DNA from: Candidatus Caccopulliclostridium gallistercoris | Lineage (GTDB): Bacteria > Bacillota > Clostridia > Christensenellales > UBA1242 | Direction: 5' to 3' | Assembly: GCA_018713725.1 (NCBI GenBank) | Contig: DVOJ01000015.1 | Location: 9,402 to 73,401 of the forward strand | Length of the DNA: 64,000 nt | Part shown: piece after piece, positions 1 through 64,000 of the stretch | Layout: the number at the start of each line of letters is the position of its first letter | Position numbering within the stretch: position 1 is the first letter of the stretch | The notes under the pieces: model-generated | The model's input: the letters and a program-made list of their open reading frames with translations, nothing else | What the model was told of the DNA's origin: nothing | Databases searched by the model: none | Translations under genes and position numbers: made by a program

Positions 1-2021
1 TTTTTGAACTTACTTAAATAGTTTGATAGAACTTTCAAGCACGATTTATTGTAATCGTCTTTTTCTTGTTCGAGTTTACTATCGACAATATCAGCTAGGT
101 CTTGGAAGATAGGGTAATCTTTTGGTGTAAGCTTTGAAAGGTCTGTTTTGCCTGTAATGTTTTTTAGCGAGTATGTTTCTAGGATTAATTTATTTAAAAG
201 TTCTAGACTATCTGCGTTTATTCCAACTAGTATCAATCTGAAGAATTCTTCTAGGAATTGCAGATGCGAATAGAACGAATTGTTTGTTCCGTCTGCATTT
301 TCGTCATCTAGTGAGTCTATTATTTGAAATGGATTAATTCTTCCATCTCTGCTACTAGATACATCAAGGACAGAGCCTTTCATATTTTTTGCTAGATTTG
401 TATACTCGTTTTCTGGATCTAGAATAAATACCTTTGAATTATCACTTGCAAGCCCTGTTAGTATTGTTTTAGTTGCAAATGACTTTCCAGAGCCAGACTT
501 TCCAATAATAACCATATTTGAGTTAACTCTTTCATCGTCACGCTTAAAGAAGTCTACAAAAGTTGGTAGTTTGTTCTCTCCAATAAGTATTCCTTTTTCA
601 TCTAGTATTGCGTTGCTTACGAATGGGAATGATGATGCTAGTGCTGATGAGTTAAGTCCTCTTGTTAAATTTAGTTTATTTAACTTTGAAATACTACTTG
701 CTAAATAACCATCAATTTGTCTGCCAAATAACTCACTAAACTTAAACCCCATTTCTTTTAATTTTCTTCTAACAAATCGTTTGTTCGTAGTTTGTTTACT
801 TTCGTCATAGGCAGTTATTATTAAGGTTGTGTCAAGGAATGTTTCGTTGTCGTTTTGCAGTCCAATAAGTGTGCTTTGCAAACTTGACAGATGTGTTTCT
901 TTGTCAATTTGACTTGAAGCCTTTCCTAAATCTCTTTGACTTAACAGTTCGTTTATAGCACCGTCTATTCGTTTGATTGCCTTAATTTTATCTACTGGGG
1001 TTGCTTTTAAAACTACTTTTGTGTTTGGCAAGTCAAACAAATCTTGTCCCCAAGCATTTGGCACTTGAAGTGGGTAATCAGTTATTACAAAATGTGTAAG
1101 CCATTTATCATCTTGTATAACTCTTGAAGATTTAAATGCAACGCTGTTTGGAACACTTGCTGATAAGTAGTCCTTTGGTTGCAGTTTGTCAAAATCTCTT
1201 TCGTTAAAATCATTTGTATAAGAATATTTAATAAATTTTGCCAATTCTTTATCCGTTAACTGTTTACTTTCTAAACCATTGTTGTTTAGCGAATTTATGA
1301 TTAAAGATAATGTTCCTTTTAGACTTTTACTATCTATATCGTGCAAAACTATATAGTAGTAACTTGAAAGCACTTTATCTTCTGAATTGAATTTATCAAT
1401 GATATTAATTCTATCTTCAAGAACATTTGCTCTTGCTTTGAACTCTTCTTCACTTAACTGCTTATTTTCGTTTGCTTCAATAAGTTCCTGTATTTTAGTG
1501 AGTTCGGTACTGATGTAATTGTCAAAGATTACAGGTCTTTCAAGTTTGACAATATTGATTTCTTGGAATATTCCAACATTTTTTAAAATGTTAGAGATAA
1601 CTCCATCAATAAAGTAGTTTTGCTTAAATTCGCTAAGCATATTAAACTCTATAGGCTTGACTTCTATCACACCTGTGTATCCACCATCTTTTTGGCGAAT
1701 CACATCGTTTTCAATAGAAGAATAAGGGACTATGTTTCCGATATTAGATTTTCCGTGATTTGTTTTTTTAAATTTCTTTCGTGAGAATGTGTATTTCAAA
1801 CCATAGACCAAAGCTTGATAAAGTTTAATTTCGCCAATTGGTATAAACAACGGAGCAAACACAACAAGTATTACCATTGCAATAATCCATTTGCTTTGCA
1901 GATTGCTTGATACTGCAAGTGCAAGCATAGCAAGTGCAAAGACAGCAAGTATTACATCTGCAATGGTTACACCTTTATAGAATTGAAGCTTAACCTTAGC
2001 GTTCTTCGGTATTATTCGCAC
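1..2021 (-). CDS. VirB4-type conjugation ATPase with N-terminal membrane segments (3' end outside window)
   Basis: Open to the window edge, so absent from the ORF track. GTG start at 2021 with GGAGG at 2028-2032. Two hydrophobic N-terminal segments, then Walker A NMVIIGKSGSGKSF (nt ~480-520). Confidence 0.8.
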   Translation of the reverse strand, partial: MRIIPKNAKVKLQFYKGVTIADVILAVFALAMLALAVSSNLQSKWIIAMVILVVFAPLFIPIGEIKLYQALVYGLKYTFSRKKFKKTNHGKSNIGNIVPYSSIENDVIRQKDGGYTGVIEVKPIEFNMLSEFKQNYFIDGVISNILKNVGIFQEINIVKLERPVIFDNYISTELTKIQELIEANENKQLSEEEFKARANVLEDRINIIDKFNSEDKVLSSYYYIVLHDIDSKSLKGTLSLIINSLNNNGLESKQLTDKELAKFIKYSYTNDFNERDFDKLQPKDYLSASVPNSVAFKSSRVIQDDKWLTHFVITDYPLQVPNAWGQDLFDLPNTKVVLKATPVDKIKAIKRIDGAINELLSQRDLGKASSQIDKETHLSSLQSTLIGLQNDNETFLDTTLIITAYDESKQTTNKRFVRRKLKEMGFKFSELFGRQIDGYLASSISKLNKLNLTRGLNSSALASSFPFVSNAILDEKGILIGENKLPTFVDFFKRDDERVNSNMVIIGKSGSGKSFATKTILTGLASDNSKVFILDPENEYTNLAKNMKGSVLDVSSSRDGRINPFQIIDSLDDENADGTNNSFYSHLQFLEEFFRLILVGINADSLELLNKLILETYSLKNITGKTDLSKLTPKDYPIFQDLADIVDSKLEQEKDDYNKSCLKVLSNYLSKFK

Positions 2022-3393
2022 TTGGCACCTCCGTTATTTTTGGTTTTCGTTTTATTGCTTGTGCATGATTGAAAAGCGTGTCGCCTTTAATGACATTATT
2101 CATTCGAGGCACGAAGTTTTTACCCATGCCAACTATTCCACCTTTTGCGAGATCTTTCATAACTCCAACTGGCATTGTCGCAAGTCGCATAGGCATCTTT
2201 GCCCACCTTTGTGCTTTGGTCGGATTTTCAAGTCCTGCCACACTTTTTGAAGTAGGTGAAGTGAAAGTGCTTTTCATTCCACCTGTAAAGCCACCAGACT
2301 TGTTTCCGTCCATGTATGCTTTACCACCAAGAACAGCTCCACCAACTGCAAGTGCAGTCGTTCCCACAGCTCTTGTAATGTTTTTGCCTGTTCTCATATT
2401 GGCAATTAGTTCACGAGTTTCACTTCCACCTGCATGGCTACCTGTAAGATTTGCAATAACTATGTTTGCCTTAGTTACAGCAAAGGCTCCACCAATAAGG
2501 AATAGAATGTGGACTATACCATTTTTAAAGGCATTTCCAAAGAATGTGATTTGTTGAACTTGTGGAATTATGATAAAGAATAGATTCATTGATAGTATGA
2601 TTCCGTATGCACCAAGAACCTTACCAATCATCATTTCTTTCCATTGTTTAAATCTCTGTCCATCATCGGTAGGTATGGTGGACACACTAATAGGCGACAC
2701 TATATAAAGCAAGATGATATCGAATATCCTTTGTATGAAACTTATTGCACTCATAACGAACATTATGAGAATAACTAGGCTACCTATAATTCCAACAAAG
2801 AAGTCTAAATCTCTTATTTTGTAGTATTGACTTACGACATCTTTATCGTTGTAATCTAGTTCGCCAGTTATAAATTTTATTTCGATTTCTTCTCGCTCAT
2901 CAGGGTCTCCAATGTATGCGTAGTAACCACTTGTCACTAGTATTTGACCACCGATAGTTGCGTCCTGTCCTGTTTCCATAACATAAGGATTCATTGCTGT
3001 ATTAACGGACTTCACTATTGTGTTTGAAAGTGTAATACCTGCAAGCAAAACGAAGGGAACAATCAAGAAAATAATGAAACTTTGTAATGACTTTCCGAGT
3101 ATCAAAGTTTTACTTTTCTTATTCTCTCCATTTGCATATTCGCTTCTGATTATTGCAACTATTACAAACACGACGAGCAGAGCAACTGCGACAAGCATCA
3201 CTATTAAAAACGATTTTTTAACTGTGTCCGAAAGTAAAAAGTTGGATAATAAATCGGTTTCATTTCCATCTACATTTACGGTTTCAATTCCTGCTAGAGT
3301 ATAGAAAATATCTTTTATGAAATCTATGATGTAGCAGATTGATTTTTGAATTCCGTAAAGTAAATCAAATATCCAATTAGTTAACCAATCCAT
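1996..3393 (-). CDS. Polytopic membrane protein, VirB6/TrbL-like by position and topology
   Basis: 465 aa with many hydrophobic segments and a Gly/Ala-rich tail. Lies immediately upstream of VirB4 and overlaps it in the T4SS operon. Confidence 0.45.
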   Translation of the reverse strand: MDWLTNWIFDLLYGIQKSICYIIDFIKDIFYTLAGIETVNVDGNETDLLSNFLLSDTVKKSFLIVMLVAVALLVVFVIVAIIRSEYANGENKKSKTLILGKSLQSFIIFLIVPFVLLAGITLSNTIVKSVNTAMNPYVMETGQDATIGGQILVTSGYYAYIGDPDEREEIEIKFITGELDYNDKDVVSQYYKIRDLDFFVGIIGSLVILIMFVMSAISFIQRIFDIILLYIVSPISVSTIPTDDGQRFKQWKEMMIGKVLGAYGIILSMNLFFIIIPQVQQITFFGNAFKNGIVHILFLIGGAFAVTKANIVIANLTGSHAGGSETRELIANMRTGKNITRAVGTTALAVGGAVLGGKAYMDGNKSGGFTGGMKSTFTSPTSKSVAGLENPTKAQRWAKMPMRLATMPVGVMKDLAKGGIVGMGKNFVPRMNNVIKGDTLFNHAQAIKRKPKITEVPSANNTEER

Positions 3394-3395
3394 TT

Positions 3396-3905
3396 TTACT
3401 CCTTTAAGAAGATAATTAGACTGTCAAACTGAAAGGCTGTTTTATCTTCACTTTTGTTTTCTTCTACCTCTATATAAAATTCAGTTTGGCTATTACAACT
3501 GACTGGATCTGAAAAGAATAAATCTATATCAGTTGTAACGCCTTTTGTTAATGTTTTTGTTTTAACAGATTTACTATCTCCATCAATGTAAGTTGTAAAT
3601 TTAAGTGTGCAATCTTCTGAACTTCGAACTATAAAAACTACACCTCGAATTTGACAACTTTTCTTTAAACTTATATCTAATTTGCAGTAAGGTTTGCTTT
3701 GAATACTAGAGTTAAACTCCGTGTCGTCAACGAGTGTTCTCATCTCATAATAAACACTATTACCATCATCATCTTCGGCATCCACGCCATAGAAAATTTC
3801 GCAATAATTTTCTTCTGAAACTACACCGTCAACACAGCCTGTGAATAAAATTACCACTAGAACAATCACGGATAATAGACATATTATTTTGAGAACTTTT
3901 TTCAT
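3396..3905 (-). CDS. Lipoprotein of the conjugation operon
   Basis: Signal peptide ending in the lipobox LFTGC. Tightly packed in the T4SS operon. Confidence 0.6.
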   Translation of the reverse strand: MKKVLKIICLLSVIVLVVILFTGCVDGVVSEENYCEIFYGVDAEDDDGNSVYYEMRTLVDDTEFNSSIQSKPYCKLDISLKKSCQIRGVVFIVRSSEDCTLKFTTYIDGDSKSVKTKTLTKGVTTDIDLFFSDPVSCNSQTEFYIEVEENKSEDKTAFQFDSLIIFLKE

Positions 3906-3920
3906 CTTATTTTTCCTTTA

Positions 3921-4217
3921 TTAAGTTGTAATTTGACTGCCTACCCAGTCTTGCAAAATAGGCATTAAAATCTTCAGTCCGACTATCAAAACAAATATGA
4001 CAACGAAGCCTATAATTGCTCCTATCAAATCTTTCTTTGCTTTTTCTCTCGAACCTGCTTCATCAGCTTTGGCTAGCTTGACTCCGAGCACGATACAATA
4101 GATCGTGCCTATTGCTCCAACGAGTCCAATAGCTGGCCATAAGATTGCATTAATAATTTCTAAAACTGGTGATGTTACTGGTGTAAAATCTACCGATGCA
4201 AGTAAACTTCTAAACAT
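3921..4217 (-). CDS. Small two-TM protein, VirB2/TrbC pilin-like
   Basis: 98 aa with two hydrophobic helices, in the T4SS operon. Called from size and topology only. Confidence 0.4.
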   Translation of the reverse strand: MFRSLLASVDFTPVTSPVLEIINAILWPAIGLVGAIGTIYCIVLGVKLAKADEAGSREKAKKDLIGAIIGFVVIFVLIVGLKILMPILQDWVGSQITT

Positions 4218-4466
4218 TAATTTCCTCCAAAATATATTTATTTTCTCTCTTTCAATTTTGAAGTTCTAAAGCTCACTTACTGCATAAAATCTAAACTGGG
4301 TTTCCCAGTTGTAGCAGAGATAGAGGTGTGCGTCAAAATGCGTCAGTGCAATAAGGGGGTGCGTCAAAATATGCCTTTATTTTCTAGGCTTTTTGGCGTG
4401 TTTTTAGCATTTTGAGCCACCTCTTTTCCTGCTTATTAAATAAAAGTCCAATAAACCTTAAAAAAT

Positions 4467-7400
4467 CTACTTTTCTTCAATACTATCTACTTCTTCAGTC
4501 GTTTCTTCAATGGTTGTGATTTCTCCTTTGCCTTTAAAGAAACCTTTTCTTGTTGAGACTAAAAATATTATGATAATAACCACTATTGCAAGCAGTCCAC
4601 CGAACAGTGCAATGGTAGCACCATTGAATGAATAGACAATTGTAAATTCGTATTCCGTTAGGTTGCCTGCAATGTCACTTACAATCAATTTATAAGTTCC
4701 TGCGTTTTCAAGTTTGCCACCAAGTTCGTACTCTTCTTCAGTTCCATTATTTATTAAAGTGAGGAAGATAGGTGTTTCTGATGGGTTTCTTGTGGTTACT
4801 TCACTCTTCGTATAACCACCATTTTCAACGCCTACTAAATCAATTGTAGGTGGTGTTGTATCTAGTGTTAAATTAAAGCTAAATTCTTTATTTACTGAGT
4901 TGTCAAAGACTGTAATTTTGTATTGCCCCTCATCAACTAAATAGAGAACACTGTCTTTATTTTCTTGCTCTAAAACGACATCATTTTTTTGAATTTCAGT
5001 GACTGTAATATCGTCATTAAATATAGTTTCAATTCTCTTTATTGGGGTGTTCAAAATAAGGAAGTCGAAGTATTCTTGATTGCCAATTTCATCTGTTAAA
5101 ACGAATTGATAATAAGCATCTTCATTTAATATTTGCTCAAACTGATAATCTATTTCTTCGCCATTTTTATACATTGTTATAGTGAGTTCTTCTTTTGATA
5201 TTACTCGAACGCCACCATTTGAAATACCACCTTTAAAGGTATTGATGTCGTATAGAATTTTGTTATCAATTGTGAAGTTAAATTCTACAAAATTGCCAGC
5301 TCTGTCGCTTACAATAACTTCGTATTTTCCGTTGAGTTTTATCTCATCTCCACTAGAGTAAGTGCCGAGCTTTTCTTCATCCCTAGTGATAGTTGCTGTG
5401 ACAAATTCTTCTTCCCAAACTACCTGAACGAAATTTGATGTTATTCCGTTATTTTCCACTCCAATGAGAGAGGCAATGGGACTTGTTTTGTCAATAGTAA
5501 ACTCAAAGAAAATCGTGTTTCCAAAGTTATCATAAATCTTTACGATATAGTCGCCCTCATCGTTAAAGTTAGTGCCAAACGAATAAGGGTAACTTTCTCC
5601 ATTCCTGCTTATCTCAATGTTGAGTTCTTCATTGTCTACAAACTTTATACTCTTATTTGTATATCTAATATTTTCAATTGTTGCTTCCTGATTATCTGCA
5701 TAAATTGTGAAGTCCAAAGTTTTATCTATTTCAAAAGTTTTTGTTGTTAGATTACCTATATCATCTGTTAATGTTATTTTATAAACTCCTTCAGTTGTCA
5801 GTATTTGACCATTTAGATACCTATTTTCAGTTCCATTATTAAGGGTATAAATTGCAGACCATCCACCTTGAATTTCCCAAGTTGCATACACATCACTTGA
5901 GGTTGTTCCAAAGTCTGAAACTCCATACAATGTGAGTTCAGGTTTAATTGTTTTTATTGTAAATTTATAAGTGTTGAAGTTCTCATCATCGGTTAAATCA
6001 TATAGCAAAATTTTGTAATCATTATTGATATTTTCTTTTGCTAAAATCTCAAGTCTTACAGTAGAATTTCCATCTTCTTTAATTTCACTTATCTCTATTG
6101 GAATGTCATTTTCATACACAACTGCAATATATTTTGATGCATTGTAAGTGAATGAAACATCTCCATTTGTTCTACCACCATCTTTTACACCTTTAAGTAT
6201 TCCAAGTGGCAAGTCCTTTTCAAACTTAAATTCACTAGTTGTAACTCGTCCAAAGTTGTCGGTTAATTCTACTTTGTAGAGTCCACCTTTGTTGAATGTG
6301 TATTGCTTAGTGGTGGGAGATATATAGATAAGTTCGTTTGTATCATCGTTTGGATATTCGTCATATCCATTGCTGTTATTTAAGATGTTTTCATTTCTAT
6401 AAATTTTAATGTCGGTCACTTGGTTATAATTTTCGCCAGATAGTATAGTGACTTTTACTTGGTTGTTATCGTTTATGGTTTCAAACCTAACCTTAGGCGA
6501 CCCGCCTAACAAACACACTTTAAATGAATAGTTGTTTCCAGCCCTGTCGTAACAGGTTATGTTAAATTCGCCAGTTCCAAATTCAGTTAGATTTGGCAAT
6601 TCATCTCCGTATGAATAGTTGTAAGTTGTTCCATCAGGACACCTTACCTTTACCAAATACCAAGTGTCATCTTCAATGATATTATCTATCTTAAATTCTT
6701 CATAATAGAAAATAAGTTCGTTATTTTTAGGTATATCATTAGCAGATATTGTATGTGTAAAACTTTCATCTTCGCCATAATTTTTAACTGTAACTTCAAG
6801 TATTGGTGCTTGCAGATCAAGGAATACATAGTAATCAGTTTCATGACCTACATAGTCTAATTCTGCTATTTGATAAAGCCCGTGTCTTGAAACTTGATCT
6901 TTGAATGGTATGTTATATAGTAGCAATGACCAGTTATCTCCTGTATCTTCTGCGTATTTGTAGTAGATTTGATAACTTTCGTCATTTCCATCAGTTCTAA
7001 AAACAAAGTCGTTTGCAAGATAAGCTGGTATGTCGTTTGCATTCCACAAGTTGTCGTACATGTCATCATTTATAACATTGCCATAATTGTTAGGATAAAT
7101 ATCCGTTCTATAGTTGTAATATTGAGCTAGACTTACATAATCTAATGCGTAATGTTCTATTACTTTATTTAATAGTTCTTCGTCAAAGTAATACACATAA
7201 AGTTCTCCGTTGTCTATTGATTTGTAGTACCAGTAGTTTCCAACCTTTATACTATCTCCGTTTGCGACTAAATTTGGATAATGAAAATCATCTATATTTT
7301 CTAAATAATAATTAGTAACTAAATTTGCTTTTTCGCTTGCTTTGGCTTTTTCTAGTGCATCTTCATAATATCTGAATGAGTATGTTCCATAATCACTGAA

Positions 7401-9002
7401 TCCATAAGGAATAGAAGTGATATACCATTTTGAAATTTTGTAGTCCGATTCATCTGATATTTCCAACAAGTTTTTACTAGGTGATTTAGTATCAATTGTA
7501 AACTTGCTTGTGATTGAGTTTCCTGCCATATCAACAATTGTTAGGGTGTAATCTCCATTTTCGCCAAGCCAAGTGCCACTTTCTATCTCATAAGTTTGAT
7601 TTTTGAAAGTGAGATATGCTTTTTCGGGACTTTCAGTATCGTCTGCACCAAATACAATTTGCACCTGATCTTTAAATTTTCCACCTGTGATTAATTGTGA
7701 TTTAGCAAGTGTCGTTGGATCAGTTGTAATTGAACCTTTTGAGAAGTTGCTGGTTGCATTTGTATTCTCGTAGTTAAATGTAACATCAGGAATCATTGAG
7801 TCAAGGACACAATAATAAGTGGTATATTTGCCCTCAGCACCATCTTCTATCTCAACTGTCGTAACTCCCTCATTGATAATTGCCATTTTAAGCCCATCAG
7901 CATAAGGTAGACAGTTACTACTTTCAATCGGTATTTGTTTTAAACCATTTACTTTTGTGTAATTGTTAAGATTTGAAGATGTTACAATATAGGCACTAGG
8001 CGAGAAAAATACATTCCCATATTGTGAAACATAGTCGTAGTCGGCAGTAAGGGTGTTTGACCAATTTCTATTCGATCTTGGCATGAAGCCACTCATAAAT
8101 GAATAAATATCAGTGTAATCAAAAGAGCCACCCCACCAACCATTTTCCCAGTAGCCTGTTCCTCTTAGAACTATTGTGATATAAGGGGAACTACAATAAT
8201 CCCAATCGCAAAGTTTATAATACTCATCTCCTGGATTAACTCCATTATTGCGATATTTTCCTGAGCCCATTGTGTTGGCATTATTGTCATGGACATATGA
8301 GGTTAATACATCATCAGGATCTTCGCCTCTATCCCAGGTTATTTCAAAATAGGCTCCACTTTTAAATTTGGTGTTTAAGATTGTTCCTAGAAAACCTTTG
8401 TAGTTATAGGGCATTAAATTTGTCTTTACCCAAATTTCTGATTGGTAATCTATTATTTCATCACTGTATCCAAAGTTTCCGTCTTTCCACCAACTAACAT
8501 CTAGAATACCATCATCGTCATAAATTGCTCTTCCATCAGTTCTAACGACTTTAAAATAGTCAACAAATGATGCATATTTCCAACCACCATAGCTTGTATC
8601 TTTTGTGTGATTGACAACGGTTAAGTCAGGATATGCATTGAGTTGTCCCTCAGGATATTTTGATTGGATATACAAGTTTCCTGACGAAGACGATCCAACT
8701 GTAATATGAGGCATTGTTGATACCATTCCTGAATCACCTCCTACAATTGCAGGCATTGTCGATGCAATTGGTGGGTTACTCCCAATAATATAAGGTAATG
8801 TTGTTATTAAATTACCCGAACTAGAAGATGAAGGTTCATAGTATGAATAGTCTGGATCATTTTTTTCGGTGGTGTATGTGCAAGCAAGTGAGACCATTTG
8901 TGGAATTCCTGTGCTTGTTAACATGATACTCAAACAAACTATTAATAAAGTGCATAGTTGCCAAAACTTAAACTTTCGTTTAGGTTTTGTTTTATGATTC
9001 AT
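4467..9002 (-). CDS. Giant repeat-rich surface protein (putative mating adhesin)
   Basis: 1511 aa with an N-terminal TM/signal and a C-terminal TM anchor (IALFGGLLAIVVIIIIFLV) plus charged tail. The C-terminal half has repeated ~90-aa modules with junctions like F(T/E)IDKT(S)P and LTLDTTPP. Overlaps the T4CP gene end. Confidence 0.55.
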   Translation of the reverse strand: MNHKTKPKRKFKFWQLCTLLIVCLSIMLTSTGIPQMVSLACTYTTEKNDPDYSYYEPSSSSSGNLITTLPYIIGSNPPIASTMPAIVGGDSGMVSTMPHITVGSSSSGNLYIQSKYPEGQLNAYPDLTVVNHTKDTSYGGWKYASFVDYFKVVRTDGRAIYDDDGILDVSWWKDGNFGYSDEIIDYQSEIWVKTNLMPYNYKGFLGTILNTKFKSGAYFEITWDRGEDPDDVLTSYVHDNNANTMGSGKYRNNGVNPGDEYYKLCDWDYCSSPYITIVLRGTGYWENGWWGGSFDYTDIYSFMSGFMPRSNRNWSNTLTADYDYVSQYGNVFFSPSAYIVTSSNLNNYTKVNGLKQIPIESSNCLPYADGLKMAIINEGVTTVEIEDGAEGKYTTYYCVLDSMIPDVTFNYENTNATSNFSKGSITTDPTTLAKSQLITGGKFKDQVQIVFGADDTESPEKAYLTFKNQTYEIESGTWLGENGDYTLTIVDMAGNSITSKFTIDTKSPSKNLLEISDESDYKISKWYITSIPYGFSDYGTYSFRYYEDALEKAKASEKANLVTNYYLENIDDFHYPNLVANGDSIKVGNYWYYKSIDNGELYVYYFDEELLNKVIEHYALDYVSLAQYYNYRTDIYPNNYGNVINDDMYDNLWNANDIPAYLANDFVFRTDGNDESYQIYYKYAEDTGDNWSLLLYNIPFKDQVSRHGLYQIAELDYVGHETDYYVFLDLQAPILEVTVKNYGEDESFTHTISANDIPKNNELIFYYEEFKIDNIIEDDTWYLVKVRCPDGTTYNYSYGDELPNLTEFGTGEFNITCYDRAGNNYSFKVCLLGGSPKVRFETINDNNQVKVTILSGENYNQVTDIKIYRNENILNNSNGYDEYPNDDTNELIYISPTTKQYTFNKGGLYKVELTDNFGRVTTSEFKFEKDLPLGILKGVKDGGRTNGDVSFTYNASKYIAVVYENDIPIEISEIKEDGNSTVRLEILAKENINNDYKILLYDLTDDENFNTYKFTIKTIKPELTLYGVSDFGTTSSDVYATWEIQGGWSAIYTLNNGTENRYLNGQILTTEGVYKITLTDDIGNLTTKTFEIDKTLDFTIYADNQEATIENIRYTNKSIKFVDNEELNIEISRNGESYPYSFGTNFNDEGDYIVKIYDNFGNTIFFEFTIDKTSPIASLIGVENNGITSNFVQVVWEEEFVTATITRDEEKLGTYSSGDEIKLNGKYEVIVSDRAGNFVEFNFTIDNKILYDINTFKGGISNGGVRVISKEELTITMYKNGEEIDYQFEQILNEDAYYQFVLTDEIGNQEYFDFLILNTPIKRIETIFNDDITVTEIQKNDVVLEQENKDSVLYLVDEGQYKITVFDNSVNKEFSFNLTLDTTPPTIDLVGVENGGYTKSEVTTRNPSETPIFLTLINNGTEEEYELGGKLENAGTYKLIVSDIAGNLTEYEFTIVYSFNGATIALFGGLLAIVVIIIIFLVSTRKGFFKGKGEITTIEETTEEVDSIEEK

Positions 9003-11172
9003 TTTTTGCGTTCTCCAAATTTATTAAAGTTGTTATTTTTCTAATTATCGTTTCTATTTTAGGTTTAATATTATATTTTTCAAATTCTTTTGTTTCTGCT
9101 GTTTTAGACAATATATTAATAGCCCTATCATATTGTTTTTTGTCTAACATCTCTATAATTACTGACTTATCACTATCTGCAAGAACATCTATTGGAAGCC
9201 TTGCCATTAGCATCTTTACACCATCTAATGTTTCATCGTAGTTAGGTTTATCAAAACTTACATTTTTCTTTGGTTTAAAGAAAAGTTTGTTTCTCTCAAG
9301 CATGTCATAGAACACTTTTTCTTCCATAAATGGTTTGCCAGACTTTGTGTCTTGCTTTGCATTTCCAAGTTTGTATTTTGAACACCTAAATGACGGTGTA
9401 AATTTACTCTTTATAGGTGCGAAGCCAAACACAGATACAATTGCATTGCCCATATTATTAGCATTATTTAGTTGTGCTAGCTCGCTTGGATAGATAAGTG
9501 GTCTTTCTTTTATGGATGCAGAAGAATTGACATCTTCTGCTTTACCTGTATTAAAACTTACATTTCTTTGTACTAGCGAATAGTTGCCACATTTTTTTGA
9601 AAATTCTTCTATTGTTTTTAGGTCGGTTGTGCCTATGAAAATCTGAATATTGCAGTTTGATTTAATTATATCTGCTGATTTTTCATCGTACACTTTTGCA
9701 AGTTGAGCATACGACTGCACTACGAGTACAAACCATATCTTTCTTGATCGTCCAACAGTTATCATTTGTTCTAGTTTATGAATTCTTGGCAAGTTGCCGA
9801 ACTCATCTAGTAAAAAATAGACGCTTCTTGGAAGTGATAAGTCAGGGAATGTGTTTGCTTTTGTAACCAGTCCCTTATAAGCCTGCAATATTATCATTGA
9901 AGCAAGTGTATGTCTTGTTTCTTTCTCGTCAGGAATTTGCAAGAAAAGTGCTGTTGGCTTATTTGCTATCTCTCCAAAATCTATTTCATTACTGCTAGTC
10001 AATGCACAAATACTTTTATCACTAAACATTGCTAATTTGTCAAAAATTGTTGATAGGTATGATCCACGAGTTTTATCGCTAGCATCTAATACCTGTTTTG
10101 ACAAACTTACCGATTTTGAAATTGGACTTCTTTTTTGAAAATATTTCATCAGATCATCGCAATCATTTTGTGTATTTGTGGCTATTTTCATTATGTTATA
10201 AAAGTTAAATTTTTCTTTTGTCATCCCTAGTTCAGGGTTTTCTGAATCTTCAAGCATTGCTAGTACTATCGCTAAAATGAAGTTTTTAGCCCCACTTTCC
10301 CAAATAGGCTCGCTTTTATTTATTACTGGGCAAAGAACTGAAACAATGTCGTGTAAATCTTCATAGATTTCGTCATACATTTCTTGCTTATCTACCTGTA
10401 TTTTAGATAGCAGTTCTTCGTGGTCATAATAAACTTTATCTTTGTATTTGTAGCAACCATTTTCTTCATCAGCTACAACTTTATCTTCCAAATGTAGCAT
10501 CTCTTGATACATTGTAAATGGCTTTTCAAGTGGATTCCATCTTATCGAACAATATGGATTGCGTAGGTCTATAACTTTCACATCATAGCCAAGTCTTTTA
10601 AGTTCTTGACAATGCAAAGAATATAGTTCGCCTTTTGGATCAGATAAAATCATAGATGGTCTATTTTTAGAGTGGGCTAATATTTGTGTTGTTGGATTAA
10701 TGAAAGTAGTTGTTTTACCTGAACCTGTCGTACCAATTATCAGTGTATGTGCAGGTTTTGATAGTGTAATTGTCAGTTTTTTCTTGATTTCTTCTGCTTT
10801 GATAGGAATTCCATCTATGTTGGTTTGAGAAAGTCTATCAAAGTCAATTTGTTTAAAGTTCTGCTTTAGTTCTTTATCGCTTTCAAAATGTGCTTGTTCG
10901 AGTCCTGCTAAAAAATGTTTATCCTTTTCGCTTGATTCCATCAAACTTTTGGAATGATTAAGCCAAAAGCCCTTATACCAACCCCAAATATAAAAGCAGA
11001 CAACTATCATAAATAAAAAGGCACTGTACATATAAGTGTCAGTATTTAGCAGAAGACTAGTGTCAAATTTAAATACAAAATCATTTGCCACAAAGCAATT
11101 TGCTAAAAAGCCTAAAGCGAAACAAATCACAAGTAGTAATAACCAAATGATGATTTTTTTAACCATTTTCAA
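8992..11172 (-). CDS. Type IV coupling protein (VirD4/TraG family)
   Basis: Two N-terminal TM segments, Walker A IIGTTGSGKTT, Walker B-like YFLLDEFGNL. Sits directly downstream of the relaxase. Confidence 0.85.
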   Translation of the reverse strand: MKMVKKIIIWLLLLVICFALGFLANCFVANDFVFKFDTSLLLNTDTYMYSAFLFMIVVCFYIWGWYKGFWLNHSKSLMESSEKDKHFLAGLEQAHFESDKELKQNFKQIDFDRLSQTNIDGIPIKAEEIKKKLTITLSKPAHTLIIGTTGSGKTTTFINPTTQILAHSKNRPSMILSDPKGELYSLHCQELKRLGYDVKVIDLRNPYCSIRWNPLEKPFTMYQEMLHLEDKVVADEENGCYKYKDKVYYDHEELLSKIQVDKQEMYDEIYEDLHDIVSVLCPVINKSEPIWESGAKNFILAIVLAMLEDSENPELGMTKEKFNFYNIMKIATNTQNDCDDLMKYFQKRSPISKSVSLSKQVLDASDKTRGSYLSTIFDKLAMFSDKSICALTSSNEIDFGEIANKPTALFLQIPDEKETRHTLASMIILQAYKGLVTKANTFPDLSLPRSVYFLLDEFGNLPRIHKLEQMITVGRSRKIWFVLVVQSYAQLAKVYDEKSADIIKSNCNIQIFIGTTDLKTIEEFSKKCGNYSLVQRNVSFNTGKAEDVNSSASIKERPLIYPSELAQLNNANNMGNAIVSVFGFAPIKSKFTPSFRCSKYKLGNAKQDTKSGKPFMEEKVFYDMLERNKLFFKPKKNVSFDKPNYDETLDGVKMLMARLPIDVLADSDKSVIIEMLDKKQYDRAINILSKTAETKEFEKYNIKPKIETIIRKITTLINLENAKNES

Positions 11173-12389
11173 AGTTCAATGATACCTTGTTCAATAAGAA
11201 CTTTAATTTTCATCTCTTCAAGAACTTTCATGTGCTGTGCAAAGTAGTCCATAGCTTCCTGTTGCACCTTTTCACTTAATCTCATGCTTTGGTCAAATAT
11301 ATATTCATCTTTTCTGCGTTGCAAACGCTTTTTTGCCAAGCGAGATTTTACTTGTATATCAAAGTATTTAATTTCGTTGCTTATGCTTAAAATATTTTTA
11401 ATTGCAATATTTCCAAGTCTGCGATACAAATCGCTTAAATATTTATCATAAAGAACGACTTTCTTAGGATCTATTTTACTATTTGCACACATTCTTCGAA
11501 TAGAGTTGTCTTTTTCTTGAAGCAATGTTAAAAAAGTTCTAAAAACTGCGTTTGTCTTATCATCTTGTTTGATTATTAAATCTATCAAGTGATTTATGTC
11601 ATTTTTTAAAAACATCATATTTTCGCTATCATAAGAGATTCGTCCATCTGATGGCAAAAGTATTAAGATCTTTTTTAGCATTTTTAGACTTTCTCCTTTT
11701 TTTATTGTTTTTTTGATATTTTTCTTTATTTTTTCAGTTAATTCCTGTCTTTTTGTGTAAATTTTTTCATTTATTTTAGAATTTGTTAGATAAGACTCAA
11801 TATCAATTTTTATTTTGTTAATGGAATATTGGCTTACTTGACCATAAGAAAAACATAATTCTTTTTTAGTTTTTCGATATTTGAGAGGCTCTTTTTCATA
11901 AAAAGAATAGTGTATGTGTCTATGGTCAGTATTTGTATGCAATCCTGCACACCAAACAATGTTTTTAGGATCAAAACCTGCTTGTTTTAAAAACTTGGGG
12001 AATTCTTTTAACATAAGGTTGTAAGCCGACTCATAGTCATTGCAATATTTCTTTCCGAAGAATTCTTCAAAACTTATAAGTCCGTGCCAAATAGGACTTT
12101 TCGTGTTTCTAAATCCCTTTTTTAGTTCAGCAAGTTGTTCTTTACTGCATAAGCCATCTTTATCAAAAAGCCCCGTGCTTTTTTCGTGATTGCCCGAATA
12201 GTCAACAAAGTCTATTTTCTTTTCGCTACCATTGTTTACATAATTCAGGTAGTTGTAGTTATCTCTGCAAGAATAAAACAGCCTTTCCTTTCGGTATCTT
12301 TGATAAAGTTTGTCATTTACTCCATAACCATCAAGGCAGGGTACTGAATGAATAAAGAAGTTTACATTAGGTGTCGCCACGGACATCAA
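11169..12389 (-). CDS. Conjugative relaxase (HUH-type histidine triad)
   Basis: Motif HTNTDHRHIHYSF, with a Tyr-containing N-terminal YNYLNYV. Clear paralog at 36333..37532. Overlaps the T4CP start. Confidence 0.65.
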   Translation of the reverse strand: MMSVATPNVNFFIHSVPCLDGYGVNDKLYQRYRKERLFYSCRDNYNYLNYVNNGSEKKIDFVDYSGNHEKSTGLFDKDGLCSKEQLAELKKGFRNTKSPIWHGLISFEEFFGKKYCNDYESAYNLMLKEFPKFLKQAGFDPKNIVWCAGLHTNTDHRHIHYSFYEKEPLKYRKTKKELCFSYGQVSQYSINKIKIDIESYLTNSKINEKIYTKRQELTEKIKKNIKKTIKKGESLKMLKKILILLPSDGRISYDSENMMFLKNDINHLIDLIIKQDDKTNAVFRTFLTLLQEKDNSIRRMCANSKIDPKKVVLYDKYLSDLYRRLGNIAIKNILSISNEIKYFDIQVKSRLAKKRLQRRKDEYIFDQSMRLSEKVQQEAMDYFAQHMKVLEEMKIKVLIEQGIIEL

Positions 12390-12825
12390 ATTCCTTAATC
12401 AAAGCGTCAGTAACTCTTTCAAAGTTTTCAGGAAGTTCGTCAAAGAAACCTCGATTGTATGAGTCGATTGAAATACCTTTGTCTTGTGCTATTCTAAAAA
12501 TTATGTTGTATAGTCTAGAAATGAGTGTTTGATTTTCTTTTCCTATCACATAACTTTCTTTGTAGTGGTTGTAGCCAACATCTACAAACCTATCAAGCAT
12601 TGAGGTCAATCGTTTCATCTCGTCAAAGATTTTGCCAGACTTTAGCATATCTTTAACATTTTCATTTTCAGCTATGATAGACTCCATCCCTCGTTTTAGT
12701 ACATCTACCACAAATGAATTTTGTGTTGTGTAAAACTTACAATTTTGTTCCCATAATTTATCTAGTTTTTCTATATCACGAGAATCATAGAGACGCACTG
12801 TAAGTTTCAGCAAGCTATCTTTCAT
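12367..12825 (-). CDS. Relaxase partner protein (possible relaxosome accessory factor)
   Basis: 152 aa overlapping the relaxase start. A distant counterpart of the same size and position is at 37522..37983. The N-terminal strand-helix (KLTVRLYD) is compatible with an RHH fold, but this is unproven. Confidence 0.3.
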   Translation of the reverse strand: MKDSLLKLTVRLYDSRDIEKLDKLWEQNCKFYTTQNSFVVDVLKRGMESIIAENENVKDMLKSGKIFDEMKRLTSMLDRFVDVGYNHYKESYVIGKENQTLISRLYNIIFRIAQDKGISIDSYNRGFFDELPENFERVTDALIKEFDVRGDT

Positions 12826-12858
12826 ATTTCCTCCTAAAATATTTTTGTTTTGTAGTCA

Positions 12859-12885
12859 GCTTCCGTTTCTCTAAACAACGGAAGC
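12859..12885. promoter_or_regulatory. 9-bp-stem inverted repeat upstream of the accessory/relaxase genes
   Basis: GCTTCCGTT-N9-AACGGAAGC, with no adjacent T-run on either strand. Could be an operator or part of an oriT. Confidence 0.3.
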
Positions 12886-12941
12886 CTTTCCAAAACTAAC
12901 TCATTGCCCCTCTATATAAGGCAGACTTGTTGCATAATAAA

Positions 12942-13469
12942 CTAGATTTCATCAGCAAATTTTCTTAATTTTGCAATAATTTTTGCTATATCTCTGCCAA
13001 TAGTTGACCTATTTAGTCCAAAAATTTTTGCTATTTCTGATTTACTAAAATCAAGATAATAGTAGAGAAATATAGTAAATAACTCGCCAAAAGTGAATTC
13101 TTTGAAGTGATTTTTAAAAATTTTTGAAATAATTTGCGATTTTTCTCTCATTTCGTAAATTTTGTTGCATGCCTCCTGCAGTGCATCTTCCAAATTGAGT
13201 TCAAATTCACTAGGCTCATAGTCTAAGTCAAAGTCCTGTTCATTAACTGGATCGTCAGTTCTGTTATTGTATGGACATTCGTTTCTAGCAATCTCATCGT
13301 TTTGTCTTTTATCAAACTCGTCCATCTCCATTAGTGCAACTTTGATTTTTCTTTTGTCGTGAATTACAACTTTCCTGTTGTGTAGTTTGTCAAAATATTC
13401 AAAGTCTATAATCTCGTCTTGATCAAGTAGTTTTTCTTGTTCGAGTGGTGTTAATTTTTTTCTTCTCAT
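12942..13469 (-). CDS. Sigma-70 region-4-like HTH protein
   Basis: C-terminal SKSEIAKIFGLNRSTIGRDIAKIIAKLRKF resembles a sigma region 4 HTH. Confidence 0.4.
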   Translation of the reverse strand: MRRKKLTPLEQEKLLDQDEIIDFEYFDKLHNRKVVIHDKRKIKVALMEMDEFDKRQNDEIARNECPYNNRTDDPVNEQDFDLDYEPSEFELNLEDALQEACNKIYEMREKSQIISKIFKNHFKEFTFGELFTIFLYYYLDFSKSEIAKIFGLNRSTIGRDIAKIIAKLRKFADEI

Positions 13470-13816
13470 AAATCTATCTCCTTAAATTCTAGATTGGTGG
13501 ATAGTTTGTTTATGAAAGACTTAATTCTTGGGTTAGAATCCTGCAACGATTCCAACTTACTTATGATGAGTTGCAGATCATCAGATGTAAGTTTTTCAAT
13601 ACTGACTTTTTTGTCAGGTATCAATCTTATTCCACCTCGCTTATCTCCACCATGAAAGGATTCAATGTTATAGCGATATGAAAGTGATTGAATATGACGA
13701 TAGGCGGTTATTCTGCTGACTTCGACTTCATCTGCAATTTCTTGCAGGGTATGAAATTTTCCGTCAGAAATAAAATGCAAAATATCAGCTATGATGCTTG
13801 AACTTCTGACATTCAT
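13466..13816 (-). CDS. Winged-HTH regulator
   Basis: TLQEIADEVEVSRITAYRHIQSL is HTH-like. First gene of the regulatory/mobilization gene string. Confidence 0.5.
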   Translation of the reverse strand: MNVRSSSIIADILHFISDGKFHTLQEIADEVEVSRITAYRHIQSLSYRYNIESFHGGDKRGGIRLIPDKKVSIEKLTSDDLQLIISKLESLQDSNPRIKSFINKLSTNLEFKEIDL

Positions 13817-13866
13817 ATCGCTTTACACCTCCTTTTATGATTTTGATAACTTGATCTTAGCAACCC

Positions 13867-13891
13867 CGTGTTATCAGCATTTGATAACACG
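13867..13891. promoter_or_regulatory. Perfect 10-5-10 hairpin/palindrome of the same architecture as the IME array units
   Basis: CGTGTTATCA-GCATT-TGATAACACG followed by ACGAGAAAACTTTTT. Lies 50 bp upstream of the HTH gene start. A TGATAAC half-site repeats at 13846-13852. Confidence 0.7.
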
Positions 13892-14278
13892 AGAAAACTT
13901 TTTCAAATTTTTTTAATTCAGAGGCTATAAAAAAGAAAGCCCCAATTTCAGGAGATAAAACATCTCGTAGAAATCAGGGCTTTCCTAATTAAATTTTTAC
14001 TAAATAATATTTTATTTTGAAATGATATTAAAAACAAAATTCTCCTTAAAAATATAAAATTTAATGATATTTTTTTAATTTTTTGCTATTTTTTGTGTAA
14101 TTTTTTCAATTTACACTTTAATTTTACATTATTTTTCATTTAGAGAATTTGAAATAAAACACTATTAAAGTAAAAACTTATCTTATTTTGTCAAATAAAA
14201 AAGCCTTTGTTCCATAAGATAGTTTTATCAATTTTGATACACGCTGGTATCTTATGGTTCAAAGACCTAATTGGAATT

Positions 14279-14473
14279 TTAATCATTAAATCCTAAGACT
14301 ATATATACAAGTTTACCACAAGAGTGGCATTTGCTTTGCATTGTTTTAGCTTTTGCTTTGTCGGATTTGGGTGGACTTTTTAATAGTTTTATGTGGCAAT
14401 GTTCAAAATCAGAAGAGTGAACTTTGCCAATCCGTTTCTTGCAGTGTGGGCACAACATGTCGTCTTCAAACAT
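14279..14473 (-). CDS. Small zinc-ribbon protein
   Basis: 64 aa with CPHC...CHSC pairs, downstream of the LexA-like gene on the same strand. Confidence 0.4.
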   Translation of the reverse strand: MFEDDMLCPHCKKRIGKVHSSDFEHCHIKLLKSPPKSDKAKAKTMQSKCHSCGKLVYIVLGFND

Positions 14474-14499
14474 TTTTAAACACCTCCAATATTAAAATG

Positions 14500-15096
14500 T
14501 TAAAAATTGTGAATGCAACTGATGACTTTTCCAAGAATTTGTACATTGTCTACAATGATGTCTTTATATTCTTTGTTCTCAGGATGTAGTACAATTCTAT
14601 TTCTTTTTTTGAAAAATCTTTTTACGGTTGCTTCTTCATCGATTAGTGCTACAACTATATCTCCATCATCTGCATTCTGACATTTTCGAACTACAAGGAT
14701 ATCTTTGTCTTTTATCCCTGCATCGATCATGCTTTGTCCTTTTGCGTGGAGAAGAAATGTTTCGCCAGTTCCAAAAATATCAGCAGGTAGAGAATAAGTA
14801 CCCTCAATATTTTCAACAGCAAGAATGGGCTGTCCACAAGTAACCGTGCCAAGCAACGGGGCGATAATTGTTCGGTCTGGGTTTAACCTGCGGGAGATTT
14901 TGATCCCACCAAAATCATTCTTCTGAATCTTGCCATCAGCTTCAAGCCTGCCAACATATCTGAAAACACTAGCAAGGTTAGTAAATCTCATTGCTTTCAT
15001 TATTGTTCGATATGATGGTGACTTGCCATTTTGAGTTTGATACTTATTGATAAATTCTAAAAGTTCTGCCAATTTTCTTTCGTTTAAAGTTTTCAT
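14500..15096 (-). CDS. lexA: LexA-family S24 self-cleaving repressor
   Basis: N-terminal wHTH, cleavage-site region VTCGQP, catalytic GQSM (Ser) and VKRF (Lys). ATG at 15096 with a GGAG upstream is preferred over the GTG at 15108. Confidence 0.85.
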   Translation of the reverse strand: MKTLNERKLAELLEFINKYQTQNGKSPSYRTIMKAMRFTNLASVFRYVGRLEADGKIQKNDFGGIKISRRLNPDRTIIAPLLGTVTCGQPILAVENIEGTYSLPADIFGTGETFLLHAKGQSMIDAGIKDKDILVVRKCQNADDGDIVVALIDEEATVKRFFKKRNRIVLHPENKEYKDIIVDNVQILGKVISCIHNF

Positions 15097-15110
15097 ATCT
15101 TTCTCCACAA

Positions 15111-15131
15111 AACGAAACTATCCGTTTCGTT
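15111..15131. promoter_or_regulatory. Palindromic operator candidate (SOS-box-like)
   Basis: AACGAAAC-N5-GTTTCGTT immediately upstream of the LexA-like gene. Resembles the Gram-positive CGAAC-N4-GTTCG box with altered spacing. Confidence 0.5.
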
Positions 15132-15199
15132 ATGCACATATAATAGCAAAACACAACACCTAAAAAACGGATTTTAAGAAAAAAACTTTAAAAATTTTC

Positions 15200-15221
15200 A
15201 AAAAAGACCTCAGCTGAGGTC
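15200..15221 (-). terminator. Intrinsic terminator
   Basis: GACCTCAGCTGAGGTC followed by a T-run on the minus strand, just after the 15241..15768 stop. Confidence 0.55.
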
Positions 15222-15240
15222 CATTTTAAAATGCATGATA

Positions 15241-15768
15241 TTAAAAATCATATAAAGTAGTCGTATCTGAAACTTTGATATAATATCTTTCAAATAATGA
15301 GGTGTTTTTTATATCTAATTTATAAACACCAATAAATGTAAAACTATCTCCATTCTTTTCAAAAACTGCTTTATAAGCATACTCAAAGGTTTTACCGAGA
15401 TTAGATGGTGGATTTGCTTTATCTCCAACAAAATTTTCTTTAATTCTTCCATCTTTTAAAAAGACATCTTTCCATCCAGCTCGTTCAATTCCATCAAGTG
15501 CAATAATCCACATATAATAAGTATTTGTTAATTTATATGTTGCCTGAACCCACTTTTGTAGATTAGTTCCAATAAGATAGTTTATCAATTTATAATTTTT
15601 ACTTAAAGGAAAAGTATCTCCAGTTTTGATAACTTCATTTCTTTTTGTGTTTTTCATAAAATTATCTTCTTCAGTATCAGGATTTATTTTCTTTTTGCAA
15701 ATTTCACAAACGTCTTCATCTTCTTTTATATAATTTAATTCACATTGTGGACATTTTTTATATTTCAT
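15241..15768 (-). CDS. Zinc-ribbon protein with an unknown C-terminal domain
   Basis: N-terminal CPQC...CEIC. No recognisable catalytic motif. Confidence 0.4.
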   Translation of the reverse strand: MKYKKCPQCELNYIKEDEDVCEICKKKINPDTEEDNFMKNTKRNEVIKTGDTFPLSKNYKLINYLIGTNLQKWVQATYKLTNTYYMWIIALDGIERAGWKDVFLKDGRIKENFVGDKANPPSNLGKTFEYAYKAVFEKNGDSFTFIGVYKLDIKNTSLFERYYIKVSDTTTLYDF

Positions 15769-15790
15769 TAATCACTCCATAATAGTTTAG

Positions 15791-15827
15791 TTTTTCTTTT
15801 ATCTCAAAAAGAGAGGCAATAAGTATT
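15791..15827 (+). repeat. 37-bp perfect direct repeat, copy A
   Basis: TTTTTCTTTTATCTCAAAAAGAGAGGCAATAAGTATT, identical to 30823-30859. Lies immediately 3' of the res stop. Confidence 0.9.
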
Positions 15828-18800
15828 AATTTATGCTTTTCATAACATTAAGTAAATCTTCGTAACTTGTTACATCGTGGTATCGAACTTTACTTGTAGA
15901 TAGTTCATTAAACAGCTTTCTTGCACATTTTATCTTTGCTTGTTCAATTGGTCTAAGTTCAAGTGATTCCATTGTTCCTTTTGTTTCTGCAACAAAATAA
16001 ATATGCTTTATTCCATACCCATCATTGAATGCAATTGCCCAGTCAGGTGCGTAGTTGCCAACAGGGGTAGGTATTTGGAACGATCTTGGAAGCTTTGCGT
16101 AAACACAAACCTCGTCAGCTTTGTCTAGATCTTCAGCAAATCTTCTTTCTACTGAATTTTCAGCAGTTCCATCCGTAAACACATAGTCCTGAACAGCCTT
16201 TTTAGCCCTGAAAGCTTTGTTAAAATCAGCTTTTGTTTGGTTTGCTGTAAATATATCAGTGTCGTATGTTCCGTCCGTTACATTGTAGGTTACATGGTCG
16301 ATTATCATTGTTGCTTTTTGTTCGTTTATAAGTCTAATTACCTTTGAAATAAATTCTTCAGGATTAAGTTTATACATATAGAATTTTGCCGGGCTTATTC
16401 CCTGTAATATCCTTACAATTGTCTTTCTTGTAAGAGTTGTGCCTGCGACGATTTTACCAATTAAATCGTATTTTGTACTATCTGCTCCTGCACTAGTTAT
16501 ACTTTCTGTTCTTGTTTTAGTAGCACCGAACGAATCTCCTCGTTTCACTTGGTTTTCGTCCATAACTCTTCTTTGTTCGCCAATTGTTACTGTGTACTTC
16601 ATCTCTGCAACAAATAGTTTATCATCTATATGTGCAATAGATTTTTTGATAAGTTCTTCGCTGTCAAACTCCACTTTGTATGTGTATTTGTGATTGATAT
16701 AATTCCATAATGTTTGGAACTCTTTCTTTGCAAAGTTGTCGTTGAGTGCATTATCAATAACAGTGGTTTGATTGCCATTTTCAATCATTCCATCAAGTGC
16801 TTTTTCATCAAAGATGCCCTGTACAAGTTTGTGAATGCCTTCAGTATAAGGTGCAAGAATAGCAGGCATTTCTTTGAATGCACCATTTTCTTTGTCTGCA
16901 AAGTAACTTTCAGTAAGCTTATTGTCTTTATCTACATAGCCACTAAATCTAAGATAACTTTGAATGTCAGTTGCAAGTTGTGTGTCAACCTGAATTGTAT
17001 TAGTGCCATCGCTAACAAATTTGCCCTTGAAGTATTCCACAGTTGCTCTTGTAGGTCTATCTGAAAGGTTAGCTTTAATATCCTTTTGAATATCTGCAAC
17101 AAAGTCCTTATAACTATCAGTTGCAACAACTGTAAGCATATTTATTTTGTGGAAGTTGTTTCCAGTGGTAGCACAATAATGTGCATCAGCTCTATCTCCA
17201 AGCATATTGACAGCAATACGAAGCCCACGACCAACTTCTTGTCGTTTTGCAACAGCAGATTCTCCACCAGGCTTCAATGCACAAATTTGGAATACATTTG
17301 GGTTATCCCATCCCTCACGAAGTGCAGAGTGGGAGAATATAAATCTCGTTGGCTCTTCAAAAGACAACAATCTCTCTTTGTTTTTCAAAATTAAATCATA
17401 TGCAGAAATGTCGTCCGAACCTGTTTCTTTGTTATCTTTTGAGTCTATCATTCTGCCTGTTTTCTTATCAACAGAGAAGTAGCCTTTGTGAGTATCTTCA
17501 ACTGCAATACTCTTTAAATATTTAATGTATGGTGTTTCAAATAAGGTCAAATATTCGTTTAATACTTTTACATATTCTTGTTCAAACATTCTTGCGTATT
17601 CGCCTTTTTCGTCAGGCTGATCATAATCTCTATACTTTTTAACCTCATCAATAAAGAATAGGGAAAGGCACTTTATACCTTTGTTATAAAGCATTTCTTC
17701 TTTTTCAAAGTGAGAACGAATTGTTTCTCTTATCTGCACTCTACGAATGTCTTTGTCTGAAATATCTCCAATAACTTCGCCAATCTTAATCTCTATATCA
17801 TTTAAGAATGTAACAGAGTTTGTGAATGGATTGATTTCTTTGATAACATATCCATTTTTGTATTGTTCCATTTCATTGGAAAGGCTATATAAGTTTCTTT
17901 CAACGCCTAATATTCTTGTTTCTCGGTTAATTGACTTGTTGTAGTTAATTTCAAATTCAAGTTTTGCCATTGGTGGTTTGTTTTTAGATAAAACAATGTC
18001 TTGAAGATATAGATATCCATTTGTTCCACGCAGGTTTTTAATTTCAAAACCTTTAACTTGAATTTTCTTAACAAGTTTTTTGTTGTATGCATCCAAAGCA
18101 TCTAGAGAATAGACTAGGTTGTGGTGTTTTCTATGGGTTGCAGAGAAGTTCATATTGAATAGTGGGTTAAACTTTTTAAGTGAGGTTTGGGTTGCCTCTC
18201 CACCAAGTTTTTGTGGCTCGTCAATGATAAGTATTGGTCTTGTCTTTGCCACAACATCAATAGGTCGGCGAGACTGGAATTCGTCAAGCACCATGTCAAT
18301 TCTTCGAGCATCTGCACCACGAGCATTGAAAGCCTGTGCATTGATTATCATTACTTGAATATCACTAGAAGAGGCAAAACTATCTAGTTCAGACAGTCTT
18401 TTGCTGTTGTAAATAAAATATCTTGCTTTCTTGCCATACTGATCCATAAAGTGATCTTCCATCATTTCAAACGACTTTTTGACGCCCTCACGAATAGCGA
18501 TGCTCGGAACAACTATGATAAATTTACTCCAACCATATCTTTGATTGAGTTCAAAAATTGTCTTTATGTAAACATAGGTTTTACCAGTTCCTGTTTCCAT
18601 TTCAATATCAAGCGAGCACCTGCCAAGCCCTCGAACGAGTTCTTCAGACTCTTTGTAGTTGTTATCTTGCTGAATTTTCTTGATGTTTGCAAAAATATCT
18701 GCATCTTCAAGCACGATTTTGGCATTCTCAAAGCCATCGTCATTTATCTCAAATGCACCTGTATCTATCATATCAATCTGAGCCTCGACCTTTTTACGCC

Positions 18801-18918
18801 TAATACCCAAATCTCTTGTATATCTAACCATGTCAAAATAAGGTTGTCCTTTAAACACCTTGCAAATGTTATTTACAGCATCCTGCTGATATGGTTGTGT
18901 TTTAAATTTGAATTTCAT
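15826..18918 (-). CDS. res: Type III restriction enzyme Res subunit (helicase-nuclease)
   Basis: Helicase motifs METGTGKTY, IIDEPQK, FSATH, LREGWDNPNV. C-terminal PD...ExK (APDWAI...VAETKG). ATG at 18918 with a GAGG RBS is preferred. Confidence 0.85.
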   Translation of the reverse strand: MKFKFKTQPYQQDAVNNICKVFKGQPYFDMVRYTRDLGIRRKKVEAQIDMIDTGAFEINDDGFENAKIVLEDADIFANIKKIQQDNNYKESEELVRGLGRCSLDIEMETGTGKTYVYIKTIFELNQRYGWSKFIIVVPSIAIREGVKKSFEMMEDHFMDQYGKKARYFIYNSKRLSELDSFASSSDIQVMIINAQAFNARGADARRIDMVLDEFQSRRPIDVVAKTRPILIIDEPQKLGGEATQTSLKKFNPLFNMNFSATHRKHHNLVYSLDALDAYNKKLVKKIQVKGFEIKNLRGTNGYLYLQDIVLSKNKPPMAKLEFEINYNKSINRETRILGVERNLYSLSNEMEQYKNGYVIKEINPFTNSVTFLNDIEIKIGEVIGDISDKDIRRVQIRETIRSHFEKEEMLYNKGIKCLSLFFIDEVKKYRDYDQPDEKGEYARMFEQEYVKVLNEYLTLFETPYIKYLKSIAVEDTHKGYFSVDKKTGRMIDSKDNKETGSDDISAYDLILKNKERLLSFEEPTRFIFSHSALREGWDNPNVFQICALKPGGESAVAKRQEVGRGLRIAVNMLGDRADAHYCATTGNNFHKINMLTVVATDSYKDFVADIQKDIKANLSDRPTRATVEYFKGKFVSDGTNTIQVDTQLATDIQSYLRFSGYVDKDNKLTESYFADKENGAFKEMPAILAPYTEGIHKLVQGIFDEKALDGMIENGNQTTVIDNALNDNFAKKEFQTLWNYINHKYTYKVEFDSEELIKKSIAHIDDKLFVAEMKYTVTIGEQRRVMDENQVKRGDSFGATKTRTESITSAGADSTKYDLIGKIVAGTTLTRKTIVRILQGISPAKFYMYKLNPEEFISKVIRLINEQKATMIIDHVTYNVTDGTYDTDIFTANQTKADFNKAFRAKKAVQDYVFTDGTAENSVERRFAEDLDKADEVCVYAKLPRSFQIPTPVGNYAPDWAIAFNDGYGIKHIYFVAETKGTMESLELRPIEQAKIKCARKLFNELSTSKVRYHDVTSYEDLLNVMKSIN

Positions 18919-18931
18919 ATATTTTTTCCTC

Positions 18932-20911
18932 TTAAATACCGAGCTTTTCAAATAAAACTTGATTTCTTTTTTTAGCATCATTTAATATTTTGTCATAAGA
19001 TAAAATTTCAAGATATTCATTATTATTCATTCTATAATAACCGAGTCCATCGACTGTTTCAGTCATTCCATATGTTGATATTATTTTACTTTTAAAAGTA
19101 GGAGAGATATCACAAATAACATACATATAAAATTTAGTATTTTCATTTACTTTAATGTATCGTCCATCTTTATCTTTTTTAGTACCAGTCTGAATTTGTG
19201 TTTTATAGTCAATAATTTGATCAATTGGACTATTATATGGAAGATCTTCTCTCATAGGTTTTTTTAATTCAAAAATAACAATATTGTCATAACATGTCCC
19301 ATCATTTTTTGCCTCAGTTAATGCTATACTTCGATCAAAAAACATAATATCAGGACGATCTTCATCCTGCTGATTATTAAACGGAATGTCTGACGAAATA
19401 TAAAAATAATATGATAATTTTTCATCAATTAACCATAAATTTTGTTCATCAAAAGTAATTTTATCATCTGAAGTTTTTTTCATTGGGTATATTAAATTAT
19501 GCATAAAGGACTCTTTAGCATATTTTGAATTATCACTAATAAGCATTCCTTTTTCAAAGAGATCTAAAATAGCTCTTCTATGAATTATATAATCTGCCAG
19601 TCTTGATTTATTTGAATCTGAAATTTTCTCGACCAATGCTTTTATCTTTTCTTCATATTCTTCAATTGAGGTTTGATCAGTAATTGTTTTAACAATTTCA
19701 GTTTTCTCATTATTAATCTCAACTTCAAACTCATTCTTAAGTTTATATAGCTGTTCCTCTAATTTTTCATCACTTAAATTAGACTTAATCCTTTTAAGTT
19801 CATCAGCTTTATACTTTAATAAATGTCTATACTGTGGTGAATGGCAATTAATATAATTTGAAATTCTTTTATTTTTTTGTTCTATTATTGGATCTAAAAA
19901 ATCTTTTAATAATTGCTTAATATATGCACAAATATCATTTAAAATACGCTCCATAGAAATTAATTCCACACCATTAATTATTATGGCCTTTTGTGAAATG
20001 GTTGAAAATTCCAATCTATTGCTATCAACATTTTCATCTAAAAATTTTGAATTAACTACTCCCAAATAATAGCTATTTTCATCTAATTTTAATGACTCAA
20101 TATCACTTATAAAATCTTCTAATTTTATTGTTTTTACACTTCTATTGTTTGCACATAATTCCAAAAAATGTTTATTAATTATAGATCCATCAATCTTTAA
20201 ACTCACTACATTAAACTTTTTATCGAGTATTTGAATATCATCTTCGTTTATTTTATATATTTTAGATTTAAATAAATCATTCAAATTTATTTTTTCTGAA
20301 TCATCTTGAATAATGATTGTTGGACAATTAGAATCTAAAAAATATTTAAGTAAATGCGAAAGTATTTCATTTGCTATTTGATTTAATTTTTTGGGAAAAG
20401 TTTTTTTAAAATCACTTTTCATGTTCATTAAAGTAATAGATGTTTTCAATGATTTATTATTAGAAGAGATAAAATCATTTTCATTTATATTTTTAGTTTC
20501 AGTATTGAACTGAAATTTTCTTTCGAAATAATTATCGTTTTCCAAAAATATACTATGAATATCGACATTATTAAATGCTTTCAACCAAGAGAAACGACCA
20601 ACCCCCTTACCTCCAATGTCGGCTTTATGATCAGTGTCTGATTCCATAAAAGATTTAAAATTATCTTTGTTGAATCCACAGCCATTATCTTCAATATTAA
20701 TTGAATCTATTGGTTCTATTCCATCATTTAGAAATTGTAAATCTCTTATAAATTTAATTGTAATTTTCCCAGAGTAATTCTGATTAATTATTTTTACTTC
20801 ATTAATGGCATGAATAGAGTTTACAATGCTTTCAAATAATGGGATCATTGAGTTATTTGATTGAAGTTGAAAATTTTTGACTCTTCCTTTTAAATTAACA
20901 TTAAAATTCAT
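18932..20911 (-). CDS. GHKL (Bergerat-fold) ATPase with a C-terminal PD-(D/E)XK-like module
   Basis: N box ESIVNSIHA, DNGCGF, GGKGVGRFS. C-terminal RPDIMFFD...IFELKKP. Sits between mod and res. Confidence 0.65.
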   Translation of the reverse strand: MNFNVNLKGRVKNFQLQSNNSMIPLFESIVNSIHAINEVKIINQNYSGKITIKFIRDLQFLNDGIEPIDSINIEDNGCGFNKDNFKSFMESDTDHKADIGGKGVGRFSWLKAFNNVDIHSIFLENDNYFERKFQFNTETKNINENDFISSNNKSLKTSITLMNMKSDFKKTFPKKLNQIANEILSHLLKYFLDSNCPTIIIQDDSEKINLNDLFKSKIYKINEDDIQILDKKFNVVSLKIDGSIINKHFLELCANNRSVKTIKLEDFISDIESLKLDENSYYLGVVNSKFLDENVDSNRLEFSTISQKAIIINGVELISMERILNDICAYIKQLLKDFLDPIIEQKNKRISNYINCHSPQYRHLLKYKADELKRIKSNLSDEKLEEQLYKLKNEFEVEINNEKTEIVKTITDQTSIEEYEEKIKALVEKISDSNKSRLADYIIHRRAILDLFEKGMLISDNSKYAKESFMHNLIYPMKKTSDDKITFDEQNLWLIDEKLSYYFYISSDIPFNNQQDEDRPDIMFFDRSIALTEAKNDGTCYDNIVIFELKKPMREDLPYNSPIDQIIDYKTQIQTGTKKDKDGRYIKVNENTKFYMYVICDISPTFKSKIISTYGMTETVDGLGYYRMNNNEYLEILSYDKILNDAKKRNQVLFEKLGI

Positions 20912-20926
20912 ACAATTTTATTCCTT

Positions 20927-22975
20927 TTATATTATTTTTCTTGTAGTTGATGGGGAATAGGTGTCAAAGATTTGGTCAAAGTTTACTGCAACGCTGTCTG
21001 AAGACATTGAGCTGTCACGGAATACTGCATATAGTGGTTGCATTTTGGCAATCTCGGTTACCACTTCATCAGTTAAGTTTTCATCAAAGCAACACACAAG
21101 ATTGCCATCATTTACATTGAATACTTTTTTACCTTTTATATCAAGTGTTTTAATTTCGCTTGAAAGTATAACGCCCATATCTAGCATAACTTGGAACAAC
21201 AAATCTTCAGGAGATCTATCTTCTTTAATATTACTTACCAAGTCAAGCAGATTTGTTTGTTCAGTATCACTAGGGGAATAATATACATCTTTCATATTGC
21301 TTGAATCAAGTTTTAATACACGGAAGCCAATATCAATAGGGCATTTACCAGAACTTTCTCCAATTTTCTTATCTCTCATATTATTGATTGCTTGAATGGT
21401 GTCAGGATTTGAATTTAATGCATCAATAATTTCTTGTTGTCTATTTGTCAATTCTTGACCCGCTAAGTCCATAGCAATTTTTTGTCCTGCACGACGAATG
21501 CGTTCTTTTCCTATTTCACAAATATTTTTATATCCTGCTTTGTAAGCTTCGCTCTTTTCATCGCATTTTTCAGGAAGCTGAACCATGATGAACTTTCTAT
21601 TGCCACCGTCTTCAGCATTTAGTTGCATAACAGCATGAGCAGTTGTTGCAGAGCCAGAGAAAAAGTCTAAAATAGTTGTATTCTTATCATTTTCTACAAT
21701 TCTATTTAATAATTTTTTAATTAAATACAAGGGTTTTGCATAATCAAACAATCTCATATCAAATAGCTCTCTTAATTCCTGAGAACTTCTATCGTAATTA
21801 ATTTCTTTTTCAATCCAAAAATCTTTACTTTTTGTGGTTGAATCTTTTTCAAGATAAGATTTTTCAAAAATATCGTATTCAAAATTATTATTTCTTTTTA
21901 CTTCTCTACAATACAAAAGACTTTTGTCCTTTTCAACTTTTTGTTTACTCCATCTCCATCGCCCATCAGAGCCATCTTCTAATTTAGGTATAATTTCTAT
22001 ATATCCATCTTTTTTAGTTGTAGAAATATCCTTTGTTTGAATATTGTAATAAATAGGGAAATAAAGAGTTGGTGAATCTTCTCTTTTAGAATCTGCACCT
22101 CTTTTTCTTAATCCCATATCCCTATATCGTTTACCAAATTCGTCTGTTTTATTATAAGTTTTTATTGTTTCGTCGTCTAGAGATTCTCCTAAAACTTTTA
22201 CATTGTTAGCATTTTTTGCATATATTGTAACATACTCACCACTTTCAGCAAAGAATTCACTTGATTGTCTTCCTCTTGGATTTGAAAGAATTTTTAAAAT
22301 TGCAATGCGATTTCTATTTCCAAAAATTTCATCACAAATTTTTATTAAATTAGACTGTTCGTTGTCATCTAAACTTATAGCAACGCAACCATCGTCAGTC
22401 AACAAATCTCTTGCAAGTTTTAATCTTGGGTACATCATTGAAAGCCAGTCAGAGTGGAAACGTCCATTGCTTTCGAGATTTTGTACCATACGATTGCCAT
22501 CTTCGTCATAACTTTTGCTATTTTGAAGATACTCATCGCTAGATGAAGCAAAATCATCATTGTAGACAAAATCATTACCAGTGTTATAAGGTGGATCAAT
22601 GTAAATCATTTTGATTTTATTTAGGTATGTTTCTCTGAGAAGTTTTAAAACATCAAGGTTATCTCCCTCAATGTAAAGGTTTTTTGTGTTGTCAAAATCA
22701 ACACTTTCTTCTCGGCAAGGACGAAGTGTTGCATTGATTGGTGAATTAGCAGTTAGAATTGCTTGCTTTTTACCTGCCCAGTTAAGAGTGTATCTCTCAT
22801 CATTTCCATCGACAACAACTTTGCTAAGTTCCTGTTTAAGCAAATCAAAATCAACAAGTTTAGTAACTTGTCCATTTTCATCTTTACCCTCTGTAACACA
22901 GTTAGGGAATAGCTTTGCTATTTTCTCAACATTTTCATCTACCAAGTTTTCACTCTGCATTTTTAATTTATTCAT
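20927..22975 (-). CDS. mod: Type III Mod DNA methyltransferase (beta-class N6A/N4C)
   Basis: Motif IV IYIDPPYNTGNDF precedes motif I LDFFSGSATTAHA. Size is typical of Mod. Confidence 0.9.
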   Translation of the reverse strand: MNKLKMQSENLVDENVEKIAKLFPNCVTEGKDENGQVTKLVDFDLLKQELSKVVVDGNDERYTLNWAGKKQAILTANSPINATLRPCREESVDFDNTKNLYIEGDNLDVLKLLRETYLNKIKMIYIDPPYNTGNDFVYNDDFASSSDEYLQNSKSYDEDGNRMVQNLESNGRFHSDWLSMMYPRLKLARDLLTDDGCVAISLDDNEQSNLIKICDEIFGNRNRIAILKILSNPRGRQSSEFFAESGEYVTIYAKNANNVKVLGESLDDETIKTYNKTDEFGKRYRDMGLRKRGADSKREDSPTLYFPIYYNIQTKDISTTKKDGYIEIIPKLEDGSDGRWRWSKQKVEKDKSLLYCREVKRNNNFEYDIFEKSYLEKDSTTKSKDFWIEKEINYDRSSQELRELFDMRLFDYAKPLYLIKKLLNRIVENDKNTTILDFFSGSATTAHAVMQLNAEDGGNRKFIMVQLPEKCDEKSEAYKAGYKNICEIGKERIRRAGQKIAMDLAGQELTNRQQEIIDALNSNPDTIQAINNMRDKKIGESSGKCPIDIGFRVLKLDSSNMKDVYYSPSDTEQTNLLDLVSNIKEDRSPEDLLFQVMLDMGVILSSEIKTLDIKGKKVFNVNDGNLVCCFDENLTDEVVTEIAKMQPLYAVFRDSSMSSDSVAVNFDQIFDTYSPSTTRKII

Positions 22976-23410
22976 TTATTTATCTCCTTTTTTATTTGTT
23001 GTTATGGCAATTTTAGTCCCACACTTATTACACTTATAACCATATGTGTTATCTCTAAAAACTCTTCCAGTCATTAAATCCTGCAATCCACTTTCAACAA
23101 CACCAAATAACATAGGAATTTGCTTTCCATGTTCATACAAACAATTTAAACAAAACGGTATTTCTTCTCCATCAAAATCTTTCACATCAGCTAGCGTATA
23201 AAATCCAGAATAAATTTTTGCGTTTCTTTTGATATTTGAAATCTCTTCTGATTCCTTTAATTTTTCTTTTAATTCTTTGTTCTCATCTAATAATTCTAAA
23301 TAATCAGTATATAGATCTTTTAATCTATCGGTTAGTTCTACACTTTGCACCACTTCAGGCAAAGCCAATAATTTTCTAAATTTATCTATTTTCCCCATTT
23401 TTACCTCCAA
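22976..23410 (-). CDS. Unknown coiled-coil plus zinc-ribbon protein
   Basis: 144 aa with a charged helical N-terminus and a C-terminal CLNC...CNKC. Its stop abuts the mod start. Confidence 0.4.
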   Translation of the reverse strand: MEVKMGKIDKFRKLLALPEVVQSVELTDRLKDLYTDYLELLDENKELKEKLKESEEISNIKRNAKIYSGFYTLADVKDFDGEEIPFCLNCLYEHGKQIPMLFGVVESGLQDLMTGRVFRDNTYGYKCNKCGTKIAITTNKKGDK

Positions 23411-23429
23411 CGCAATTTTGTTTAATATT

Positions 23430-24224
23430 TTAATACATATTGTTTATAGATATTTTAATTTGATAGGTGGGCGTAACTACAAGTTTTCCTTTCGTTATAA
23501 TTTTTGTGTTAACAACTTTAGGTTTATTAATTTTTTTTATAATAAAATCATTAAGTGGTATTAATAATAGACTTTTTATACCTTTTAGTAAATTAAATTT
23601 TTCCTCATTGCTGTCTTCCACTAATTCTACTATACATCTTTTATCTTGCGGGCTTGTCACTAATGCAACAGCATCTAATCTTTCTATTTTATTGATTACC
23701 TCGTGGCACATTTCCCCAAAATAAATTTCACCTGCTCTATGATTACATAAAGTATCTAAAATATCTCTTCCACATATGCTACATGTTATATTTGAGAATT
23801 TTGCTTCTATACTACTAAAAACTTTGTAAGGATATAATCTTTCAATTTTTTCAAAATAATTAATTAATTCTTTTATTGATTTTGAACTTTCATATTTTGA
23901 ATATAAATCTATAATGTCAATACAATCTTGCAAACAATTCCACGAGCCTCTAAAATTATCTTTTTTAATTTCTTGCAAAAACTTTGAATACTCGTAGATT
24001 AAACTTATATATAATTTAACAACGAATGTTGAGTTTGCAAAAGTTTCGTTATTTTCTTTTATTGTAAAGTTTTTAATACTTTCCAAGGACTGTATAAGTT
24101 TTTTATAATCTTCTTCAATATTGCAAAAATCTAGTTTATATAAAAGCATACAATACTCATCAAGATCTTTTTTTATCTTCTTAAACTCAGATGACTTTAT
24201 ATTTAGTAAAAATTCTTTAATCAT
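23430..24224 (-). CDS. Unknown protein with a Cys/His cluster
   Basis: CSICG-x8-CNH...CHE. The start at 24224 (GAGG RBS, overlaps the upstream stop) is preferred over the tracked 24272. Confidence 0.4.
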   Translation of the reverse strand: MIKEFLLNIKSSEFKKIKKDLDEYCMLLYKLDFCNIEEDYKKLIQSLESIKNFTIKENNETFANSTFVVKLYISLIYEYSKFLQEIKKDNFRGSWNCLQDCIDIIDLYSKYESSKSIKELINYFEKIERLYPYKVFSSIEAKFSNITCSICGRDILDTLCNHRAGEIYFGEMCHEVINKIERLDAVALVTSPQDKRCIVELVEDSNEEKFNLLKGIKSLLLIPLNDFIIKKINKPKVVNTKIITKGKLVVTPTYQIKISINNMY

Positions 24225-24660
24225 CTTCATCCTCATTAAAAAGCTTATTAACATCTTTAAATGTTTTTTCAAAACTTTCTACAGATCCATTGTAATTTAA
24301 TTCTTTTATTTTGCCTTTATTTTTTACTTTAATCTTCAAATTTATATTTTGTTTTGTTTTATCTTTTTTACCAATTTTATCATAAATAAAATTACTGATT
24401 AAGTTAATAACAACAGGCAATAAAAATGTTTCAGCCAAGTATAACACTGGCAACCAAATAGATGCATCATGTAAAGCGATAATGTCAGGATTACTTTCTA
24501 TAAATTGAATTTTTTTATTTTGCTCTCTTGCATACTTATAGAATTCAATAGAATCTTCAGAAAATAAGCACTCATTTGTATTTGAATTATATCTTATTGG
24601 GAAAATATATATTGTATCAGATTCTTTTGCTTTAGAAATCAATTCTTCTTCTTTATTCAT
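24217..24660 (-). CDS. Unknown protein with one predicted TM helix
   Basis: 147 aa with hydrophobic IWLPVLYLAETFLLPVVINLISNFIY and a Lys-rich C-terminal part. Confidence 0.4.
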   Translation of the reverse strand: MNKEEELISKAKESDTIYIFPIRYNSNTNECLFSEDSIEFYKYAREQNKKIQFIESNPDIIALHDASIWLPVLYLAETFLLPVVINLISNFIYDKIGKKDKTKQNINLKIKVKNKGKIKELNYNGSVESFEKTFKDVNKLFNEDEDD

Positions 24661-25296
24661 TTACACCTCCAACTCTTGCAGTTCTTTTTTCATCTGCTTT
24701 ATCTCGTCATTAAGTTTCATTTTTATATTTGGTTGTTTCTCTGCATTCATTATTTTTGTTTGCTTTTCAATTTCACTTTTTTGTTTTTTGATTGCACTCA
24801 TTCTATCAACATATTGTTTAAAATCCTCATCAATTCTGAAAGGGTATAAGGTAAGTTTTGCGATCATTTGTTTGTAGATATTTTCTAGTTTAACACTGCT
24901 TGGCATATCTTCAAGTTCTTCTTCTTGCCAGTCACTTTCAAAAGTTCTGAGTATCTCAATTTTCTCATCGTCTATGATTTTAACTGCAATTATGTATTTA
25001 ACTTTTTCGTTATACTTTAATGTTAAAAGTGTTTGAAAGTTTATGCTTTTATTAAGTGCTTCAATAAACTTTTCAGGAATTTTGTTTGAGTTAAGTTCTA
25101 TATCAAACACATAAATTTCTTTTACATTGTCACTTGATTCCATATTCGTTCTATCAGGAGATAAGACATTAGATAATGTGACTTTTGTGACATTTCCTGC
25201 ATCTGCTTTAACTACTTTATCTGCCTTTATAGTTCTGAATAGTTCAAGCATTTTGAATTGTATATTAACTTGAGTTTTTTCGCTAAATCTAAACAT
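24661..25296 (-). CDS. DUF4391-like protein
   Basis: Size and sequence pattern (EIYVFDIEL...IPEKFIEALNKSINFQTLLTLKY) match my recollection of DUF4391, a family seen beside SNF2 helicases and methylases. Needs HMM confirmation. Confidence 0.45.
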   Translation of the reverse strand: MFRFSEKTQVNIQFKMLELFRTIKADKVVKADAGNVTKVTLSNVLSPDRTNMESSDNVKEIYVFDIELNSNKIPEKFIEALNKSINFQTLLTLKYNEKVKYIIAVKIIDDEKIEILRTFESDWQEEELEDMPSSVKLENIYKQMIAKLTLYPFRIDEDFKQYVDRMSAIKKQKSEIEKQTKIMNAEKQPNIKMKLNDEIKQMKKELQELEV

Positions 25297-25308
25297 TCAT
25301 TCTCCTAA

Positions 25309-25971
25309 TTATTTTATTTCAGTAACTAAATATTTAAAATCATACTTATAGTCATTCCATTTGAAATTATACGAATTGTTAAATGTCAGTGAAACATCTC
25401 TCCAAGTTCCGTCCACGCAAGATTTATTGTTCGGTTTATACCATGACAATGGTTTTTTTGCAATAATTTCGTCTTTTTCACTGATGCAGAAGTCTTTAAA
25501 TAAGGTATTTCTACTTTGCTTATTTACTACCCAGTAGTTTTTTTCATTTGTTAACATAATAGCAAAACATTTTACACAAGTTTTTAATTTTTTATTAAAT
25601 TCATAAGCTGTATTATCTTTTTTCTTCAATAATTCTAGTCTATGGACATCCCACAGATAATCAAATCTACCTAAATCAGTTGCACCATGATTTAATAGTT
25701 TGACTCCGTTATATTCGCTACTTTTTGTTTTATATTTTAGTTCTATTGCAATAAAGTTTCCATCTTTATCTAAAACAATGATATCGGTATAAAGTCTTTT
25801 TAGTCTATTATTTTTCAAAGTAGTTGCTGTTGTTAATTCTAATTTAACTTTATAGCTTGGATAATTATCTCTTATAAGCTGTGCCAAATCAAATTGAAAC
25901 TGAGCTTCACTTTCAAAAACATCTTCCTGTTTTGCGAGTAATTCCATTAAATGTTTAATATCGATATCCAT
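25309..25971 (-). CDS. PD-(D/E)XK-like nuclease
   Basis: YTDIIVLDKDGNFIAIELKYK fits D-x(n)-E-x-K. Confidence 0.5.
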   Translation of the reverse strand: MDIDIKHLMELLAKQEDVFESEAQFQFDLAQLIRDNYPSYKVKLELTTATTLKNNRLKRLYTDIIVLDKDGNFIAIELKYKTKSSEYNGVKLLNHGATDLGRFDYLWDVHRLELLKKKDNTAYEFNKKLKTCVKCFAIMLTNEKNYWVVNKQSRNTLFKDFCISEKDEIIAKKPLSWYKPNNKSCVDGTWRDVSLTFNNSYNFKWNDYKYDFKYLVTEIK

Positions 25972-25980
25972 TCATTCTCC

Positions 25981-28900
25981 TCATTTGACTACCACAAAGG
26001 CTATAAGCTCAAAGTCGTCAAGTCCTTTTATTTTTGTTCCACTAAGCACCATGCTACCTTGCTTGAAAAGTGCGTTTATATCACTTTGCTCTTTAACCTC
26101 GATTATGCTTTCTATGGCTTTCTCTAATAGTTTACTATATTTTGACATATCAAGTCCATCATTTGTTTCTTCGTTAAAGACACTGCAAACATTGTAAAGT
26201 GGTTCTTTTCTTCCTTTGCAGGCAACACGAATTGAGTCAAGGATTTCCTTAACTTCAAGATGATTATTAACTATTTCTCCCTTTTCGTCAACATAAACTA
26301 GGTAGTAAGGGTGCAAGCGATTTTGCCTGTTTATATTCACATTGTTGTTTTGGTTTTTAAGAATGTAGATGACGCCTGGCACAATGCCACGAGAAGCATC
26401 TTTTTCTATGACGCAGTGCATTCCTTTTGGAACTCGCCTAGGCTCTCCATAAGTTTTGATAAACTCAGTTGCATCCATTCTAAATTCGTTTAATCCAAGA
26501 TCGCTTATAGATATACCACTATTTGTATCTTCAAGGTCAATATTTTCGCCCTCACGAAGCTTTTTGATTTGAACTTCACGGTAATCGTCCATTTGGTCAT
26601 CAGGATTTAAAATATTGTCATCAGCAGTTGCTGTTTGATCGACAATTGTCATTCTGCTTTTAACTCTATCAGTAAGGTTAATATACTCATTTAATGGAAG
26701 TGGTGGCCAAAAATTCACTAATTGTATTACTTTGTTTTTGCTACCAATTCTATCAATACGACCAAATCTCTGCACAATTCTAACTGGATTCCAGTGTATA
26801 TCATAATTTATACACATATCGCAGTCCTGCAAGTTTTGTCCCTCTGAAATACAGTCGGTTGCAATCAAAACATCAATGTCTTTGAAACAATCGTCAAACT
26901 CGTGTTTATCAATTTTCCCACTCCAATTGAGTTTAGGATCGTTATAACTTTCAATTTGTCTATGCATCCAACTGAATACTTGATCTCTGTTTTTACTTAT
27001 TGGGCTAAACATTGTAAGTAGGGTGTTAGTTTTCTTTGGACAATGTCTTAGGGATACTTTGTTCGCTTGTCCCTCGATCATTGCTGATTCTATCCCGTAG
27101 GTGTCTTTTAACCACTTATGCAAGTTCTCATAAAGATAATTTGCAGTGTCAGCGAACGCAGAGAAGATCAGGAACTTTCTATTTCCTGCGTTTATAGGAT
27201 TTTTTATTTTTATATCAATGATTTCCTTTAAGGTTTGAAGCTTTAAGTCATATTCAGGTGTGATTTTGCCAAGTTCATTTATAAGATACTCAAGTATCTC
27301 GACATCGTGTTCCATTGCTTTTTGCCAAGATAACCTATCAATATCAGCATATTCGATGTGAATTTCTTTACCTTTATCGGTTTGCACTAGGTTTAGACTG
27401 CCATCTTCATCTTGGTCAAACATTTCATAGTTAAACACCTTTTTAGTTGCATAGGCATCTGGTCGCATTTGTCCTGCATTGTAGTAGGATAATCTTTTAA
27501 GTTCTGCTCGGTTTAGGTCTAGCATTCCAAGCATAGTAAGTCTGAAAGCCTCGACACTTGATTCAAGTCTTTTTAGCAAGTTTACAGTCATTATACGCTT
27601 AATGCCAGAAGTTCTACCACTGCGAGTTAGTCCACTGTGTTTGATTTCAACATCGTATTTTCTTTCATATTTATCTTTTTGACTATCAAGCACGAAGTCA
27701 AATAGTCCATAGACTGCCATACTTAATGATTTTATTGATTGATAAATCTCTTTATATTGTGGCACATCTTTCCTTTTGGTAAGTTCAGGAGAACAAGAGA
27801 CTGGTGAAAGTCTATCAGGGAACTTGCCAATATCGTTCATATTGTAATATTTGGCAATATTCTTACGACTTCTTGCAATAGTAACACTATCAAGTAGAAT
27901 TTTAAAATCTATGCTTAACGCATCGATTAAATCTTTGTTTTTTCGTTCATTTGGTGGTCGTTTGCTCCAATCATTGAATACTGCTTGAGCTTGTCTAAAA
28001 ATTGTTGCGATGTTGCTTTTTGTGTCCAAGCTATTCTCAAATGCATCGTAATCTTGGCTATATGCAATTGCAAGTTGGTTTTTAAGGTCGTTATACCTAT
28101 TGTTTACAGGAGTAGCAGAAAGCATCAAAACTTTTGTTTTGACACCTGCTTTAATTACATGATTGATAAGGAAGTCATATCTTGTTTCTTTGTCTTTAAC
28201 AGGGTTATTGTTTCTAAAATTATGGCTTTCATCAATCACAACTAGGTCATAGTTTCCCCAGTTAACAAGCTTTAAATCTCTGCCATTATGTGCTGTCCCG
28301 ACACGACCTAAGTCTGTGTGATATAGCACCTCATATCTAATTCTATCCTCATAGAAAATATTTGTGGTATCATTACTGCTACCACAGTATTGTGTCCAGT
28401 TATCACTTAATCTCTTTGGACATAACACCAATATGCTTTTGTTTCTAAGCGAATAATAGGCAATAACAGCAAGTGCAGTAAAGGTTTTACCAAGACCAAC
28501 ACTGTCTGCTAGAATACAGCCATTGTGTTTTTCTAGTTTGTTTATTATGCTAATAACTCCATCCTTTTGGAAGTCATACAACATATTCCAAATTTTAGTG
28601 TCCTTAAAGCCTGTTGCCTCGTTAGGCATATTGTCTTCACTAATATCATCAAGAAATTCGCTAAAAATGTTATATAAAATTATGTAATAGATAAACTCAG
28701 GACTATTTTCTTGATAGGCACTGCTTATCATCTCCACCACATTGTCAGTTATTTCTTCAACTTTCGATTTGTCGTTCCAAACCTCGTCAAACATTGAAAA
28801 TAGGAATTTGCTTTGTTCTGCAAAGTCCGTTTTGCTTATTGCTGTAAATATACTATTTCCTTGTTGATAACCTAAGTCTGTAGTTGTAAAACCGTTGACT

Positions 28901-29337
28901 GGATTGTATGTAACCGAAGAACCATCTTGATGATCAATACCAATATAGTTTGGAATAGAAGAGTTTGTTATGTTACTTTTAAATTTAACTTTTTGTCTTA
29001 CCCAGTTGGCACATTCTTTTGCGATGGCTTTAAGTGTCATCTCATTCCTGAGTTTAATTTCAAACTCGCTACCATAAAGGCTGTTTTCTCGGTTTTGTTT
29101 TGGGATATAAAATTCTCGTTTTTCCTTTTTAACTCCCTCTGCGATTGTATCCTTTGTGAATGTTGGAGAAGTAAACAAAAATTTAAGTTCTTCAATTTGG
29201 CTTAGTTCTTCCTTTAATTCTTTAAATGCATACATTGAAAAACAAGAAGAGGCTATTCTTACCTTTGAGCCTTTTCTTAACTCACTTTTTAAATCATCTC
29301 CAAGCAGTTTCGTTCTATTGTCTATATTTTCAAACAT
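25981..29337 (-). CDS. SNF2-family helicase
   Basis: Motifs ILADSVGLGKTFTA, VVIDESHNFRN, LSATPVNN, QRFGRIDRIGS. Has ~240-aa N-terminal and ~250-aa C-terminal extensions of unknown function. Confidence 0.9.
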   Translation of the reverse strand: MFENIDNRTKLLGDDLKSELRKGSKVRIASSCFSMYAFKELKEELSQIEELKFLFTSPTFTKDTIAEGVKKEKREFYIPKQNRENSLYGSEFEIKLRNEMTLKAIAKECANWVRQKVKFKSNITNSSIPNYIGIDHQDGSSVTYNPVNGFTTTDLGYQQGNSIFTAISKTDFAEQSKFLFSMFDEVWNDKSKVEEITDNVVEMISSAYQENSPEFIYYIILYNIFSEFLDDISEDNMPNEATGFKDTKIWNMLYDFQKDGVISIINKLEKHNGCILADSVGLGKTFTALAVIAYYSLRNKSILVLCPKRLSDNWTQYCGSSNDTTNIFYEDRIRYEVLYHTDLGRVGTAHNGRDLKLVNWGNYDLVVIDESHNFRNNNPVKDKETRYDFLINHVIKAGVKTKVLMLSATPVNNRYNDLKNQLAIAYSQDYDAFENSLDTKSNIATIFRQAQAVFNDWSKRPPNERKNKDLIDALSIDFKILLDSVTIARSRKNIAKYYNMNDIGKFPDRLSPVSCSPELTKRKDVPQYKEIYQSIKSLSMAVYGLFDFVLDSQKDKYERKYDVEIKHSGLTRSGRTSGIKRIMTVNLLKRLESSVEAFRLTMLGMLDLNRAELKRLSYYNAGQMRPDAYATKKVFNYEMFDQDEDGSLNLVQTDKGKEIHIEYADIDRLSWQKAMEHDVEILEYLINELGKITPEYDLKLQTLKEIIDIKIKNPINAGNRKFLIFSAFADTANYLYENLHKWLKDTYGIESAMIEGQANKVSLRHCPKKTNTLLTMFSPISKNRDQVFSWMHRQIESYNDPKLNWSGKIDKHEFDDCFKDIDVLIATDCISEGQNLQDCDMCINYDIHWNPVRIVQRFGRIDRIGSKNKVIQLVNFWPPLPLNEYINLTDRVKSRMTIVDQTATADDNILNPDDQMDDYREVQIKKLREGENIDLEDTNSGISISDLGLNEFRMDATEFIKTYGEPRRVPKGMHCVIEKDASRGIVPGVIYILKNQNNNVNINRQNRLHPYYLVYVDEKGEIVNNHLEVKEILDSIRVACKGRKEPLYNVCSVFNEETNDGLDMSKYSKLLEKAIESIIEVKEQSDINALFKQGSMVLSGTKIKGLDDFELIAFVVVK

Positions 29338-29440
29338 TCTTTTGTCCTTTGCTGGCTAATATCTTAAGTTGATTATAGCATATTTATCGCTTTTTTGTGG
29401 TATTTTTCGCAAAATTTAATTAAAATATTATATATTTTTA

Positions 29441-29686
29441 TTAAAAAGCTTCATCATTTCCATCATCTAAACTATTAAATTCGTCAAATGATGTTTTGTT
29501 ATTTCCTTTTTTATTTTCTCCCCAAAAGGATTGACTAATATCTTGTTTGCTTTGTGCCTGCCAGTCACAAGTGCAATCTTCTAACAACTCTCCACAGGAC
29601 TCACAATGAGTTTCCCAATTAAAATCATGTTGTTTCTTCTTATCCTTTGGTTTTGAAAATCCAAATAAAAAATCTAAAAATCCCAT
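29441..29686 (-). CDS. Small Cys-rich protein
   Basis: 81 aa with CESCGELLEDCTC, between the WYL regulator and the SNF2 gene. Confidence 0.35.
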   Translation of the reverse strand: MGFLDFLFGFSKPKDKKKQHDFNWETHCESCGELLEDCTCDWQAQSKQDISQSFWGENKKGNNKTSFDEFNSLDDGNDEAF

Positions 29687-29695
29687 ATTTTACTC

Positions 29696-30697
29696 CTAAT
29701 ATTTATTTAAAACTTTTTCAAGCATAGCTTTTATTTTTCCTCTTGTTTCTTGTGGACTTACAATCTCTACATGCTCGCCATACTGCATAGCCCAGTAGAT
29801 AAGTGCAAGTTCGTTTACTTTCAAGTTTACGAATATTTCTTCATTTTCTTTTTTAATTTTTATATTCTCGCCATACCAATCTATAATATCTCCAATAACT
29901 TTCGGGCTATCTAACTTTAATGTTGCATCAACTGAATTTCCATGTGTCATATAAATGTGTTCGTTTATATAGTTGTCAAGTTTAAAGTTTTGTTGATTAG
30001 GTAGTGACTTTAAAGGTTTTATATCCTCGTCTAGTATTTTCAAATCTGATATGCATTCAATTTTGTAATTAGCAAGATCCTCATATTTGTCGTAGTTGCA
30101 AACTAAATAATATTTTCCATTATTGTTTACTAGAAAGTAGGGATTCATTATAAATCTATGTCCCTGCATTCTTGGTTGAAATTTCTTTGTTATGTCGTAT
30201 TCGTTATATTGAAATGAAACCTTTTTACCTTTCTCAATTGCTTCATCAAGCATCTCAATGTTTTTAAACAACTGCGTATTTCTCATTCTGCTGATTTCTT
30301 CAACTTTGTAAATATGCTTATATTTTCTTTTTTCAAAAGTACTGCAGTTCTTAATTATTTTTTGAATTAATTCCTTAGCATCCTGCGGGGGAATAGTCTT
30401 AGAAGAAAAAATGGCGTCAACTAGAAACATCACTTCAGATTTGTCAAAATCTCGTGATGCCAAGTAACAGCCATATTTACCTTTCTTTACTATTTTATAT
30501 CCGTACTCAGTTAGTGTTTCTATGTTTCTAGCAATTGATTTTATGTTTGGAGAAACTCCATATATAATATCTAACTTTGTAATTATATCTGAATAGGTTA
30601 ACAAATGATTTTCGTCAGTAAAATCTTTTAGTATGTCTAAAACATACAAAAGTACAATTTTTTTATCGCTTTCAGACGCCAACTTATTTACCTCCAC
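29696..30697 (-). CDS. HTH-WYL transcription regulator (BrxR/CapW-like architecture)
   Basis: N-terminal wHTH and a central WYL-like GKYYLVCNY block, 333 aa. Heads the defence island. Confidence 0.6.
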   Translation of the reverse strand: MEVNKLASESDKKIVLLYVLDILKDFTDENHLLTYSDIITKLDIIYGVSPNIKSIARNIETLTEYGYKIVKKGKYGCYLASRDFDKSEVMFLVDAIFSSKTIPPQDAKELIQKIIKNCSTFEKRKYKHIYKVEEISRMRNTQLFKNIEMLDEAIEKGKKVSFQYNEYDITKKFQPRMQGHRFIMNPYFLVNNNGKYYLVCNYDKYEDLANYKIECISDLKILDEDIKPLKSLPNQQNFKLDNYINEHIYMTHGNSVDATLKLDSPKVIGDIIDWYGENIKIKKENEEIFVNLKVNELALIYWAMQYGEHVEIVSPQETRGKIKAMLEKVLNKY

Positions 30698-30822
30698 CGA
30701 TTAAACTTTTGAAAAAGTAGTAAATGAATAGGATTGGGCACAATATCCACCACATAATCTCTCCTTTTTTACACTTTTATTATAGCATATTTCAAATCCA
30801 AAAAAACGGATTTTAATAAACT

Positions 30823-30859
30823 TTTTTCTTTTATCTCAAAAAGAGAGGCAATAAGTATT
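30823..30859 (+). repeat. 37-bp perfect direct repeat, copy B
   Basis: Identical to 15791-15827. Immediately 3' of the 30864..31391 stop and preceded by a 16-mer (30801-30816) also present at 15162-15177. Confidence 0.9.
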
Positions 30860-30863
30860 TTTA

Positions 30864-31391
30864 TTAAAGTTTTTGCAGGTCAATAATCTCTATATCTTTA
30901 CCAACTTTCTTTGCATACTGAATTGTGTTCCAAGTTCCACCTGATTGCTCTCCATTCCAAAATGCTAGCAGTTTATCACAATTATCAACCATATATTCAT
31001 TTCGTTTTTGCATACAGTCAAATGAGTATTTGTCGCTTACTAGAGTAATCTTATCTGCACTCAGAAGAATTTTTTGATATCTAACTTTATCTTCGGCATT
31101 CCATTTTTTATCTTGGTCCGTGCAAGGTAATGCCATTTCTAGCTTAATCTTGGTTTTATTTAATTTATTTAATAAAATCTTTGTATCTATTACAGCTCTT
31201 GCAAAGTCAAGGTCTACACCAATTGCACCACCTGAAATAAAATAATCATATCCATTTGTGGCATATTGCAATACGGTAGACTGCATTAAAGATATATATT
31301 CCACATACCTATCATCATTTACATTGCCATATTTCATTACTTTATTTAGCCCCTTAGGTCTATGTCCTGTAACAGCGATTTTCCTATGCAT
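30864..31391 (-). CDS. SLOG/DUF1273 (YpsA-like) protein
   Basis: KIAVTGHRPKGL and GGAIGVDLDFA, a Rossmann-like SLOG pattern. Confidence 0.5.
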   Translation of the reverse strand: MHRKIAVTGHRPKGLNKVMKYGNVNDDRYVEYISLMQSTVLQYATNGYDYFISGGAIGVDLDFARAVIDTKILLNKLNKTKIKLEMALPCTDQDKKWNAEDKVRYQKILLSADKITLVSDKYSFDCMQKRNEYMVDNCDKLLAFWNGEQSGGTWNTIQYAKKVGKDIEIIDLQKL

Positions 31392-31528
31392 ATTGTTACC
31401 TCCAATGTAACATTATAGTCTAACTCGCTTTCAAAAATCAACTTATTTGAAATAAATATAGTATATCTCACTTTCAAAATCAACAATTTATGTCAAATTT
31501 AAAATAAACTATAATTGGAGAGTTTATT

Positions 31529-31966
31529 ATGTATTCAGTCAAAGAAAATTTGGAAGAACTTATGTCCAATCATAACTTAACATTGACTCAATTATCGGCA
31601 GAACTTGGTATTCCATATAAGACTATCTCTAATTACACTAATGGCAAATATTTGCCTAATTTGAACACGGCTATTAAAATTGCTAACTATTTTCATTGTA
31701 GCATTAATTATCTTGTTGGATTATCTGATAGTGAGGAATATGGCAATTACTCTGATATGGATAACTTGTTTTTGTCTAGATATGAAGAACTTCTCAAAAC
31801 AACAAAAGTCACTCATTATAGGGCGACAAAGGATCTTGGTTTGAATATAAACATATCTCGCAAGTGGCGTGCAGGCACAACTCCATCTCTTGCAGTGTTA
31901 ACAAAACTTGCAAACTATTTTGGTGTTACAATTGATTATTTAATTGGTAGAAATAGATTAAGTTAA
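31529..31966 (+). CDS. XRE-family regulator with two HTH domains
   Basis: Two HTH_3-like blocks (LTQLSAELGIPYKTISNYTNG; ATKDLGLNINISRKWRAG). Two direct repeats CTC(G/A)CTTTCAAAA(A)TCAAC lie in its upstream region. Confidence 0.75.
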   Translation: MYSVKENLEELMSNHNLTLTQLSAELGIPYKTISNYTNGKYLPNLNTAIKIANYFHCSINYLVGLSDSEEYGNYSDMDNLFLSRYEELLKTTKVTHYRATKDLGLNINISRKWRAGTTPSLAVLTKLANYFGVTIDYLIGRNRLS

Positions 31967-32221
31967 TCATTTTATTTTTTGTATATTTTGTATAATCTTT
32001 TTCGTCTGAACTAGTTGACATCAGTATTGTATCCGTTTATAATAGTATTGTTTTTGATTGATATATCAAAAATTGGCACATAGGCACAGGAATAGGCACA
32101 AACGATAAAATTTGATAAAGCCAAAATTGTGTTTCAAGTGTTAAAAAATATGCATAAAAGCACTATATATTGTGTTTTTAGATAAAATTAGGTCGAGTTG
32201 ACTAGATTTTAGAACCCCATC

Positions 32222-32266
32222 CTGATAAGGTGGGGGTCGGTGGTTCGAGTCCACTCAATCCTACCA
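32222..32266 (+). repeat. tRNA-Ile(GAU) 3' fragment = att core copy 1 (ICE/IME junction)
   Basis: Anticodon loop CTGATAA, stem GGTGG, variable GGGTC, T-arm GGTGG-TTCGAGT-CCACT, acceptor CAATCCT, ACCA. 45 nt with 1 mismatch versus 44958-45002. Confidence 0.85.
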
Positions 32267-32272
32267 CTAAAA

Positions 32273-32295
32273 CTCCGATAAATTCGGGGTTTTTA
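32273..32295 (+). terminator. Intrinsic terminator after the tRNA fragment
   Basis: CTCCGA-TAAAT-TCGGGG followed by TTTTT. Confidence 0.5.
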
Positions 32296-32317
32296 TTATA
32301 ATTTTATAACTAATTTT

Positions 32318-32468
32318 TTGACATCGTTTAATGCGTTTTTTGACATCAAATATTTTTCTATTAAATTTTACCAATAAAAATGACCGAAAGTGTGAAATTT
32401 TTACTTTCGGTCTAATTCTATCTAAAACTATCTAAAAATGTGTTATTTGATGTCAAAATTGATGTCAA
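32318..32468. repeat. Arm-type site cluster (TTGACATCAA / TTGATGTCAA)
   Basis: Copies at 32318-32325, 32340-32349 (forward) and 32447-32456, 32459-32468 (reverse). One more lies left of the core at 32015-32023. Confidence 0.6.
32372..32412 (-). terminator. Intrinsic terminator of the DUF1848 gene
   Basis: GACCGAAAGT-N11-ACTTTCGGTC followed by a T-rich run on the minus strand. Confidence 0.6.
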
Positions 32469-32532
32469 ACTTTACATATAAATTTTTTTATTTTATTTAT
32501 ACATATTTTTCTTTTAAAAGTTTTTCATAGCA

Positions 32533-33468
32533 TTACTTGTACTCAAATTCAAGCTCGGTTTTCCTTTCGTAAATAGTGCCGACAGATTTATCTCTCATTG
32601 ACTTTTGAGAAGATTTTTTTGCATAACAATATCTGCAGTCGTGAAAGCAAGTGTCATACTGCCCTATGTCAACCGACGGCATACAAAGGCAATTTTTGCG
32701 TTGCCCATCAAGTTTGTTATTTTTGCGTTTGACTTGAAGACTCAAATCTTTATATTTTTCAGTTAAAAGTTTCTCGAAAATTTCTCCATCTATGCACTTA
32801 CTTGGAACAATGTCATATTTTGAGTAGTCATTTTCGGCACACGCCTCAATTTGAATTCCATTTTCTTTGGAAATTTTAGAAATGGCAGACAAAATTTTGT
32901 CTTTTTGCTGTTCATTTGGTTTATGCAAATTTTTATCACAACCTTTATAACTTTCAATCAAAAAACTGATTTTGCAATGTTTAGTGTATCCGTTTAATGC
33001 CTTCGCCAAGTGTTCAAATCTTTCAATATGCCAATTTTCATCTATGCCTTCTGTCACTAATATTGGGTCATAACGCCAGATGACAGGACAAAATTTTGAA
33101 AGCGTTTTAAAACTTTCAATTCGTTCTTCAAGCGGCGGAAGATTTGCTTCAATTTCTTTTGGATAGGCATTGAGAGTGTAAAGAAAATAATATTTATAGT
33201 CACTAAGTTTATAAAGTTTGTTAAGCATAGGTTTTGGGTTCTTTGTCCAAAAAACAATCCCTTCAATATTTCCAGATGTTTCAACTTTCTTTTCGCCAAG
33301 CAAATTTATTTCTATATTTTCAATTTTTAATGGTTCGAGTGCGATTTTTGCAATTTTTTCGTGTGCAATGGGATTTGGCACCAAAACAAAACCTTGGTCT
33401 AACTGCTTAAAAAACCAATCACTATAAAACGCAGGAATATCGGTACGTCTTGAAACACTTAAAATCAT
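32533..33468 (-). CDS. DUF1848-family protein
   Basis: N-terminus MILSVSRRTDIPAFYSDWF matches my recollection of DUF1848. Has a C-terminal Cys cluster (CLCMP...CFHDCRYC). Confidence 0.55.
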   Translation of the reverse strand: MILSVSRRTDIPAFYSDWFFKQLDQGFVLVPNPIAHEKIAKIALEPLKIENIEINLLGEKKVETSGNIEGIVFWTKNPKPMLNKLYKLSDYKYYFLYTLNAYPKEIEANLPPLEERIESFKTLSKFCPVIWRYDPILVTEGIDENWHIERFEHLAKALNGYTKHCKISFLIESYKGCDKNLHKPNEQQKDKILSAISKISKENGIQIEACAENDYSKYDIVPSKCIDGEIFEKLLTEKYKDLSLQVKRKNNKLDGQRKNCLCMPSVDIGQYDTCFHDCRYCYAKKSSQKSMRDKSVGTIYERKTELEFEYK

Positions 33469-33600
33469 ATTTTATCCTTTTTGTTAATTAAATTATTATT
33501 GCAAGGAGCAATATGCTTGCTTGCAAGGGCATTTGCGACGCTGTCCAAAAATAATGAGTGGAAGTCACACATTTTGTGTGAGTTTCTAAACTAAAATGCG

Positions 33601-34254
33601 TTAGCATTTTCTTCCACTCATTATTATACCTTTTCCATCTAAAATTTCAAAGCTATTGTAATGAAAAGAATTTAATTTTCTCCTTAACCTTTTTAGAAAA
33701 TCCATTTCTTCTTTTGGCATGTGATAATTATTATTTATTGTATAATCACAAATAATGTAAAAATTATTTTTGTTTTCTAATGCTTTAACTAAATCTTCTT
33801 TTAAGTTGGAATTATTTGAAATAGTAAATAGTGAATTAAAAAAGCAAATTACAGGATTTTCTTTTGTGACATTTAGCAAAAACATTCCGTCATCATAACT
33901 TATTGTTTTAGGCAATTTAGGCGTAAAGTTTTTATAAGCATTTGTCTTTTTAATTACCCAATCACCTTCATCTATTCCATAATAATTAAAATTGTTTCCA
34001 AAAATTTCATTTGCTCCAATGTAATCAAATCCAAGTCCACAACCAAAAGAAAAGATATTTAATTTATTGTTTGTAGTTAACCTTTTAAGTGAATTAAAAC
34101 TCTCCTTATTTTTCTCATAATTTACTTCGGCATAATCTTTTAAATAATTTAGATTTGAGCACAAGTTTCCATAATCTAAATGGCCTTGGCAGTCTTTTTT
34201 ACAAGTTTCACAGTTTGGAAATTTATATCCATTCCATAAACTTTCAAATTTCAT
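33601..34254 (-). CDS. Putative class I SAM-dependent methyltransferase
   Basis: Motif-I-like IFSFGCGLGFD. N-terminal Cys cluster CETCKKDC. Confidence 0.4.
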   Translation of the reverse strand: MKFESLWNGYKFPNCETCKKDCQGHLDYGNLCSNLNYLKDYAEVNYEKNKESFNSLKRLTTNNKLNIFSFGCGLGFDYIGANEIFGNNFNYYGIDEGDWVIKKTNAYKNFTPKLPKTISYDDGMFLLNVTKENPVICFFNSLFTISNNSNLKEDLVKALENKNNFYIICDYTINNNYHMPKEEMDFLKRLRRKLNSFHYNSFEILDGKGIIMSGRKC

Positions 34255-34356
34255 AATTTTCTCCTTTTAATGCAAAAGGTTGAGAAACCCAAAGTTTCTC
34301 AACCTTTTTTCATTGTATCATGGAATTATTGAAAGTCAACACTTGTATGCCAACTT

Positions 34357-35688
34357 TTACATCTCAAAATCTTTATTCCTTTTCCTTCTAGTTTGTTTTT
34401 CTCTTAATAGTTTTTCAAGTTCTTCGTCAAGTTCATCCTCTTCCATATCTTTCGGACTTAATTTACTTTCTTCCACTTTGAAATTTTTATTTATCACATC
34501 TGTTGCCTTTTGGAAGTAAGATTTGTCAACTGAATTATATGTTGTGATTGTTGTCTTGACCGACTTATGTCCTAAGAGTGCTTGAATAACTTTTGGATTT
34601 TGGTCTGCTTCAAATAACATATTTGAGTATGTGTGTCTTAATGTGTGAAAGTGTATGCCAAGATTATTTAGTTTATATTTGTTTAAAAAGTTGTTAAAAA
34701 TCTTTTTAGTGCCATAATATGTCCTAAGCGAACCATCATCATTGCAAAACACCAAGTTTGAGTTGTCGGTTAAAACAATACCTTTTTCATCAGCTTTAAT
34801 TTCTTGATTTATTTTGTATTCCTTTAATGCCTCCACCAAAAGATCAGGCATTGGAACAGTTCGCTTTGAGCAAGCAGTTTTAGTTTCGCTAATGACAGTT
34901 ACTCTCTTTGTTATCTTTCCATTTTCATCAAATTTAGGAACGATAGTGATTGCTCTATCAACATTTATTGTTTTGTTTTTAATGTCAATATCTTTCCACA
35001 TAAGCCCCAAAGTTTCGCCAGTTCTAAGACCGCCTAACATCATACAAAGGCAAAGTGGTTTTAATAGTTTATGTTCGCAAAGACAAGTTAAAAACATTTC
35101 TCTCGCTTCGGGTGGTATAGCCTTGTATTTGTTTTCACCATCATAGATTTTTCTTTCTTTACTTTTCACTCTCGTTAGCAGAGTTGGATTGCTTTGCACA
35201 AATTTGTTTTGAACAGCATAGTCAAAAAATTGATTAAATATTACTTTTGTTTTTCTCACAACATCAAGACTATATCCATCTTCAATCATTTGATTTAATA
35301 GCTTTTGAATAACAATTGTGTTTACTTCATCAATTTTCATATTGCCAATTTTAGGCTCAATGTGTAATTTGAATTTACTAAAATTGCCTTCAAACGTTCG
35401 TGGCGTAACTTGGTTCTTTTTAAAAACTAAAAGCCATTCAGTCATCAAACTTCCGATTGTGTTATTATCAACATAATCAAAATTCTCGCTTTCAATTCTG
35501 TTAGTTAGTTCTGTTAATTTGTTTGCGACTTCCATTCTTGATTTGCCATAAATGAATTTGCGAATAGGTTTGCCATTTTCATCATAGCCTGTTGTTACTG
35601 CACCAGTCCATCTTCCGTCTTTTCTTTGGAATATTGAGCCTTCGTTGTTTGCTCTACGAGTTTTACTTACAACTTTCTTTCTAGCCAT
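34357..35688 (-). CDS. int: Tyrosine integrase with an N-terminal arm-binding domain
   Basis: GLRTGE (Arg), HTLRHTY (HxxR), LGHKS and Y in the catalytic region. N-terminus EGSIFQRKDGRWTG is typical of Tn916-type Int arm-binding domains. Confidence 0.9.
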   Translation of the reverse strand: MARKKVVSKTRRANNEGSIFQRKDGRWTGAVTTGYDENGKPIRKFIYGKSRMEVANKLTELTNRIESENFDYVDNNTIGSLMTEWLLVFKKNQVTPRTFEGNFSKFKLHIEPKIGNMKIDEVNTIVIQKLLNQMIEDGYSLDVVRKTKVIFNQFFDYAVQNKFVQSNPTLLTRVKSKERKIYDGENKYKAIPPEAREMFLTCLCEHKLLKPLCLCMMLGGLRTGETLGLMWKDIDIKNKTINVDRAITIVPKFDENGKITKRVTVISETKTACSKRTVPMPDLLVEALKEYKINQEIKADEKGIVLTDNSNLVFCNDDGSLRTYYGTKKIFNNFLNKYKLNNLGIHFHTLRHTYSNMLFEADQNPKVIQALLGHKSVKTTITTYNSVDKSYFQKATDVINKNFKVEESKLSPKDMEEDELDEELEKLLREKQTRRKRNKDFEM

Positions 35689-35944
35689 TTGACGCCTCGC
35701 TTTGGTTGTTGTTTAGTGTTAACCAAGTTACAAAATTAAGCACACTCACAACTTGACGCTTGCCAACTTTGGTTGTTGGGAAAGACTTGCTACGAAGAAG
35801 ATTTCTAACATTATCTCTGCCAAGTCCGGTAATTTTTATAAGGTCTTCACAATCCAAGAAATCCTTGTTGTATTTAGTTGAAATACGGTCAACTTCCGCT
35901 TGTATTAAGTTGTTTAAATTTAGATTTGTGTTGTTTAAATTCAT
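35681..35944 (-). CDS. xis: Excisionase-type HTH protein
   Basis: 87 aa overlapping the int start. Pattern LIKITGLGRDNVRNLLRSKSFPTTKVGKRQVV...WL. Confidence 0.55.
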   Translation of the reverse strand: MNLNNTNLNLNNLIQAEVDRISTKYNKDFLDCEDLIKITGLGRDNVRNLLRSKSFPTTKVGKRQVVSVLNFVTWLTLNNNQSEASNG

Positions 35945-36240
35945 AGTTTAATTGTTCCTTTTGTTTGTAAAATTTTTTCTCTCTACAATCTCTTTCTAAA
36001 TCTAAATCTATTAAAATCTATCCGCATTGAGCAAAATAGAAGTAGCAACTTTGTTGCCAGTTTGTGGGCCCCGAAAAGTATTACTTGTAAACTTTTTGGG
36101 GAAAGGAAAAGCCAACCATAAAGCAAAGAAATTTTGAATTTTCAAAATTTTAAAGCCAAAAGGTTGTGCTTTGACGCTGTTGGGTATCCCAACAGCTTCC
36201 AAAATGACGAGAAAACATAGTAAATTTAAGTGTATCAGTT

Positions 36241-36266
36241 AAAAGTGCCGATTTTATCGGACTTTT
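36241..36266 (-). terminator. Intrinsic terminator after the IME relaxase
   Basis: GTCCGAT-AAA-ATCGG(C)AC followed by TTTT on the minus strand. Confidence 0.5.
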
Positions 36267-36332
36267 ACGCACTAAATTTAATAATTGTTTCTCGCTTATG
36301 CTCTATACTAAATATCTACCAAAAATACTATT

Positions 36333-37532
36333 CTACATCTCAAAATCACTAGATAAATAGCCTTCATCTATGAGTGTTTTAATTCGCATTTCTTCAAGTT
36401 TTCTCATATAGTCTTGAAAGCACTTAATTGCTTCATATTCACACTTTGAATTTAGATACATACAATGTTCAAGTTCTTTCCAAAGTTTACCTTTTTGCAT
36501 TCGCTTTTGGACTACATATTTTGCATTAAGTTTTAATCTTTCAATCTCTTGACCTTTCAAATTTTTAGCACTTTCAATAACCAAATTTCCAAGTCTGCGA
36601 TACAAATCTTTTGTATATTTTTCACTCAAATTTTGTTGTGGTTTGTCCACACCATTACGCTTGCAATAACTATCTACAAGTTTTTGTTTTTCACTAACAA
36701 GGTCATCAAAATCATTTTTGTAAATGCTTATATCAACATTGTGGGAGATGATATAGTTTGAAATGTTATCAATATTTGGTTGTAGTTTTTGCATATTATC
36801 AGAGTCGTAAAATGTGTGTCCTTGCTCTGGAAATTGATTTGCTAAGTCTAGTAACATTTGCTTTAATTTAAGCCCAGAAACATCGTTTAATCGCTCTTTA
36901 ACACTCTTTGTTAGTCTTAACCTTATTTCTTTCTCACGAGCCTTAAAATCGGTTGCAGAGAGCTCAATATTGGCTTTCAAAAAGTCCATTGCATTGTTTG
37001 AAATATAGCCACGAGAAAAATGCTTTTCTTTGTTTTTCATTCGCTGTGGTTCTTTCTCAAAAAACAATAAATGAATATGTCTGTTGTCTGTATTCTCATG
37101 CAGTCCAGCAAACCACTCAATGTTGTCTGGATTTAGTCCAGCTCGTTTGAAATATTTTGGTAGTTCACTTTTTACAAGGGAATATGCCTGCTCATAACAA
37201 CCACACCATTTCTTGCCAAAGTTTTCTTCAAAGGAAATTATGCCAGACCAAATAACTGATTTGGTTGCTCTCAAATCTTTTCTAAAATCTGCAATTCGTT
37301 CTTTGCTCATCAGTCCATTTTGGTTAAAGATTCCACTAGATTTTGTGCTATTGTTTGAATACTCAACAAAGTCTAATTTCTCTAAATCTTTAATGCCAGT
37401 AGCGACATATTTTAGATAATCATCATATTTGTTAGATGAGTAATAGTCTCGTTTGTCTTGATTGCTTTTATCTTTGTAGTTAGGCAAAAAGAACTCTTGT
37501 TTGTAAATCACATTTGGAACTTTATCTGACAT
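36333..37532 (-). CDS. Relaxase (paralog of 11169..12389)
   Basis: HENTDNRHIHLLF triad, YDDYLKYV, and alignable with the ICE relaxase over most of its length. Confidence 0.65.
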   Translation of the reverse strand: MSDKVPNVIYKQEFFLPNYKDKSNQDKRDYYSSNKYDDYLKYVATGIKDLEKLDFVEYSNNSTKSSGIFNQNGLMSKERIADFRKDLRATKSVIWSGIISFEENFGKKWCGCYEQAYSLVKSELPKYFKRAGLNPDNIEWFAGLHENTDNRHIHLLFFEKEPQRMKNKEKHFSRGYISNNAMDFLKANIELSATDFKAREKEIRLRLTKSVKERLNDVSGLKLKQMLLDLANQFPEQGHTFYDSDNMQKLQPNIDNISNYIISHNVDISIYKNDFDDLVSEKQKLVDSYCKRNGVDKPQQNLSEKYTKDLYRRLGNLVIESAKNLKGQEIERLKLNAKYVVQKRMQKGKLWKELEHCMYLNSKCEYEAIKCFQDYMRKLEEMRIKTLIDEGYLSSDFEM

Positions 37533-37983
37533 CTATAAGCTCCTTTAAAATCCTATCTCGCTCATAGTCAATGCCATTTTCATCTAGTGGGCCATATTTC
37601 CAGCCTTGCGAGTAAGAGTTTAGGTTTATTGGGTTTTGTTTATTGATTAGTTTAGTGATTAAGTTTAGCAGTGCTTGATTTATTCTCACATTTGCATTAG
37701 TGTCCACAAAGTCCATTTTTTGGTTTGCAGATATGGCTGTAAGTTTGTCGTTTATTTCTTGTAAGTTCTTTCTAATCTCGCTGAAATTTATGCTTTGGTT
37801 GAGTGTGTTATCTCCAAGCATTTTATCTGCACCAAGCAAGGCAAAATATTTCATAGCGTCATTTAGGCTATCAAACCTGTCCTTAAACTTTTCAAGCGCT
37901 CGCTTAAAAATCTCATACTCATCTTGATTGTAAACTCTAATCATATATTGAGTTTTCAAATCTCTTGTTTTAATTCTAGCCAT
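37522..37983 (-). CDS. Relaxase partner protein (counterpart of 12367..12825)
   Basis: 153 aa overlapping the relaxase start. N-terminal YMIRVYN strand-like segment. Confidence 0.3.
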   Translation of the reverse strand: MARIKTRDLKTQYMIRVYNQDEYEIFKRALEKFKDRFDSLNDAMKYFALLGADKMLGDNTLNQSINFSEIRKNLQEINDKLTAISANQKMDFVDTNANVRINQALLNLITKLINKQNPINLNSYSQGWKYGPLDENGIDYERDRILKELIDVR

Positions 37984-38238
37984 TTTAGCCTCCTAATTAT
38001 TTCTAGTCTTTCTATGTAGTAGGAAATCTCGCAAAAGGGCAAATCTTGTTTGCACATTTTGAGATATTTCCGCCCGTACCAAAAATTCGTAGAATTTTTA
38101 CATCTCTTTCTATTTCTAATTAAAGGGGCAATGATTGTTTTTTGGTTTGCTTTTACATTTTTAAAATCCTCCTTTTGTTTGAATTTTGTTTTCGACTTTT
38201 TACATTTCAGCACCTCCTTATTTATATTCTTACATAGT

Positions 38239-38942
38239 CGTTCGGACATCATTTGTCCGTTCGGGAATGTTTTTTACACAAATATCTTACAATTCTCGTG
38301 TGGACACCATTTGTCCATGCGGGAATCTATTTTAGAAAATTTTAACATTCTCGCATTATCACCATTTGATAATGCGGTATTTATTTTTCTTCATTTTACA
38401 TTTGTCGTTGGTTCACCGTTTGACCCATCGGGAAATTTATTTTTCTTAATTTAGCAGTGTCGATAGTTCAATGGGTGACCTATCGGAATATTTTTTTGTT
38501 AATTTACCACTGCCGTAGTATCAAGGGGTGATACCACGAGAAAACTTTTTACAAAATCATTTTACAACTCCTTTATCACACACATTGTGTGATGTTAAAA
38601 TTTTTTTCAACTTGATTTTAACAGCCCCGCTGTAAACACATTCTTTACAGCGACAAAAATATTTTCACATAGTCGATTTATCAATGGGTGATATATCGGA
38701 AAATTGTTTTGTGATTTTATTTTATCAATCTCGCTTTACCACCATTTGGTCAAACGAAAAAGATTTTTACAAGAAAGTTTTATAATTCCCGCAACACACC
38801 CATTGTGTGACACGAGAAAACTTTTTTAATTTTCTTGTTTCCATTTCAAATATATCACTCTCGTGTGTTCACCATTTGAACACTCGGGAAATATTTTTAT
38901 ATAAAATTTTATCAACACCAAGAGTTCACCATTTAAACTCTT
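38239..38942. repeat. Array of 13 covarying 10-5-10 hairpin/palindrome units
   Basis: Units at 38239, 38297, 38352, 38406, 38461, 38514, 38575, 38628, 38674, 38732, 38790, 38862 and 38920. Conserved CG closure, (T/A)CA..TG(A/T) inner pairs, CCATT-type loop and GGGAAA/ACGAGAAAAC shoulder. The middle stem bases covary. Confidence 0.8.
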
Positions 38943-38955
38943 CAAAAAAATCACA

Positions 38956-38988
38956 ACAAAAAAATAACCCAAAACGAGTTGAGTTATT
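38956..38988 (-). terminator. Intrinsic terminator of the surface-protein operon
   Basis: AATAACCCAA-N6-TTGAGTTATT (1 mismatch) followed by 7 T on the minus strand. Confidence 0.65.
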
Positions 38989-39130
38989 TTCTATGTAAGT
39001 TATTAAACTTAATATATCCTCATATATTTAAGGACATTTTTATTTGAAAAATTAAGGCAGTAAATTAATATTTGAGATAATTCTTTTATAATTGCATTTT
39101 AATAAAATTAATATACTCTTAATTGTTAAT

Positions 39131-39412
39131 TTAGTTAAGGTTACTACAATATGCGCAATCATTTTCTGAATGAGCTTCCTTTAATTCCAAATCAATAAAT
39201 TTATGTAACATTTTATAATCATAATTTTCAGGATATTTCTTTTTTACATAGTTGGTTACCGAACCATATATTTGCCCTTTTTCTAAGTTATAAGTTTCAT
39301 ATGTTATCGCACCACAATGACAAGTTCTAATTATTGCCATTTCTAAAAGTATCTCTCTTGCTATGGCACGATATTCTTCTTGTTTTTCTAACTCTCTTTT
39401 TGATAAACTCAT
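39131..39412 (-). CDS. Small Cys-containing protein
   Basis: 93 aa with CHCG...CAYC. Confidence 0.35.
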   Translation of the reverse strand: MSLSKRELEKQEEYRAIAREILLEMAIIRTCHCGAITYETYNLEKGQIYGSVTNYVKKKYPENYDYKMLHKFIDLELKEAHSENDCAYCSNLN

Positions 39413-39430
39413 CTTTATTTCTCCTTTTTA

Positions 39431-39943
39431 TTATTTATATACAGGCACAAATGAACCTATAAGTGTTCCAGCATAATACAATTGCACTAATGATGGAATT
39501 GAATAATGACCAGTACCATTCAAATAGCATGCATTTCCACTCCATAATGCAACATTTTTTAATTCCTTTGAATTAATAGTAAAACTTTCACTTGTATTAG
39601 GATATGAATAATCTCCATATTTAGCGATATAAGTATAATCTTGAATTTCTCCTGATGTGGTTTTTTGAGTAAACTTGAAATAAAAATCGGAAACATCATA
39701 TTTTTTTGAATCTTTTGTATCGTTGTTTATTGTTATAGATATACCAAAGTAAATTGGTCTAGAAGGACTCATTGAATTAGATAATGTAGTACTCATTAAT
39801 TTTTTATTGTATGTCATGGTAATCTCATTTGTATATGTTATATTGCTATCCGATTCAGGCGATTTAGAGCATGCACAAAATGTAAACAAACTAGCGAAAA
39901 TCAATGCAAAACATATTATTATTCTTTTCATAAGCTTCTCCAT
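39431..39943 (-). CDS. Lipoprotein
   Basis: Signal peptide with the lipobox TFCAC. Confidence 0.55.
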   Translation of the reverse strand: MEKLMKRIIICFALIFASLFTFCACSKSPESDSNITYTNEITMTYNKKLMSTTLSNSMSPSRPIYFGISITINNDTKDSKKYDVSDFYFKFTQKTTSGEIQDYTYIAKYGDYSYPNTSESFTINSKELKNVALWSGNACYLNGTGHYSIPSLVQLYYAGTLIGSFVPVYK

Positions 39944-39946
39944 TTA

Positions 39947-41323
39947 TTAATATAAATCCGGCAAACCACTGATTTTACTTAAATTCCAATTATTTGAATC
40001 CCAGTTATTTCTGCAGTAATCAATTATTTCTTGCTTCGAAATTATCTCATAATTAGAATTTTTATCTTCGGTTTTACTATTATTTACTATGATATTTTGT
40101 TCAGCACTGGTAAAGCTATTGGTCGTTGTCGGTCCACTCACAATTAATCCTCCAAATACTGCACTGTCATCACTTCCAGCTGTAATATTTATATTTCCAA
40201 TTGCAAAACAATTATCAATTTGAGTTATACTCTCGGTTACAACATTGTTTCCTATTAAACCACCAACACTTACTTTTTGTGTGGTGGAGATAGCATTAAT
40301 TTCTCCTACAGAATAACAATATGATACTTGTCCACCATTTAAACTTCCTATCAAACCACCAGTAGTGTTATTCCCATAAGTCTCCGACATGATTGATACA
40401 TCAGAATACGAATTTGTAATTATATTACCTTGTTGATTACATCTACCAACTAGTCCACCACAATATCCATAACGAAAACTTGATTTTATAGAAATTGTAC
40501 CAGTAACTAAACTTTTATTTATAATTATTTTATTATTTGCGTTCGCCACCAATATTCCAACATTAAAAGTTGAAGATGTTTCATAATCAATTTTTGCATT
40601 AACAATTTTTAAATTTTCAATTTTACAATTTTGTCCTGAAACACCTATAAATCCATAGTTTCTTTCAAGTGTTGACGATTTAGTTATTTCCATATTCCTT
40701 ATTTCATATCCATTACCAAAAAATTGACCAGTAAAAGGTACTGATGTGTTTCCAATAGTATTCCATTCAATCCCCGATAAATCTATTGATTTTTCTAGGT
40801 GAATTTCACTAGACCAAAATCTTTGATTATTTACTATTTTTAATAAATCAGCAACATCATTTATTTGGAAAACCCATTTGGCATATAATTTAATATCACT
40901 TTCACTTGAGCAATCAATACTTACAATTTTTTCTCCATCAAAATTTGCATTATCATACCAGCCATAAAATACATATTCTTGCTTTGTTGGTTCAAATAAA
41001 TACAAAATTTCATCACTTGATATGAACGATGTCTTATTTAAATCATTATTAATTCCACCATTAAGTTCATAAGAAATTTTAACAATTTTATTCCACTTTG
41101 CTACTAGAGTTATGTTTTCTGTTACAGAATACCCAATAAAACTCCACTTTTCATCTTCATAATACCAGCCTGCAAACTCATAACCTTCTTTTACGGGGTC
41201 TGTTGGTTTAGTCGCTTTGCCAGCATATTTAATACCTGTTTGGGCGGGAATGTTATTACCGCCATCGGAATTAAAAGATACCGTATATGTCTTTGTTGCC
41301 AAATCGCCATTAACCAAATCCAA
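39947..41323 (-). CDS. Surface protein with Listeria-Bacteroides (InlB B-type) repeats and GLUG motifs
   Basis: YTVSFNSDGG...GYEFAGWY and ISYELNGG...VFYGWY repeats, then repeated GGL(V/I)G motifs. No obvious signal peptide. Overlaps the upstream gene by 11 nt. Confidence 0.65.
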   Translation of the reverse strand: MDLVNGDLATKTYTVSFNSDGGNNIPAQTGIKYAGKATKPTDPVKEGYEFAGWYYEDEKWSFIGYSVTENITLVAKWNKIVKISYELNGGINNDLNKTSFISSDEILYLFEPTKQEYVFYGWYDNANFDGEKIVSIDCSSESDIKLYAKWVFQINDVADLLKIVNNQRFWSSEIHLEKSIDLSGIEWNTIGNTSVPFTGQFFGNGYEIRNMEITKSSTLERNYGFIGVSGQNCKIENLKIVNAKIDYETSSTFNVGILVANANNKIIINKSLVTGTISIKSSFRYGYCGGLVGRCNQQGNIITNSYSDVSIMSETYGNNTTGGLIGSLNGGQVSYCYSVGEINAISTTQKVSVGGLIGNNVVTESITQIDNCFAIGNINITAGSDDSAVFGGLIVSGPTTTNSFTSAEQNIIVNNSKTEDKNSNYEIISKQEIIDYCRNNWDSNNWNLSKISGLPDLY

Positions 41324-41332
41324 TATCCATTC

Positions 41333-42517
41333 TTATTCTGTCTTATCATAATCTGGATTATATATTTTATAAATTTCATATGCTGACAAGCCATTTGAAC
41401 CATTTGTTACAGTATAAGTTGTGTATGTTCCATCAGTATAATTTATTGTATATGTATCAATAAGACCATCGGAAGATGTTTTTGCTATGATATCTATCCC
41501 GCGTCCATTTGTTCCATTTGTAATAGTAAAACTTGTTGAGGTTCCATCAGTAAATAAAATTTTATATGTGTCAATATTGTTTTGAGTATTTTCTTTTTCA
41601 ATTTTTACTATACCATTACCTGTTTCACCCTTGTCACCCTTTTCGCCATTTAATCCATTTGTAATTTTAAAAGTTGATGTCTCATTGTTTGAATATGTTA
41701 TAGTATATGTGTCTACATTTTCTTCGGAAGATGTTTTTAAAATAGAAACGATGCTAACACCATCTTTTCCGTCAATTCCATCTTTTCCATTGGTTCCATT
41801 TTTGCCATCTTTACCATTAACTATTGAATAATCAAAATATTTTCCATCTGAAAAAACTATTCTATAATTATCAATATTATCAACTGAATTAGTTTTTTCA
41901 ATTTTTTCTATGCCGACACCAGCATCTCCAGTTATTTTTCCCAAATCTAAAGAAGTGTTATTTGATAATTTTAAAATCAAATTACCCTTATCATTAATAT
42001 TAGCCAACTCAATACCAATGCCATCTTTCCCAGCTATACCTTGAATTCCTTGAACACCATCTTGCCCATTAACAATTTCAAAAGTAGAAGTGGTATTATC
42101 GGTATAAGTAATAGTATATGTGTCAATTAACCCATCTGTTGAAGTCTTGACGATTGACTTAATACCTACGCCATCACGTCCATCTTTACCATCTATACCC
42201 TTAGCACTTATTTTTGTATCTATATTATCTATAAACCAATTCCCATTTGGGCCTATAGTTATAATAGGAGTGTGACCATCTTTGCCTGATTCTCCCTTTA
42301 TTCCCTGAATGCCATCTTTACCATTTGTAACCACAAAAAATGAAGTTGTTTCATCGCTGTAAGTTATAGTATAAGTGTCTTCTAATCCGTCTGTCATCGT
42401 TTTTTCTATTGAAATTATATATGGCTTTTGTGTTTCGCCACATCCTGTCAATAGAAATATTCCGGGAATGAAAACCATTATAAACATAATAATAAAAACA
42501 AAGATTTTCTTTTTCAT
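41333..42517 (-). CDS. Lipoprotein with collagen-like G-x-x tracts alternating with ~45-aa repeats
   Basis: Lipobox LLTGC. Tracts such as GKDGIQGIKGESGKDG and GKDGKNGTNGKDGIDGKDG. Seven DTYTITY-type modules. ATG at 42517 with a GGAG RBS is preferred. Confidence 0.7.
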   Translation of the reverse strand: MKKKIFVFIIMFIMVFIPGIFLLTGCGETQKPYIISIEKTMTDGLEDTYTITYSDETTSFFVVTNGKDGIQGIKGESGKDGHTPIITIGPNGNWFIDNIDTKISAKGIDGKDGRDGVGIKSIVKTSTDGLIDTYTITYTDNTTSTFEIVNGQDGVQGIQGIAGKDGIGIELANINDKGNLILKLSNNTSLDLGKITGDAGVGIEKIEKTNSVDNIDNYRIVFSDGKYFDYSIVNGKDGKNGTNGKDGIDGKDGVSIVSILKTSSEENVDTYTITYSNNETSTFKITNGLNGEKGDKGETGNGIVKIEKENTQNNIDTYKILFTDGTSTSFTITNGTNGRGIDIIAKTSSDGLIDTYTINYTDGTYTTYTVTNGSNGLSAYEIYKIYNPDYDKTE

Positions 42518-42533
42518 ATTACGCTCCTTCAAA

Positions 42534-42684
42534 TACATTTATCTCATAGATAGATGTATAAATAATAACATATTTTATTAATATTTGCAACATTATGGCA
42601 ATTTGTGAAAAAATAATCTGAGATTTTGAGTGTGTTTATTACTTTTTAACAATAAATTATTCGTTTATCTATGAGATAAATGTA
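42534..42684. promoter_or_regulatory. Putative invertible promoter segment flanked by inverted recombinase core sites
   Basis: 19-bp perfect IR (42534-42552 vs 42666-42684). Each end reads as 9-bp arm / 7-bp spacer / 9-bp arm, and the spacers CTCATAG and CTATGAG are reverse complements. Confidence 0.6.
42562..42590 (-). promoter_or_regulatory. Sigma-A-type promoter inside the invertible segment, currently facing the surface operon
   Basis: Minus strand TTGCAA-N14-TGT-TATTAT (17-bp spacer, extended -10). Confidence 0.5.
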
Positions 42685-42693
42685 TAATTTTAG

Positions 42694-42717
42694 TCAGCCA
42701 GTTTGGCTGATTTTTTT
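42694..42717 (+). terminator. Plus-strand intrinsic terminator between the switch and the recombinase gene
   Basis: TCAGCCA-GTT-TGGCTGA followed by TTTTTTT. Confidence 0.6.
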
Positions 42718-42741
42718 GTTAAAATTTCCATAGCTTTTCAT

Positions 42742-43593
42742 TTATTTTGTAAATTTGTATGAACAATATCTATTTAAAGTTATCGTTGGAGATGAATGAC
42801 CAAGGAGTTCGCTAATTGTTTTTATATCAACTCCGTTTTCAAGTAGTCTCGTTGCAAATGTATGGCGAAGTGAGTGAAATCCATAATGTTTGATATGTAA
42901 TTTTTTAAGTAAATTATCAAATGATTTTTGATAAGCTCTTGGTTGTATTTGTTTTCCATTATGACTTACAATTACATAGTCACTTTTAGAGTTTTTTCTT
43001 AATACTTTCAACAAATCTAACAATTTTTTAGGAATAGGAATTTCCCTTATTGAACTTTGCGTTTTTGGCGAACTTTCGATGGTTAAAGTCTTATGATGTT
43101 GAGAAATAGTTCCAATCGATTTATCAACATAAATAAGTTTATTTTTAATGTCTATATTTTGCCATTTTAGTGCTAAAACTTCACCAAGTCTGAGCCCTGT
43201 GTAAAGACTTAATAAAATGCCAAAATAATAAATCTTATTGTTTTTCCAAATAAAGTTTTCAAGCTTTGTTTGCTCTTGCTTTTCCAGTGCTTGAACTTTT
43301 CTTATTTGTTGATTTTTTAAATACAAAGTTATTACTATTTTTTCTTTTATTAAACCTTTTTCAAAAGCAAAGTTGAGACTTCTGTTCACCAAACTTTTAA
43401 TGAGTTTTGTTGTAGAATAAGAAAATTTTTCCTTTATACTAACGAGAAATTCATTAAGATTGCTTAACGAAATTTCCTTATTAAATCCAACAATATAAAT
43501 ATCGTTCACTTGCAAGTAGAATAGATATGTTTTTTTCTTTATAGAGTATTTGATATTTTCCAAATACTGCATAACGATGTCTTTTAATTTCAT
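42742..43593 (-). CDS. Small tyrosine recombinase (XerC/D-like; candidate invertase)
   Basis: GLRLGE, HSLRHTFAT, LGHSS and RY catalytic set. 283 aa with no arm-binding domain. Adjacent to the IR-flanked segment. Confidence 0.8.
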   Translation of the reverse strand: MKLKDIVMQYLENIKYSIKKKTYLFYLQVNDIYIVGFNKEISLSNLNEFLVSIKEKFSYSTTKLIKSLVNRSLNFAFEKGLIKEKIVITLYLKNQQIRKVQALEKQEQTKLENFIWKNNKIYYFGILLSLYTGLRLGEVLALKWQNIDIKNKLIYVDKSIGTISQHHKTLTIESSPKTQSSIREIPIPKKLLDLLKVLRKNSKSDYVIVSHNGKQIQPRAYQKSFDNLLKKLHIKHYGFHSLRHTFATRLLENGVDIKTISELLGHSSPTITLNRYCSYKFTK

Positions 43594-43720
43594 ATAAAAT
43601 TCCTCCTTGCATTATTTTACTTTGCCTTAGAGAAATTTTGAATGTGTAAAATTAAGTAATTTAACAAGTATCAAAAAGTTTAAAAGTTATATTTTTCACT
43701 TTTACTAGCTCCCATATTAG

Positions 43721-43834
43721 TATTGTATAAACAATATTATATATTATTTTATCAAAAACTACAAGCCTTTACTATTGTTTCTACAATATTATAATTTTTA
43801 AGTGTTTGGCTACAATAGTATTGTGAAAACAATA
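43721..43834. promoter_or_regulatory. Three copies of the palindrome TATTGT-N4-ACAATA (operators)
   Basis: 43721-43736, 43773-43788 and 43819-43834, between the recombinase gene and the XRE gene. Confidence 0.55.
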
Positions 43835-43852
43835 CAAAAGGAAATAAGCAAA

Positions 43853-44098
43853 ATGAATACAGTCGCAGAAGTTGTAGTAAAGCGAATTAAAGAGATATTA
43901 AACGAAAAAGGTATGTCAATTTATCGTTTAGAAAAAATCACAGCAATGTCTCACAACACAATGCAAACACTAATGCGTGCGGACAATAATAGCGTAAATC
44001 TAAAAACCGTTTTGCTAGTCATTCGTGGATTAGGTGTTACTACTGCTGAATTTTTTAACTCTCCAATGTTTGACGATGAAGATTTAGATATAGATTAA
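43853..44098 (+). CDS. XRE-family HTH protein
   Basis: HTH_3-like IKEILNEKGMSIYRLEKITAMSHNTMQ. ATG at 43853 is preferred. Confidence 0.7.
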   Translation: MNTVAEVVVKRIKEILNEKGMSIYRLEKITAMSHNTMQTLMRADNNSVNLKTVLLVIRGLGVTTAEFFNSPMFDDEDLDID

Positions 44099-44111
44099 TC
44101 AAGGAAAGAAT

Positions 44112-44726
44112 ATGAACGAAAAACTAACAGATTTATATAGAAAGTTATCTTTAATTACACATACGATTGAATCTGCTGAAGATTGCTATGTAAACTTCCA
44201 GATATTAGAAGAAACTATTAATGCTAAAATGAAAATAACTGAAATATCCAATGTATCATTAAATACTTTTAAATTTGCTTGTCTATATCAGGCGATTATG
44301 AATTTAAGTAAAGTATTTGCTGATAAGAATAGAAGTTCCTATACAATTTCTAAGCTATTTGATGAATTTATTAAATATAAAAACGAATTCTACAATTCAA
44401 ATTTAGTCGAAAATACAATTTCCGACTTAAAAAATCGTTTGAATGAATATGATGAAAGCATATCCAGATTAAAACAACGAAGAAATAAAATGTATGCTCA
44501 TAATGATAAAGAATATTTTGGAGATAAAGATAAAATAGTTAGAGAACTTCCATTGTTTTTTGCAGACAAAGAGTGTTTAATTGATTATGGGAAATTCGCA
44601 ACAAATAAACTAAGGGACCTTTTTAATCGTCCGGGGCAACGAATATCCCATTATCTGTATGGTAACAATCAAGATTTTTATAATACTATTGAGTTTATAG
44701 AGAATAATTACAAAAAATTAAATTAA
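44112..44726 (+). CDS. HEPN-like (Abi-type) protein
   Basis: RRNKMYAHND fits the HEPN Rx4-6H motif. Helical protein directly downstream of the XRE gene. Confidence 0.35.
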   Translation: MNEKLTDLYRKLSLITHTIESAEDCYVNFQILEETINAKMKITEISNVSLNTFKFACLYQAIMNLSKVFADKNRSSYTISKLFDEFIKYKNEFYNSNLVENTISDLKNRLNEYDESISRLKQRRNKMYAHNDKEYFGDKDKIVRELPLFFADKECLIDYGKFATNKLRDLFNRPGQRISHYLYGNNQDFYNTIEFIENNYKKLN

Positions 44727-44829
44727 AAAAAACACTAGCATTCCCAGTGTTCTAAATTAAAAAGTTTATAAAAGTTTTAGGCAGTTTTATATGGTTTTAG
44801 ACCACATAAATTTACTAAAAAGTGCACAT

Positions 44830-44873
44830 TTGATGTCAACTGATGTCAAGTGTGCATTTTTGTTTGACATCAA
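44830..44873. repeat. Arm-type site cluster at the IME right end
   Basis: TTGATGTCAA at 44830-44839, TGATGTCAA at 44841-44849, TTGACATCAA at 44864-44873. Confidence 0.6.
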
Positions 44874-44957
44874 AAAACTTTTTTATATGCTCAAAAGCCT
44901 TTATTTTAGGGACATTCAAGACAGTGCGTATAAACCCACTCAAAAACATACACTTTT

Positions 44958-45002
44958 CTGATAAGGTGGGGGTCGGTGGTTCGAGTCCACTCAATCCAAC
45001 CA
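44958..45002 (+). repeat. tRNA-Ile(GAU) 3' fragment = att core copy 2 (IME/chromosome junction)
   Basis: Identical to 32222-32261 over 40 nt, then 1 mismatch, then ACCA. The upstream sequence cannot pair as an anticodon stem. Confidence 0.85.
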
Positions 45003-45030
45003 GACTAGATAGCATAGATTATCTAGGGAA

Positions 45031-45068
45031 AACAGCCTAGCACTTGTGCGTAGGGCTGTTATTTTTTT
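45031..45068 (+). terminator. Intrinsic terminator downstream of the tRNA fragment
   Basis: AACAGCC...GGCTGTT followed by ATTTTTTT. Confidence 0.5.
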
Positions 45069-45199
45069 GAGTGGCTCCAACCATCTCCTTTCCACCTTAT
45101 ACTTGCCTTTCGGCAAGTGCAAAGCTAAAAGCTTTGCTTTAGGCGCGTCCACCCTTGAGCAATCAATCACTTCGTTTCGTTTCAAATAAAAAACTTTAA

Positions 45200-45619
45200 T
45201 TACTTATTATCAAATATTGTTGGCCTGTTGCCCAATCGACCGCTATAATTGTCAATAAAATTTTGGATAACATCTGACGCTTCAAATATATAAAAATAAA
45301 TGCTATTTAATTTATTAGAAATCTTTTCATAATCATTATTATTTGAATGTTCAATAAAAAATACGTGATTAATATAGTTGCGTTTTATTATAACTTTCTT
45401 TAGATCCATGTATAATTTATCATCATAAAACCCTTTATTGTGCAATTTTTCATTTAAAGTGTTTAAAGTTGATATTTCAAGATTTGGAGTTTCAACGCCT
45501 ATAAGAAAGGCATATCGTTTAAATAACTGTTCCAATTCTTGTGAAGCTTTAATTATTTTCCCAACAGCTATATAAATACCATCATAATCTTTGATTTCAA
45601 AAAATTTATTTTTTGCCAT
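45200..45619 (-). CDS. Unknown protein with a HEPN-like RNxxxH motif
   Basis: IKRNYINHVFF. ATG at 45619 with a GGAG RBS is preferred. Confidence 0.25.
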   Translation of the reverse strand: MAKNKFFEIKDYDGIYIAVGKIIKASQELEQLFKRYAFLIGVETPNLEISTLNTLNEKLHNKGFYDDKLYMDLKKVIIKRNYINHVFFIEHSNNNDYEKISNKLNSIYFYIFEASDVIQNFIDNYSGRLGNRPTIFDNK

Positions 45620-45795
45620 ATTATTAGCTCCAAAATTATAAATTTTGCATTTTATAATAGCATATAAAATAGTAAAAATCAAATTTATAGGGGTTAATAA
45701 AAAAATTAGAACAAGATGTATGTTGCCCCAAATTTACAATATATTGACAGCTTTTATTTTTTGTGCTACTATAATAATAATTATTGGAGGCTAAT

Positions 45796-47205
45796 ATGTT
45801 TAAATATTTACCTACAAAAGATGAACTTTTGCCTATAACTAACGAGAATTCCACCTTTTACGAATGCGGTTTTAATGTCCCCTTTGACGACTTACCTTTT
45901 ATTAAAAAATTGCAAATTATTAATGATGTTATAAGGCAAACACTCATACCAAATGGTAGCCCAAACCCAAATACAGAACAAGAAACACTAATTGGGAATT
46001 GCCAGACCGCCGCTATTGTTAGTATAGAATACCTGAAAAGTTTAGGAATTGGAAAAAATCATAGGATGGTTTTTTGCCAGAGGCGCCCATATGACCCTCC
46101 AGATGTTAGAACTACGCATGCTGCAGTACTCGTTGACGACAATGATGGAAACACATATTTTTTTGACGCAACTCCGTATGTAGCATCAAATTATGGAAAA
46201 GTTTTAGAGAATACTAAATTTTATGAACATGTTGAAATAATTAATGGCGAAAAATTTGATTTACTATTTTTTTTAAAAGAATTAAAATATAAAGGCGATT
46301 ACAATTTGTTAGAACAAAAAGATATCCCTTTTTATGTAGAAATTTTATCTGAAAGTTTAAAATATCCAATTTTTCAAGGATATATTTCAAAGGGATATGA
46401 AATTCTTTCTAAATTTTTAGACAATAAATCTGATAGCGATAAATTTGTGAAAGAAGCTATAAAGGCAAATCCATATTCAAAATTAAATCCTGAACGAGCT
46501 CCATTAATAAAAAATAGAAATTTACTTATGCAAAAACAAATAGCTATTTGGAGAGAAGAACTTACTGACCTTTTAAGGTCTAACACAAATTTTAAAAGAC
46601 AACTTGAACTTGCCCAAAACATATACCAAGAATTAAAGGTTATGGATAATAGTTTAGAAATTAACGTTCCTTTATTTGGTAAAAATTATAAAATGACACA
46701 TATGACACCTAAATTCTTTAAAGATTATGGTTTAAACACAATAATGATTAAACCATCTGCATATTATGCTGGCGTTAGTGCAACTATAAGAGAAAGATTT
46801 TTACATAGAGGACACGGTGCATTATATGAATACAGCACAAATTTAACAGCTCCTACCCCCATCTGCAAAATTCTACCAATGCTGTTTTCTCACACCTTAG
46901 GTGATAAATACGTTAGAGCTATGAATGGAAAATCTACGATAATTTTATTGCAAGAAAAAGCAAATGTATTATATAAAAAGAAAAAAGAACTTAGAAACGA
47001 ACTGTGTAAAAATATGTGGAACAGAAATATAAAATGGAGTGACGGCGAAGATATATATTGGCACAAGTCTACTACGAACTTAATTCATTCCACAGATTCT
47101 CCTAGTGAAGCTTCTATGCATTTTATGATGGGTTATCCAGAACAACAAATTATGACTAGGTTTATGTACCCCAACCCAAAACTTGAAGAAGAATTAGAAA
47201 AATAA
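45796..47205 (+). CDS. Transglutaminase-like cysteine peptidase-fold protein
   Basis: Cys-His-Asp pattern GNCQTAAIV...THAAVLVDD...FFDATP. ATG at 45796 follows a GGAGG. Confidence 0.5.
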   Translation: MFKYLPTKDELLPITNENSTFYECGFNVPFDDLPFIKKLQIINDVIRQTLIPNGSPNPNTEQETLIGNCQTAAIVSIEYLKSLGIGKNHRMVFCQRRPYDPPDVRTTHAAVLVDDNDGNTYFFDATPYVASNYGKVLENTKFYEHVEIINGEKFDLLFFLKELKYKGDYNLLEQKDIPFYVEILSESLKYPIFQGYISKGYEILSKFLDNKSDSDKFVKEAIKANPYSKLNPERAPLIKNRNLLMQKQIAIWREELTDLLRSNTNFKRQLELAQNIYQELKVMDNSLEINVPLFGKNYKMTHMTPKFFKDYGLNTIMIKPSAYYAGVSATIRERFLHRGHGALYEYSTNLTAPTPICKILPMLFSHTLGDKYVRAMNGKSTIILLQEKANVLYKKKKELRNELCKNMWNRNIKWSDGEDIYWHKSTTNLIHSTDSPSEASMHFMMGYPEQQIMTRFMYPNPKLEEELEK

Positions 47206-47230
47206 AAAACCTTATTTAAAAAATAAGGTT

Positions 47231-47707
47231 TTATTTTGTTTCTAACGACATAATTTCTTTATACACGTCTTCCACTTCGCTTTCGTTGCCTTCAATTGCA
47301 ACAACCTGCATTTTAGGAGAGGTATAATCGTCTATTTCAAATTTTACCCCACCTTTTTGATAAACATATCTAGTTCTAAAATTATTTGCCGCTTCATAAA
47401 ACTCTAACACGTTCAATATAGAATTTATAATTTCTAAATTGTCATCACTTACTAACATAGGCAAGCTTTCATTTGATATGTTTAGCGATTTTAGTTTTTC
47501 TCCAACATTTTTACAATCAAAAACTGTTTCTTTTATACCATTTTTTTCTTCAGTTGTAAGCCTTGCAATTATATGGTCACTGTTTTTATTTTCATATACT
47601 TTTCTATTTTGTTTTACTACTTCAATTTTCTCATAACCACAATCTTTACAATAATTTATATAAGGTTCTATTGATTTTACCTTAAAACTATATTCATATT
47701 CTTTCAT
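47231..47707 (-). CDS. CYTH-like domain protein
   Basis: N-terminal EYEYSFKV (ExExK-like) and C-terminal VKFEIDDY...VVAIEG resemble CyaB/ThTPase CYTH domains. Confidence 0.45.
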   Translation of the reverse strand: MKEYEYSFKVKSIEPYINYCKDCGYEKIEVVKQNRKVYENKNSDHIIARLTTEEKNGIKETVFDCKNVGEKLKSLNISNESLPMLVSDDNLEIINSILNVLEFYEAANNFRTRYVYQKGGVKFEIDDYTSPKMQVVAIEGNESEVEDVYKEIMSLETK

Positions 47708-47754
47708 ATCATTCTCCTATTAAGGATAATATATCATTTTAAAGTTTTTAGCAA

Positions 47755-49005
47755 CTAATTATTAGCTAAATTTAAAAGGTTATTTAAAAAATTTTTTAAA
47801 TTTTTATAAAAATCATAGTCTTTTTTTAATCTTTCCATAGAATTTTTATTAATTTTTCTTATTGTTTCATAATCAAAATTTTTACTAATTTTATCAGCCG
47901 CTTCTTGCAAATTATCTAAATTTACAAGTAGACCATCTTGCCCATCACAGACTTGTTCATTTAAACCATCTATATCATTTGCAACAAGCAAAATATTATC
48001 TTTGTTAAACCTTCTAATTTCGTTTAAAACTAATCCCGCAATTTCTTTTTTAGATGGTACGACAAGTAATATTTTATTCAAGTAATTTTTAATAATGTAT
48101 TGAGGAAAATGAAATGGCGCATTTACATAAAGATTGGTATTAGTTTTCTTTGCAAGTTCACGTAAAAAATTTACATAAGGCATGTTTTCATAATATTCCT
48201 GCGTTATAATAACAGCCCTCATATTTAATAACTCTGCAAGACGTATTGATGCATCTAAATTTTTATATTCTTCAGGTCTAGCAAATGACAATAAAATATC
48301 TCCATTTTTATCCAGCTTTTCAAACAATCTTTTTGTTTCTTCCGTTTCTTCATAAATAGTTTCTTGAAACAAAGTTTCACCATTAAATAAATCTAGAGCC
48401 TTCTCTTCTAATAAATTATATTCAATAATTAAATGATGTTTTATAAATTTTCCAACAACTCCAACAAAGCAATTTTCAGTATTATTGATAAAATTTATAG
48501 TTTTTAATTCCCAGTCTATTCTTTTTAAAACGTTTTCATCGTTAATTTTTGATTGATGTATTTTAGCAGTAGAATGTGGTATCCACACTTTGATATGGTT
48601 TTGGCAGTTTTTCGTTGAACATACAACTCCTGCAAAGGGTGTATCATTAGCAAGTGTAATAACATAGTCGTAGTTCTGAAAGTTTATGTTATTTATAATA
48701 TTAGAAACGTTTTTGCAAAGTGTTTGCCAATTATTTAAACTTCCAAAAAATTTTTTGCCATTTGACCCGTTTGCAAGTTCATATATTGTTACACTTTCCA
48801 ACTTACTGTTCGCTTTTTTTGTGTTTTTAGAAAAACCAAAGCCATCTTCATTATATTCTGGTGTAAACAAATTTAAATGATAATCTAATTTATATTCCTT
48901 AAAAAATTTTAATAAAGAAGAAATATATCTTTTAACCATAGTCCCCACCCCAGAGTTATGGCTAACTATACCATCTTGTGCACATAAGTTAATTAATAAC
49001 TTCAT
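47755..49005 (-). CDS. GT-B glycosyltransferase (GT4-like)
   Basis: C-terminal PSKKEIAGLVLNEI...DGLNEQVCDGQDGLLV (EX7E-type region). Confidence 0.6.
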   Translation of the reverse strand: MKLLINLCAQDGIVSHNSGVGTMVKRYISSLLKFFKEYKLDYHLNLFTPEYNEDGFGFSKNTKKANSKLESVTIYELANGSNGKKFFGSLNNWQTLCKNVSNIINNINFQNYDYVITLANDTPFAGVVCSTKNCQNHIKVWIPHSTAKIHQSKINDENVLKRIDWELKTINFINNTENCFVGVVGKFIKHHLIIEYNLLEEKALDLFNGETLFQETIYEETEETKRLFEKLDKNGDILLSFARPEEYKNLDASIRLAELLNMRAVIITQEYYENMPYVNFLRELAKKTNTNLYVNAPFHFPQYIIKNYLNKILLVVPSKKEIAGLVLNEIRRFNKDNILLVANDIDGLNEQVCDGQDGLLVNLDNLQEAADKISKNFDYETIRKINKNSMERLKKDYDFYKNLKNFLNNLLNLANN

Positions 49006-49519
49006 CTATAACCTCATCTATATTTGTTTTAAAATAATTTTTGATTACATAATTCACACAATATTTTTTAATATTAAATATGCTTATACTTTCTAATAAC
49101 TTTTGATTTTCTACAGAACTATATGGGCTTGAAACATCATTGGAAGTTATAGTAAAATTAGTTTGATTGTTAGTTAAATATACAACCTTACTTTTACGTA
49201 AAATTTCAAGCTTATTGAAAAACCATATTTCTGCTTTTTTTAAATCAAAATTTGGATTTATAATTTTTTTTGTTTGACTATATGAAATTGAACTTATTGG
49301 GCCTCTATCTATAATAATAGTACCATCATTATATAAATTTAATTTTTGCTCTTCATTAAGAATAAATTCTTCTTCTGTTAAAATTCCTTTTTTTAAGATT
49401 TTTGGATTTATTATTTCGTCCACAAAATAGACATTATCTAAATTTTTATTTTTTATTATATTTAATAACGTCGTTTTTCCAACCCCAGGCAAACCTTCTA
49501 AAAATATTATTTTTTTCAT
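48989..49519 (-). CDS. P-loop kinase (dNK/NMP-kinase-like)
   Basis: Walker A GLPGVGKTT at the N-terminus, 176 aa. Confidence 0.55.
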   Translation of the reverse strand: MKKIIFLEGLPGVGKTTLLNIIKNKNLDNVYFVDEIINPKILKKGILTEEEFILNEEQKLNLYNDGTIIIDRGPISSISYSQTKKIINPNFDLKKAEIWFFNKLEILRKSKVVYLTNNQTNFTITSNDVSSPYSSVENQKLLESISIFNIKKYCVNYVIKNYFKTNIDEVIDEVIN

Positions 49520-49521
49520 AA

Positions 49522-50019
49522 TTAAACCCTTTTTAAATATAAACTTCTAACACCACGCTTTAAAATAAATTCATCAATTTTTTTATATCCTTTTTTTATA
49601 AAATTATTTATGCTATAACTATTGTTAGGAGCAATAGTGGTTAAAACATAATTATATCCTTTCTCTTTGCAAAATTTATCTAATTCATCTAACATTTGTG
49701 CTTGCAAACCATAGCCAATATATTTATTGTTAACCATTATCGGTCCACACTCTCCAACTTCTGCTTTATTATATGGCAAATTAAATAGTTTTAAAGTTTG
49801 TTCGTCGGACGGGATAAACATCATACTGCAAACAATTTCATCATTTAAATAATAAACACAAATTTTACCGCCCATATTTAAAATATTAATTAATTTTTCT
49901 TCATTAAAATTTCCAAGCCAAGAAGGGTCTTTCATATTAGCTTTTACATAGTTATAGAAGTTTAAATATTCTTCCAAGTTAATATTGTTATCTTTAAGTG
50001 TTAAATCTTTTATATTCAT
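49522..50019 (-). CDS. GNAT acetyltransferase
   Basis: IGYGLQAQMLDEL motif-A-like, 165 aa. Confidence 0.6.
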   Translation of the reverse strand: MNIKDLTLKDNNINLEEYLNFYNYVKANMKDPSWLGNFNEEKLINILNMGGKICVYYLNDEIVCSMMFIPSDEQTLKLFNLPYNKAEVGECGPIMVNNKYIGYGLQAQMLDELDKFCKEKGYNYVLTTIAPNNSYSINNFIKKGYKKIDEFILKRGVRSLYLKRV

Positions 50020-50026
50020 ATTTCTC

Positions 50027-51193
50027 CTAACGAATTAAATCTTTTGAATCAGCATAAGGAATTTCTTTATCAGTAATGCCGTATGGATTTTTTAACATTT
50101 TTTCCCATACTTCTTTGTATATATCCTCATCAAAATGTTCGGTTAATTTATCTAAATCGCGCTTGGGCAACAAATGCAATGGATCAATTGTATTGTTTTT
50201 ACCAGAATGATCTATATTATATTTTCTAACTTCAAAGTGAAGATGAGGAACTCGCGCTCCCCCTGAACAACCGCTAAGCCCAATAACATCACTTTCCTTT
50301 ACAAAAACGCCCTCTTTTACTAATGGTTGCCTAAGATGAGCATACAGTTCTTTTCTTCCATAATTATCAACTGTTTCTACCATGTTCCCGTAACGTTCAT
50401 TCCATTTTGATTGTCCTGATAAAATACGTTCATCTAACCCAGAATAAGTAACAACGCCACCTATTGAAGCTTTTACCGGAGTTAAAGTACGAGCAACAAT
50501 ATCAAAACCGGAATGAAATTTTGCTTTACCCAAAATCATATGTATAGGCCTTAATCCGTATTTATCATGAGCGGTTACTATATATCTAGGCTCTATTGGC
50601 CAATTGTAATCTTCAATAATTTCTTTACCTTTATCTACATTGTAGCCCAAAACGTCTGCAATTAATTGTTCTACTTTATCCAAAGCATTTTTCTTGCAAT
50701 AATAAAGATTATGTTTTTTTGCAAGTTCTATTAATGGATTAAATTTAGTGCGATATAAGCCATCTAAATTTGAAAGAAAGTTTTCCAAATTTATTTCATA
50801 CATACTTTTTAAAGATAAATTTCTATATAAAAGTTCCTTAGTGCAGTCTACAAACAAAAATTTATGTTTAAAATTATTTGTTCTAAATGAAATCTCTTTT
50901 ACTTGATTATAAGATAGGTTACCTGTTATTATAACGTTATTAATATAATTTTCCACAACTTCAAGCCTTGCTTTTAACTCGCTTAAAAGCATTTGAGAAA
51001 TTTCAGTTTCTGAAAACTGGCTTAGCCAAGTGTTAAAATCTTGCCCACTCTGGCATTTATAATGTTTCCTATGTAAATACATATTAACATCCAAAACCAG
51101 AAGGTCACGTATTTTGTATTCATCTATAAGTTTTCTACAAGCTTCATATTTACCTACGCCATCAGGGCCAATAATAAATAAAAGATTTTTCAT
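50027..51193 (-). CDS. P-loop-like N-domain fused to an M23 (LytM) metallopeptidase domain, no signal peptide
   Basis: GPDGVGKY (degenerate Walker A). M23 motifs HSGFD, YAHL and PHLHFEV. Confidence 0.7.
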   Translation of the reverse strand: MKNLLFIIGPDGVGKYEACRKLIDEYKIRDLLVLDVNMYLHRKHYKCQSGQDFNTWLSQFSETEISQMLLSELKARLEVVENYINNVIITGNLSYNQVKEISFRTNNFKHKFLFVDCTKELLYRNLSLKSMYEINLENFLSNLDGLYRTKFNPLIELAKKHNLYYCKKNALDKVEQLIADVLGYNVDKGKEIIEDYNWPIEPRYIVTAHDKYGLRPIHMILGKAKFHSGFDIVARTLTPVKASIGGVVTYSGLDERILSGQSKWNERYGNMVETVDNYGRKELYAHLRQPLVKEGVFVKESDVIGLSGCSGGARVPHLHFEVRKYNIDHSGKNNTIDPLHLLPKRDLDKLTEHFDEDIYKEVWEKMLKNPYGITDKEIPYADSKDLIR

Positions 51194-51203
51194 ATTACCC
51201 CCA

Positions 51204-52364
51204 CTAATATTTCAACTTGTTAAATGTTGAATAAAGGAAATTTAAATAATCTATTACCTCTTCATTTTTGATTATAGCATTATTTGCTATTCTTTTGCAA
51301 TAGTTACATTTATCGCACATCCCAGAGCAGCCGTCTTGAACAAAAAAATTTATAAAATTTTGTGGTATTTTTTTATTATCTATAAATATATGCCTTTCCG
51401 CTTCTCTAGCTCTACCTATACCTCTAACCCTTTTAATCTCATCTACTACTTCACTTCTAGCAGAAAAATCATTTCTTTTTTTTAGGTTTAAGTTTCCTTT
51501 AATATAGGCGCCAGAACATTGTATTAAATCTAATAAATTGCCATCAAAACTTCTTTCTGTATACACCTTTACTCTTTTTACAAGTTCTTCTGTGGGGAAA
51601 TCTCGTTCCGTAATTTTAAAATGCTGTATGCCTATAGATTCATAGACTTTAATATCTTCTGGTCTTATCCATGGGCTTTTAATGTATTCATGCAAATTAT
51701 TTAACTGATATTCCTGGCAAAAATTTAACCCCCAATCTTCATAAGGTTGTCTTTTAGACATGCTATTAGATGCATGGGCTATATCATTTACATGAGTATG
51801 TATCATAGCACAATCTTTTAAACAACTATTAGTGCATAACAACTCTAATTTGCAATGTAAGTTCTTTACCATATATTCAAGCATTTTAAAATTTCTGTTG
51901 AGCTTACAGAAGTCTACACAAATAATATCTGCACCAAACTCTTGCCAAAATTTCGCCTTTTCATAGTTATCAACGCAAGCAAAACTGCTAACTCTAATTA
52001 TGAAATCATTTTTAAAATATTTTTTAATAAGTTCTAACAGATAAGGGTTGGTTACAGTAAGAGCGTTCACACCCACACTTTTTAAATATTCTAAAAACTT
52101 AACAACATTCTTTACCCAATTTATATTCTGATTTAAATTTTCAAGACATGCAGAATTTAAAAGATAATTAAAATTTATGCCTGTATCTCTAACCTTTTTA
52201 ACATGTTTTTCAAAATTTTTTATATGCAGTTCATTTAAATAGTTAGACGGCCTACCGCCACCTATTATATCTACATTCAATTTGCCATAAACTTCATAAA
52301 TATTGTAGGCCTTAATTTTATCTATTAAAGCATCATCAAAATTGGTAGCAAGAGATATTTTCAT
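51204..52364 (-). CDS. U32-peptidase-like protein with Cys clusters
   Basis: ELLCTNSCLKDC and a C-terminal CSGMCDKCNYC. Assigned to U32 from memory of archaeal/clostridial members. Confidence 0.35.
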   Translation of the reverse strand: MKISLATNFDDALIDKIKAYNIYEVYGKLNVDIIGGGRPSNYLNELHIKNFEKHVKKVRDTGINFNYLLNSACLENLNQNINWVKNVVKFLEYLKSVGVNALTVTNPYLLELIKKYFKNDFIIRVSSFACVDNYEKAKFWQEFGADIICVDFCKLNRNFKMLEYMVKNLHCKLELLCTNSCLKDCAMIHTHVNDIAHASNSMSKRQPYEDWGLNFCQEYQLNNLHEYIKSPWIRPEDIKVYESIGIQHFKITERDFPTEELVKRVKVYTERSFDGNLLDLIQCSGAYIKGNLNLKKRNDFSARSEVVDEIKRVRGIGRAREAERHIFIDNKKIPQNFINFFVQDGCSGMCDKCNYCKRIANNAIIKNEEVIDYLNFLYSTFNKLKY

Positions 52365-53464
52365 AATATTTTCCCACCTGTAATTAAATTTTTTAAAGTT
52401 GCTATAAATTTTTTATTTGTAACACTATCTTGAATAGCTATTCTAACATGTATTCTATTAGTTTCGTCATAAACAGGAACAACGGATATTTCACTATCAT
52501 ATAAAGCTTTTAAAAATATATCGTTAAATGTATTTTTAGTAAAAAGAATATTTGAATAACTGGTGTAAGTATGTATATTTAATTTTTGAAGTTCATTTTT
52601 TAGCCACTCTCTTTCTTTTAAGATTAATTTAACGTTTTCTTTATAAAGATTTTTTTCTATTAAAAATTCTGCCATTTTACAAGAAAATATTGAGACATCA
52701 TATCCAGCTATGTTTTCTTTATATTTATTTGCAAATTTTTTAGAGCTAAGCATATATCCTATTCTTAATCCCGACAGGCCATAGGCTTTAGAAAATGACC
52801 TTAAAATAATTACATTGTTTGGTAAACTATACTCTATTAAAGATTTTTTATTTGTAAATTCAATGCCAGACTCGTCTATAACAATTAAAATTTTTTTACT
52901 TATTTTGTTTATATAAGATAGTAAAACGTCCGAATCTACAAAATCTCCAGTGGGGGTATTGGGGTTGGAAATATATATCATTCTAGTATTCTTATCCACA
53001 CTTTTCAAAAGTTTTTGGAAGTCTATATGATTATCATCCATAAACACTCTTTTAGTAAAACAATTCATAGCTGAAACAGCATATTCAACTTGATTAAAAG
53101 TGTAGAAAGGCGTAACCAAGTTTCCCCCTTTTATGAACGTTAATTTAACAAGATTTTGTATAATTCCATTAGCACCGCTACCCAATGTAATTTCTAAACT
53201 CGTATTTAACTTTTTCTTAATTATATTTTGTAAACTGGAAATTTGGTTATGAGTTGGATACTCGTCAAACTTTATTTCATCTAACATTTTAGGGAAATTA
53301 CACAAACACTTACCTGATAGCATCATATTTATCTTTCTTTCTGGTATATTAGAATAATCATCGTTAAAATCCCTTTTAGAAAAAATATAGCATTTATTTT
53401 TCAAAACAGACTGTGTAAACATTTCTTTTCCCCGTTTGAACATTTGTGATATGTTCATCAACAT
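52361..53464 (-). CDS. Class I/II PLP aminotransferase (HisC/CobD-like)
   Basis: SFSKAYGLSGLRIGY lysine motif. The true start is probably an internal Met (53443 or 53422), because the ORF overlaps the upstream gene. Confidence 0.8.
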   Translation of the reverse strand: MLMNISQMFKRGKEMFTQSVLKNKCYIFSKRDFNDDYSNIPERKINMMLSGKCLCNFPKMLDEIKFDEYPTHNQISSLQNIIKKKLNTSLEITLGSGANGIIQNLVKLTFIKGGNLVTPFYTFNQVEYAVSAMNCFTKRVFMDDNHIDFQKLLKSVDKNTRMIYISNPNTPTGDFVDSDVLLSYINKISKKILIVIDESGIEFTNKKSLIEYSLPNNVIILRSFSKAYGLSGLRIGYMLSSKKFANKYKENIAGYDVSIFSCKMAEFLIEKNLYKENVKLILKEREWLKNELQKLNIHTYTSYSNILFTKNTFNDIFLKALYDSEISVVPVYDETNRIHVRIAIQDSVTNKKFIATLKNLITGGKIL

Positions 53465-55097
53465 TTATAATATTTTTAAAGCCAGCAGTTTTAATAAAAT
53501 TTAAAATTTTTTCTTTAGATAAAAGCACCATAGGCGGTTTATTTTTAACTTCATATTCTCCATTGCCCAATTCCACTAAATCATCATCTATAACGTCATC
53601 AGTAAAAGTTGACAACACACATTTTCCACCATTTACTAATATTCTATATATTTCTTTTAAAGCAGACAAATACTCACCAACTGTTTCTGCATTGTGAATT
53701 ACTCCCACCGACAAGGCATAATCATAACTATTGTCATTTACAGGAATATCAGTCATGCAAGCAGTAATAAAATTAATTTTTTTAGCATTTACGTTGCCTA
53801 TCATTTCTTTATATTTATCAACTGCTAAAACGTTAGCTCCCTTATTCTTTAAAAAGATAGAATATCTTCCACCACCAGCACCAATATCTATACAATTTGA
53901 ATTTTTTAAATCAAAAGTATTTAAAAGGTCTGTAATATACTTAGAAGTTGGACGATTTTCAAATTCTTTAGCAGTATCTTTTAATTGCCAAAAGCAGTGG
54001 GTATAATATTTTTTATTTAAAACTTTGTATTTTGTATTACATATACAAGCATTAATTACATTTAAATTTAAATCATTCATTTTTTCTAAACATGCTTTTT
54101 CCTGCTTCTCGTTTTTAACTATGGCAAAATATGCAGGCCCCACAGAAGAAAGAGCCAACATTTCACAGTATCCATTTTCGTAAAGGCATCTCAGATTTTC
54201 TCCAATTGTAGTTAAACCATCATAAACAAAAGAGCAGTTTTCATTACTGCCCATATTAAAACGATAATCAAAAACAACGTCGCTAAGCCCCTTTATCTTA
54301 TTATTTGCCATATCCGGCAAAGCCAAATGCAAAAGGTTGTATGCGATTTTTTCAGCATATAACTCTCCTGTTTTTTTAAATTTCCAAAGGTTTTTTTCTT
54401 CAAGTTCCATTAAAAGCTTTGCATCTTTTTGAACATAATCTTTGGGTGTACAAATTAAAACTTTGCCTTCATAAAACATTTTTGCTATTGCTGTAGCTTT
54501 ACCCGTAATAATAATAATCCCTTCATCTGTAAGCCCACTTGTAGCCCCGCCACCAATAGACTGAACAACTTTCAAGTTGTTCTCATCATCATCTCTAACT
54601 TCTTCAGCATGATTTGAAGCCACATATTTAATTAATTCAGCATCTGATATTGGTTTACCATATAGTTCATTTATAGCTGTAGCTACCGCAGTTATGGTGG
54701 AACTGCTAGACCCAAAACCGCAATGTTTAGGAATATCTTTATCGTCTACAGATATTTCTAAAGACGGGTTAACATTAAGAGCGTTACATATTAAAAGATA
54801 CGAGTGCTTTACCAAAACTTTTCTTTTCGTATTCTTTGAGATTATTAATCTTCCTCCACCCTCCTCCAGCAATTTAACTTTTACATTAATAAATTTATTT
54901 AAAGAAACAACAACCTCTCCAGGAGTAAAAACCATATTAGAATTATAACATACTGCAGCAGGATTAATTGCCATTGCGTCTAATCTTGTTGGATAAATAA
55001 TTTCTATTTCATTTAACACCAAATTTATATTTTTTAAATTTTTTTTAGGAAATGGGTTAAAAACATGACCAGCTTTAATTATTGGGAATTTATCCAT
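53394..55097 (-). CDS. GHMP-kinase-fold (beta-RFAP-synthase-like) domain fused to a class I SAM methyltransferase
   Basis: HCGFGSSSSTITAVATA (GHMP motif) and a C-terminal CIDIGAGGGRYS. ATG at 55097 with an AAGGCGG RBS. Confidence 0.55.
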   Translation of the reverse strand: MDKFPIIKAGHVFNPFPKKNLKNINLVLNEIEIIYPTRLDAMAINPAAVCYNSNMVFTPGEVVVSLNKFINVKVKLLEEGGGRLIISKNTKRKVLVKHSYLLICNALNVNPSLEISVDDKDIPKHCGFGSSSSTITAVATAINELYGKPISDAELIKYVASNHAEEVRDDDENNLKVVQSIGGGATSGLTDEGIIIITGKATAIAKMFYEGKVLICTPKDYVQKDAKLLMELEEKNLWKFKKTGELYAEKIAYNLLHLALPDMANNKIKGLSDVVFDYRFNMGSNENCSFVYDGLTTIGENLRCLYENGYCEMLALSSVGPAYFAIVKNEKQEKACLEKMNDLNLNVINACICNTKYKVLNKKYYTHCFWQLKDTAKEFENRPTSKYITDLLNTFDLKNSNCIDIGAGGGRYSIFLKNKGANVLAVDKYKEMIGNVNAKKINFITACMTDIPVNDNSYDYALSVGVIHNAETVGEYLSALKEIYRILVNGGKCVLSTFTDDVIDDDLVELGNGEYEVKNKPPMVLLSKEKILNFIKTAGFKNIINVDEHITNVQTGKRNVYTVCFEK

Positions 55098-55367
55098 TTT
55101 TACCGCCTTAATTATATAAAGTACTATATATAATTTATCATAATATAAAAATAAAGTCAATAATTATAACTAGTCTACAGTTTGAGATAACCTAAACGAT
55201 TTTGTAATAACTTGCACTATAAATAAAGTTTTGATAATTTGCCAGAATTAAAGAAGGCGGCACAAAACTTCTTGCCAGAAATGCAACATGGAGATATAAA
55301 TATTGAATTTATTGAGTAATATATATTTTTTAGAAAACTCAATACTAATGGATTTTTGTCTTTACGA

Positions 55368-55463
55368 TTAATCTCTATACCAACCGAACAAACTTTTGCC
55401 TTCATCAAGCCCTCTAAGTGCACTCATATCCGACTCACTAATATTAAAATCTAAATCAGACAT
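55368..55463 (-). CDS. Untracked 31-codon ORF MSDLDFNISESDMSALRGLDEGKSLFGWYRD
   Basis: ATG at 55463 preceded by AAGGAG at 5-nt spacing. Same strand as the biosynthetic-looking operon and ~270 bp upstream of it. Below the ORF-track size cutoff. Confidence 0.35.
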   Translation of the reverse strand: MSDLDFNISESDMSALRGLDEGKSLFGWYRD

Positions 55464-55528
55464 TTTTTCTCCTTTATTTAATTATATAATAAAAACTTAA
55501 AAAAGTAAATATCTGATAAATATTTAAG

Positions 55529-55557
55529 TTGACTTTAATTAAAAATCAAGCTATTAT
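55529..55557 (+). promoter_or_regulatory. Promoter TTGACT-N17-TATTAT ending 6 nt before the GT4 ATG
   Basis: -35 at 55529-55534, -10 at 55552-55557, ATG at 55564, no SD in between. Confidence 0.45.
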
Positions 55558-55563
55558 TGTTTC

Positions 55564-56727
55564 ATGAGCAAAAAATTAAAAATTGGGCTTTTTTTAGATA
55601 CCTTTTTCCCCATGGTAGACGGCGTTATAATGGTCGTGGATAACTACGCAAAAAGGCTATCAAAATTTTGTGACGTTACGGTTTTTACAATAAACTCCAA
55701 AGAAAAATGCGATAGAAAATTTGATTACAAAATTGTAAGATGCAAAAGCCTTCGCCTTTTAGCTATCGATTATGATATCCCTACCCCTAAATTTGATAAA
55801 AACTTTAATAAAATTTTAAAAGAGAGCAATTTAGATATAGTACATATCCACTCACCTTTTGCGATTGGTGCGCTAGGGGTGAAATATGCAAAAAAACACA
55901 ATATTCCAGCAATTGCCACTATGCACTCTCAGTTTAAAAAGGATTTTTACCGTTCTACAAAAAGCAAAAAGCTTACTAACATTTTACTAAAACATATAAT
56001 GAAGGTTTTCAATAAATGCGACGTTTGTTACGGCGTAAACGATAAAATTTCAGAAATTTTTTACGATTACGGAGCCAAAACAATGCCACTTGTGCAAAGA
56101 AACGGCACGGATATGCTACCAATTGAAGATAAAGCCGCCGCCATTAAATTAGTAAATGAAAAGTACGGGCTGAATGAAGACACTACGGTATTTTTGTTCG
56201 TTGGAAGAATAAACGCACTTAAAAACATATACTTTATTTTAGAAGCCCTAGAAAAGTTAAAAGATAAGAACTTTAAAATGTTCTATGTTGGTGAAGGTCA
56301 AGATTTTGAAGAGCTAGAAAAGAGAGTGAAGAAATCTAGCATTGCGGATAATGTGATACTTACAGGGAAAATAACGGATAGAGAACTTTTAAAGGCAATA
56401 TATCTGCGCGCAAAATTATTTCTATTTCCATCTATGTACGACGCAAGCTCTCTTGTTCAAATTGAAGCAGCTTCACAAGGTACGCCAACAATCTTTTTAA
56501 AAAATTCCGCCACAAGTGCAACGGTAACAGATAATGTAAACGGCTTTTTGTCCGAGCCAACTACGGAAAAATTTGCTGAAAAAATTGAAGAGATATTAGC
56601 AGACGACGAGCTTTATAAAAAAGTTCAAGAAGGCGCAGTAAGAGATTTGTACGTAACTTGGGACGATTGTGTAAAAGAAATGTATCAAAAATATTTGCAA
56701 GCCATTGAAAATAAAAAAGGAAATTAA
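55564..56727 (+). CDS. GT4-family glycosyltransferase
   Basis: N-terminus KIGLFLDTFFPMVDGV and C-terminus FPSMYDASSLVQIEAASQGTP (EX7E). Confidence 0.8.
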   Translation: MSKKLKIGLFLDTFFPMVDGVIMVVDNYAKRLSKFCDVTVFTINSKEKCDRKFDYKIVRCKSLRLLAIDYDIPTPKFDKNFNKILKESNLDIVHIHSPFAIGALGVKYAKKHNIPAIATMHSQFKKDFYRSTKSKKLTNILLKHIMKVFNKCDVCYGVNDKISEIFYDYGAKTMPLVQRNGTDMLPIEDKAAAIKLVNEKYGLNEDTTVFLFVGRINALKNIYFILEALEKLKDKNFKMFYVGEGQDFEELEKRVKKSSIADNVILTGKITDRELLKAIYLRAKLFLFPSMYDASSLVQIEAASQGTPTIFLKNSATSATVTDNVNGFLSEPTTEKFAEKIEEILADDELYKKVQEGAVRDLYVTWDDCVKEMYQKYLQAIENKKGN

Positions 56728-56796
56728 AAAACAAATAAATTTATTTAGGCGCTCTATTTAAGGCGTCTAATTTTATAATACTCTTTGTAAATACTA

Positions 56797-57522
56797 TTGA
56801 TTTTTATCGCAAATTCTGCTAATATATTTTTAATGGAGAAAAACATGAATATAAAAAGATTAGAGAAAAAAATTGAAAAAAAAGCAAATTATTTTAAAGA
56901 AAAATACTATAAAGTATCACAATGGCTATTAAAAAAGCACTTTTTTACAGACGCTCGCATAAGCTATGAAGATAGAAAAAGGGTGGCAGAAATTTTAGTA
57001 ACTATGAGCCCGTATTATATAGACACCATTAGAAAAAGTAGCACAGACAAGGCTTTTGTAGCCGATATATTAAAAGATAAGCTAAATGACCCTAGTTTTT
57101 GTTTTGACATAATTACACAAATTAACTATATGCCAGGCGATACATACTATGTTGGCGGAGACGACCAACTTGAAGAAGACTCACAAAACTCTGTAAATTT
57201 CCGCGAAGAAAACTACGAGCTTGTTCCAAAAGAAATAGCTTCGTCTACCGACTTTATTAAAAAACTATTTGATATAGACCTTGAACTAAAAAGCGGCAAA
57301 GCTATAACTGGTTTTAGAACAAATGCAGCTCAAACTCCGTTTGAATATTTTGGCAAACTTTATCCCGAAGAAACCGTAGAAGCAGTCAAGAGCTATGTTG
57401 AAGAAAACAAAAAAGATAAACAAATAACTAAATATGCAAAAGTTGTTTTAACAGAAAAAATGCCAAAGCTTGCAAAAGAAATATTTGGAAAGGCTCGCGC
57501 AAATGAAGATTTAAGCAAATAA
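56797..57522 (+). CDS. Hypothetical protein
   Basis: Long ORF with no recognisable motif. The start is probably an internal Met (MEKNMNIK). Confidence 0.3.
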   Translation: MIFIANSANIFLMEKNMNIKRLEKKIEKKANYFKEKYYKVSQWLLKKHFFTDARISYEDRKRVAEILVTMSPYYIDTIRKSSTDKAFVADILKDKLNDPSFCFDIITQINYMPGDTYYVGGDDQLEEDSQNSVNFREENYELVPKEIASSTDFIKKLFDIDLELKSGKAITGFRTNAAQTPFEYFGKLYPEETVEAVKSYVEENKKDKQITKYAKVVLTEKMPKLAKEIFGKARANEDLSK

Positions 57523-57717
57523 TTAAATTAAAAAATGAAAAAAAGATTAAAGCAAGCAGCCTTAATCTTTTTTGTTTACTATATTACAGATTGCTTTAAT
57601 GTTTGCGATTTTATGGAAACTATTGTATAATAATTAAAAATTCTAACACAAAAAACAATTTAGTTAGCATTTTTATAAAAAAATATAAAAAATTTTTAAA
57701 ATTTTTTGAAAAAATAC

Positions 57718-57748
57718 TTGAATTTCGAGTTAACTCTAATGTTAAAAA
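57718..57748 (+). promoter_or_regulatory. MerR-type promoter with a 19-bp spacer containing a palindrome
   Basis: TTGAAT-N19-TAAAAA, with GAGTTAACTC (57727-57736) centred in the spacer. Confidence 0.5.
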
Positions 57749-57768
57749 GGTGTCAAGGAGGAAGAAAT

Positions 57769-58893
57769 ATGTATCAAATTGGTAAGTTTGCTAAGATGAA
57801 TAACGTAAGTTTACACACTTTAAGGTGGTATGATAACATTGGGATTTTAAAGGCTCATAAAAAAGATAAGTTCAGCAAATTTCGCTTTTATACCGACGAA
57901 GACGTTAGAATTCTTAACAACGTTCGCATTTTACAAAGCTTTAATTTTACAATTGAAGAAATTTCTAAATTAAACAAAGGTCTTGTTAAAAATAAAATTA
58001 AAGAAATTAAAGATAAAACAACTTACTATGAAAAATACATGTTCTTGCTCCAAAATTTAATATTGGAGGAAAATATGAAAGAAATCAATTTAAAAGAAAA
58101 ATTTGAAAATTTACCACCTATGCTTATTGGCGGAATAAGAGGAGAATGGAAATCGGAAGGAAGTAGTGAAAATTTTAGAGAAGTAGCAAACTATCCTAAT
58201 TGCGAAAAACTTAACGGAGACAAGTTTAAAAAACTATTTTTTGGGGAAGAAAACTTTATAACTTATGTAACAGATGGCAAAAATTTGGGCAAATTAAATA
58301 AAATTAGCAATAGTTTTACATTAAATGAAAAGATATTCAAATATGCAACAACTAATCTTAACCTAATAATTTGGGAAAATGATAACGAAGAATATACTAT
58401 TTATAGAAGAAAAAATGACAAAAATTACACAAAACAAGAATTAGAAAAAATAATAGAAAAAACTAAATTAAAAGAGAACTTTACTTTGTCGCCTTTAAAT
58501 GAACAAACTAAAAACATTTTACTTGGGGAATGGAATTTTGAAGGTTTAACATTAGAAAGTAAAATTGATGCTTATCCTGAAAATAAACTAGACGAAAGTA
58601 AACACGTAGGACCTTGGGCTCCACATTATATTTATTTAAAATTTAATGAAAATGGCTCAGTTCAAACCATGAAAGACGGCGAAATTTTAGAAATTGTCAA
58701 TAGACAATTAACGCCAGAAAATACTATGTCAATTTACTGCAATGATGCAATTATAGATGATACCTTTTCAAAAAAATATAGGCTCCCTTTCAAAATTAGA
58801 AAAATAAAAAATTCTTACTACCTATTTCTTCAAGCAGATTCTTTAAAAATGCCTACCTTAGATGAAATTTGTTATGTTTATAAAAAGTCATAA
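57769..58893 (+). CDS. MerR-family regulator with a large C-terminal domain
   Basis: MYQIGKFAKMNNVSLHTLRWYDNIGIL. ATG at 57769 follows AAGGAGG. Confidence 0.75.
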   Translation: MYQIGKFAKMNNVSLHTLRWYDNIGILKAHKKDKFSKFRFYTDEDVRILNNVRILQSFNFTIEEISKLNKGLVKNKIKEIKDKTTYYEKYMFLLQNLILEENMKEINLKEKFENLPPMLIGGIRGEWKSEGSSENFREVANYPNCEKLNGDKFKKLFFGEENFITYVTDGKNLGKLNKISNSFTLNEKIFKYATTNLNLIIWENDNEEYTIYRRKNDKNYTKQELEKIIEKTKLKENFTLSPLNEQTKNILLGEWNFEGLTLESKIDAYPENKLDESKHVGPWAPHYIYLKFNENGSVQTMKDGEILEIVNRQLTPENTMSIYCNDAIIDDTFSKKYRLPFKIRKIKNSYYLFLQADSLKMPTLDEICYVYKKS

Positions 58894-59028
58894 ATTTTGT
58901 ACCTATTATTTAACCTTACCGACCCTGTAAAAATCTCAAAGGTTCCAGAATTGAAGTACGTAAAAACTCCAGTAGAGCTTATTGAGCTATTAATAGACCA
59001 CTCTGGCGAAAGTCTTGAATTTGTTAAA

Positions 59029-59064
59029 TAAAAAACGCAAAAAGTAATTTTTTGCGTTTTTTAT
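59029..59064. terminator. Bidirectional intrinsic terminator between convergent genes
   Basis: ACGCAAAAA-N5-TTTTTGCGT flanked by an A-run and a T-run. Confidence 0.7.
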
Positions 59065-59077
59065 TTAACAAATATTT

Positions 59078-61048
59078 TTAAACTAATTGTGATGGGTGTT
59101 TTTTAAAGAAGTCTACCCTTGGTAAAAGCTCCTTTATTTTGTGCCCTGTTTCATTGTTATAAAAATAGCTTAACTCTTCAAAGCAGTGTTCCCAATTAAA
59201 GAACTTTTCTTTGTCCACGTTCAAATAGTCCGCTATCATTTCCGTACCCTTTGGCACTATTGGGTGGCTAAGAAGCGTTGCTACCTTTATCATGTAAAGT
59301 GTGTCCACTATGCCTTGGTTTGCTTCCGGTGTGTTCCAAACGCCGTCTTTTGAAAGCTTAACAAAGTGCTTGTTTATATTTCTAATATAGCCGTCAAGCT
59401 TGTTTAACACCACGTGAATTTTGTTGTCGTGAATTAGCCTTTCGCAATCTAAAATGGTGTTATCCCCTTCTTCTTTCACGCTTTCAGAAACTTTGCCTTC
59501 TGGAATTGTCCAATTATAATGCTCGCCAAGCACGTAAAATACACTTCTAACCGCGCGGTTAAGCACGTTTGTGTATAAGCTTCCCTCCTTCAAAACTGGG
59601 TCAGTTTCGTCTGGACTCGCATTTGGGTTCAAGGGTTTCGGGCTAAATGGAACGTTATTGTTACCAACGTTAGCGCCAAGCATGTGCGCACGAATTTGCT
59701 CTGGCGTATAGTAAGCAAGTAAATCTTCTGCCATAGGTGGCGGAGTGTCAGAGCTGCTGGACGCCTTTCTGCCTAAAAATAGTGTGTGTTTGTTTGCTAC
59801 CATTTGCGTGAATTTAAGCTCGCCGTCTGGAACGTTTACTGTTGGGTTTTTGCCTTGGGTGGCTAGCCAAATTCCGCTTTGCGCTATGCCGTAAAAATAT
59901 ATGTTGTCTTCTCCTATAAACTGATATACCTCAGAGTCACTTGAACACCACCAAGCTTTCCAAGCGTCGCCACTATCCTTTAAATAGGCTTGTGTAAAGC
60001 TGATTGGCGCCCAAAGGCTTTCCGGCCAAACCCAAAAGGTAAGGCCTTTAATTTTTGACGTGTCCGGAACTTTTACGCCCCACTCTATGTTGCCCGTAAG
60101 CCTAAACGGCACAAGCGTTTTACCCGTTCTATACCTAATTTCGTTATTTGAAAGAATTTCTGCCGCCTTCTCTCTATCCACAAGTTTATCAAAAACTATG
60201 GTAAAGGAAGGCTTGTTGTTCTCTTCTATTAGTTCATATTTTGGAAGGTTTAAACTTAAAACCCTGTCCTTGTATTCGTTTTTAATATATATTTCCGGTT
60301 TCTTTAAAAACTCTCTAAGCTCTTTTATAACATATTTTCTAGTTGGTGTATGCTCGTCAAGGCCTGTTAGCCACTCATTTAAAAGCTCTGTATAAGCGCC
60401 AAGGTCTAAATAGTAGTTTTCTATGCTTCTAAGTTCAGGCTTTTCTCCGGAAAGCGTGCTTACTGGGTCTATAAGTTCTTCCGGCATATACTGATGCCCT
60501 TGGTCGCACTCATCGGCATAGGCATGTTCACTTTTGCAGTTTTCAAACGGACACTTCCCTTGCACTTGTCTGCCATTTAAAAAGGTGTTTGTTTTAGTGT
60601 CGTAGAATTGCAAAGTAGACATTATCTCCAATTTTCCGCTATTTGAAAGCTTATTAAATATATACGCGCTCATGTTATCGTGATAGGGTTTAGCTTCGCC
60701 AAAGGCAGACGCGCCGAACAAATCTAGTGAAATGTCATACTCGGCTAACACTCTCTTTTGGCTATCATGATTTCCCTTCACGAAATCTATAATGCTACCG
60801 CTAAACTTCTTACTTTCCACAAGCTTTCTATAACCTTCAAGAATTGGCGAACCATAGCAGTCCGTTCCGCAAACATATATAACATTATCTTTCCCAATTC
60901 TATCGCGAAGAAATCTTGCGTAAAAATCGCTGTGTATAAATGTGGATAAGTGCCCGCAATGCAAATTTTTGTTACCATATGGCATACCCGACGTAACTAT
61001 TGCGCGCTTAGGAAAATTAGGCCTATTTTTCAACTTAAATTCGTTCAT
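59078..61048 (-). CDS. metG: Methionyl-tRNA synthetase-like class I aaRS
   Basis: PYGNKNLHCGHL (HIGH-type), GTDCYGSPI, Zn knuckle CPFENC...CDQGH. The KMSKS position reads GRKASSS. Confidence 0.65.
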   Translation of the reverse strand: MNEFKLKNRPNFPKRAIVTSGMPYGNKNLHCGHLSTFIHSDFYARFLRDRIGKDNVIYVCGTDCYGSPILEGYRKLVESKKFSGSIIDFVKGNHDSQKRVLAEYDISLDLFGASAFGEAKPYHDNMSAYIFNKLSNSGKLEIMSTLQFYDTKTNTFLNGRQVQGKCPFENCKSEHAYADECDQGHQYMPEELIDPVSTLSGEKPELRSIENYYLDLGAYTELLNEWLTGLDEHTPTRKYVIKELREFLKKPEIYIKNEYKDRVLSLNLPKYELIEENNKPSFTIVFDKLVDREKAAEILSNNEIRYRTGKTLVPFRLTGNIEWGVKVPDTSKIKGLTFWVWPESLWAPISFTQAYLKDSGDAWKAWWCSSDSEVYQFIGEDNIYFYGIAQSGIWLATQGKNPTVNVPDGELKFTQMVANKHTLFLGRKASSSSDTPPPMAEDLLAYYTPEQIRAHMLGANVGNNNVPFSPKPLNPNASPDETDPVLKEGSLYTNVLNRAVRSVFYVLGEHYNWTIPEGKVSESVKEEGDNTILDCERLIHDNKIHVVLNKLDGYIRNINKHFVKLSKDGVWNTPEANQGIVDTLYMIKVATLLSHPIVPKGTEMIADYLNVDKEKFFNWEHCFEELSYFYNNETGHKIKELLPRVDFFKKHPSQLV

Positions 61049-61124
61049 TTGTATCCCCTTAAAAATTTATTAAAAGTATATATTTTTATATAAATTCTGT
61101 CAAGTAAATATACCTTTTAAAATT

Positions 61125-61799
61125 TTACTTTTTTAATGCTAAATTATAGCTTTCGTCCATCATTCTATATATTTCTTCCAAATTTATTTTTTCATTTAAA
61201 TTAACTGTAATCCAAGATTTTTTATTCATGTGATAGCCTTTAAAAAATATTATATTATCTACAAGTTTTTCTATATTTTCTTGGCTACATCTAATATCTA
61301 GCACTTCAAGCTTTTTGTTATATTTTAAGCCTAATTTTTCACTATTTACAGTTAAAAGCGCGCCGTACCACTTTTTATTATCCTTTCTGCGCCAAATGGC
61401 GTTTTCAGGGGACTTTTCCCATAAATATTCAAGGTCGCCATCGTACTTTTCTTTTATATATTCTATTATTTTTTTAGAATTTTCTTCTTTAAAAATATCT
61501 CTATAAAAGCAGCTTTTCGCAATATCATTTAAAGTGCCCACATATTCTTCTCGCACTCTTCCCACAAAGCTGCCCACCGCGCCTTCAACTAAATACAGCG
61601 TATATGGCTCGTTTGTAGATAGCTCTAAAATTTCGCTACTTATATCATTTTCTTTAATTTTTATTGTAAGCAAAAACTGCTCGTCTATAATTAATTTTTT
61701 AAATTCAAAAGTATTTTCTATTTTTTTAAAACCATAGTTTAAAAGTTTATTTTTATCTATACTCTTATTTTTTAAGACATTTTTTGCGAATTTATCCAT
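61125..61799 (-). CDS. MmcQ/YjbR-family protein
   Basis: C-terminal GYHMNKKSWITVNL matches the YjbR signature as I recall it. Confidence 0.55.
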   Translation of the reverse strand: MDKFAKNVLKNKSIDKNKLLNYGFKKIENTFEFKKLIIDEQFLLTIKIKENDISSEILELSTNEPYTLYLVEGAVGSFVGRVREEYVGTLNDIAKSCFYRDIFKEENSKKIIEYIKEKYDGDLEYLWEKSPENAIWRRKDNKKWYGALLTVNSEKLGLKYNKKLEVLDIRCSQENIEKLVDNIIFFKGYHMNKKSWITVNLNEKINLEEIYRMMDESYNLALKK

Positions 61800-61835
61800 A
61801 AAAATATTTTATCATAATAAAATAAGATTGTAAAC

Positions 61836-63152
61836 TTATAGGCTTATATGCGGAGTAATTTTTAGTTTAAATATAACACCTTCTAAAAAATTAGATTGGT
61901 CGTATAGCGAATTTAAAAATCTCTCAAACTTTTTTGGATGAAAAGCTTTAAAGTAATCGTAGACATGAACTAAATCTAGTTTGTTTTCTATCATTAAGTC
62001 TTGCGCCACTTTAAATTCCTTTTTGGCTTGCATGTTTACTTTATTTCTAAGCTCGGGAGAAATTATGGATAGTTCTGGCTGCATAACATCAGAATCCAAA
62101 TTTTCCTGTTTTACTTGGTCTACTTCCATAATTAAGCTTAAATTTCCTTCAAAAACGGGGATATCGTTCACAAAATATACGTTTATATTTAATTTTTTTC
62201 TTAAAAGTTTAAAGGTAATGGTGGCATTTGTAAAAACTTCGTCCGTAACATTATAAACGGTTAGATAGCTTTCGTTGCATCTTGGATTCAGCCAATTTAA
62301 ACCCTTTAACTGCTCAGGCGTTAGAACTACGCTTAAGGTACCGTCCTTATATACTGCTATGCGCCCTTCGTTTAAAAGGGTATTCTTTTTTTGAGGCTCC
62401 CCGCCACCGCTAGATTCTCCTTGTCCACTTGAAGTGGCTTGCCCCTCACTTTCACTTGCCCCACTAGATGAACTGCCACCCGAACTCTCTCCACCGTCCG
62501 AGCTTCCGCTAGCCGAACTTCCGCCCGACGTTGTTATACCACTTGTGCCGCTAGCAAGTTCAATGTACCCTAACATTGAAATTTTCTGCGGAGAAAAATA
62601 ACCCTGATAAAAACTTTCAATGTTGCTTTCCGTGTTGTAGACCTTGTCTTGACTATAATGTATCAGTTCTTCAACATTTAAGTCGGAAGCTGAATTAAGG
62701 TTTAGGGTAGCATTTAAAAAATCTTTTGCGCTTTCATTCGTACAAATTAAAGGGACATTATTTAAAACGTCTGTACTTCTAGTAAGAGAGTCTATAACCT
62801 TAGCTAAATTTCCGCTAGAAATCTCTTCGTTTACCACAATCATTTCGGCTAAATTTAAGGCTATCTTTTTGCCGGCGTATCTAGAAATCTTTTGAAAGGC
62901 AAGCGCTACATTTTCTGCTTCTGCTGAAAAAAGTTTATAGTTTTCCGTGTAGTTTGTATTTGGCGTTGGAACGAACACAACGGCACTAACTTCCACGCCT
63001 TCCGGCGAGCCATCTATGCCAATTCTTGTTACAATTGCTCTTAAACTTGTATCCGCTGGCATTAAAAGCGCTATGGGCGCGTATAAAATTAACACCACTA
63101 AAAATACAAATAACATAGGTTTATTTAGGATCTTTTTTATAAATTTTTTCAT
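61836..63152 (-). CDS. Ger(x)C-like germination protein with a Ser/Gly-rich insert
   Basis: N-terminal IVTRIGIDG pattern and adjacency to a Ger(x)B-like permease. No lipobox Cys seen. Confidence 0.35.
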   Translation of the reverse strand: MKKFIKKILNKPMLFVFLVVLILYAPIALLMPADTSLRAIVTRIGIDGSPEGVEVSAVVFVPTPNTNYTENYKLFSAEAENVALAFQKISRYAGKKIALNLAEMIVVNEEISSGNLAKVIDSLTRSTDVLNNVPLICTNESAKDFLNATLNLNSASDLNVEELIHYSQDKVYNTESNIESFYQGYFSPQKISMLGYIELASGTSGITTSGGSSASGSSDGGESSGGSSSSGASESEGQATSSGQGESSGGGEPQKKNTLLNEGRIAVYKDGTLSVVLTPEQLKGLNWLNPRCNESYLTVYNVTDEVFTNATITFKLLRKKLNINVYFVNDIPVFEGNLSLIMEVDQVKQENLDSDVMQPELSIISPELRNKVNMQAKKEFKVAQDLMIENKLDLVHVYDYFKAFHPKKFERFLNSLYDQSNFLEGVIFKLKITPHISL

Positions 63153-64000
63153 TTTTCACCTTTTTTCCAAAATTTTTATTATTTTTATCAAAAATTAGCT
63201 GAAATATTAAATAAATTGGAATTATTAAAAATAAAATTATAGCTAAATATTTTCCATAGTCTTCTAACATTACGTGAATTTTTTGGCTGGCATAAAAGAA
63301 AAATAAAAACGTGATTACAGTTAAAATAATATAGGCAACAAAATTTTGCATTTTATTTGTGCACGTTACAAATTTAGAAAAACTTTCATTTATAGAATAA
63401 AGTAAAATGCCACCTTGATAGAAAATAGCAAACATAACAACGAGAAGAGCAATTAAATTTAATTTTTCTATGTTCCCAACTTGATTTGTAAAGGCAATTA
63501 TATCCGTAATTGCGCTGCCATGCATAAAAGACGTGTTTTTATATACCTGATAGAATACAAAATAAAATATTATAAGAAGAGTAAAGCCAAGCCACACGTA
63601 GTTCATGATAGTTTTACCAAAGCCGTTTTTTACCTTTATTTTATCTATTATCATTAGAAAGAAAGCAAAATCTCCAAACCAAAAGAAATAATTAAAAATA
63701 GTGCCAAAAGTAAGCCCAAAACTCACGTTTTCAAAAGTTGGAAAGGTAAAAATTTGCACGGAAGAAAAGCCTAACGCAAGGCAGCAAATTAAGCCAACAA
63801 ATATAAAAATATAGAAAAATTCTGCCGTTCTAGCAAGCCCGTTTAAACCTTTATAGGCAAGCGCACAAATAACGGGCAAAAATATTATGAAAAATCTTTC
63901 TATTCTAGCGTCTTCAAAAATGGCCTCTCTTAAATAGATAAAATTATCGTAAATTAAATGCACGAGCGCAATTAAAAAATATAAGAAAAATAAAAAATAA
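63121..64000 (-). CDS. Ger(x)B-like polytopic membrane protein (5' end outside window)
   Basis: The reading frame stays open to the window edge upstream of the tracked GTG. Multiple TM segments. Confidence 0.4.
   Translation of the reverse strand, partial: YFLFFLYFLIALVHLIYDNFIYLREAIFEDARIERFFIIFLPVICALAYKGLNGLARTAEFFYIFIFVGLICCLALGFSSVQIFTFPTFENVSFGLTFGTIFNYFFWFGDFAFFLMIIDKIKVKNGFGKTIMNYVWLGFTLLIIFYFVFYQVYKNTSFMHGSAITDIIAFTNQVGNIEKLNLIALLVVMFAIFYQGGILLYSINESFSKFVTCTNKMQNFVAYIILTVITFLFFFYASQKIHVMLEDYGKYLAIILFLIIPIYLIFQLIFDKNNKNFGKKVKNEKIYKKDPK

Follow-up and report, generated by a model that had tools for sequence, protein, structure and literature searches.

The 64,000-nt stretch of Candidatus Caccopulliclostridium gallistercoris DNA analysed here (the window) carries, within an integrative conjugative element (ICE), a locus that we consider likely to be a composite defence operon, with unrelated genes hosted at the junctions of a conserved backbone that encodes an SNF2 helicase, a DUF4391 protein, Mod and Res. 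The idea of a modification-based scaffold with embedded candidate systems, raised in the initial annotation, is well supported: breakpoints between relatives were junction-exact, the contents of the junctions differed, and the cargo of relatives matched defence models. Because unrelated, swappable defence-type genes lie at each core junction, the locus offers a new case of an immune system that acts as host to others. The features of the locus were as follows.

30823-30859, no strand: R37 (perfect 37-nt direct repeat), upstream copy, between a YpsA-like gene and the WYL promoter region
30778-30820, minus strand: 43-nt element 5' of the WYL gene, with an inverted repeat AAATCC-N7-GGATTT and a TGCTATAAT -10-like box
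29696-30697, minus strand: WYL + WCX transcription regulator, BrxR/CapW-like (Pfam WYL 2.8e-9, WCX 1.5e-7; PADLOC WYL 6.8e-28)
29441-29686, minus strand: 81-aa ORF with a Cys/His cluster, 9 nt past the WYL gene
25981-29337, minus strand: g1, core 1, SNF2-family helicase, 1118 aa (Pfam SNF2-rel_dom and Helicase_C)
25309-25971, minus strand: g2, slot A, small PD-(D/E)XK-type protein, 220 aa (D..D..ELK motif; GC 0.27)
24661-25296, minus strand: g3, core 2, DUF4391 protein, 211 aa (Pfam DUF4391 9e-26)
24217-24660, minus strand: g4, slot B, 147 aa, one strongly hydrophobic segment at residues ~68-95 (GC 0.23)
23430-24224, minus strand: g5, slot B, revised start, 264 aa, CxxC...CxH cluster, 8-nt overlap with g4 (GC 0.24)
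22976-23398, minus strand: g6, slot B, revised start, 140 aa, coiled coil and C-terminal CxxC..CxxC zinc ribbon, stop abutting the Mod start
20927-22975, minus strand: g7, core 3, Type III Mod, beta-class N6/N4 methyltransferase (PADLOC MTase_III 7.5e-216)
18932-20911, minus strand: g8, slot C, 659 aa, GHKL ATPase and transducer, long helical middle, C-terminal PD-(D/E)XK (GC 0.24)
15826-18918, minus strand: g9, core 4, Type III Res, revised start, 1030 aa, first residues MKFKFK (PADLOC REase_III 3.6e-291; Pfam ResIII and RE_endonuc 1.6e-31)
15791-15827, no strand: R37 (perfect 37-nt direct repeat), downstream copy, beginning at the res stop codon
15241-15768, minus strand: g10, tail slot, 175 aa, N-terminal CPQC...CEIC zinc ribbon
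15205-15222, minus strand: intrinsic-terminator-like hairpin with a T-run, the sole good terminator, 3' of g10

Nine co-directional, closely packed minus-strand genes had been described at 15826-29337, and every one of these ORFs (g1-g9) was found in place. The domains first assigned to them were upheld by Pfam or PADLOC matches and motifs, with g4-g6 again lacking a family match. Three starts (g5, g6 and Res) were moved downstream following independent gene calls on identical contigs, with which the RBS positions agree. On these revised coordinates the successive intergenic gaps between g1 and g9 come to 9, 12, 0, -8, 31, 0, 15 and 13 nt, and a GGAG-type RBS precedes each gene. The nine genes stand as described but the boundaries of the unit do not, as g10 and a terminator lie beyond res and the WYL and 81-aa genes lie upstream. 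The co-directional g10 starts 57 nt past res, no minus-strand terminator was found between the two, and the hairpin at 15205-15222 is probably the end of the transcription unit; two weak hairpin matches fall inside g1 and inside g8. Transcript structure was inferred from spacing and this one terminator because a promoter scan gave a result no better than chance. As the minus strand carries most genes from 2 to 43 kb of the window, co-directionality by itself is unremarkable; the above-chance feature is the core gene order, which is preserved across phyla.

Searching outward from DUF4391 gave ~20 related loci in two phyla, and comparison of their gene order divided the core (SNF2, DUF4391, Mod, Res) from the cargo. 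The order SNF2-DUF4391-Mod-Res was kept in every complete related locus examined, both on Clostridia MAG or metagenome contigs (L017, L025, L029, L034, L046, L050) and on proteobacterial plasmids (L036, L037, L039-L042). The E. coli plasmids L037, L040 and L042 carry it as a bare four-gene operon with no intervening genes, and L037 shares 52% (SNF2), 50% (Res), 46% (Mod) and 27% (DUF4391) identity with the window. No complete locus examined had these four genes apart, so they look like a single four-gene system, and describing the operon as an SNF2 helicase module joined to a Type III restriction-modification (R-M) system is misleading. This also bears on whether the locus is an ordinary defence island on an ICE, with a two-gene Type III R-M, an SNF2+DUF4391 pair and single-gene systems merely adjacent to one another. 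Defence genes generally cluster on mobile elements, PADLOC labels Mod and Res alone as a known system, and the family behind the best model for g1 was initially reported beside type III CRISPR loci and therefore travels in defence islands. However, g8 splits mod from res and g2 splits SNF2 from DUF4391, on one strand and with near-zero spacing rather than by mere flanking, the core four keep their order, co-vary in divergence across phyla and exist as a bare operon, and the breakpoints between relatives fall exactly at core gene junctions, making an island of neighbours unlikely.

The g1 helicase matched PADLOC PDLC01075 across its full length (1.2e-105) and has a conserved N-terminal domain of ~230 aa, as judged by N-terminal alignment; the HxK(x)4D motif was absent from g1 and from 9 homologs despite the PADLOC family label 'HKD+Snf2'. 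In the very confident DUF4391 model (AF2 pLDDT 97.3), a C-terminal helical hairpin comes after an alpha/beta globular domain; searches of PDB and BFVD (viral structures) gave no matching fold, and no function assignment for this family was found in the searched literature. Its gene always lies between SNF2 and Mod in the loci examined, and we propose that the protein is an adaptor. In L044, a BREX-type locus, a PglZ::DUF4391 fusion sits directly 5' of a Mod-Res pair (48% and 50% identity, respectively); the fusion is on one short-read contig and may be a frameshift artefact, and the adjacency holds regardless. We cite this fusion in support of the proposal that DUF4391 is the partner proximal to Mod/Res. 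The Mod protein matches Pfam N6_N4_Mtase and its translation contains DPPY and FxGxG motifs. As in the Type III enzymes EcoP15I/EcoP1I, it belongs to the beta class of N6/N4 methyltransferases and its central recognition region is variable (~21708-22320, differing among close relatives), mod lies ahead of res on one strand, and Res is by its domain models an SF2 helicase ATPase with a C-terminal PD-(D/E)XK endonuclease. Unlike in those systems, SNF2 and DUF4391 always precede Mod-Res in the loci examined, a 2-kb foreign gene parts mod and res in the window, and Res scored 359.6 bits against NCBIfam PRK15483, under the curated cut-off of 564 bits that marks the canonical enzyme. Simple-sequence repeats of the kind that drives phase variation in many Type III mod genes were not found here.

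Every non-core gene (g2, g4-g5, g6, g8 and g10) sits at a core gene junction, so that cargo occupies slots between SNF2 and DUF4391 (A), between DUF4391 and Mod (B), between Mod and Res (C) and after Res (tail). Nucleotide homology of the window to L017 and L025 breaks and resumes at gene junctions (25969/25310, 24652/23003 and 20937/18930). Close relatives have SNF2 proteins 99.6-100% identical and Res proteins 98.7-99% identical with unrelated junction contents, and two cargo sets were found at one chromosomal site (L017 vs L046) and likewise at one ICE site (window vs L025/L050). GC content was 0.23-0.29 in cargo vs 0.29-0.35 in the core. The cargo of relatives matched HEC-01A/B (3e-141 and 7e-71), PDC-S05/RhuM (2e-152), an Old/GajA-like gene (3e-58), PDC-S31/DUF2971 (~7e-28), PDC-M14A (4e-29) and SieB (7e-17), and a HEPN-like gene was also among it. 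HEC-01 and the Old/GajA-like gene were found in more distant loci; RhuM/PDC-S05, DUF2971/PDC-S31, SieB and PDC-M14A were in loci with 98.7-100% identical SNF2 and Res.

It is very unlikely that the nine or ten proteins are all obligate subunits of a single machine, in effect a Type III enzyme enlarged by a second helicase, extra nucleases and a GHKL ATPase that act together. Such a machine would fit the tight coupling of g1-g9 (gaps of -8 to 31 nt, an RBS on each), the prediction that GHKL paraMORC ATPases work inside R-M systems beside SF2 helicases (PMC2292703), and a Mod|Res slot that was never empty in the Clostridial clade examined, where some gene in this slot could be needed by the system. 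Against it, relatives with 98.7-100% identical SNF2 and Res lack g2, g4, g5 and g8 and carry unrelated genes instead, the E. coli plasmids have only the four core genes, and relatives of g8 and g2 are found alone elsewhere. The two extra nuclease-fold modules and the ATPase, first presented as additions to a canonical Type III system, are interchangeable cargo and not parts of a nine-subunit machine.

If the locus is a composite operon, its backbone would act as a conserved four-gene, Type III-like R-M system, and here we infer both the biochemical activities of the proteins and the cooperation of SNF2 and DUF4391 with Mod and Res. Mod would methylate host sites and Res, an SF2 ATPase with a PD-(D/E)XK nuclease, would cut incoming unmethylated DNA, and the DUF4391 adaptor would dock the SNF2 ATPase, as a second motor, onto the complex of Mod and Res; a PglZ protein appears to take the SNF2 position in one relative. 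The core junctions would serve as points of insertion and exchange for unrelated, self-contained defence genes that ride on core transcription and translational coupling, most likely exchanged through homologous recombination in which the conserved core genes supply the flanking homology. Cargo function would not depend on the core and would add further layers of defence, as PrrC does in a Type I system and BrxU in BREX.

Among the cargo genes, g8 carries the invariant motifs E27/N31, D75xGxG and GGKGVGR and the nuclease residues D521 and E548-x-K550. The best Foldseek matches of its model (AF2 pLDDT 81.7) were SMCHD1, Hsp90 and MutL ATPase modules (E ~1e-11), and no match was found in PADLOC, NCBIfam or to DUF4263. 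The closest known system is paraMORC3/VcSduA (GHKL-Shedu, 'type I-D Shedu'), whose architecture g8 matches, VcSduA being compared by description and not by sequence: an N-terminal GHKL ATPase with intact motifs and a glutamate at position 27, a transducer-like middle region and, as in VcSduA, a C-terminal PD-(D/E)XK with a catalytic lysine near residue 550 (K557 in VcSduA). The V. cholerae VcSduA protein, of like architecture, defends, and its E27A and K557A mutants lose defence (PMC12137116). Like paraMORC3, described as frequently a standalone gene (PMC2292703), relatives of g8 are often standalone; such homologues were found in Pelotomaculum, Christensenella and 60 plasmids, and homologues of 45-47% identity occur alone with no mod or res nearby. 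Unlike SduA, g8 is undetected by the Pfam DUF4263 and PADLOC SduA models, and unlike the standalone paraMORC3/VcSduA genes it is wedged between mod and res here.

The other cargo gene with nuclease motifs, g2, is a clean 658-bp insert relative to L017 and L025 (breakpoints 25969 and 25310) with a weak PADLOC SduA/DUF4263 match (E 5.9e-4). Its homologues (25-32% identity) are standalone, in small plasmids and in prophage structural modules, where they occur as single extra genes in head modules. The slot B genes g4 and g5 appear to be near-orphans; g5 had 3 matches among 5.8 billion proteins, and g4 is missing from L028, where g6 lies directly 3' of DUF4391. This L028 copy of g6 is 92% identical, and a 23% identical relative (E 1e-7) occupies the equivalent place in L034. 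With a g6-like gene ahead of Mod in three lineages (window, L028 and L034), g6 may be a semi-core part or regulator rather than cargo. Copies of g10 94-95% identical follow res in L017 and L046; with L025 and L050 only the first 61 aa are common (51%) and the C-terminal part is exchanged. No family match was found for g4, g5, g6 or g10, g10 had no plasmid match, and g2, g4, g5, g6, g8 and g10 had no significant match in PADLOC, NCBIfam or PHROGs (marginal PHROG matches for g5 and g10). A defence role is predicted for g2, g4, g5, g6 and g10 from position and for g8 from position and architecture.

Alternatively, the small inserts would be regulators or addiction/anti-restriction modules that control the R-M system during ICE transfer, for example by timing Mod and Res on entry to a new host or by shielding the ICE's own DNA, and would not be effectors. 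The small zinc-ribbon proteins g6 and g10, the recurrence of g6-like genes just 5' of mod, the failure of defence models to detect g4-g6 and g10, and the location on a conjugative element beside a LexA-like repressor with an operator-like repeat in common are consistent with such control. We nevertheless consider it highly improbable, as the same slots in relatives overwhelmingly hold defence-type cargo (HEC-01, Old-like, PDC-S05, PDC-S31, SieB, HEPN-like), g8 and g2 bear nuclease motifs and not DNA-binding regulator domains, and the same core with other cargo also occurs in a chromosomal, non-ICE context.

Hma, BREX, DISARM and Type I R-M are documented hosts of embedded defence genes ('guilt by embedding', Payne et al. 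2021 and 2024), with PrrC in EcoprrI (Type I) and BrxU in BREX as further examples. As in those systems, foreign defence genes are nested here in a DNA-modification system in the same orientation with highly variable contents, and the cargo families HEC-01, PDC-S05, PDC-S31, PDC-M14A and Old/Gabija-like recur. The host differs, being an SNF2-DUF4391-Type III Mod/Res operon, beyond the hosts surveyed; Type III scaffolds are outside the coverage of the published embedding surveys that we consulted. Also different are the up to four separate slots per operon and the exchange of cargo between cores that are 98.7-100% identical. With DISARM (class 1: DrmD SNF2 and DrmMI N6 methylase) and BREX the locus shares a methylation-based design that includes an SNF2-type helicase, and an upstream WYL (BrxR-like) regulator; in the BREX-type locus L044 a DUF4391-Mod-Res block is attached to PglZ. 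On the other side, g1 scored 133.6 bits vs the 610-bit DrmD cut-off, and the 12 operon proteins scanned gave no matches to DrmA/B/C, BrxA/B/C/L, PglX or PglZ models.

The label Hma, suggested in the initial annotation, failed on a missing m5C methylase, a missing DUF499 ATPase and a merely weak HmaA match. Hma consists of the HmaA helicase, the HmaB m5C methyltransferase and the HmaC ATPase, later identified as DUF499. Reading the locus as Hma (alias DUF499-centred BREX-related) with embedded genes would make g1 HmaA, g7 HmaB and g8 HmaC; Hma likewise combines an SNF2-family helicase and a DNA methylase in a single operon, in which embedded systems are known to occur. Type-2 BR systems have an N6 methylase and an N-terminal HKD + Snf2 helicase, and their helicases carry an extra N-terminal domain ahead of the Snf2 core. 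This reading has next to no probability and is already refuted at the family-model level: the PADLOC HmaA match of g1 (1.9e-23) covers helicase motifs only, falls short of the full-length C3a139 match by ~80 orders of magnitude, and g1 is without HxK(x)4D; no operon protein matches the HmaB or HmaC model; g7 is an N6/N4 Type III Mod with HmaB absent from its 25 matches; g8, a GHKL ATPase-nuclease, matches no PADLOC model and is therefore not HmaC/DUF499; a scan of the 12 operon proteins gave no DUF499 or DUF3780 match; and Hma itself is without the Res-type endonuclease and DUF4391 of the window.

The WYL protein encoded upstream probably regulates expression of the operon. A WYL gene is also immediately 5' of the SNF2 gene in L025, L031, L034, L036 and L039. 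The 81-aa ORF had no family matches; L017 is without the WYL gene, yet a 3'-end remnant of this ORF persists there 5' of SNF2. The 43-nt element has a second copy, 79% identical, 5' of the LexA-like gene, and its motif is likewise 5' of a LexA-like gene in L034, suggesting a putative shared operator/promoter of the WYL and LexA-like genes. The two R37 copies are 100% identical, 15,032 nt apart, and a pair brackets WYL through Res likewise in L025 and L001-L006. In L017 one R37 copy, with 1 mismatch, lies after res.

The operon at 15826-29337 of the window was re-examined using an ORF listing together with PADLOC, Pfam and NCBIfam scans. All nine minus-strand ORFs described in the initial annotation were present with the reported sizes and its domain assignments were upheld throughout. 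The limits that it placed on the unit were too narrow, however, as g10 downstream and a WYL gene and an 81-aa ORF upstream are also co-directional. The genes are, in order of transcription:

29696-30697, minus strand, WYL+WCX regulator (Pfam WYL and WCX), directly upstream of the operon
29441-29686, minus strand, 81-aa ORF directly upstream of g1
g1, minus strand, SNF2 helicase (PADLOC C3a139 'HKD+Snf2', 1.2e-105, full length)
g2, minus strand, small PD-(D/E)XK protein with a D..D..ELK motif; weak SduA/DUF4263 match (5.9e-4)
g3, minus strand, DUF4391 protein (9e-26)
g4, minus strand, 147-aa protein with a hydrophobic segment; no family
g5, from 24224, minus strand, 264-aa protein with a Cys cluster; no family; overlaps g4 by 8 nt
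g6, from 23398, minus strand, 140-aa zinc-ribbon protein; no family
g7, minus strand, Type III Mod (PADLOC MTase_III 7.5e-216; Pfam PF01555, N6_N4_Mtase, 8.3e-30; DPPY and FxGxG motifs)
g8, minus strand, GHKL ATPase; weak HATPase_c_3 match
g9, from 18918, minus strand, 1030-aa Type III Res (PADLOC REase_III 3.6e-291; Pfam ResIII 5e-17, RE_endonuc 1.6e-31)
g10, 15241-15768, same strand as res, zinc-ribbon protein beginning 57 nt past res; only its first 61 residues are common to the tail gene of the related loci L025/L050

The starts of g5, g6 and Res were shifted downstream to these positions using gene calls on identical metagenome contigs and RBS positions. After this revision the intergenic gaps from g1 to g9 were 9, 12, 0, -8, 31, 0, 15 and 13 nt. 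The unit had a single convincing terminator, past g10 (15222-15205), and a promoter scan performed no better than on shuffled sequence. A DUF4391 protein identical to that of the window was found on at least 19 contigs with the ten-gene arrangement and the surrounding integrative conjugative element (ICE) unchanged, and two of these contigs matched the window at 100% DNA identity. GC content was 0.29-0.35 in the core genes (SNF2, DUF4391, Mod and Res) versus 0.23-0.29 in the remaining, cargo genes. Repeats that could support phase variation of mod or res were searched for across 15-30.8 kb, and no A/T homopolymer of 9 or more, no G/C homopolymer of 6 or more and no short tandem repeat was present. 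A 1342-aa SNF2+g2 fusion in the public gene call of metagenome contig L006 (5960-9988) was rejected as an artefact. Its DNA shows 100% identity to the window, and since the TGA that stops g1 shares its frame with g2, a caller reading through TGA joins both. In two otherwise near-identical metagenome contigs (L003/L005) a 92-nt deletion splits Mod (~window 21300-21391), a 38-nt deletion joins g8 and Res in frame into a 1679-aa ORF (~window 18908-18945) and a ~49-nt replacement splits Res (~window 17353-17401). All of these changes may represent either natural alleles that have lost function or errors of assembly.

The core proteins were then compared with known families. The g7 protein is a beta-class N6/N4 methyltransferase with a variable middle region, as in Mod subunits of Type III R-M, and nucleotide alignment confined its divergence from relatives to a central region (~22320-21708), as expected for a target-recognition domain. 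The g9 protein combines an SF2 helicase-like ATPase with a C-terminal PD-(D/E)XK endonuclease, as in Type III Res subunits. It scored 359.6 bits against NCBIfam PRK15483, under the 564-bit equivalog cut-off, and therefore belongs to a divergent clade. The N-terminal domain of the SNF2 protein is strongly conserved between Clostridia and Proteobacteria; a permissive Pfam scan of this region in g1 returned nothing credible. The PADLOC 'HKD+Snf2' model derives from a 2018 survey of genes adjoining type III CRISPR loci, and as the HxK(x)4D motif was found in 0 of 10 SNF2 N-terminal domains, the 'HKD' label implies no active phospholipase-D-type nuclease here. The DUF4391 structure was predicted with high confidence (AF2 pLDDT 97.3) and had no fold match in the PDB or BFVD (best E 0.018 and 0.03, TM ~0.2). 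A literature search returned no function for DUF4391; the name was given once mistakenly for DUF7941 and is elsewhere merely listed.

The operon was next set against known systems. Mod and Res conform to Type III R-M, but as a divergent clade that in the loci examined always carries two extra core genes; the companions of mod-res in all related loci were SNF2 plus DUF4391 or a PglZ::DUF4391 fusion, never the two-gene unit alone. The initial annotation had proposed an Hma-like scaffold. Hma consists of a helicase, an m5C methylase and an ATPase (PMC8565338), the HmaC ATPase being DUF499 (PMC12839542). The match of g1 to HmaA (PDLC00659, 1.9e-23) covered two short stretches on the helicase motifs only, g7 matched Type III and Type II N6/N4 models and not HmaB, and neither HmaC nor DUF499 was detected by PADLOC or Pfam among the nine proteins. 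With two of three parts absent and the third weak, the operon is therefore not Hma. DISARM fared no better, as g1 scored 133.6 bits against the 610-bit DrmD cut-off (NCBIfam), its PADLOC DrmA match (6.4e-16) fell on helicase motifs only, and neither DrmB/DUF1998 nor DrmC was found in the operon by PADLOC or Pfam. No BREX, MADS or Dpd component model matched except for a sub-threshold DpdE match of g1 on helicase motifs (PADLOC 5.3e-21; NCBIfam 88.4 bits against a 500-bit cut-off).

What did hold from the earlier proposal was the notion of a scaffold with embedded systems. Gene order was compared across related loci from uncultured gut Clostridia, collected as DUF4391 variants of 93-94% identity and by a GTDB genome scan, and architectures were determined by ORF-by-ORF BLAST. 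A profile search with a 6-sequence DUF4391 alignment recovered 11 loci from genome contigs and one weak locus from metagenome contigs. Among the matches listed in the DUF4391 homologue search, relatives were all at least 92% identical; this search informs cargo turnover, not diversity, and diversity was taken from an exhaustive representative search (~400 representatives at 50% clustering, E. coli plasmids included). The comparison separated a four-gene core from variable cargo at its junctions, with the extra genes lying between core genes in the same orientation and differing between loci.

Cargo at the core junctions in gut Clostridia (slot A, SNF2|DUF4391; slot B, DUF4391|Mod; slot C, Mod|Res; tail, after Res)
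Window: A, g2; B, g4, g5, g6; C, g8; tail, g10
L025/L050 (the window's ICE site): A, empty; B, RhuM, DUF2971; C, DUF2971; tail, 142 aa
L017: A, empty; B, RhuM 351 aa, 266 aa, 83 aa, 52 aa; C, 278 aa; tail, 175 aa
L046 (L017's chromosomal site): A, empty; B, SieB 215 aa; C, 232 aa; tail, 175 aa
L029: A, empty; B, 143 aa, SieB-like 214 aa; C, 263 aa; tail, 85-aa ORF
L034: A, empty; B, g6-like 139 aa; C, 242 aa; tail, no co-directional gene ahead of the LexA-like gene
L028 (contig ends after slot B): A, 398 aa; B, g6, 92% identical
L032 (contig ends after slot B): A, DUF4391 paralogue 298 aa; B, 164 aa

Identity to the window in L017, L025, L046 and L050 was 99.6-100% for SNF2, 98.7-99% for Res, 93-94% for DUF4391 and 66-71% for Mod, and the inserted genes were unrelated. 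DNA homology in nucleotide alignments stopped and restarted precisely at gene junctions: g2 is a clean insert (25311-25968), the non-homologous span of slot B runs from 24651 to 23004, and slot C is filled by g8 (20936-18931). Locus L028 showed g6 to be separable from g4-g5 as a cassette. Cores of 98.7-100% identity thus carry different cargo at one genomic site and exchange is therefore recent and junction-precise; the loci provide unusually clean evidence for rapid cargo exchange. Two side observations concern slot A. L032 carries tandem DUF4391-family genes (5249-6779), a 298-aa divergent paralogue followed by a 214-aa orthologue, and the 398-aa protein of L028 has a weak DUF4391 match.

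The core was also found beyond Clostridia. A tblastn search of plasmids with DUF4391 gave 19 records and neighbourhoods were read from the annotation. The E. coli IncF plasmids L037, L040 and L042 carry SNF2 - DUF4391 - methyltransferase - Res and no other gene. These proteins were 52% (SNF2), 27% (DUF4391), 46% (Mod) and 50% (Res) identical to those of the window, and this version was present in 10 of 5,426 complete genomes under generic PGAP names ('helicase-related protein', 'DUF4391 domain-containing protein', 'site-specific DNA-methyltransferase' and 'type III restriction-modification system endonuclease'). Cargo was present on three other plasmids, from Citrobacter (L036, WYL - SNF2 - DUF4391 - [Old-like nuclease + DUF2130] - Mod - Res - DUF262), Raoultella (L039, WYL - SNF2 - DUF4391 - [900-aa UvrD-like] - Mod - Res - DUF262) and Aeromonas (L041, DUF262 - SNF2 - DUF4391 - [900 aa] - Mod - [AAA ATPase + DUF4276] - Res). 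Contig L044 (1940-9585) differed in its companions, reading PglX (BrxX-like, E 1e-90 to PDB 8c45) - bAvd-like - PglZ::DUF4391 fusion (795 aa) - Mod - 50 aa - Res. Its Mod and Res, at 48% and 50% identity to the window, belong to the same clade and lie inside a BREX-type locus, making this single contig a predicted BREX-Type III hybrid that uses DUF4391. By its gene order, PglZ can take the place of SNF2 as the partner of the DUF4391-Mod-Res block, and because of this pairing on one contig we infer that DUF4391 may be an adaptor on the Mod/Res side.

Embedding has precedents in Hma, BREX, DISARM and Type I R-M, as well as in PrrC and BrxU, and the available portions of the published surveys do not list Type III among the embedding scaffolds. 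The nested, co-oriented and variable extra genes that define embedded-defence scaffolds (Payne et al. 2024) were all found here. Known defence genes were found inside the relatives, and the window's own cargo had no defence-model match save the weak SduA match of g2. The Aeromonas Mod|Res junction holds HEC-01A and HEC-01B (2.9e-141 and 6.9e-71); HEC-01 was among nine Hma-embedded candidates picked for testing by Payne et al., of which, according to the accessible part of that paper, 7/9 were validated. Further matches were PDC-S05 (RhuM) in slot B of L017 (1.7e-152), PDC-S31 (DUF2971) in slots B and C of L025 (~7e-28), PDC-M14A and SieB in slot B of L029 (4e-29 and 6.8e-17) and an Old/GajA-like protein in slot B of the Citrobacter plasmid (3e-58). 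Judged by eye from their motifs, the remaining Mod|Res occupants resemble abortive-infection effectors, two having N-terminal hydrophobic helices, one an HExxH motif and one a HEPN-like R-x-H motif; no HMM confirmed this assignment. The 900-aa 'ATP-binding' cargo of Raoultella and Aeromonas was considered as a g8 relative and rejected, as it was unrelated by BLASTP and looks UvrD/GajB-like.

The cargo of the window was evaluated gene by gene, starting with g8. An alignment of 54 homologues showed invariant GHKL motifs (E27, N31, D75xGxG and G100GKGVGR) and an equally invariant C-terminal D521/E548-x-K550. The AF2 model (pLDDT 81.7), least confident in the putative C-terminal nuclease region, resembled the ATPase modules of SMCHD1, Hsp90, MutL and GyrB (Foldseek, E 8e-12 to 1e-9). 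The N-terminus is a GHKL ATPase with Bergerat motifs and an S5-like transducer, as in Shedu/paraMORC3 proteins. ParaMORC3 proteins combine GHKL, S5 and a restriction-endonuclease fold and are often standalone (Iyer et al. 2008, PMC2292703), and phage defence is lost in E27A and K557A mutants of VcSduA (PMC12137116). The architecture of g8, with its putative C-terminal nuclease, is that of paraMORC3 and of VcSduA. Neither Pfam DUF4263 nor PADLOC SduA matched g8 or its isolated C-terminus, and therefore it is not filed as Shedu; no PADLOC model matched at E <= 0.01 and a profile search of PDB sequences gave no match. In Pelotomaculum and Christensenella, homologues of 45-47% identity stand alone at the borders of conjugative elements, and homologues occur on 60 plasmids, annotated mostly as plain 'ATP-binding protein'. 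On a Vibrio fluvialis plasmid (L043, 126-8019) a g8 homologue (32.5% identity) ends a Type I R-M operon that has an AAA ATPase embedded between its hsdR and hsdM genes; directly ahead of the g8 homologue lies a distinct gene for a Shedu-family nuclease. The label 'Shedu immune nuclease' for the V. fluvialis homologue was discarded, as it belongs to the neighbouring gene.

Relatives of g2 (25-32% identity) are lone extra genes within prophage head modules, one of them in a Peptoclostridium prophage between the large terminase and portal genes. Genes g4-g5 are near-orphans, g5 having 3 matches in 5.8 billion proteins. PHROGs gave nothing significant for the cargo genes, with marginal matches for g5 and g10 only, and permissive Pfam scans of g2, g4, g5, g6, g10 and the g8 C-terminus gave nothing credible.

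These data are best read as a WYL-regulated ICE operon built on a four-gene SNF2-DUF4391-Type III core, with exchangeable defence cargo housed at every junction and with activities predicted from sequence. This extends the defence-nested-in-defence principle to a Type III-based scaffold, outside the cases covered in the available parts of the surveys. It also flags a widespread and unstudied four-gene system whose genes databases label only generically and of which one component has a fold matching no solved or viral structure. The four window cargo units without functional annotation (g4-g5, g6, g10 and, less so, g2) offer a practical route to new immune genes, and what the SNF2 motor contributes to a Type III enzyme becomes directly testable with the cargo-free version from E. 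coli plasmids. Its location on a conjugative element of gut Clostridia also makes the locus relevant to the spread of multi-layer phage resistance by mobile elements. A wider proposal, which taken as a whole we consider possible though somewhat doubtful, is that SNF2-DUF4391-Mod-Res would be a distinct unnamed class of methylation-based immunity in which DUF4391, with its unmatched fold, couples Mod-Res to an SNF2 motor or, in BREX-type loci, to PglZ; the junctions would be specialised exchange sites reshuffling cargo within species; g4-g5, g6 and g10 would be new defence genes by position; and the always-filled Mod|Res slot of Clostridia would reflect a functional link, such as cargo firing when a phage inhibits Mod-Res.

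Regulation was assessed from the genes and repeats flanking the operon. The 29696-30697 gene, with WYL and a C-terminal WCX directly upstream of a defence system, has the features of the BrxR family, and a WYL gene occupies the equivalent position in L025, L031, L034, L036 and L039. BrxR-type regulators have been reported beside clustered Type III and Type IV systems, which matches the Citrobacter and Raoultella loci. The best reading is that the operon is WYL-regulated, with binding and repression by the WYL protein predicted. A 43-nt element with an inverted repeat (AAATCC-N7-GGATTT) and a -10-like box occurs in 79% identical copies (15139-15181 and 30778-30820), upstream of the LexA-like (S24-peptidase) repressor gene of the ICE and of the WYL regulator gene; the motif precedes the LexA-like gene in L034 too. 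As the element precedes both regulator genes, it suggests a putative operator common to the defence operon and the ICE repressor. Two perfect copies of a 37-nt direct repeat (15791-15827 and 30823-30859, 15,032 nt apart) flank the block that opens with the WYL gene and closes at the stop codon of res. The pair is also present in L025, and L017, which has no WYL gene, carries a lone copy following res, with one mismatch. The repeat may be a recombination scar of whole-module insertion or a repeated regulatory site.

The operon is set in a conjugative element with an integrase, two MobL relaxases, a TraG-like coupling protein, a TrbL-like protein and the LexA-like repressor. The MobL-family genes (11169-12825 and 36333-37983) each have an overlapping ~152-aa upstream ORF, and the integrase gene (34357-35688) lies between them, an arrangement that points to a pair of mobile elements, either tandem or nested. 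ARAGORN called a 68-nt tRNA-Ile(GAT) at 32195-32262 (+), and Rfam returned no RNA family on the window, with none at the gathering threshold for this site; the called sequence, close to the element's integrase end, could represent a degenerate tRNA or what is left of an attachment site. A YpsA/SLOG-family gene (30864-31391) lies just upstream of the WYL gene. The integrase-HTH/YpsA stretch (window 31529-34254, L001 1643-3785) differs between otherwise identical elements, with a DUF1848 gene and a 217-aa gene in the window and a DUF6883-like gene and a 161-aa gene in L001/L002, and by this comparison is a putative second variable cargo region of the ICE.

Follow-up and report, generated by a model that had tools for sequence, protein, structure and literature searches.

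Genes embedded in multi-gene defence operons proved to be antiviral in seven of the nine candidates tested, and the 'guilt by embedding' hosts of Payne et al. were Hma, BREX, DISARM and Type I R-M operons (bioRxiv 10.1101/2024.01.29.577857). Here we describe a comparable arrangement in a stretch of 64,000 nucleotides from Candidatus Caccopulliclostridium gallistercoris, referred to as the window; the other loci used for comparison carry L numbers. Similarly to the embedded cassettes of Payne et al., two genes of the window, which we call A and B, are flanked by core genes of a helicase/methylase/restriction operon in which the cargo of the junctions varies, and most copies of the pair are not embedded, which is also the case for Septu and further systems of this kind. 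Unlike in the published cases, the host is an SNF2/DUF4391/Type III R-M operon, and neither A nor B matches any PADLOC 2.0 model, including the 145 candidates from the Payne study.

PrrC and RloC offer a second parallel. By analogy with them, A and B are extra genes that share the transcript of a restriction operon and could plausibly serve as a second line of defence, and sister operons of the window bear HEPN genes at the mod/res junction. However, A, B and the neighbouring gene C have no HEPN anticodon-nuclease or ABC-type ATPase domain, and PrrC is embedded almost exclusively in Type I R-M, whereas A and B mostly occur away from R-M operons. This distribution argues against a PrrC/RloC-style dependence on the host R-M complex.

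Several two-gene defence systems join a small membrane protein to a soluble one, among them Kiwa, membrane-effector CBASS and retron variants, and the lactococcal Fliodhais (PMC11381338). The A+B pair resembles those of the Kiwa type in that A is short and bears a hydrophobic segment, B is larger and predicted to be cytosolic, and the two genes are tightly coupled and found in defence islands. It differs from them in that its sequences resemble no PADLOC model and in the lack of a detectable fold relative for the B model.

Proteins with the SEC-C motif (PF02810), such as YchJ and SecA with its C-terminus, are comparable with B in that a canonical SEC-C zinc motif closes 84 of 110 B relatives, and the internal CxxC-x8-CxH site of B has a spacing resembling it. 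Unlike SecA and YchJ, the 240-aa body of B is unrelated, and SEC-C forms only a tail of about 25 aa, which is missing in the window B. Among antiphage proteins, Rugutis is a single 359-aa lactococcal protein with an N-terminal SEC-C motif (PMC11381338). Compared by description, A+B differs from it in consisting of two genes and in having SEC-C at the C-terminus of B or not at all, and a tblastn search with B matched no Lactococcus plasmid.

Host operon and its junctions

The operon lies on an integrative conjugative element and its genes are summarised in Table 1. With genes for a Mod N6/N4 methylase and for a Res subunit combining SF2 helicase and endonuclease in one operon, the host scaffold qualifies as Type III R-M. 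It could not be classified as an Hma scaffold (HmaA+HmaB+HmaC), as the helicase matched HmaA only weakly in PADLOC (E 1.9e-23, compared with 1.2e-105 for 'HKD+Snf2'), the best PADLOC model for the methylase was MTase_III, and the 659-aa ATPase-like gene matched no PADLOC model. A scan for promoters and terminators gave a signal equal to the shuffled expectation.

Table 1. Genes of the host operon in the window, with the evidence for each
Feature	Position	Strand	Evidence and remarks
SNF2-family helicase (scaffold), 1118 aa	25981..29337	-	SNF2-rel_dom + Helicase_C; PADLOC 'HKD+Snf2' E 1.2e-105
220-aa gene, helicase/DUF4391 junction	25309..25971	-	weak PADLOC SduA/DUF4263 match, E 6e-4
DUF4391 gene (scaffold)	24661..25296	-	PF14335 E 9e-26; directly upstream of A
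Gene A, 147 aa, first gene of the A+B cassette	24217..24660	-	ORF, family alignment, hydropathy
Gene B, 264 aa	23430..24224	-	ATG 24224; database label of the family only 'SEC-C domain-containing'
Gene C, 140 aa	22976..23398	-	separate family; N-terminal helical/coiled-coil region + CxxC...CxxC zinc ribbon
mod, Type III R-M methyltransferase (scaffold)	20927..22975	-	PF01555; PADLOC MTase_III E 7.5e-216; directly downstream of C
659-aa ATPase-like gene, mod/res junction	18932..20911	-	weak HATPase_c_3 match; no PADLOC match
res, Type III restriction subunit (scaffold), 1051 aa	15826..18981	-	ResIII + RE_endonuc; PF04851, PF19778; PADLOC REase_III E 3.6e-291

A reading made from the DNA letters, without database searches (the sequence-only reading), had proposed that the region consists of variable inserts in a conserved defence scaffold, and comparison of related operons bore this out. 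The 220-aa gene at the helicase/DUF4391 junction is missing in L003, L009 and L012, and L071 has a 398-aa gene in its place; the mod/res junction of related operons contains HEPN genes or nothing. Altogether, the cargo found at the same junctions ranges from nothing through RhuM with A and B, HEPN genes and a nuclease-like gene to others. The junctions evidently act as cargo slots, and 'guilt by embedding' is extended to SNF2/DUF4391/Type III operons.

Three intact genes, two independent units

The three coupled genes reported earlier between the DUF4391 gene and mod are real and intact, and they lie in the order A, B, C on the minus strand at the place described, with translational coupling continuous from the DUF4391 gene through A, B and C to mod. 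The ATG of A adjoins the DUF4391 stop, with a GGAGG located within the 3′ end of the DUF4391 gene. Both junctions singled out by the sequence-only reading were correct: the ATG of B at 24224 overlaps the stop of A (24219-24217) by 8 nt, and the TAA of C, ending at 22976, stands next to the mod ATG at 22975. Its sizes were right for A (147 aa) and for B (given as about 265 aa, in fact 264 aa), but not for C, for which it had 144 aa. That length belongs to the mechanical ORF starting at TTG 23410; since all 46 homologue clusters begin with MGK and a GGAGG is located ahead of ATG 23398, we placed the start at this ATG, which gives 140 aa. For B, alternative starts are ATG 24230 and the TTG 24272 of the mechanical ORF, and ATG 24224 was selected because the homologues begin with MIKEF or MIKTF.

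The genes were also rightly called unfamiliar. Scans of A, B and C against Pfam, NCBIfam, PHROGs and PADLOC returned no significant match, which for PADLOC-DB 2.0 includes its PDC candidates, and neither A nor B contains a recognisable effector or catalytic domain. All three genes are under purifying selection, with dN/dS of about 0.16 between the window and its relative L012 (A 0.157, B 0.169, C 0.167, the last within a range of 0.137-0.167). These values, together with intact full-length homologues, rule out that the trio represents fragments of a decayed larger gene.

The claim that did not survive is that the trio forms one module. A, B and C occur together only in close relatives, namely L012-L015 and a single contig of 1960 bp; elsewhere in the family A+B is found without C, and C is found without A+B at other loci. 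As the trio is not conserved as a unit, we rejected it. The earlier description of a transmembrane protein accompanied by zinc proteins is fair for A and B. The region is two independent things, an A+B cassette and a separate gene C, and the unit to be studied is the pair, with C better examined together with mod.

The coupling that runs from DUF4391 to mod, and the retention of the trio in the closest relatives L012-L015, would be expected if A, B and C were accessory subunits of the SNF2/DUF4391/Type III machine, functional in that context only, as the sequence-only reading would imply in its most literal form. However, the scaffolds of L003-L005, L009-L011, L071 and L072 have C but no A+B. 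In the other direction, no C-family match was found in the 49 A+B genome loci, which were gathered with a 12-sequence alignment; in these loci and on many plasmids the pair stands without C, and the helicase/methylase scaffold is nearly always missing. C also occurs alone. Even in close relatives the parts recombine separately, as seen from their unequal identities in L012 and L015: A+B is identical in the two, while the identity to the window is 71 % and 91 % for C and 92 % and 65 % for mod, respectively. The dS values between the window and L012 are mosaic as well (SNF2 0.13, A 0.33, B 0.78, C 1.24, mod 0.20). The accessory-subunit explanation is largely refuted by this distribution and we regard it as very improbable.

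Pairing and spread of A and B

We counted A and B as paired when an A-family HMM match was located directly upstream of B, overlapping it or less than 20 nt away; window A itself matches the A-family HMM with E 2e-42 and window B scores 252 bits against the B-family HMM. In 45 of the 46 testable GTDB species genomes, B was immediately preceded by an A-family gene on its own strand, with a gap between -53 and +17 nt. The same pairing was recovered in L001, L002, L016 and L017-L019, in replicons of Klebsiella, Acinetobacter and E. coli, as well as in Halorubrum virus Humcor2.

The B family is large: clustered at 50 % identity, it comprises 1147 clusters with E<=1e-3, of which 711 reach E<=1e-10, and hosts of the pair include Clostridia, Bacilli, Bacteroidota, Proteobacteria, Verrucomicrobia, an archaeal MAG and a haloarchaeal virus. 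A+B is carried by 209 plasmids, 181 of which are conjugative; its carriers include an 8.8-kb plasmid, non-mobilisable plasmids, integrative conjugative elements, serine-recombinase elements and chromosomal islands. In E. coli the pair is rare and patchy (24 of 5426 genomes). We considered whether it is phage-borne and rejected this, as there were just four IMG/VR matches, mostly at contig ends. A+B is a strictly conserved and widespread two-gene cassette, independent of C and of the scaffold.

Features of the A and B proteins

Gene A encodes an N-terminal soluble domain, a hydrophobic segment, a Lys-rich linker and a C-terminal domain of roughly 50 aa. This agrees with the single transmembrane helix and Lys-rich tail reported for it, in so far as hydropathy reveals one conserved hydrophobic segment followed by a Lys-rich stretch. 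The segment carries two near-invariant prolines (P71 and P82) and has a Kyte-Doolittle 19-residue maximum of 1.94, and the maximum reaches at least 1.6 in 32 of 36 A-family members. It is probably membrane-spanning or membrane-associated, judging from its hydropathy. In L060, a 4-TM ORF apparently stands in place of the N-terminal and hydrophobic parts of A, and only the C-terminal 36 aa of A are kept. Searches of the PDB with the single A sequence and with the family profile found nothing.

Regarding B, the zinc cluster noticed earlier was identified correctly in its CxxC-x8-CxH part: the knuckle C150-x2-C153-x8-C162-x-H164 is invariant in 110 family members, but the CHE that had been added to it is not conserved. 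The invariant residues of the family alignment, in which window B is the reference row, are W97, S140, C150, C153, C162, H164, Y170 and G172, and all are present in the window copy. The AlphaFold2 model of B is confident (pLDDT 94.5, pTM 0.90) when built on the 110-sequence alignment from the profile search; a 5-sequence alignment gave pLDDT 48. The model consists of a six-helix N-terminal domain (residues 1-131), which looks helical-repeat-like, and a beta domain (138-257) bearing the zinc knuckle. Foldseek found no match to it in PDB or BFVD at E<=1e-3. The weak BFVD matches to 'prohead serine protease' (E 0.09, TM 0.2) were not relied upon, since the simplest role for H164 is that of a zinc ligand. 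The sole lead for B from Pfam, NCBIfam, PHROGs and PADLOC was a non-significant match of the zinc knuckle, over 37 aa, to phrog_16951 (function unknown).

The remaining similarities of the family come from the SEC-C tail. PDB profile searches with the B family matched only this tail, including that of SecA, and the PADLOC matches of B relatives (E2, E1-E2 and PDC-S12 models) were limited to it as well. Window B has no SEC-C motif (CxC-x8-C[CH]) and no PF02810 match, and the tail is dispensable in the clade of the window, so a SEC-C-dependent mechanism would not apply to the window cassette.

Neighbourhoods and possible functions of the pair

A descriptive tally of neighbour types places A+B beside several kinds of defence genes. 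In the window and in L012-L015 the pair is operonic with Type III R-M. In L037 and L038, genes for an SNF2-like protein, a 1050-aa TaqI-like methylase, A, B, GajA and GajB (Gabija) are all co-directional, and L016 has the order A, B, OLD/GajA. Further neighbours are AbiEii, Type IIG and Type I R-M genes, and SMODS, and serine recombinases and integrases often adjoin the pair. Literature on DUF4391, SEC-C proteins and antiphage systems yielded nothing on A+B.

On this basis A+B is a credible candidate for a new anti-phage system. The explanation that we favour, to which we give about an even chance, is that the pair is an autonomous, mobile defence or abortive-infection cassette embedded in the R-M operon, with C as a separate, mod-linked gene. 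The small protein A would be attached in or on the membrane through its one hydrophobic segment and act there as the partner of B, a cytosolic zinc-binding protein with a sensing or regulatory role. The pair would be co-expressed with the restriction system yet not dependent on it, forming a stand-alone, horizontally mobile conflict system of the abortive-infection or defence type.

As many of the neighbours are mobile-element genes, an addiction module or a plasmid function fits the neighbourhoods equally well. In the former case A and B would be a toxin-antitoxin-like module that stabilises mobile elements, with A as toxin and B as neutraliser or the reverse, and any effect on phages would be secondary. 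The tight overlap of the two genes, the small size of A with its hydrophobic segment, and the carriage on conjugative and 8.8-kb plasmids, integrative conjugative elements, serine-recombinase elements and a small archaeal virus genome all point this way. However, typical membrane toxin/antitoxin pairs are smaller and less conserved than A and B, domain searches detected no DNA-binding autoregulatory domain (HTH, RHH) in either protein, and in the window, L037 and L038 the pair lies inside defence operons without an intergenic promoter region of its own. We find this explanation rather unlikely as an alternative, but many toxin-antitoxin systems also defend, so addiction and defence are compatible.

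The plasmid function could be one in transfer or housekeeping of mobile elements, such as entry exclusion or a membrane or secretion role connected with SEC-C, in place of immunity. Its appeal lies in the concentration of A+B on conjugative plasmids and integrative conjugative elements, in the SEC-C tail of most B relatives and in the probable membrane location of A. It accounts poorly for the copies that non-mobilisable plasmids carry and for those next to Gabija, AbiE and R-M genes in chromosomal islands, for the rare and patchy occurrence in E. coli and for the dispensability of the tail in the window's clade; moreover, the PADLOC PDC-S12 and small ubiquitin-conjugation-like 'E2' defence models bear the same tail. 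Such a function appears still less probable than addiction.

A bolder proposal, about as doubtful as addiction, is that A+B is an unrecognised immune system common to bacteria, archaea and an archaeal virus, with a sensor-effector mechanism that would be new and not a version of one already described, in which B senses and A arrests or kills. The SEC-C motif of SecA binds SecB and ribosomes, and the tail usual in B could dock it on ribosomes, SecB or anionic membrane. On detecting infection, B would then trigger its dedicated partner A, the small membrane protein, and the cell would be arrested or killed.

Should A+B prove to be a defence system, the known repertoire would gain a widespread family of more than 1100 clusters at 50 % identity without homology to catalogued systems, with a reach over several bacterial phyla, archaea and clinically relevant Enterobacterales plasmids, and B would be a sensor without a detectable structural relative. 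The natural pair WP_016239970.1/WP_016239971.1 of E. coli ECONIH4 makes A+B directly testable with standard coliphage panels.

Gene C and its relation to mod

Gene C belongs to a family of 46 clusters. The zinc ribbon noticed in the sequence-only reading (C83-x2-C86...C123-x2-C126) is invariant in 31 sequences, and PDB searches with the single sequence and the family profile found nothing. Loci with C but without A+B are L003-L011 (including L006-L008), L071-L073 and L082-L086. In related operons among these, including L003-L005, L009-L011, L071 and L072, C is located between the DUF4391 gene and mod as in the window; in other contexts it stands upstream of another Type III mod/res, or follows a Type I hsdR and is accompanied by an unknown gene of 292 aa. 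The 292-aa gene after C in L006 was considered as a possible B relative, but proved not to be one.

C could be an independent, single-gene embedded cargo for defence or anti-defence and not a partner of mod. Its presence alone in unrelated contexts (L082-L086) and its position after hsdR agree with this, and we take it as a possible but lesser alternative. Against it, C adjoins or overlaps the start of a Type III mod in at least eight loci with three different kinds of mod, which suggests a functional link between the two. From where it lies, our guess is that C in the lineage of the window probably serves mod as an accessory or a regulator.

Gene layout and boundaries

Genes A, B and C are part of a single co-directional array on the minus strand (~31.4 kb to 15.2 kb of the window). 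The junctions are those described in the sequence-only reading: the DUF4391 stop abuts the ATG of A, the stop of A overlaps the ATG of B (24224) by 8 nt, and the C stop abuts the mod ATG. The B-to-C gap is 31 nt and contains GGAGG. Two gene calls had to be revised, as C starts at ATG 23398 (140 aa) like all its homologues and not at TTG 23410, and the length of B is 264 aa. The possibility that A, B and C are chance ORFs or gene fragments was ruled out by purifying selection relative to the related locus L012 (dN/dS of 0.157, 0.169 and 0.167, respectively), and we therefore consider all three to be real genes.

Features of the array and of the surrounding integrative conjugative element (ICE)
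Feature	Position in window	Strand	Remark
TraG/VirD4-type coupling protein	8992-11172		ICE marker
MobL relaxases	11169-12389 and 36333-37532		ICE markers
LexA-like S24 peptidase/repressor gene	15108-14500	-	after operon
Terminator-like hairpin	15222-15205		after 175-aa gene
175-aa gene	15241-15768	-	after res; N-terminal CxxC...CxxC motif
Type III res	18981-15826	-	
659-aa GHKL-like gene	18932-20911	-	between mod and res
Type III mod	22975-20927	-	
Gene C	23398-22976	-	140 aa
Gene B	24224-23430	-	264 aa
Gene A	24660-24217	-	
DUF4391	25296-24661	-	
220-aa gene	25309-25971	-	variable helicase/DUF4391 junction
SNF2-family helicase	29337-25981	-	
YpsA-like (SLOG) gene, WYL regulator, 81-aa ORF		-	upstream of helicase, array start
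tRNA-Ile	32195-32262		ICE marker
DUF1848 gene	32533-33468		ICE marker
Tyrosine integrase	34357-35688		ICE marker
1511-aa surface-type protein			ICE marker

A and B form a pair separate from C

The three genes had been proposed to form one candidate defence module. A word-indexed homology search recovered 5 clusters for B, 4 for A and 46 for C. The distant matches of B have an A homologue directly upstream, without C and without the SNF2/DUF4391/mod-res scaffold. In the Christensenellales MAG locus L001 the identity to the window proteins is 58 % for A and 48 % for B, and in L002 it is 35 % for both. Conversely, L003-5, L009-11, L071 and L072 display the order SNF2, DUF4391, C, mod, with A and B missing. 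The trio is intact among close relatives only, namely L012-15 (DUF4391, RhuM, A, B, C, mod) and one 1960-bp contig, and so did not hold up as one unit.

Even these relatives differ unevenly from gene to gene. Protein identity between the window and L012 is 99 % for SNF2, 95 % for DUF4391, 88 % for A, 78 % for B, 71 % for C, 92 % for mod and 100 % for the 659-aa gene, and dS ranges from 0.13 (SNF2) to 1.24 (C). In L015, A and B are the same as in L012, yet C and mod are 91 % and 65 % identical to the window. These differences show that A+B, C and mod have recombined independently of one another, as separate units at a junction that accepts cargo. We are highly confident that A+B is an autonomous pair and C a separate gene.

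Distribution of the A+B pair

The B profile, searched against 1.84 billion representatives, matched 1147 proteins at E<=1e-3 and 711 at E<=1e-10, with a median length of 286 aa among the best 149. The only names they carry in databases are 'hypothetical protein', 'SEC-C domain-containing protein', 'SecC motif-containing protein' and 'zinc chelation protein SecC'. When GTDB species genomes were scanned with B, 49 loci were obtained, from Clostridia and Bacilli (Sporosarcina, Ureibacillus, Heyndrickxia), Bacteroidota, Burkholderiaceae, Aliidiomarina, Ramlibacter, delta-proteobacteria, Opitutaceae and one Woesearchaeota MAG. Upstream DNA is present at 46 loci, and at 45 of them the A HMM matched the ORF that directly precedes B on the same strand, two of these matches being frameshifted MAG copies; the sole exception is a B fragment (L066). 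Gaps between A and B are mostly -4, +7 or +9 nt. The C HMM had no match in any of the 49 loci. This distribution largely excludes the reading in which A, B and C are genuine accessory subunits of the restriction machinery.

Using tblastn, we found B relatives on 209 plasmids, 181 of them conjugative, mainly from Enterobacter (89), Citrobacter (39), Klebsiella (32) and Escherichia (24), and an A-like gene lies upstream of B in every replicon examined. A conjugation- or secretion-linked role is a rival explanation of the pair. The enterobacterial pair WP_016239970.1/WP_016239971.1 occurs in 24 of 5426 complete E. coli genomes. A+B is widespread and present on clinical plasmids, and the natural E. 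coli copies allow direct testing.

IMG/VR contained 4 matches only. The haloarchaeal pleolipovirus Halorubrum virus Humcor2 (L087) carries an accessory A-like (E 2.4e-7) and B-like (E 3.9e-33) pair at 2150-3558, on the strand opposite the structural genes and adjoining the Rep gene. The pair may serve this virus for superinfection exclusion or as an addiction cassette. For the family as a whole, an addiction (toxin-antitoxin) module is a further rival reading.

Proteins A and B

According to the family alignment, A opens with a soluble N-terminal domain (60-90 aa), which leads into ~26 hydrophobic residues (consensus DIWxPxIWxASxVLLPxxINLVSxYI, two of its prolines near-invariant) and then, through a linker of basic and acidic residues (KGREKEE), into a C-terminal domain of ~50 aa that is again conserved. 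Of 36 members, 32 reach a Kyte-Doolittle maximum of 1.6 or more over 19 residues, and the hydrophobic stretch would fit either a membrane-spanning helix or a hairpin inserted into the membrane. In a Desulfobacterales MAG (L060, 4200-4980) a different 4-TM ORF lies upstream of B, with only the last 36 aa of A behind it in another frame, which could be a domain swap of the membrane part or an assembly frameshift.

The AlphaFold2 model of B, built from a 110-sequence alignment (pLDDT 94.5, pTM 0.90), shows an N-terminal part of six helices (1-131) and, after it, a beta domain (138-257). W97, S140, C150, C153, C162, H164, Y170 and G172 are invariant, and L100, Q101, E130, Y133, P134, F138, G167, V191, P194 and K197 nearly so. 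Because of their motif, C150, C153, C162 and H164 are considered a putative zinc site. A canonical SEC-C motif closes the protein in 84 of the 110 members, its place being taken by beta strands in the clade of the window. The PADLOC models E2, E1-E2 and PDC-S12 match B relatives along this ~25-aa tail only.

Foldseek comparison of the model with PDB (best E 0.5, the N-domain being vaguely TPR-like) and BFVD (best E 0.09) yielded nothing at E<=1e-3. In BFVD the zinc-knuckle beta region weakly resembles phage 'prohead serine protease' proteins (probability 0.98, E 0.09, TM about 0.2), and the same region weakly matches phrog_16951 (function not assigned; E 6e-5 over 37 aa). Two unusual proteins came from the profile search. 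P0108 (497 aa) has the B body tandemly duplicated within one polypeptide, and P0084 (295 aa) consists of the first 86 residues from an A-like protein joined to the C-terminal two-thirds of a B-like one, and may represent either a natural gene fusion or an artefact.

Gene C

Members of the C family share at least 51 % identity and consist of a helical or coiled-coil N-terminal half and an invariant CxxC...CxxC ribbon; searches of Pfam and PDB gave no relative. C lies flush with a Type III mod start or overlaps it, and does so with three kinds of mod and in two operon types. In L073 it precedes a distantly related Type III mod/res pair without SNF2 or DUF4391. The most economical reading is that C would be a small zinc-ribbon protein, coupled to mod in the lineage of the window and serving as its accessory or regulator. 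Alternatively, and still plausibly, C could be single-gene cargo in its own right, since it also follows Type I hsdR, overlapping an uncharacterised 292-aa gene (L006-8), or stands by itself (L082-86).

Neighbourhoods and possible function

Outside the window, too, A+B runs in the same direction as defence genes and lies close to them. It precedes an OLD/GajA-like nuclease in L016, adjoins AbiEii in L001 and L070, and in L037 and L038 the order is SNF2-like helicase, 1050-aa TaqI-like N6-methylase protein, A, B, GajA, GajB. In L017-19 it lies in a serine-recombinase element beside Type IIG R-M and a UvrD-like helicase. The commonest of 140 immediate neighbours from 51 loci, in a descriptive tally and not an enrichment statistic, were serine recombinases (8), GajA of Gabija (4, with UvrD-type partners), SMODS (2), Type I S subunits (2) and integrases or transposases.

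In the sister operons, the DUF4391/C junction holds nothing, A+B or RhuM+A+B, and the mod/res junction nothing, HEPN genes (Apea, AbiU2, Csm6-like) or the 659-aa gene. The helicase/DUF4391 junction holds nothing, the 220-aa nuclease-like gene (missing in L003, L009 and L012) or a 398-aa gene (L071). Both this slot behaviour and the neighbourhood pattern of A+B are like those of 'guilt by embedding' systems, where antiviral activity was found for 7 of 9 tested cargoes of Hma, BREX, DISARM or Type I R-M operons and most copies lie outside the host operon (bioRxiv 10.1101/2024.01.29.577857).

Based on the embedding pattern, the defence neighbours and the slot behaviour, we read A+B as an autonomous conflict cassette, most likely for defence of the abortive-infection type; a defence function as such we rate at even chances. 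Tentatively, B might act as a cytosolic sensor or regulator and A, equally tentatively, as its membrane-acting partner, and the pair would be co-expressed with the restriction operon without depending on it. Small cassettes embedded in defence operons and pairing a membrane with a cytosolic protein are already known. New are the proteins A, B and C themselves, with B lacking a detectable structural relative: none of the three is covered by family libraries, PADLOC models (including 145 embedded candidates), solved structures or the literature searched.

Other genes of the island and its mobile element

The 220-aa gene contains a PD-(D/E)xK-like motif (DIIVLDKDGNFIAIELKYK) and weakly matches the Shedu SduA/DUF4263 nuclease of PADLOC (E 6e-4), and may be another embedded single-gene defence candidate. 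The 659-aa gene, which has no PADLOC match, shows a weak N-terminal GHKL ATPase signature and a PD-(D/E)xK-like motif (DIMFFDR...IFELKKP) near the C-terminus.

The host of the array is an integrative conjugative element (window 1-14000 and 32000-38000), of which the defence operon is cargo. The S24 peptidase, 175-aa, WYL and YpsA genes may be regulators of the island. The S24 peptidase has a homologue at the same position in L009-L010, and L012 shares the arrangement of the WYL and YpsA genes. A divergent small serine recombinase of ~201 aa lies just upstream of the SNF2 helicase in L003-L005 and L009-L011 (about 5075-5680, minus strand), and none is found at that place in the window. Its presence in the sister operons agrees with a published report in which small serine recombinases serve to mark defence loci (PMC13552941).
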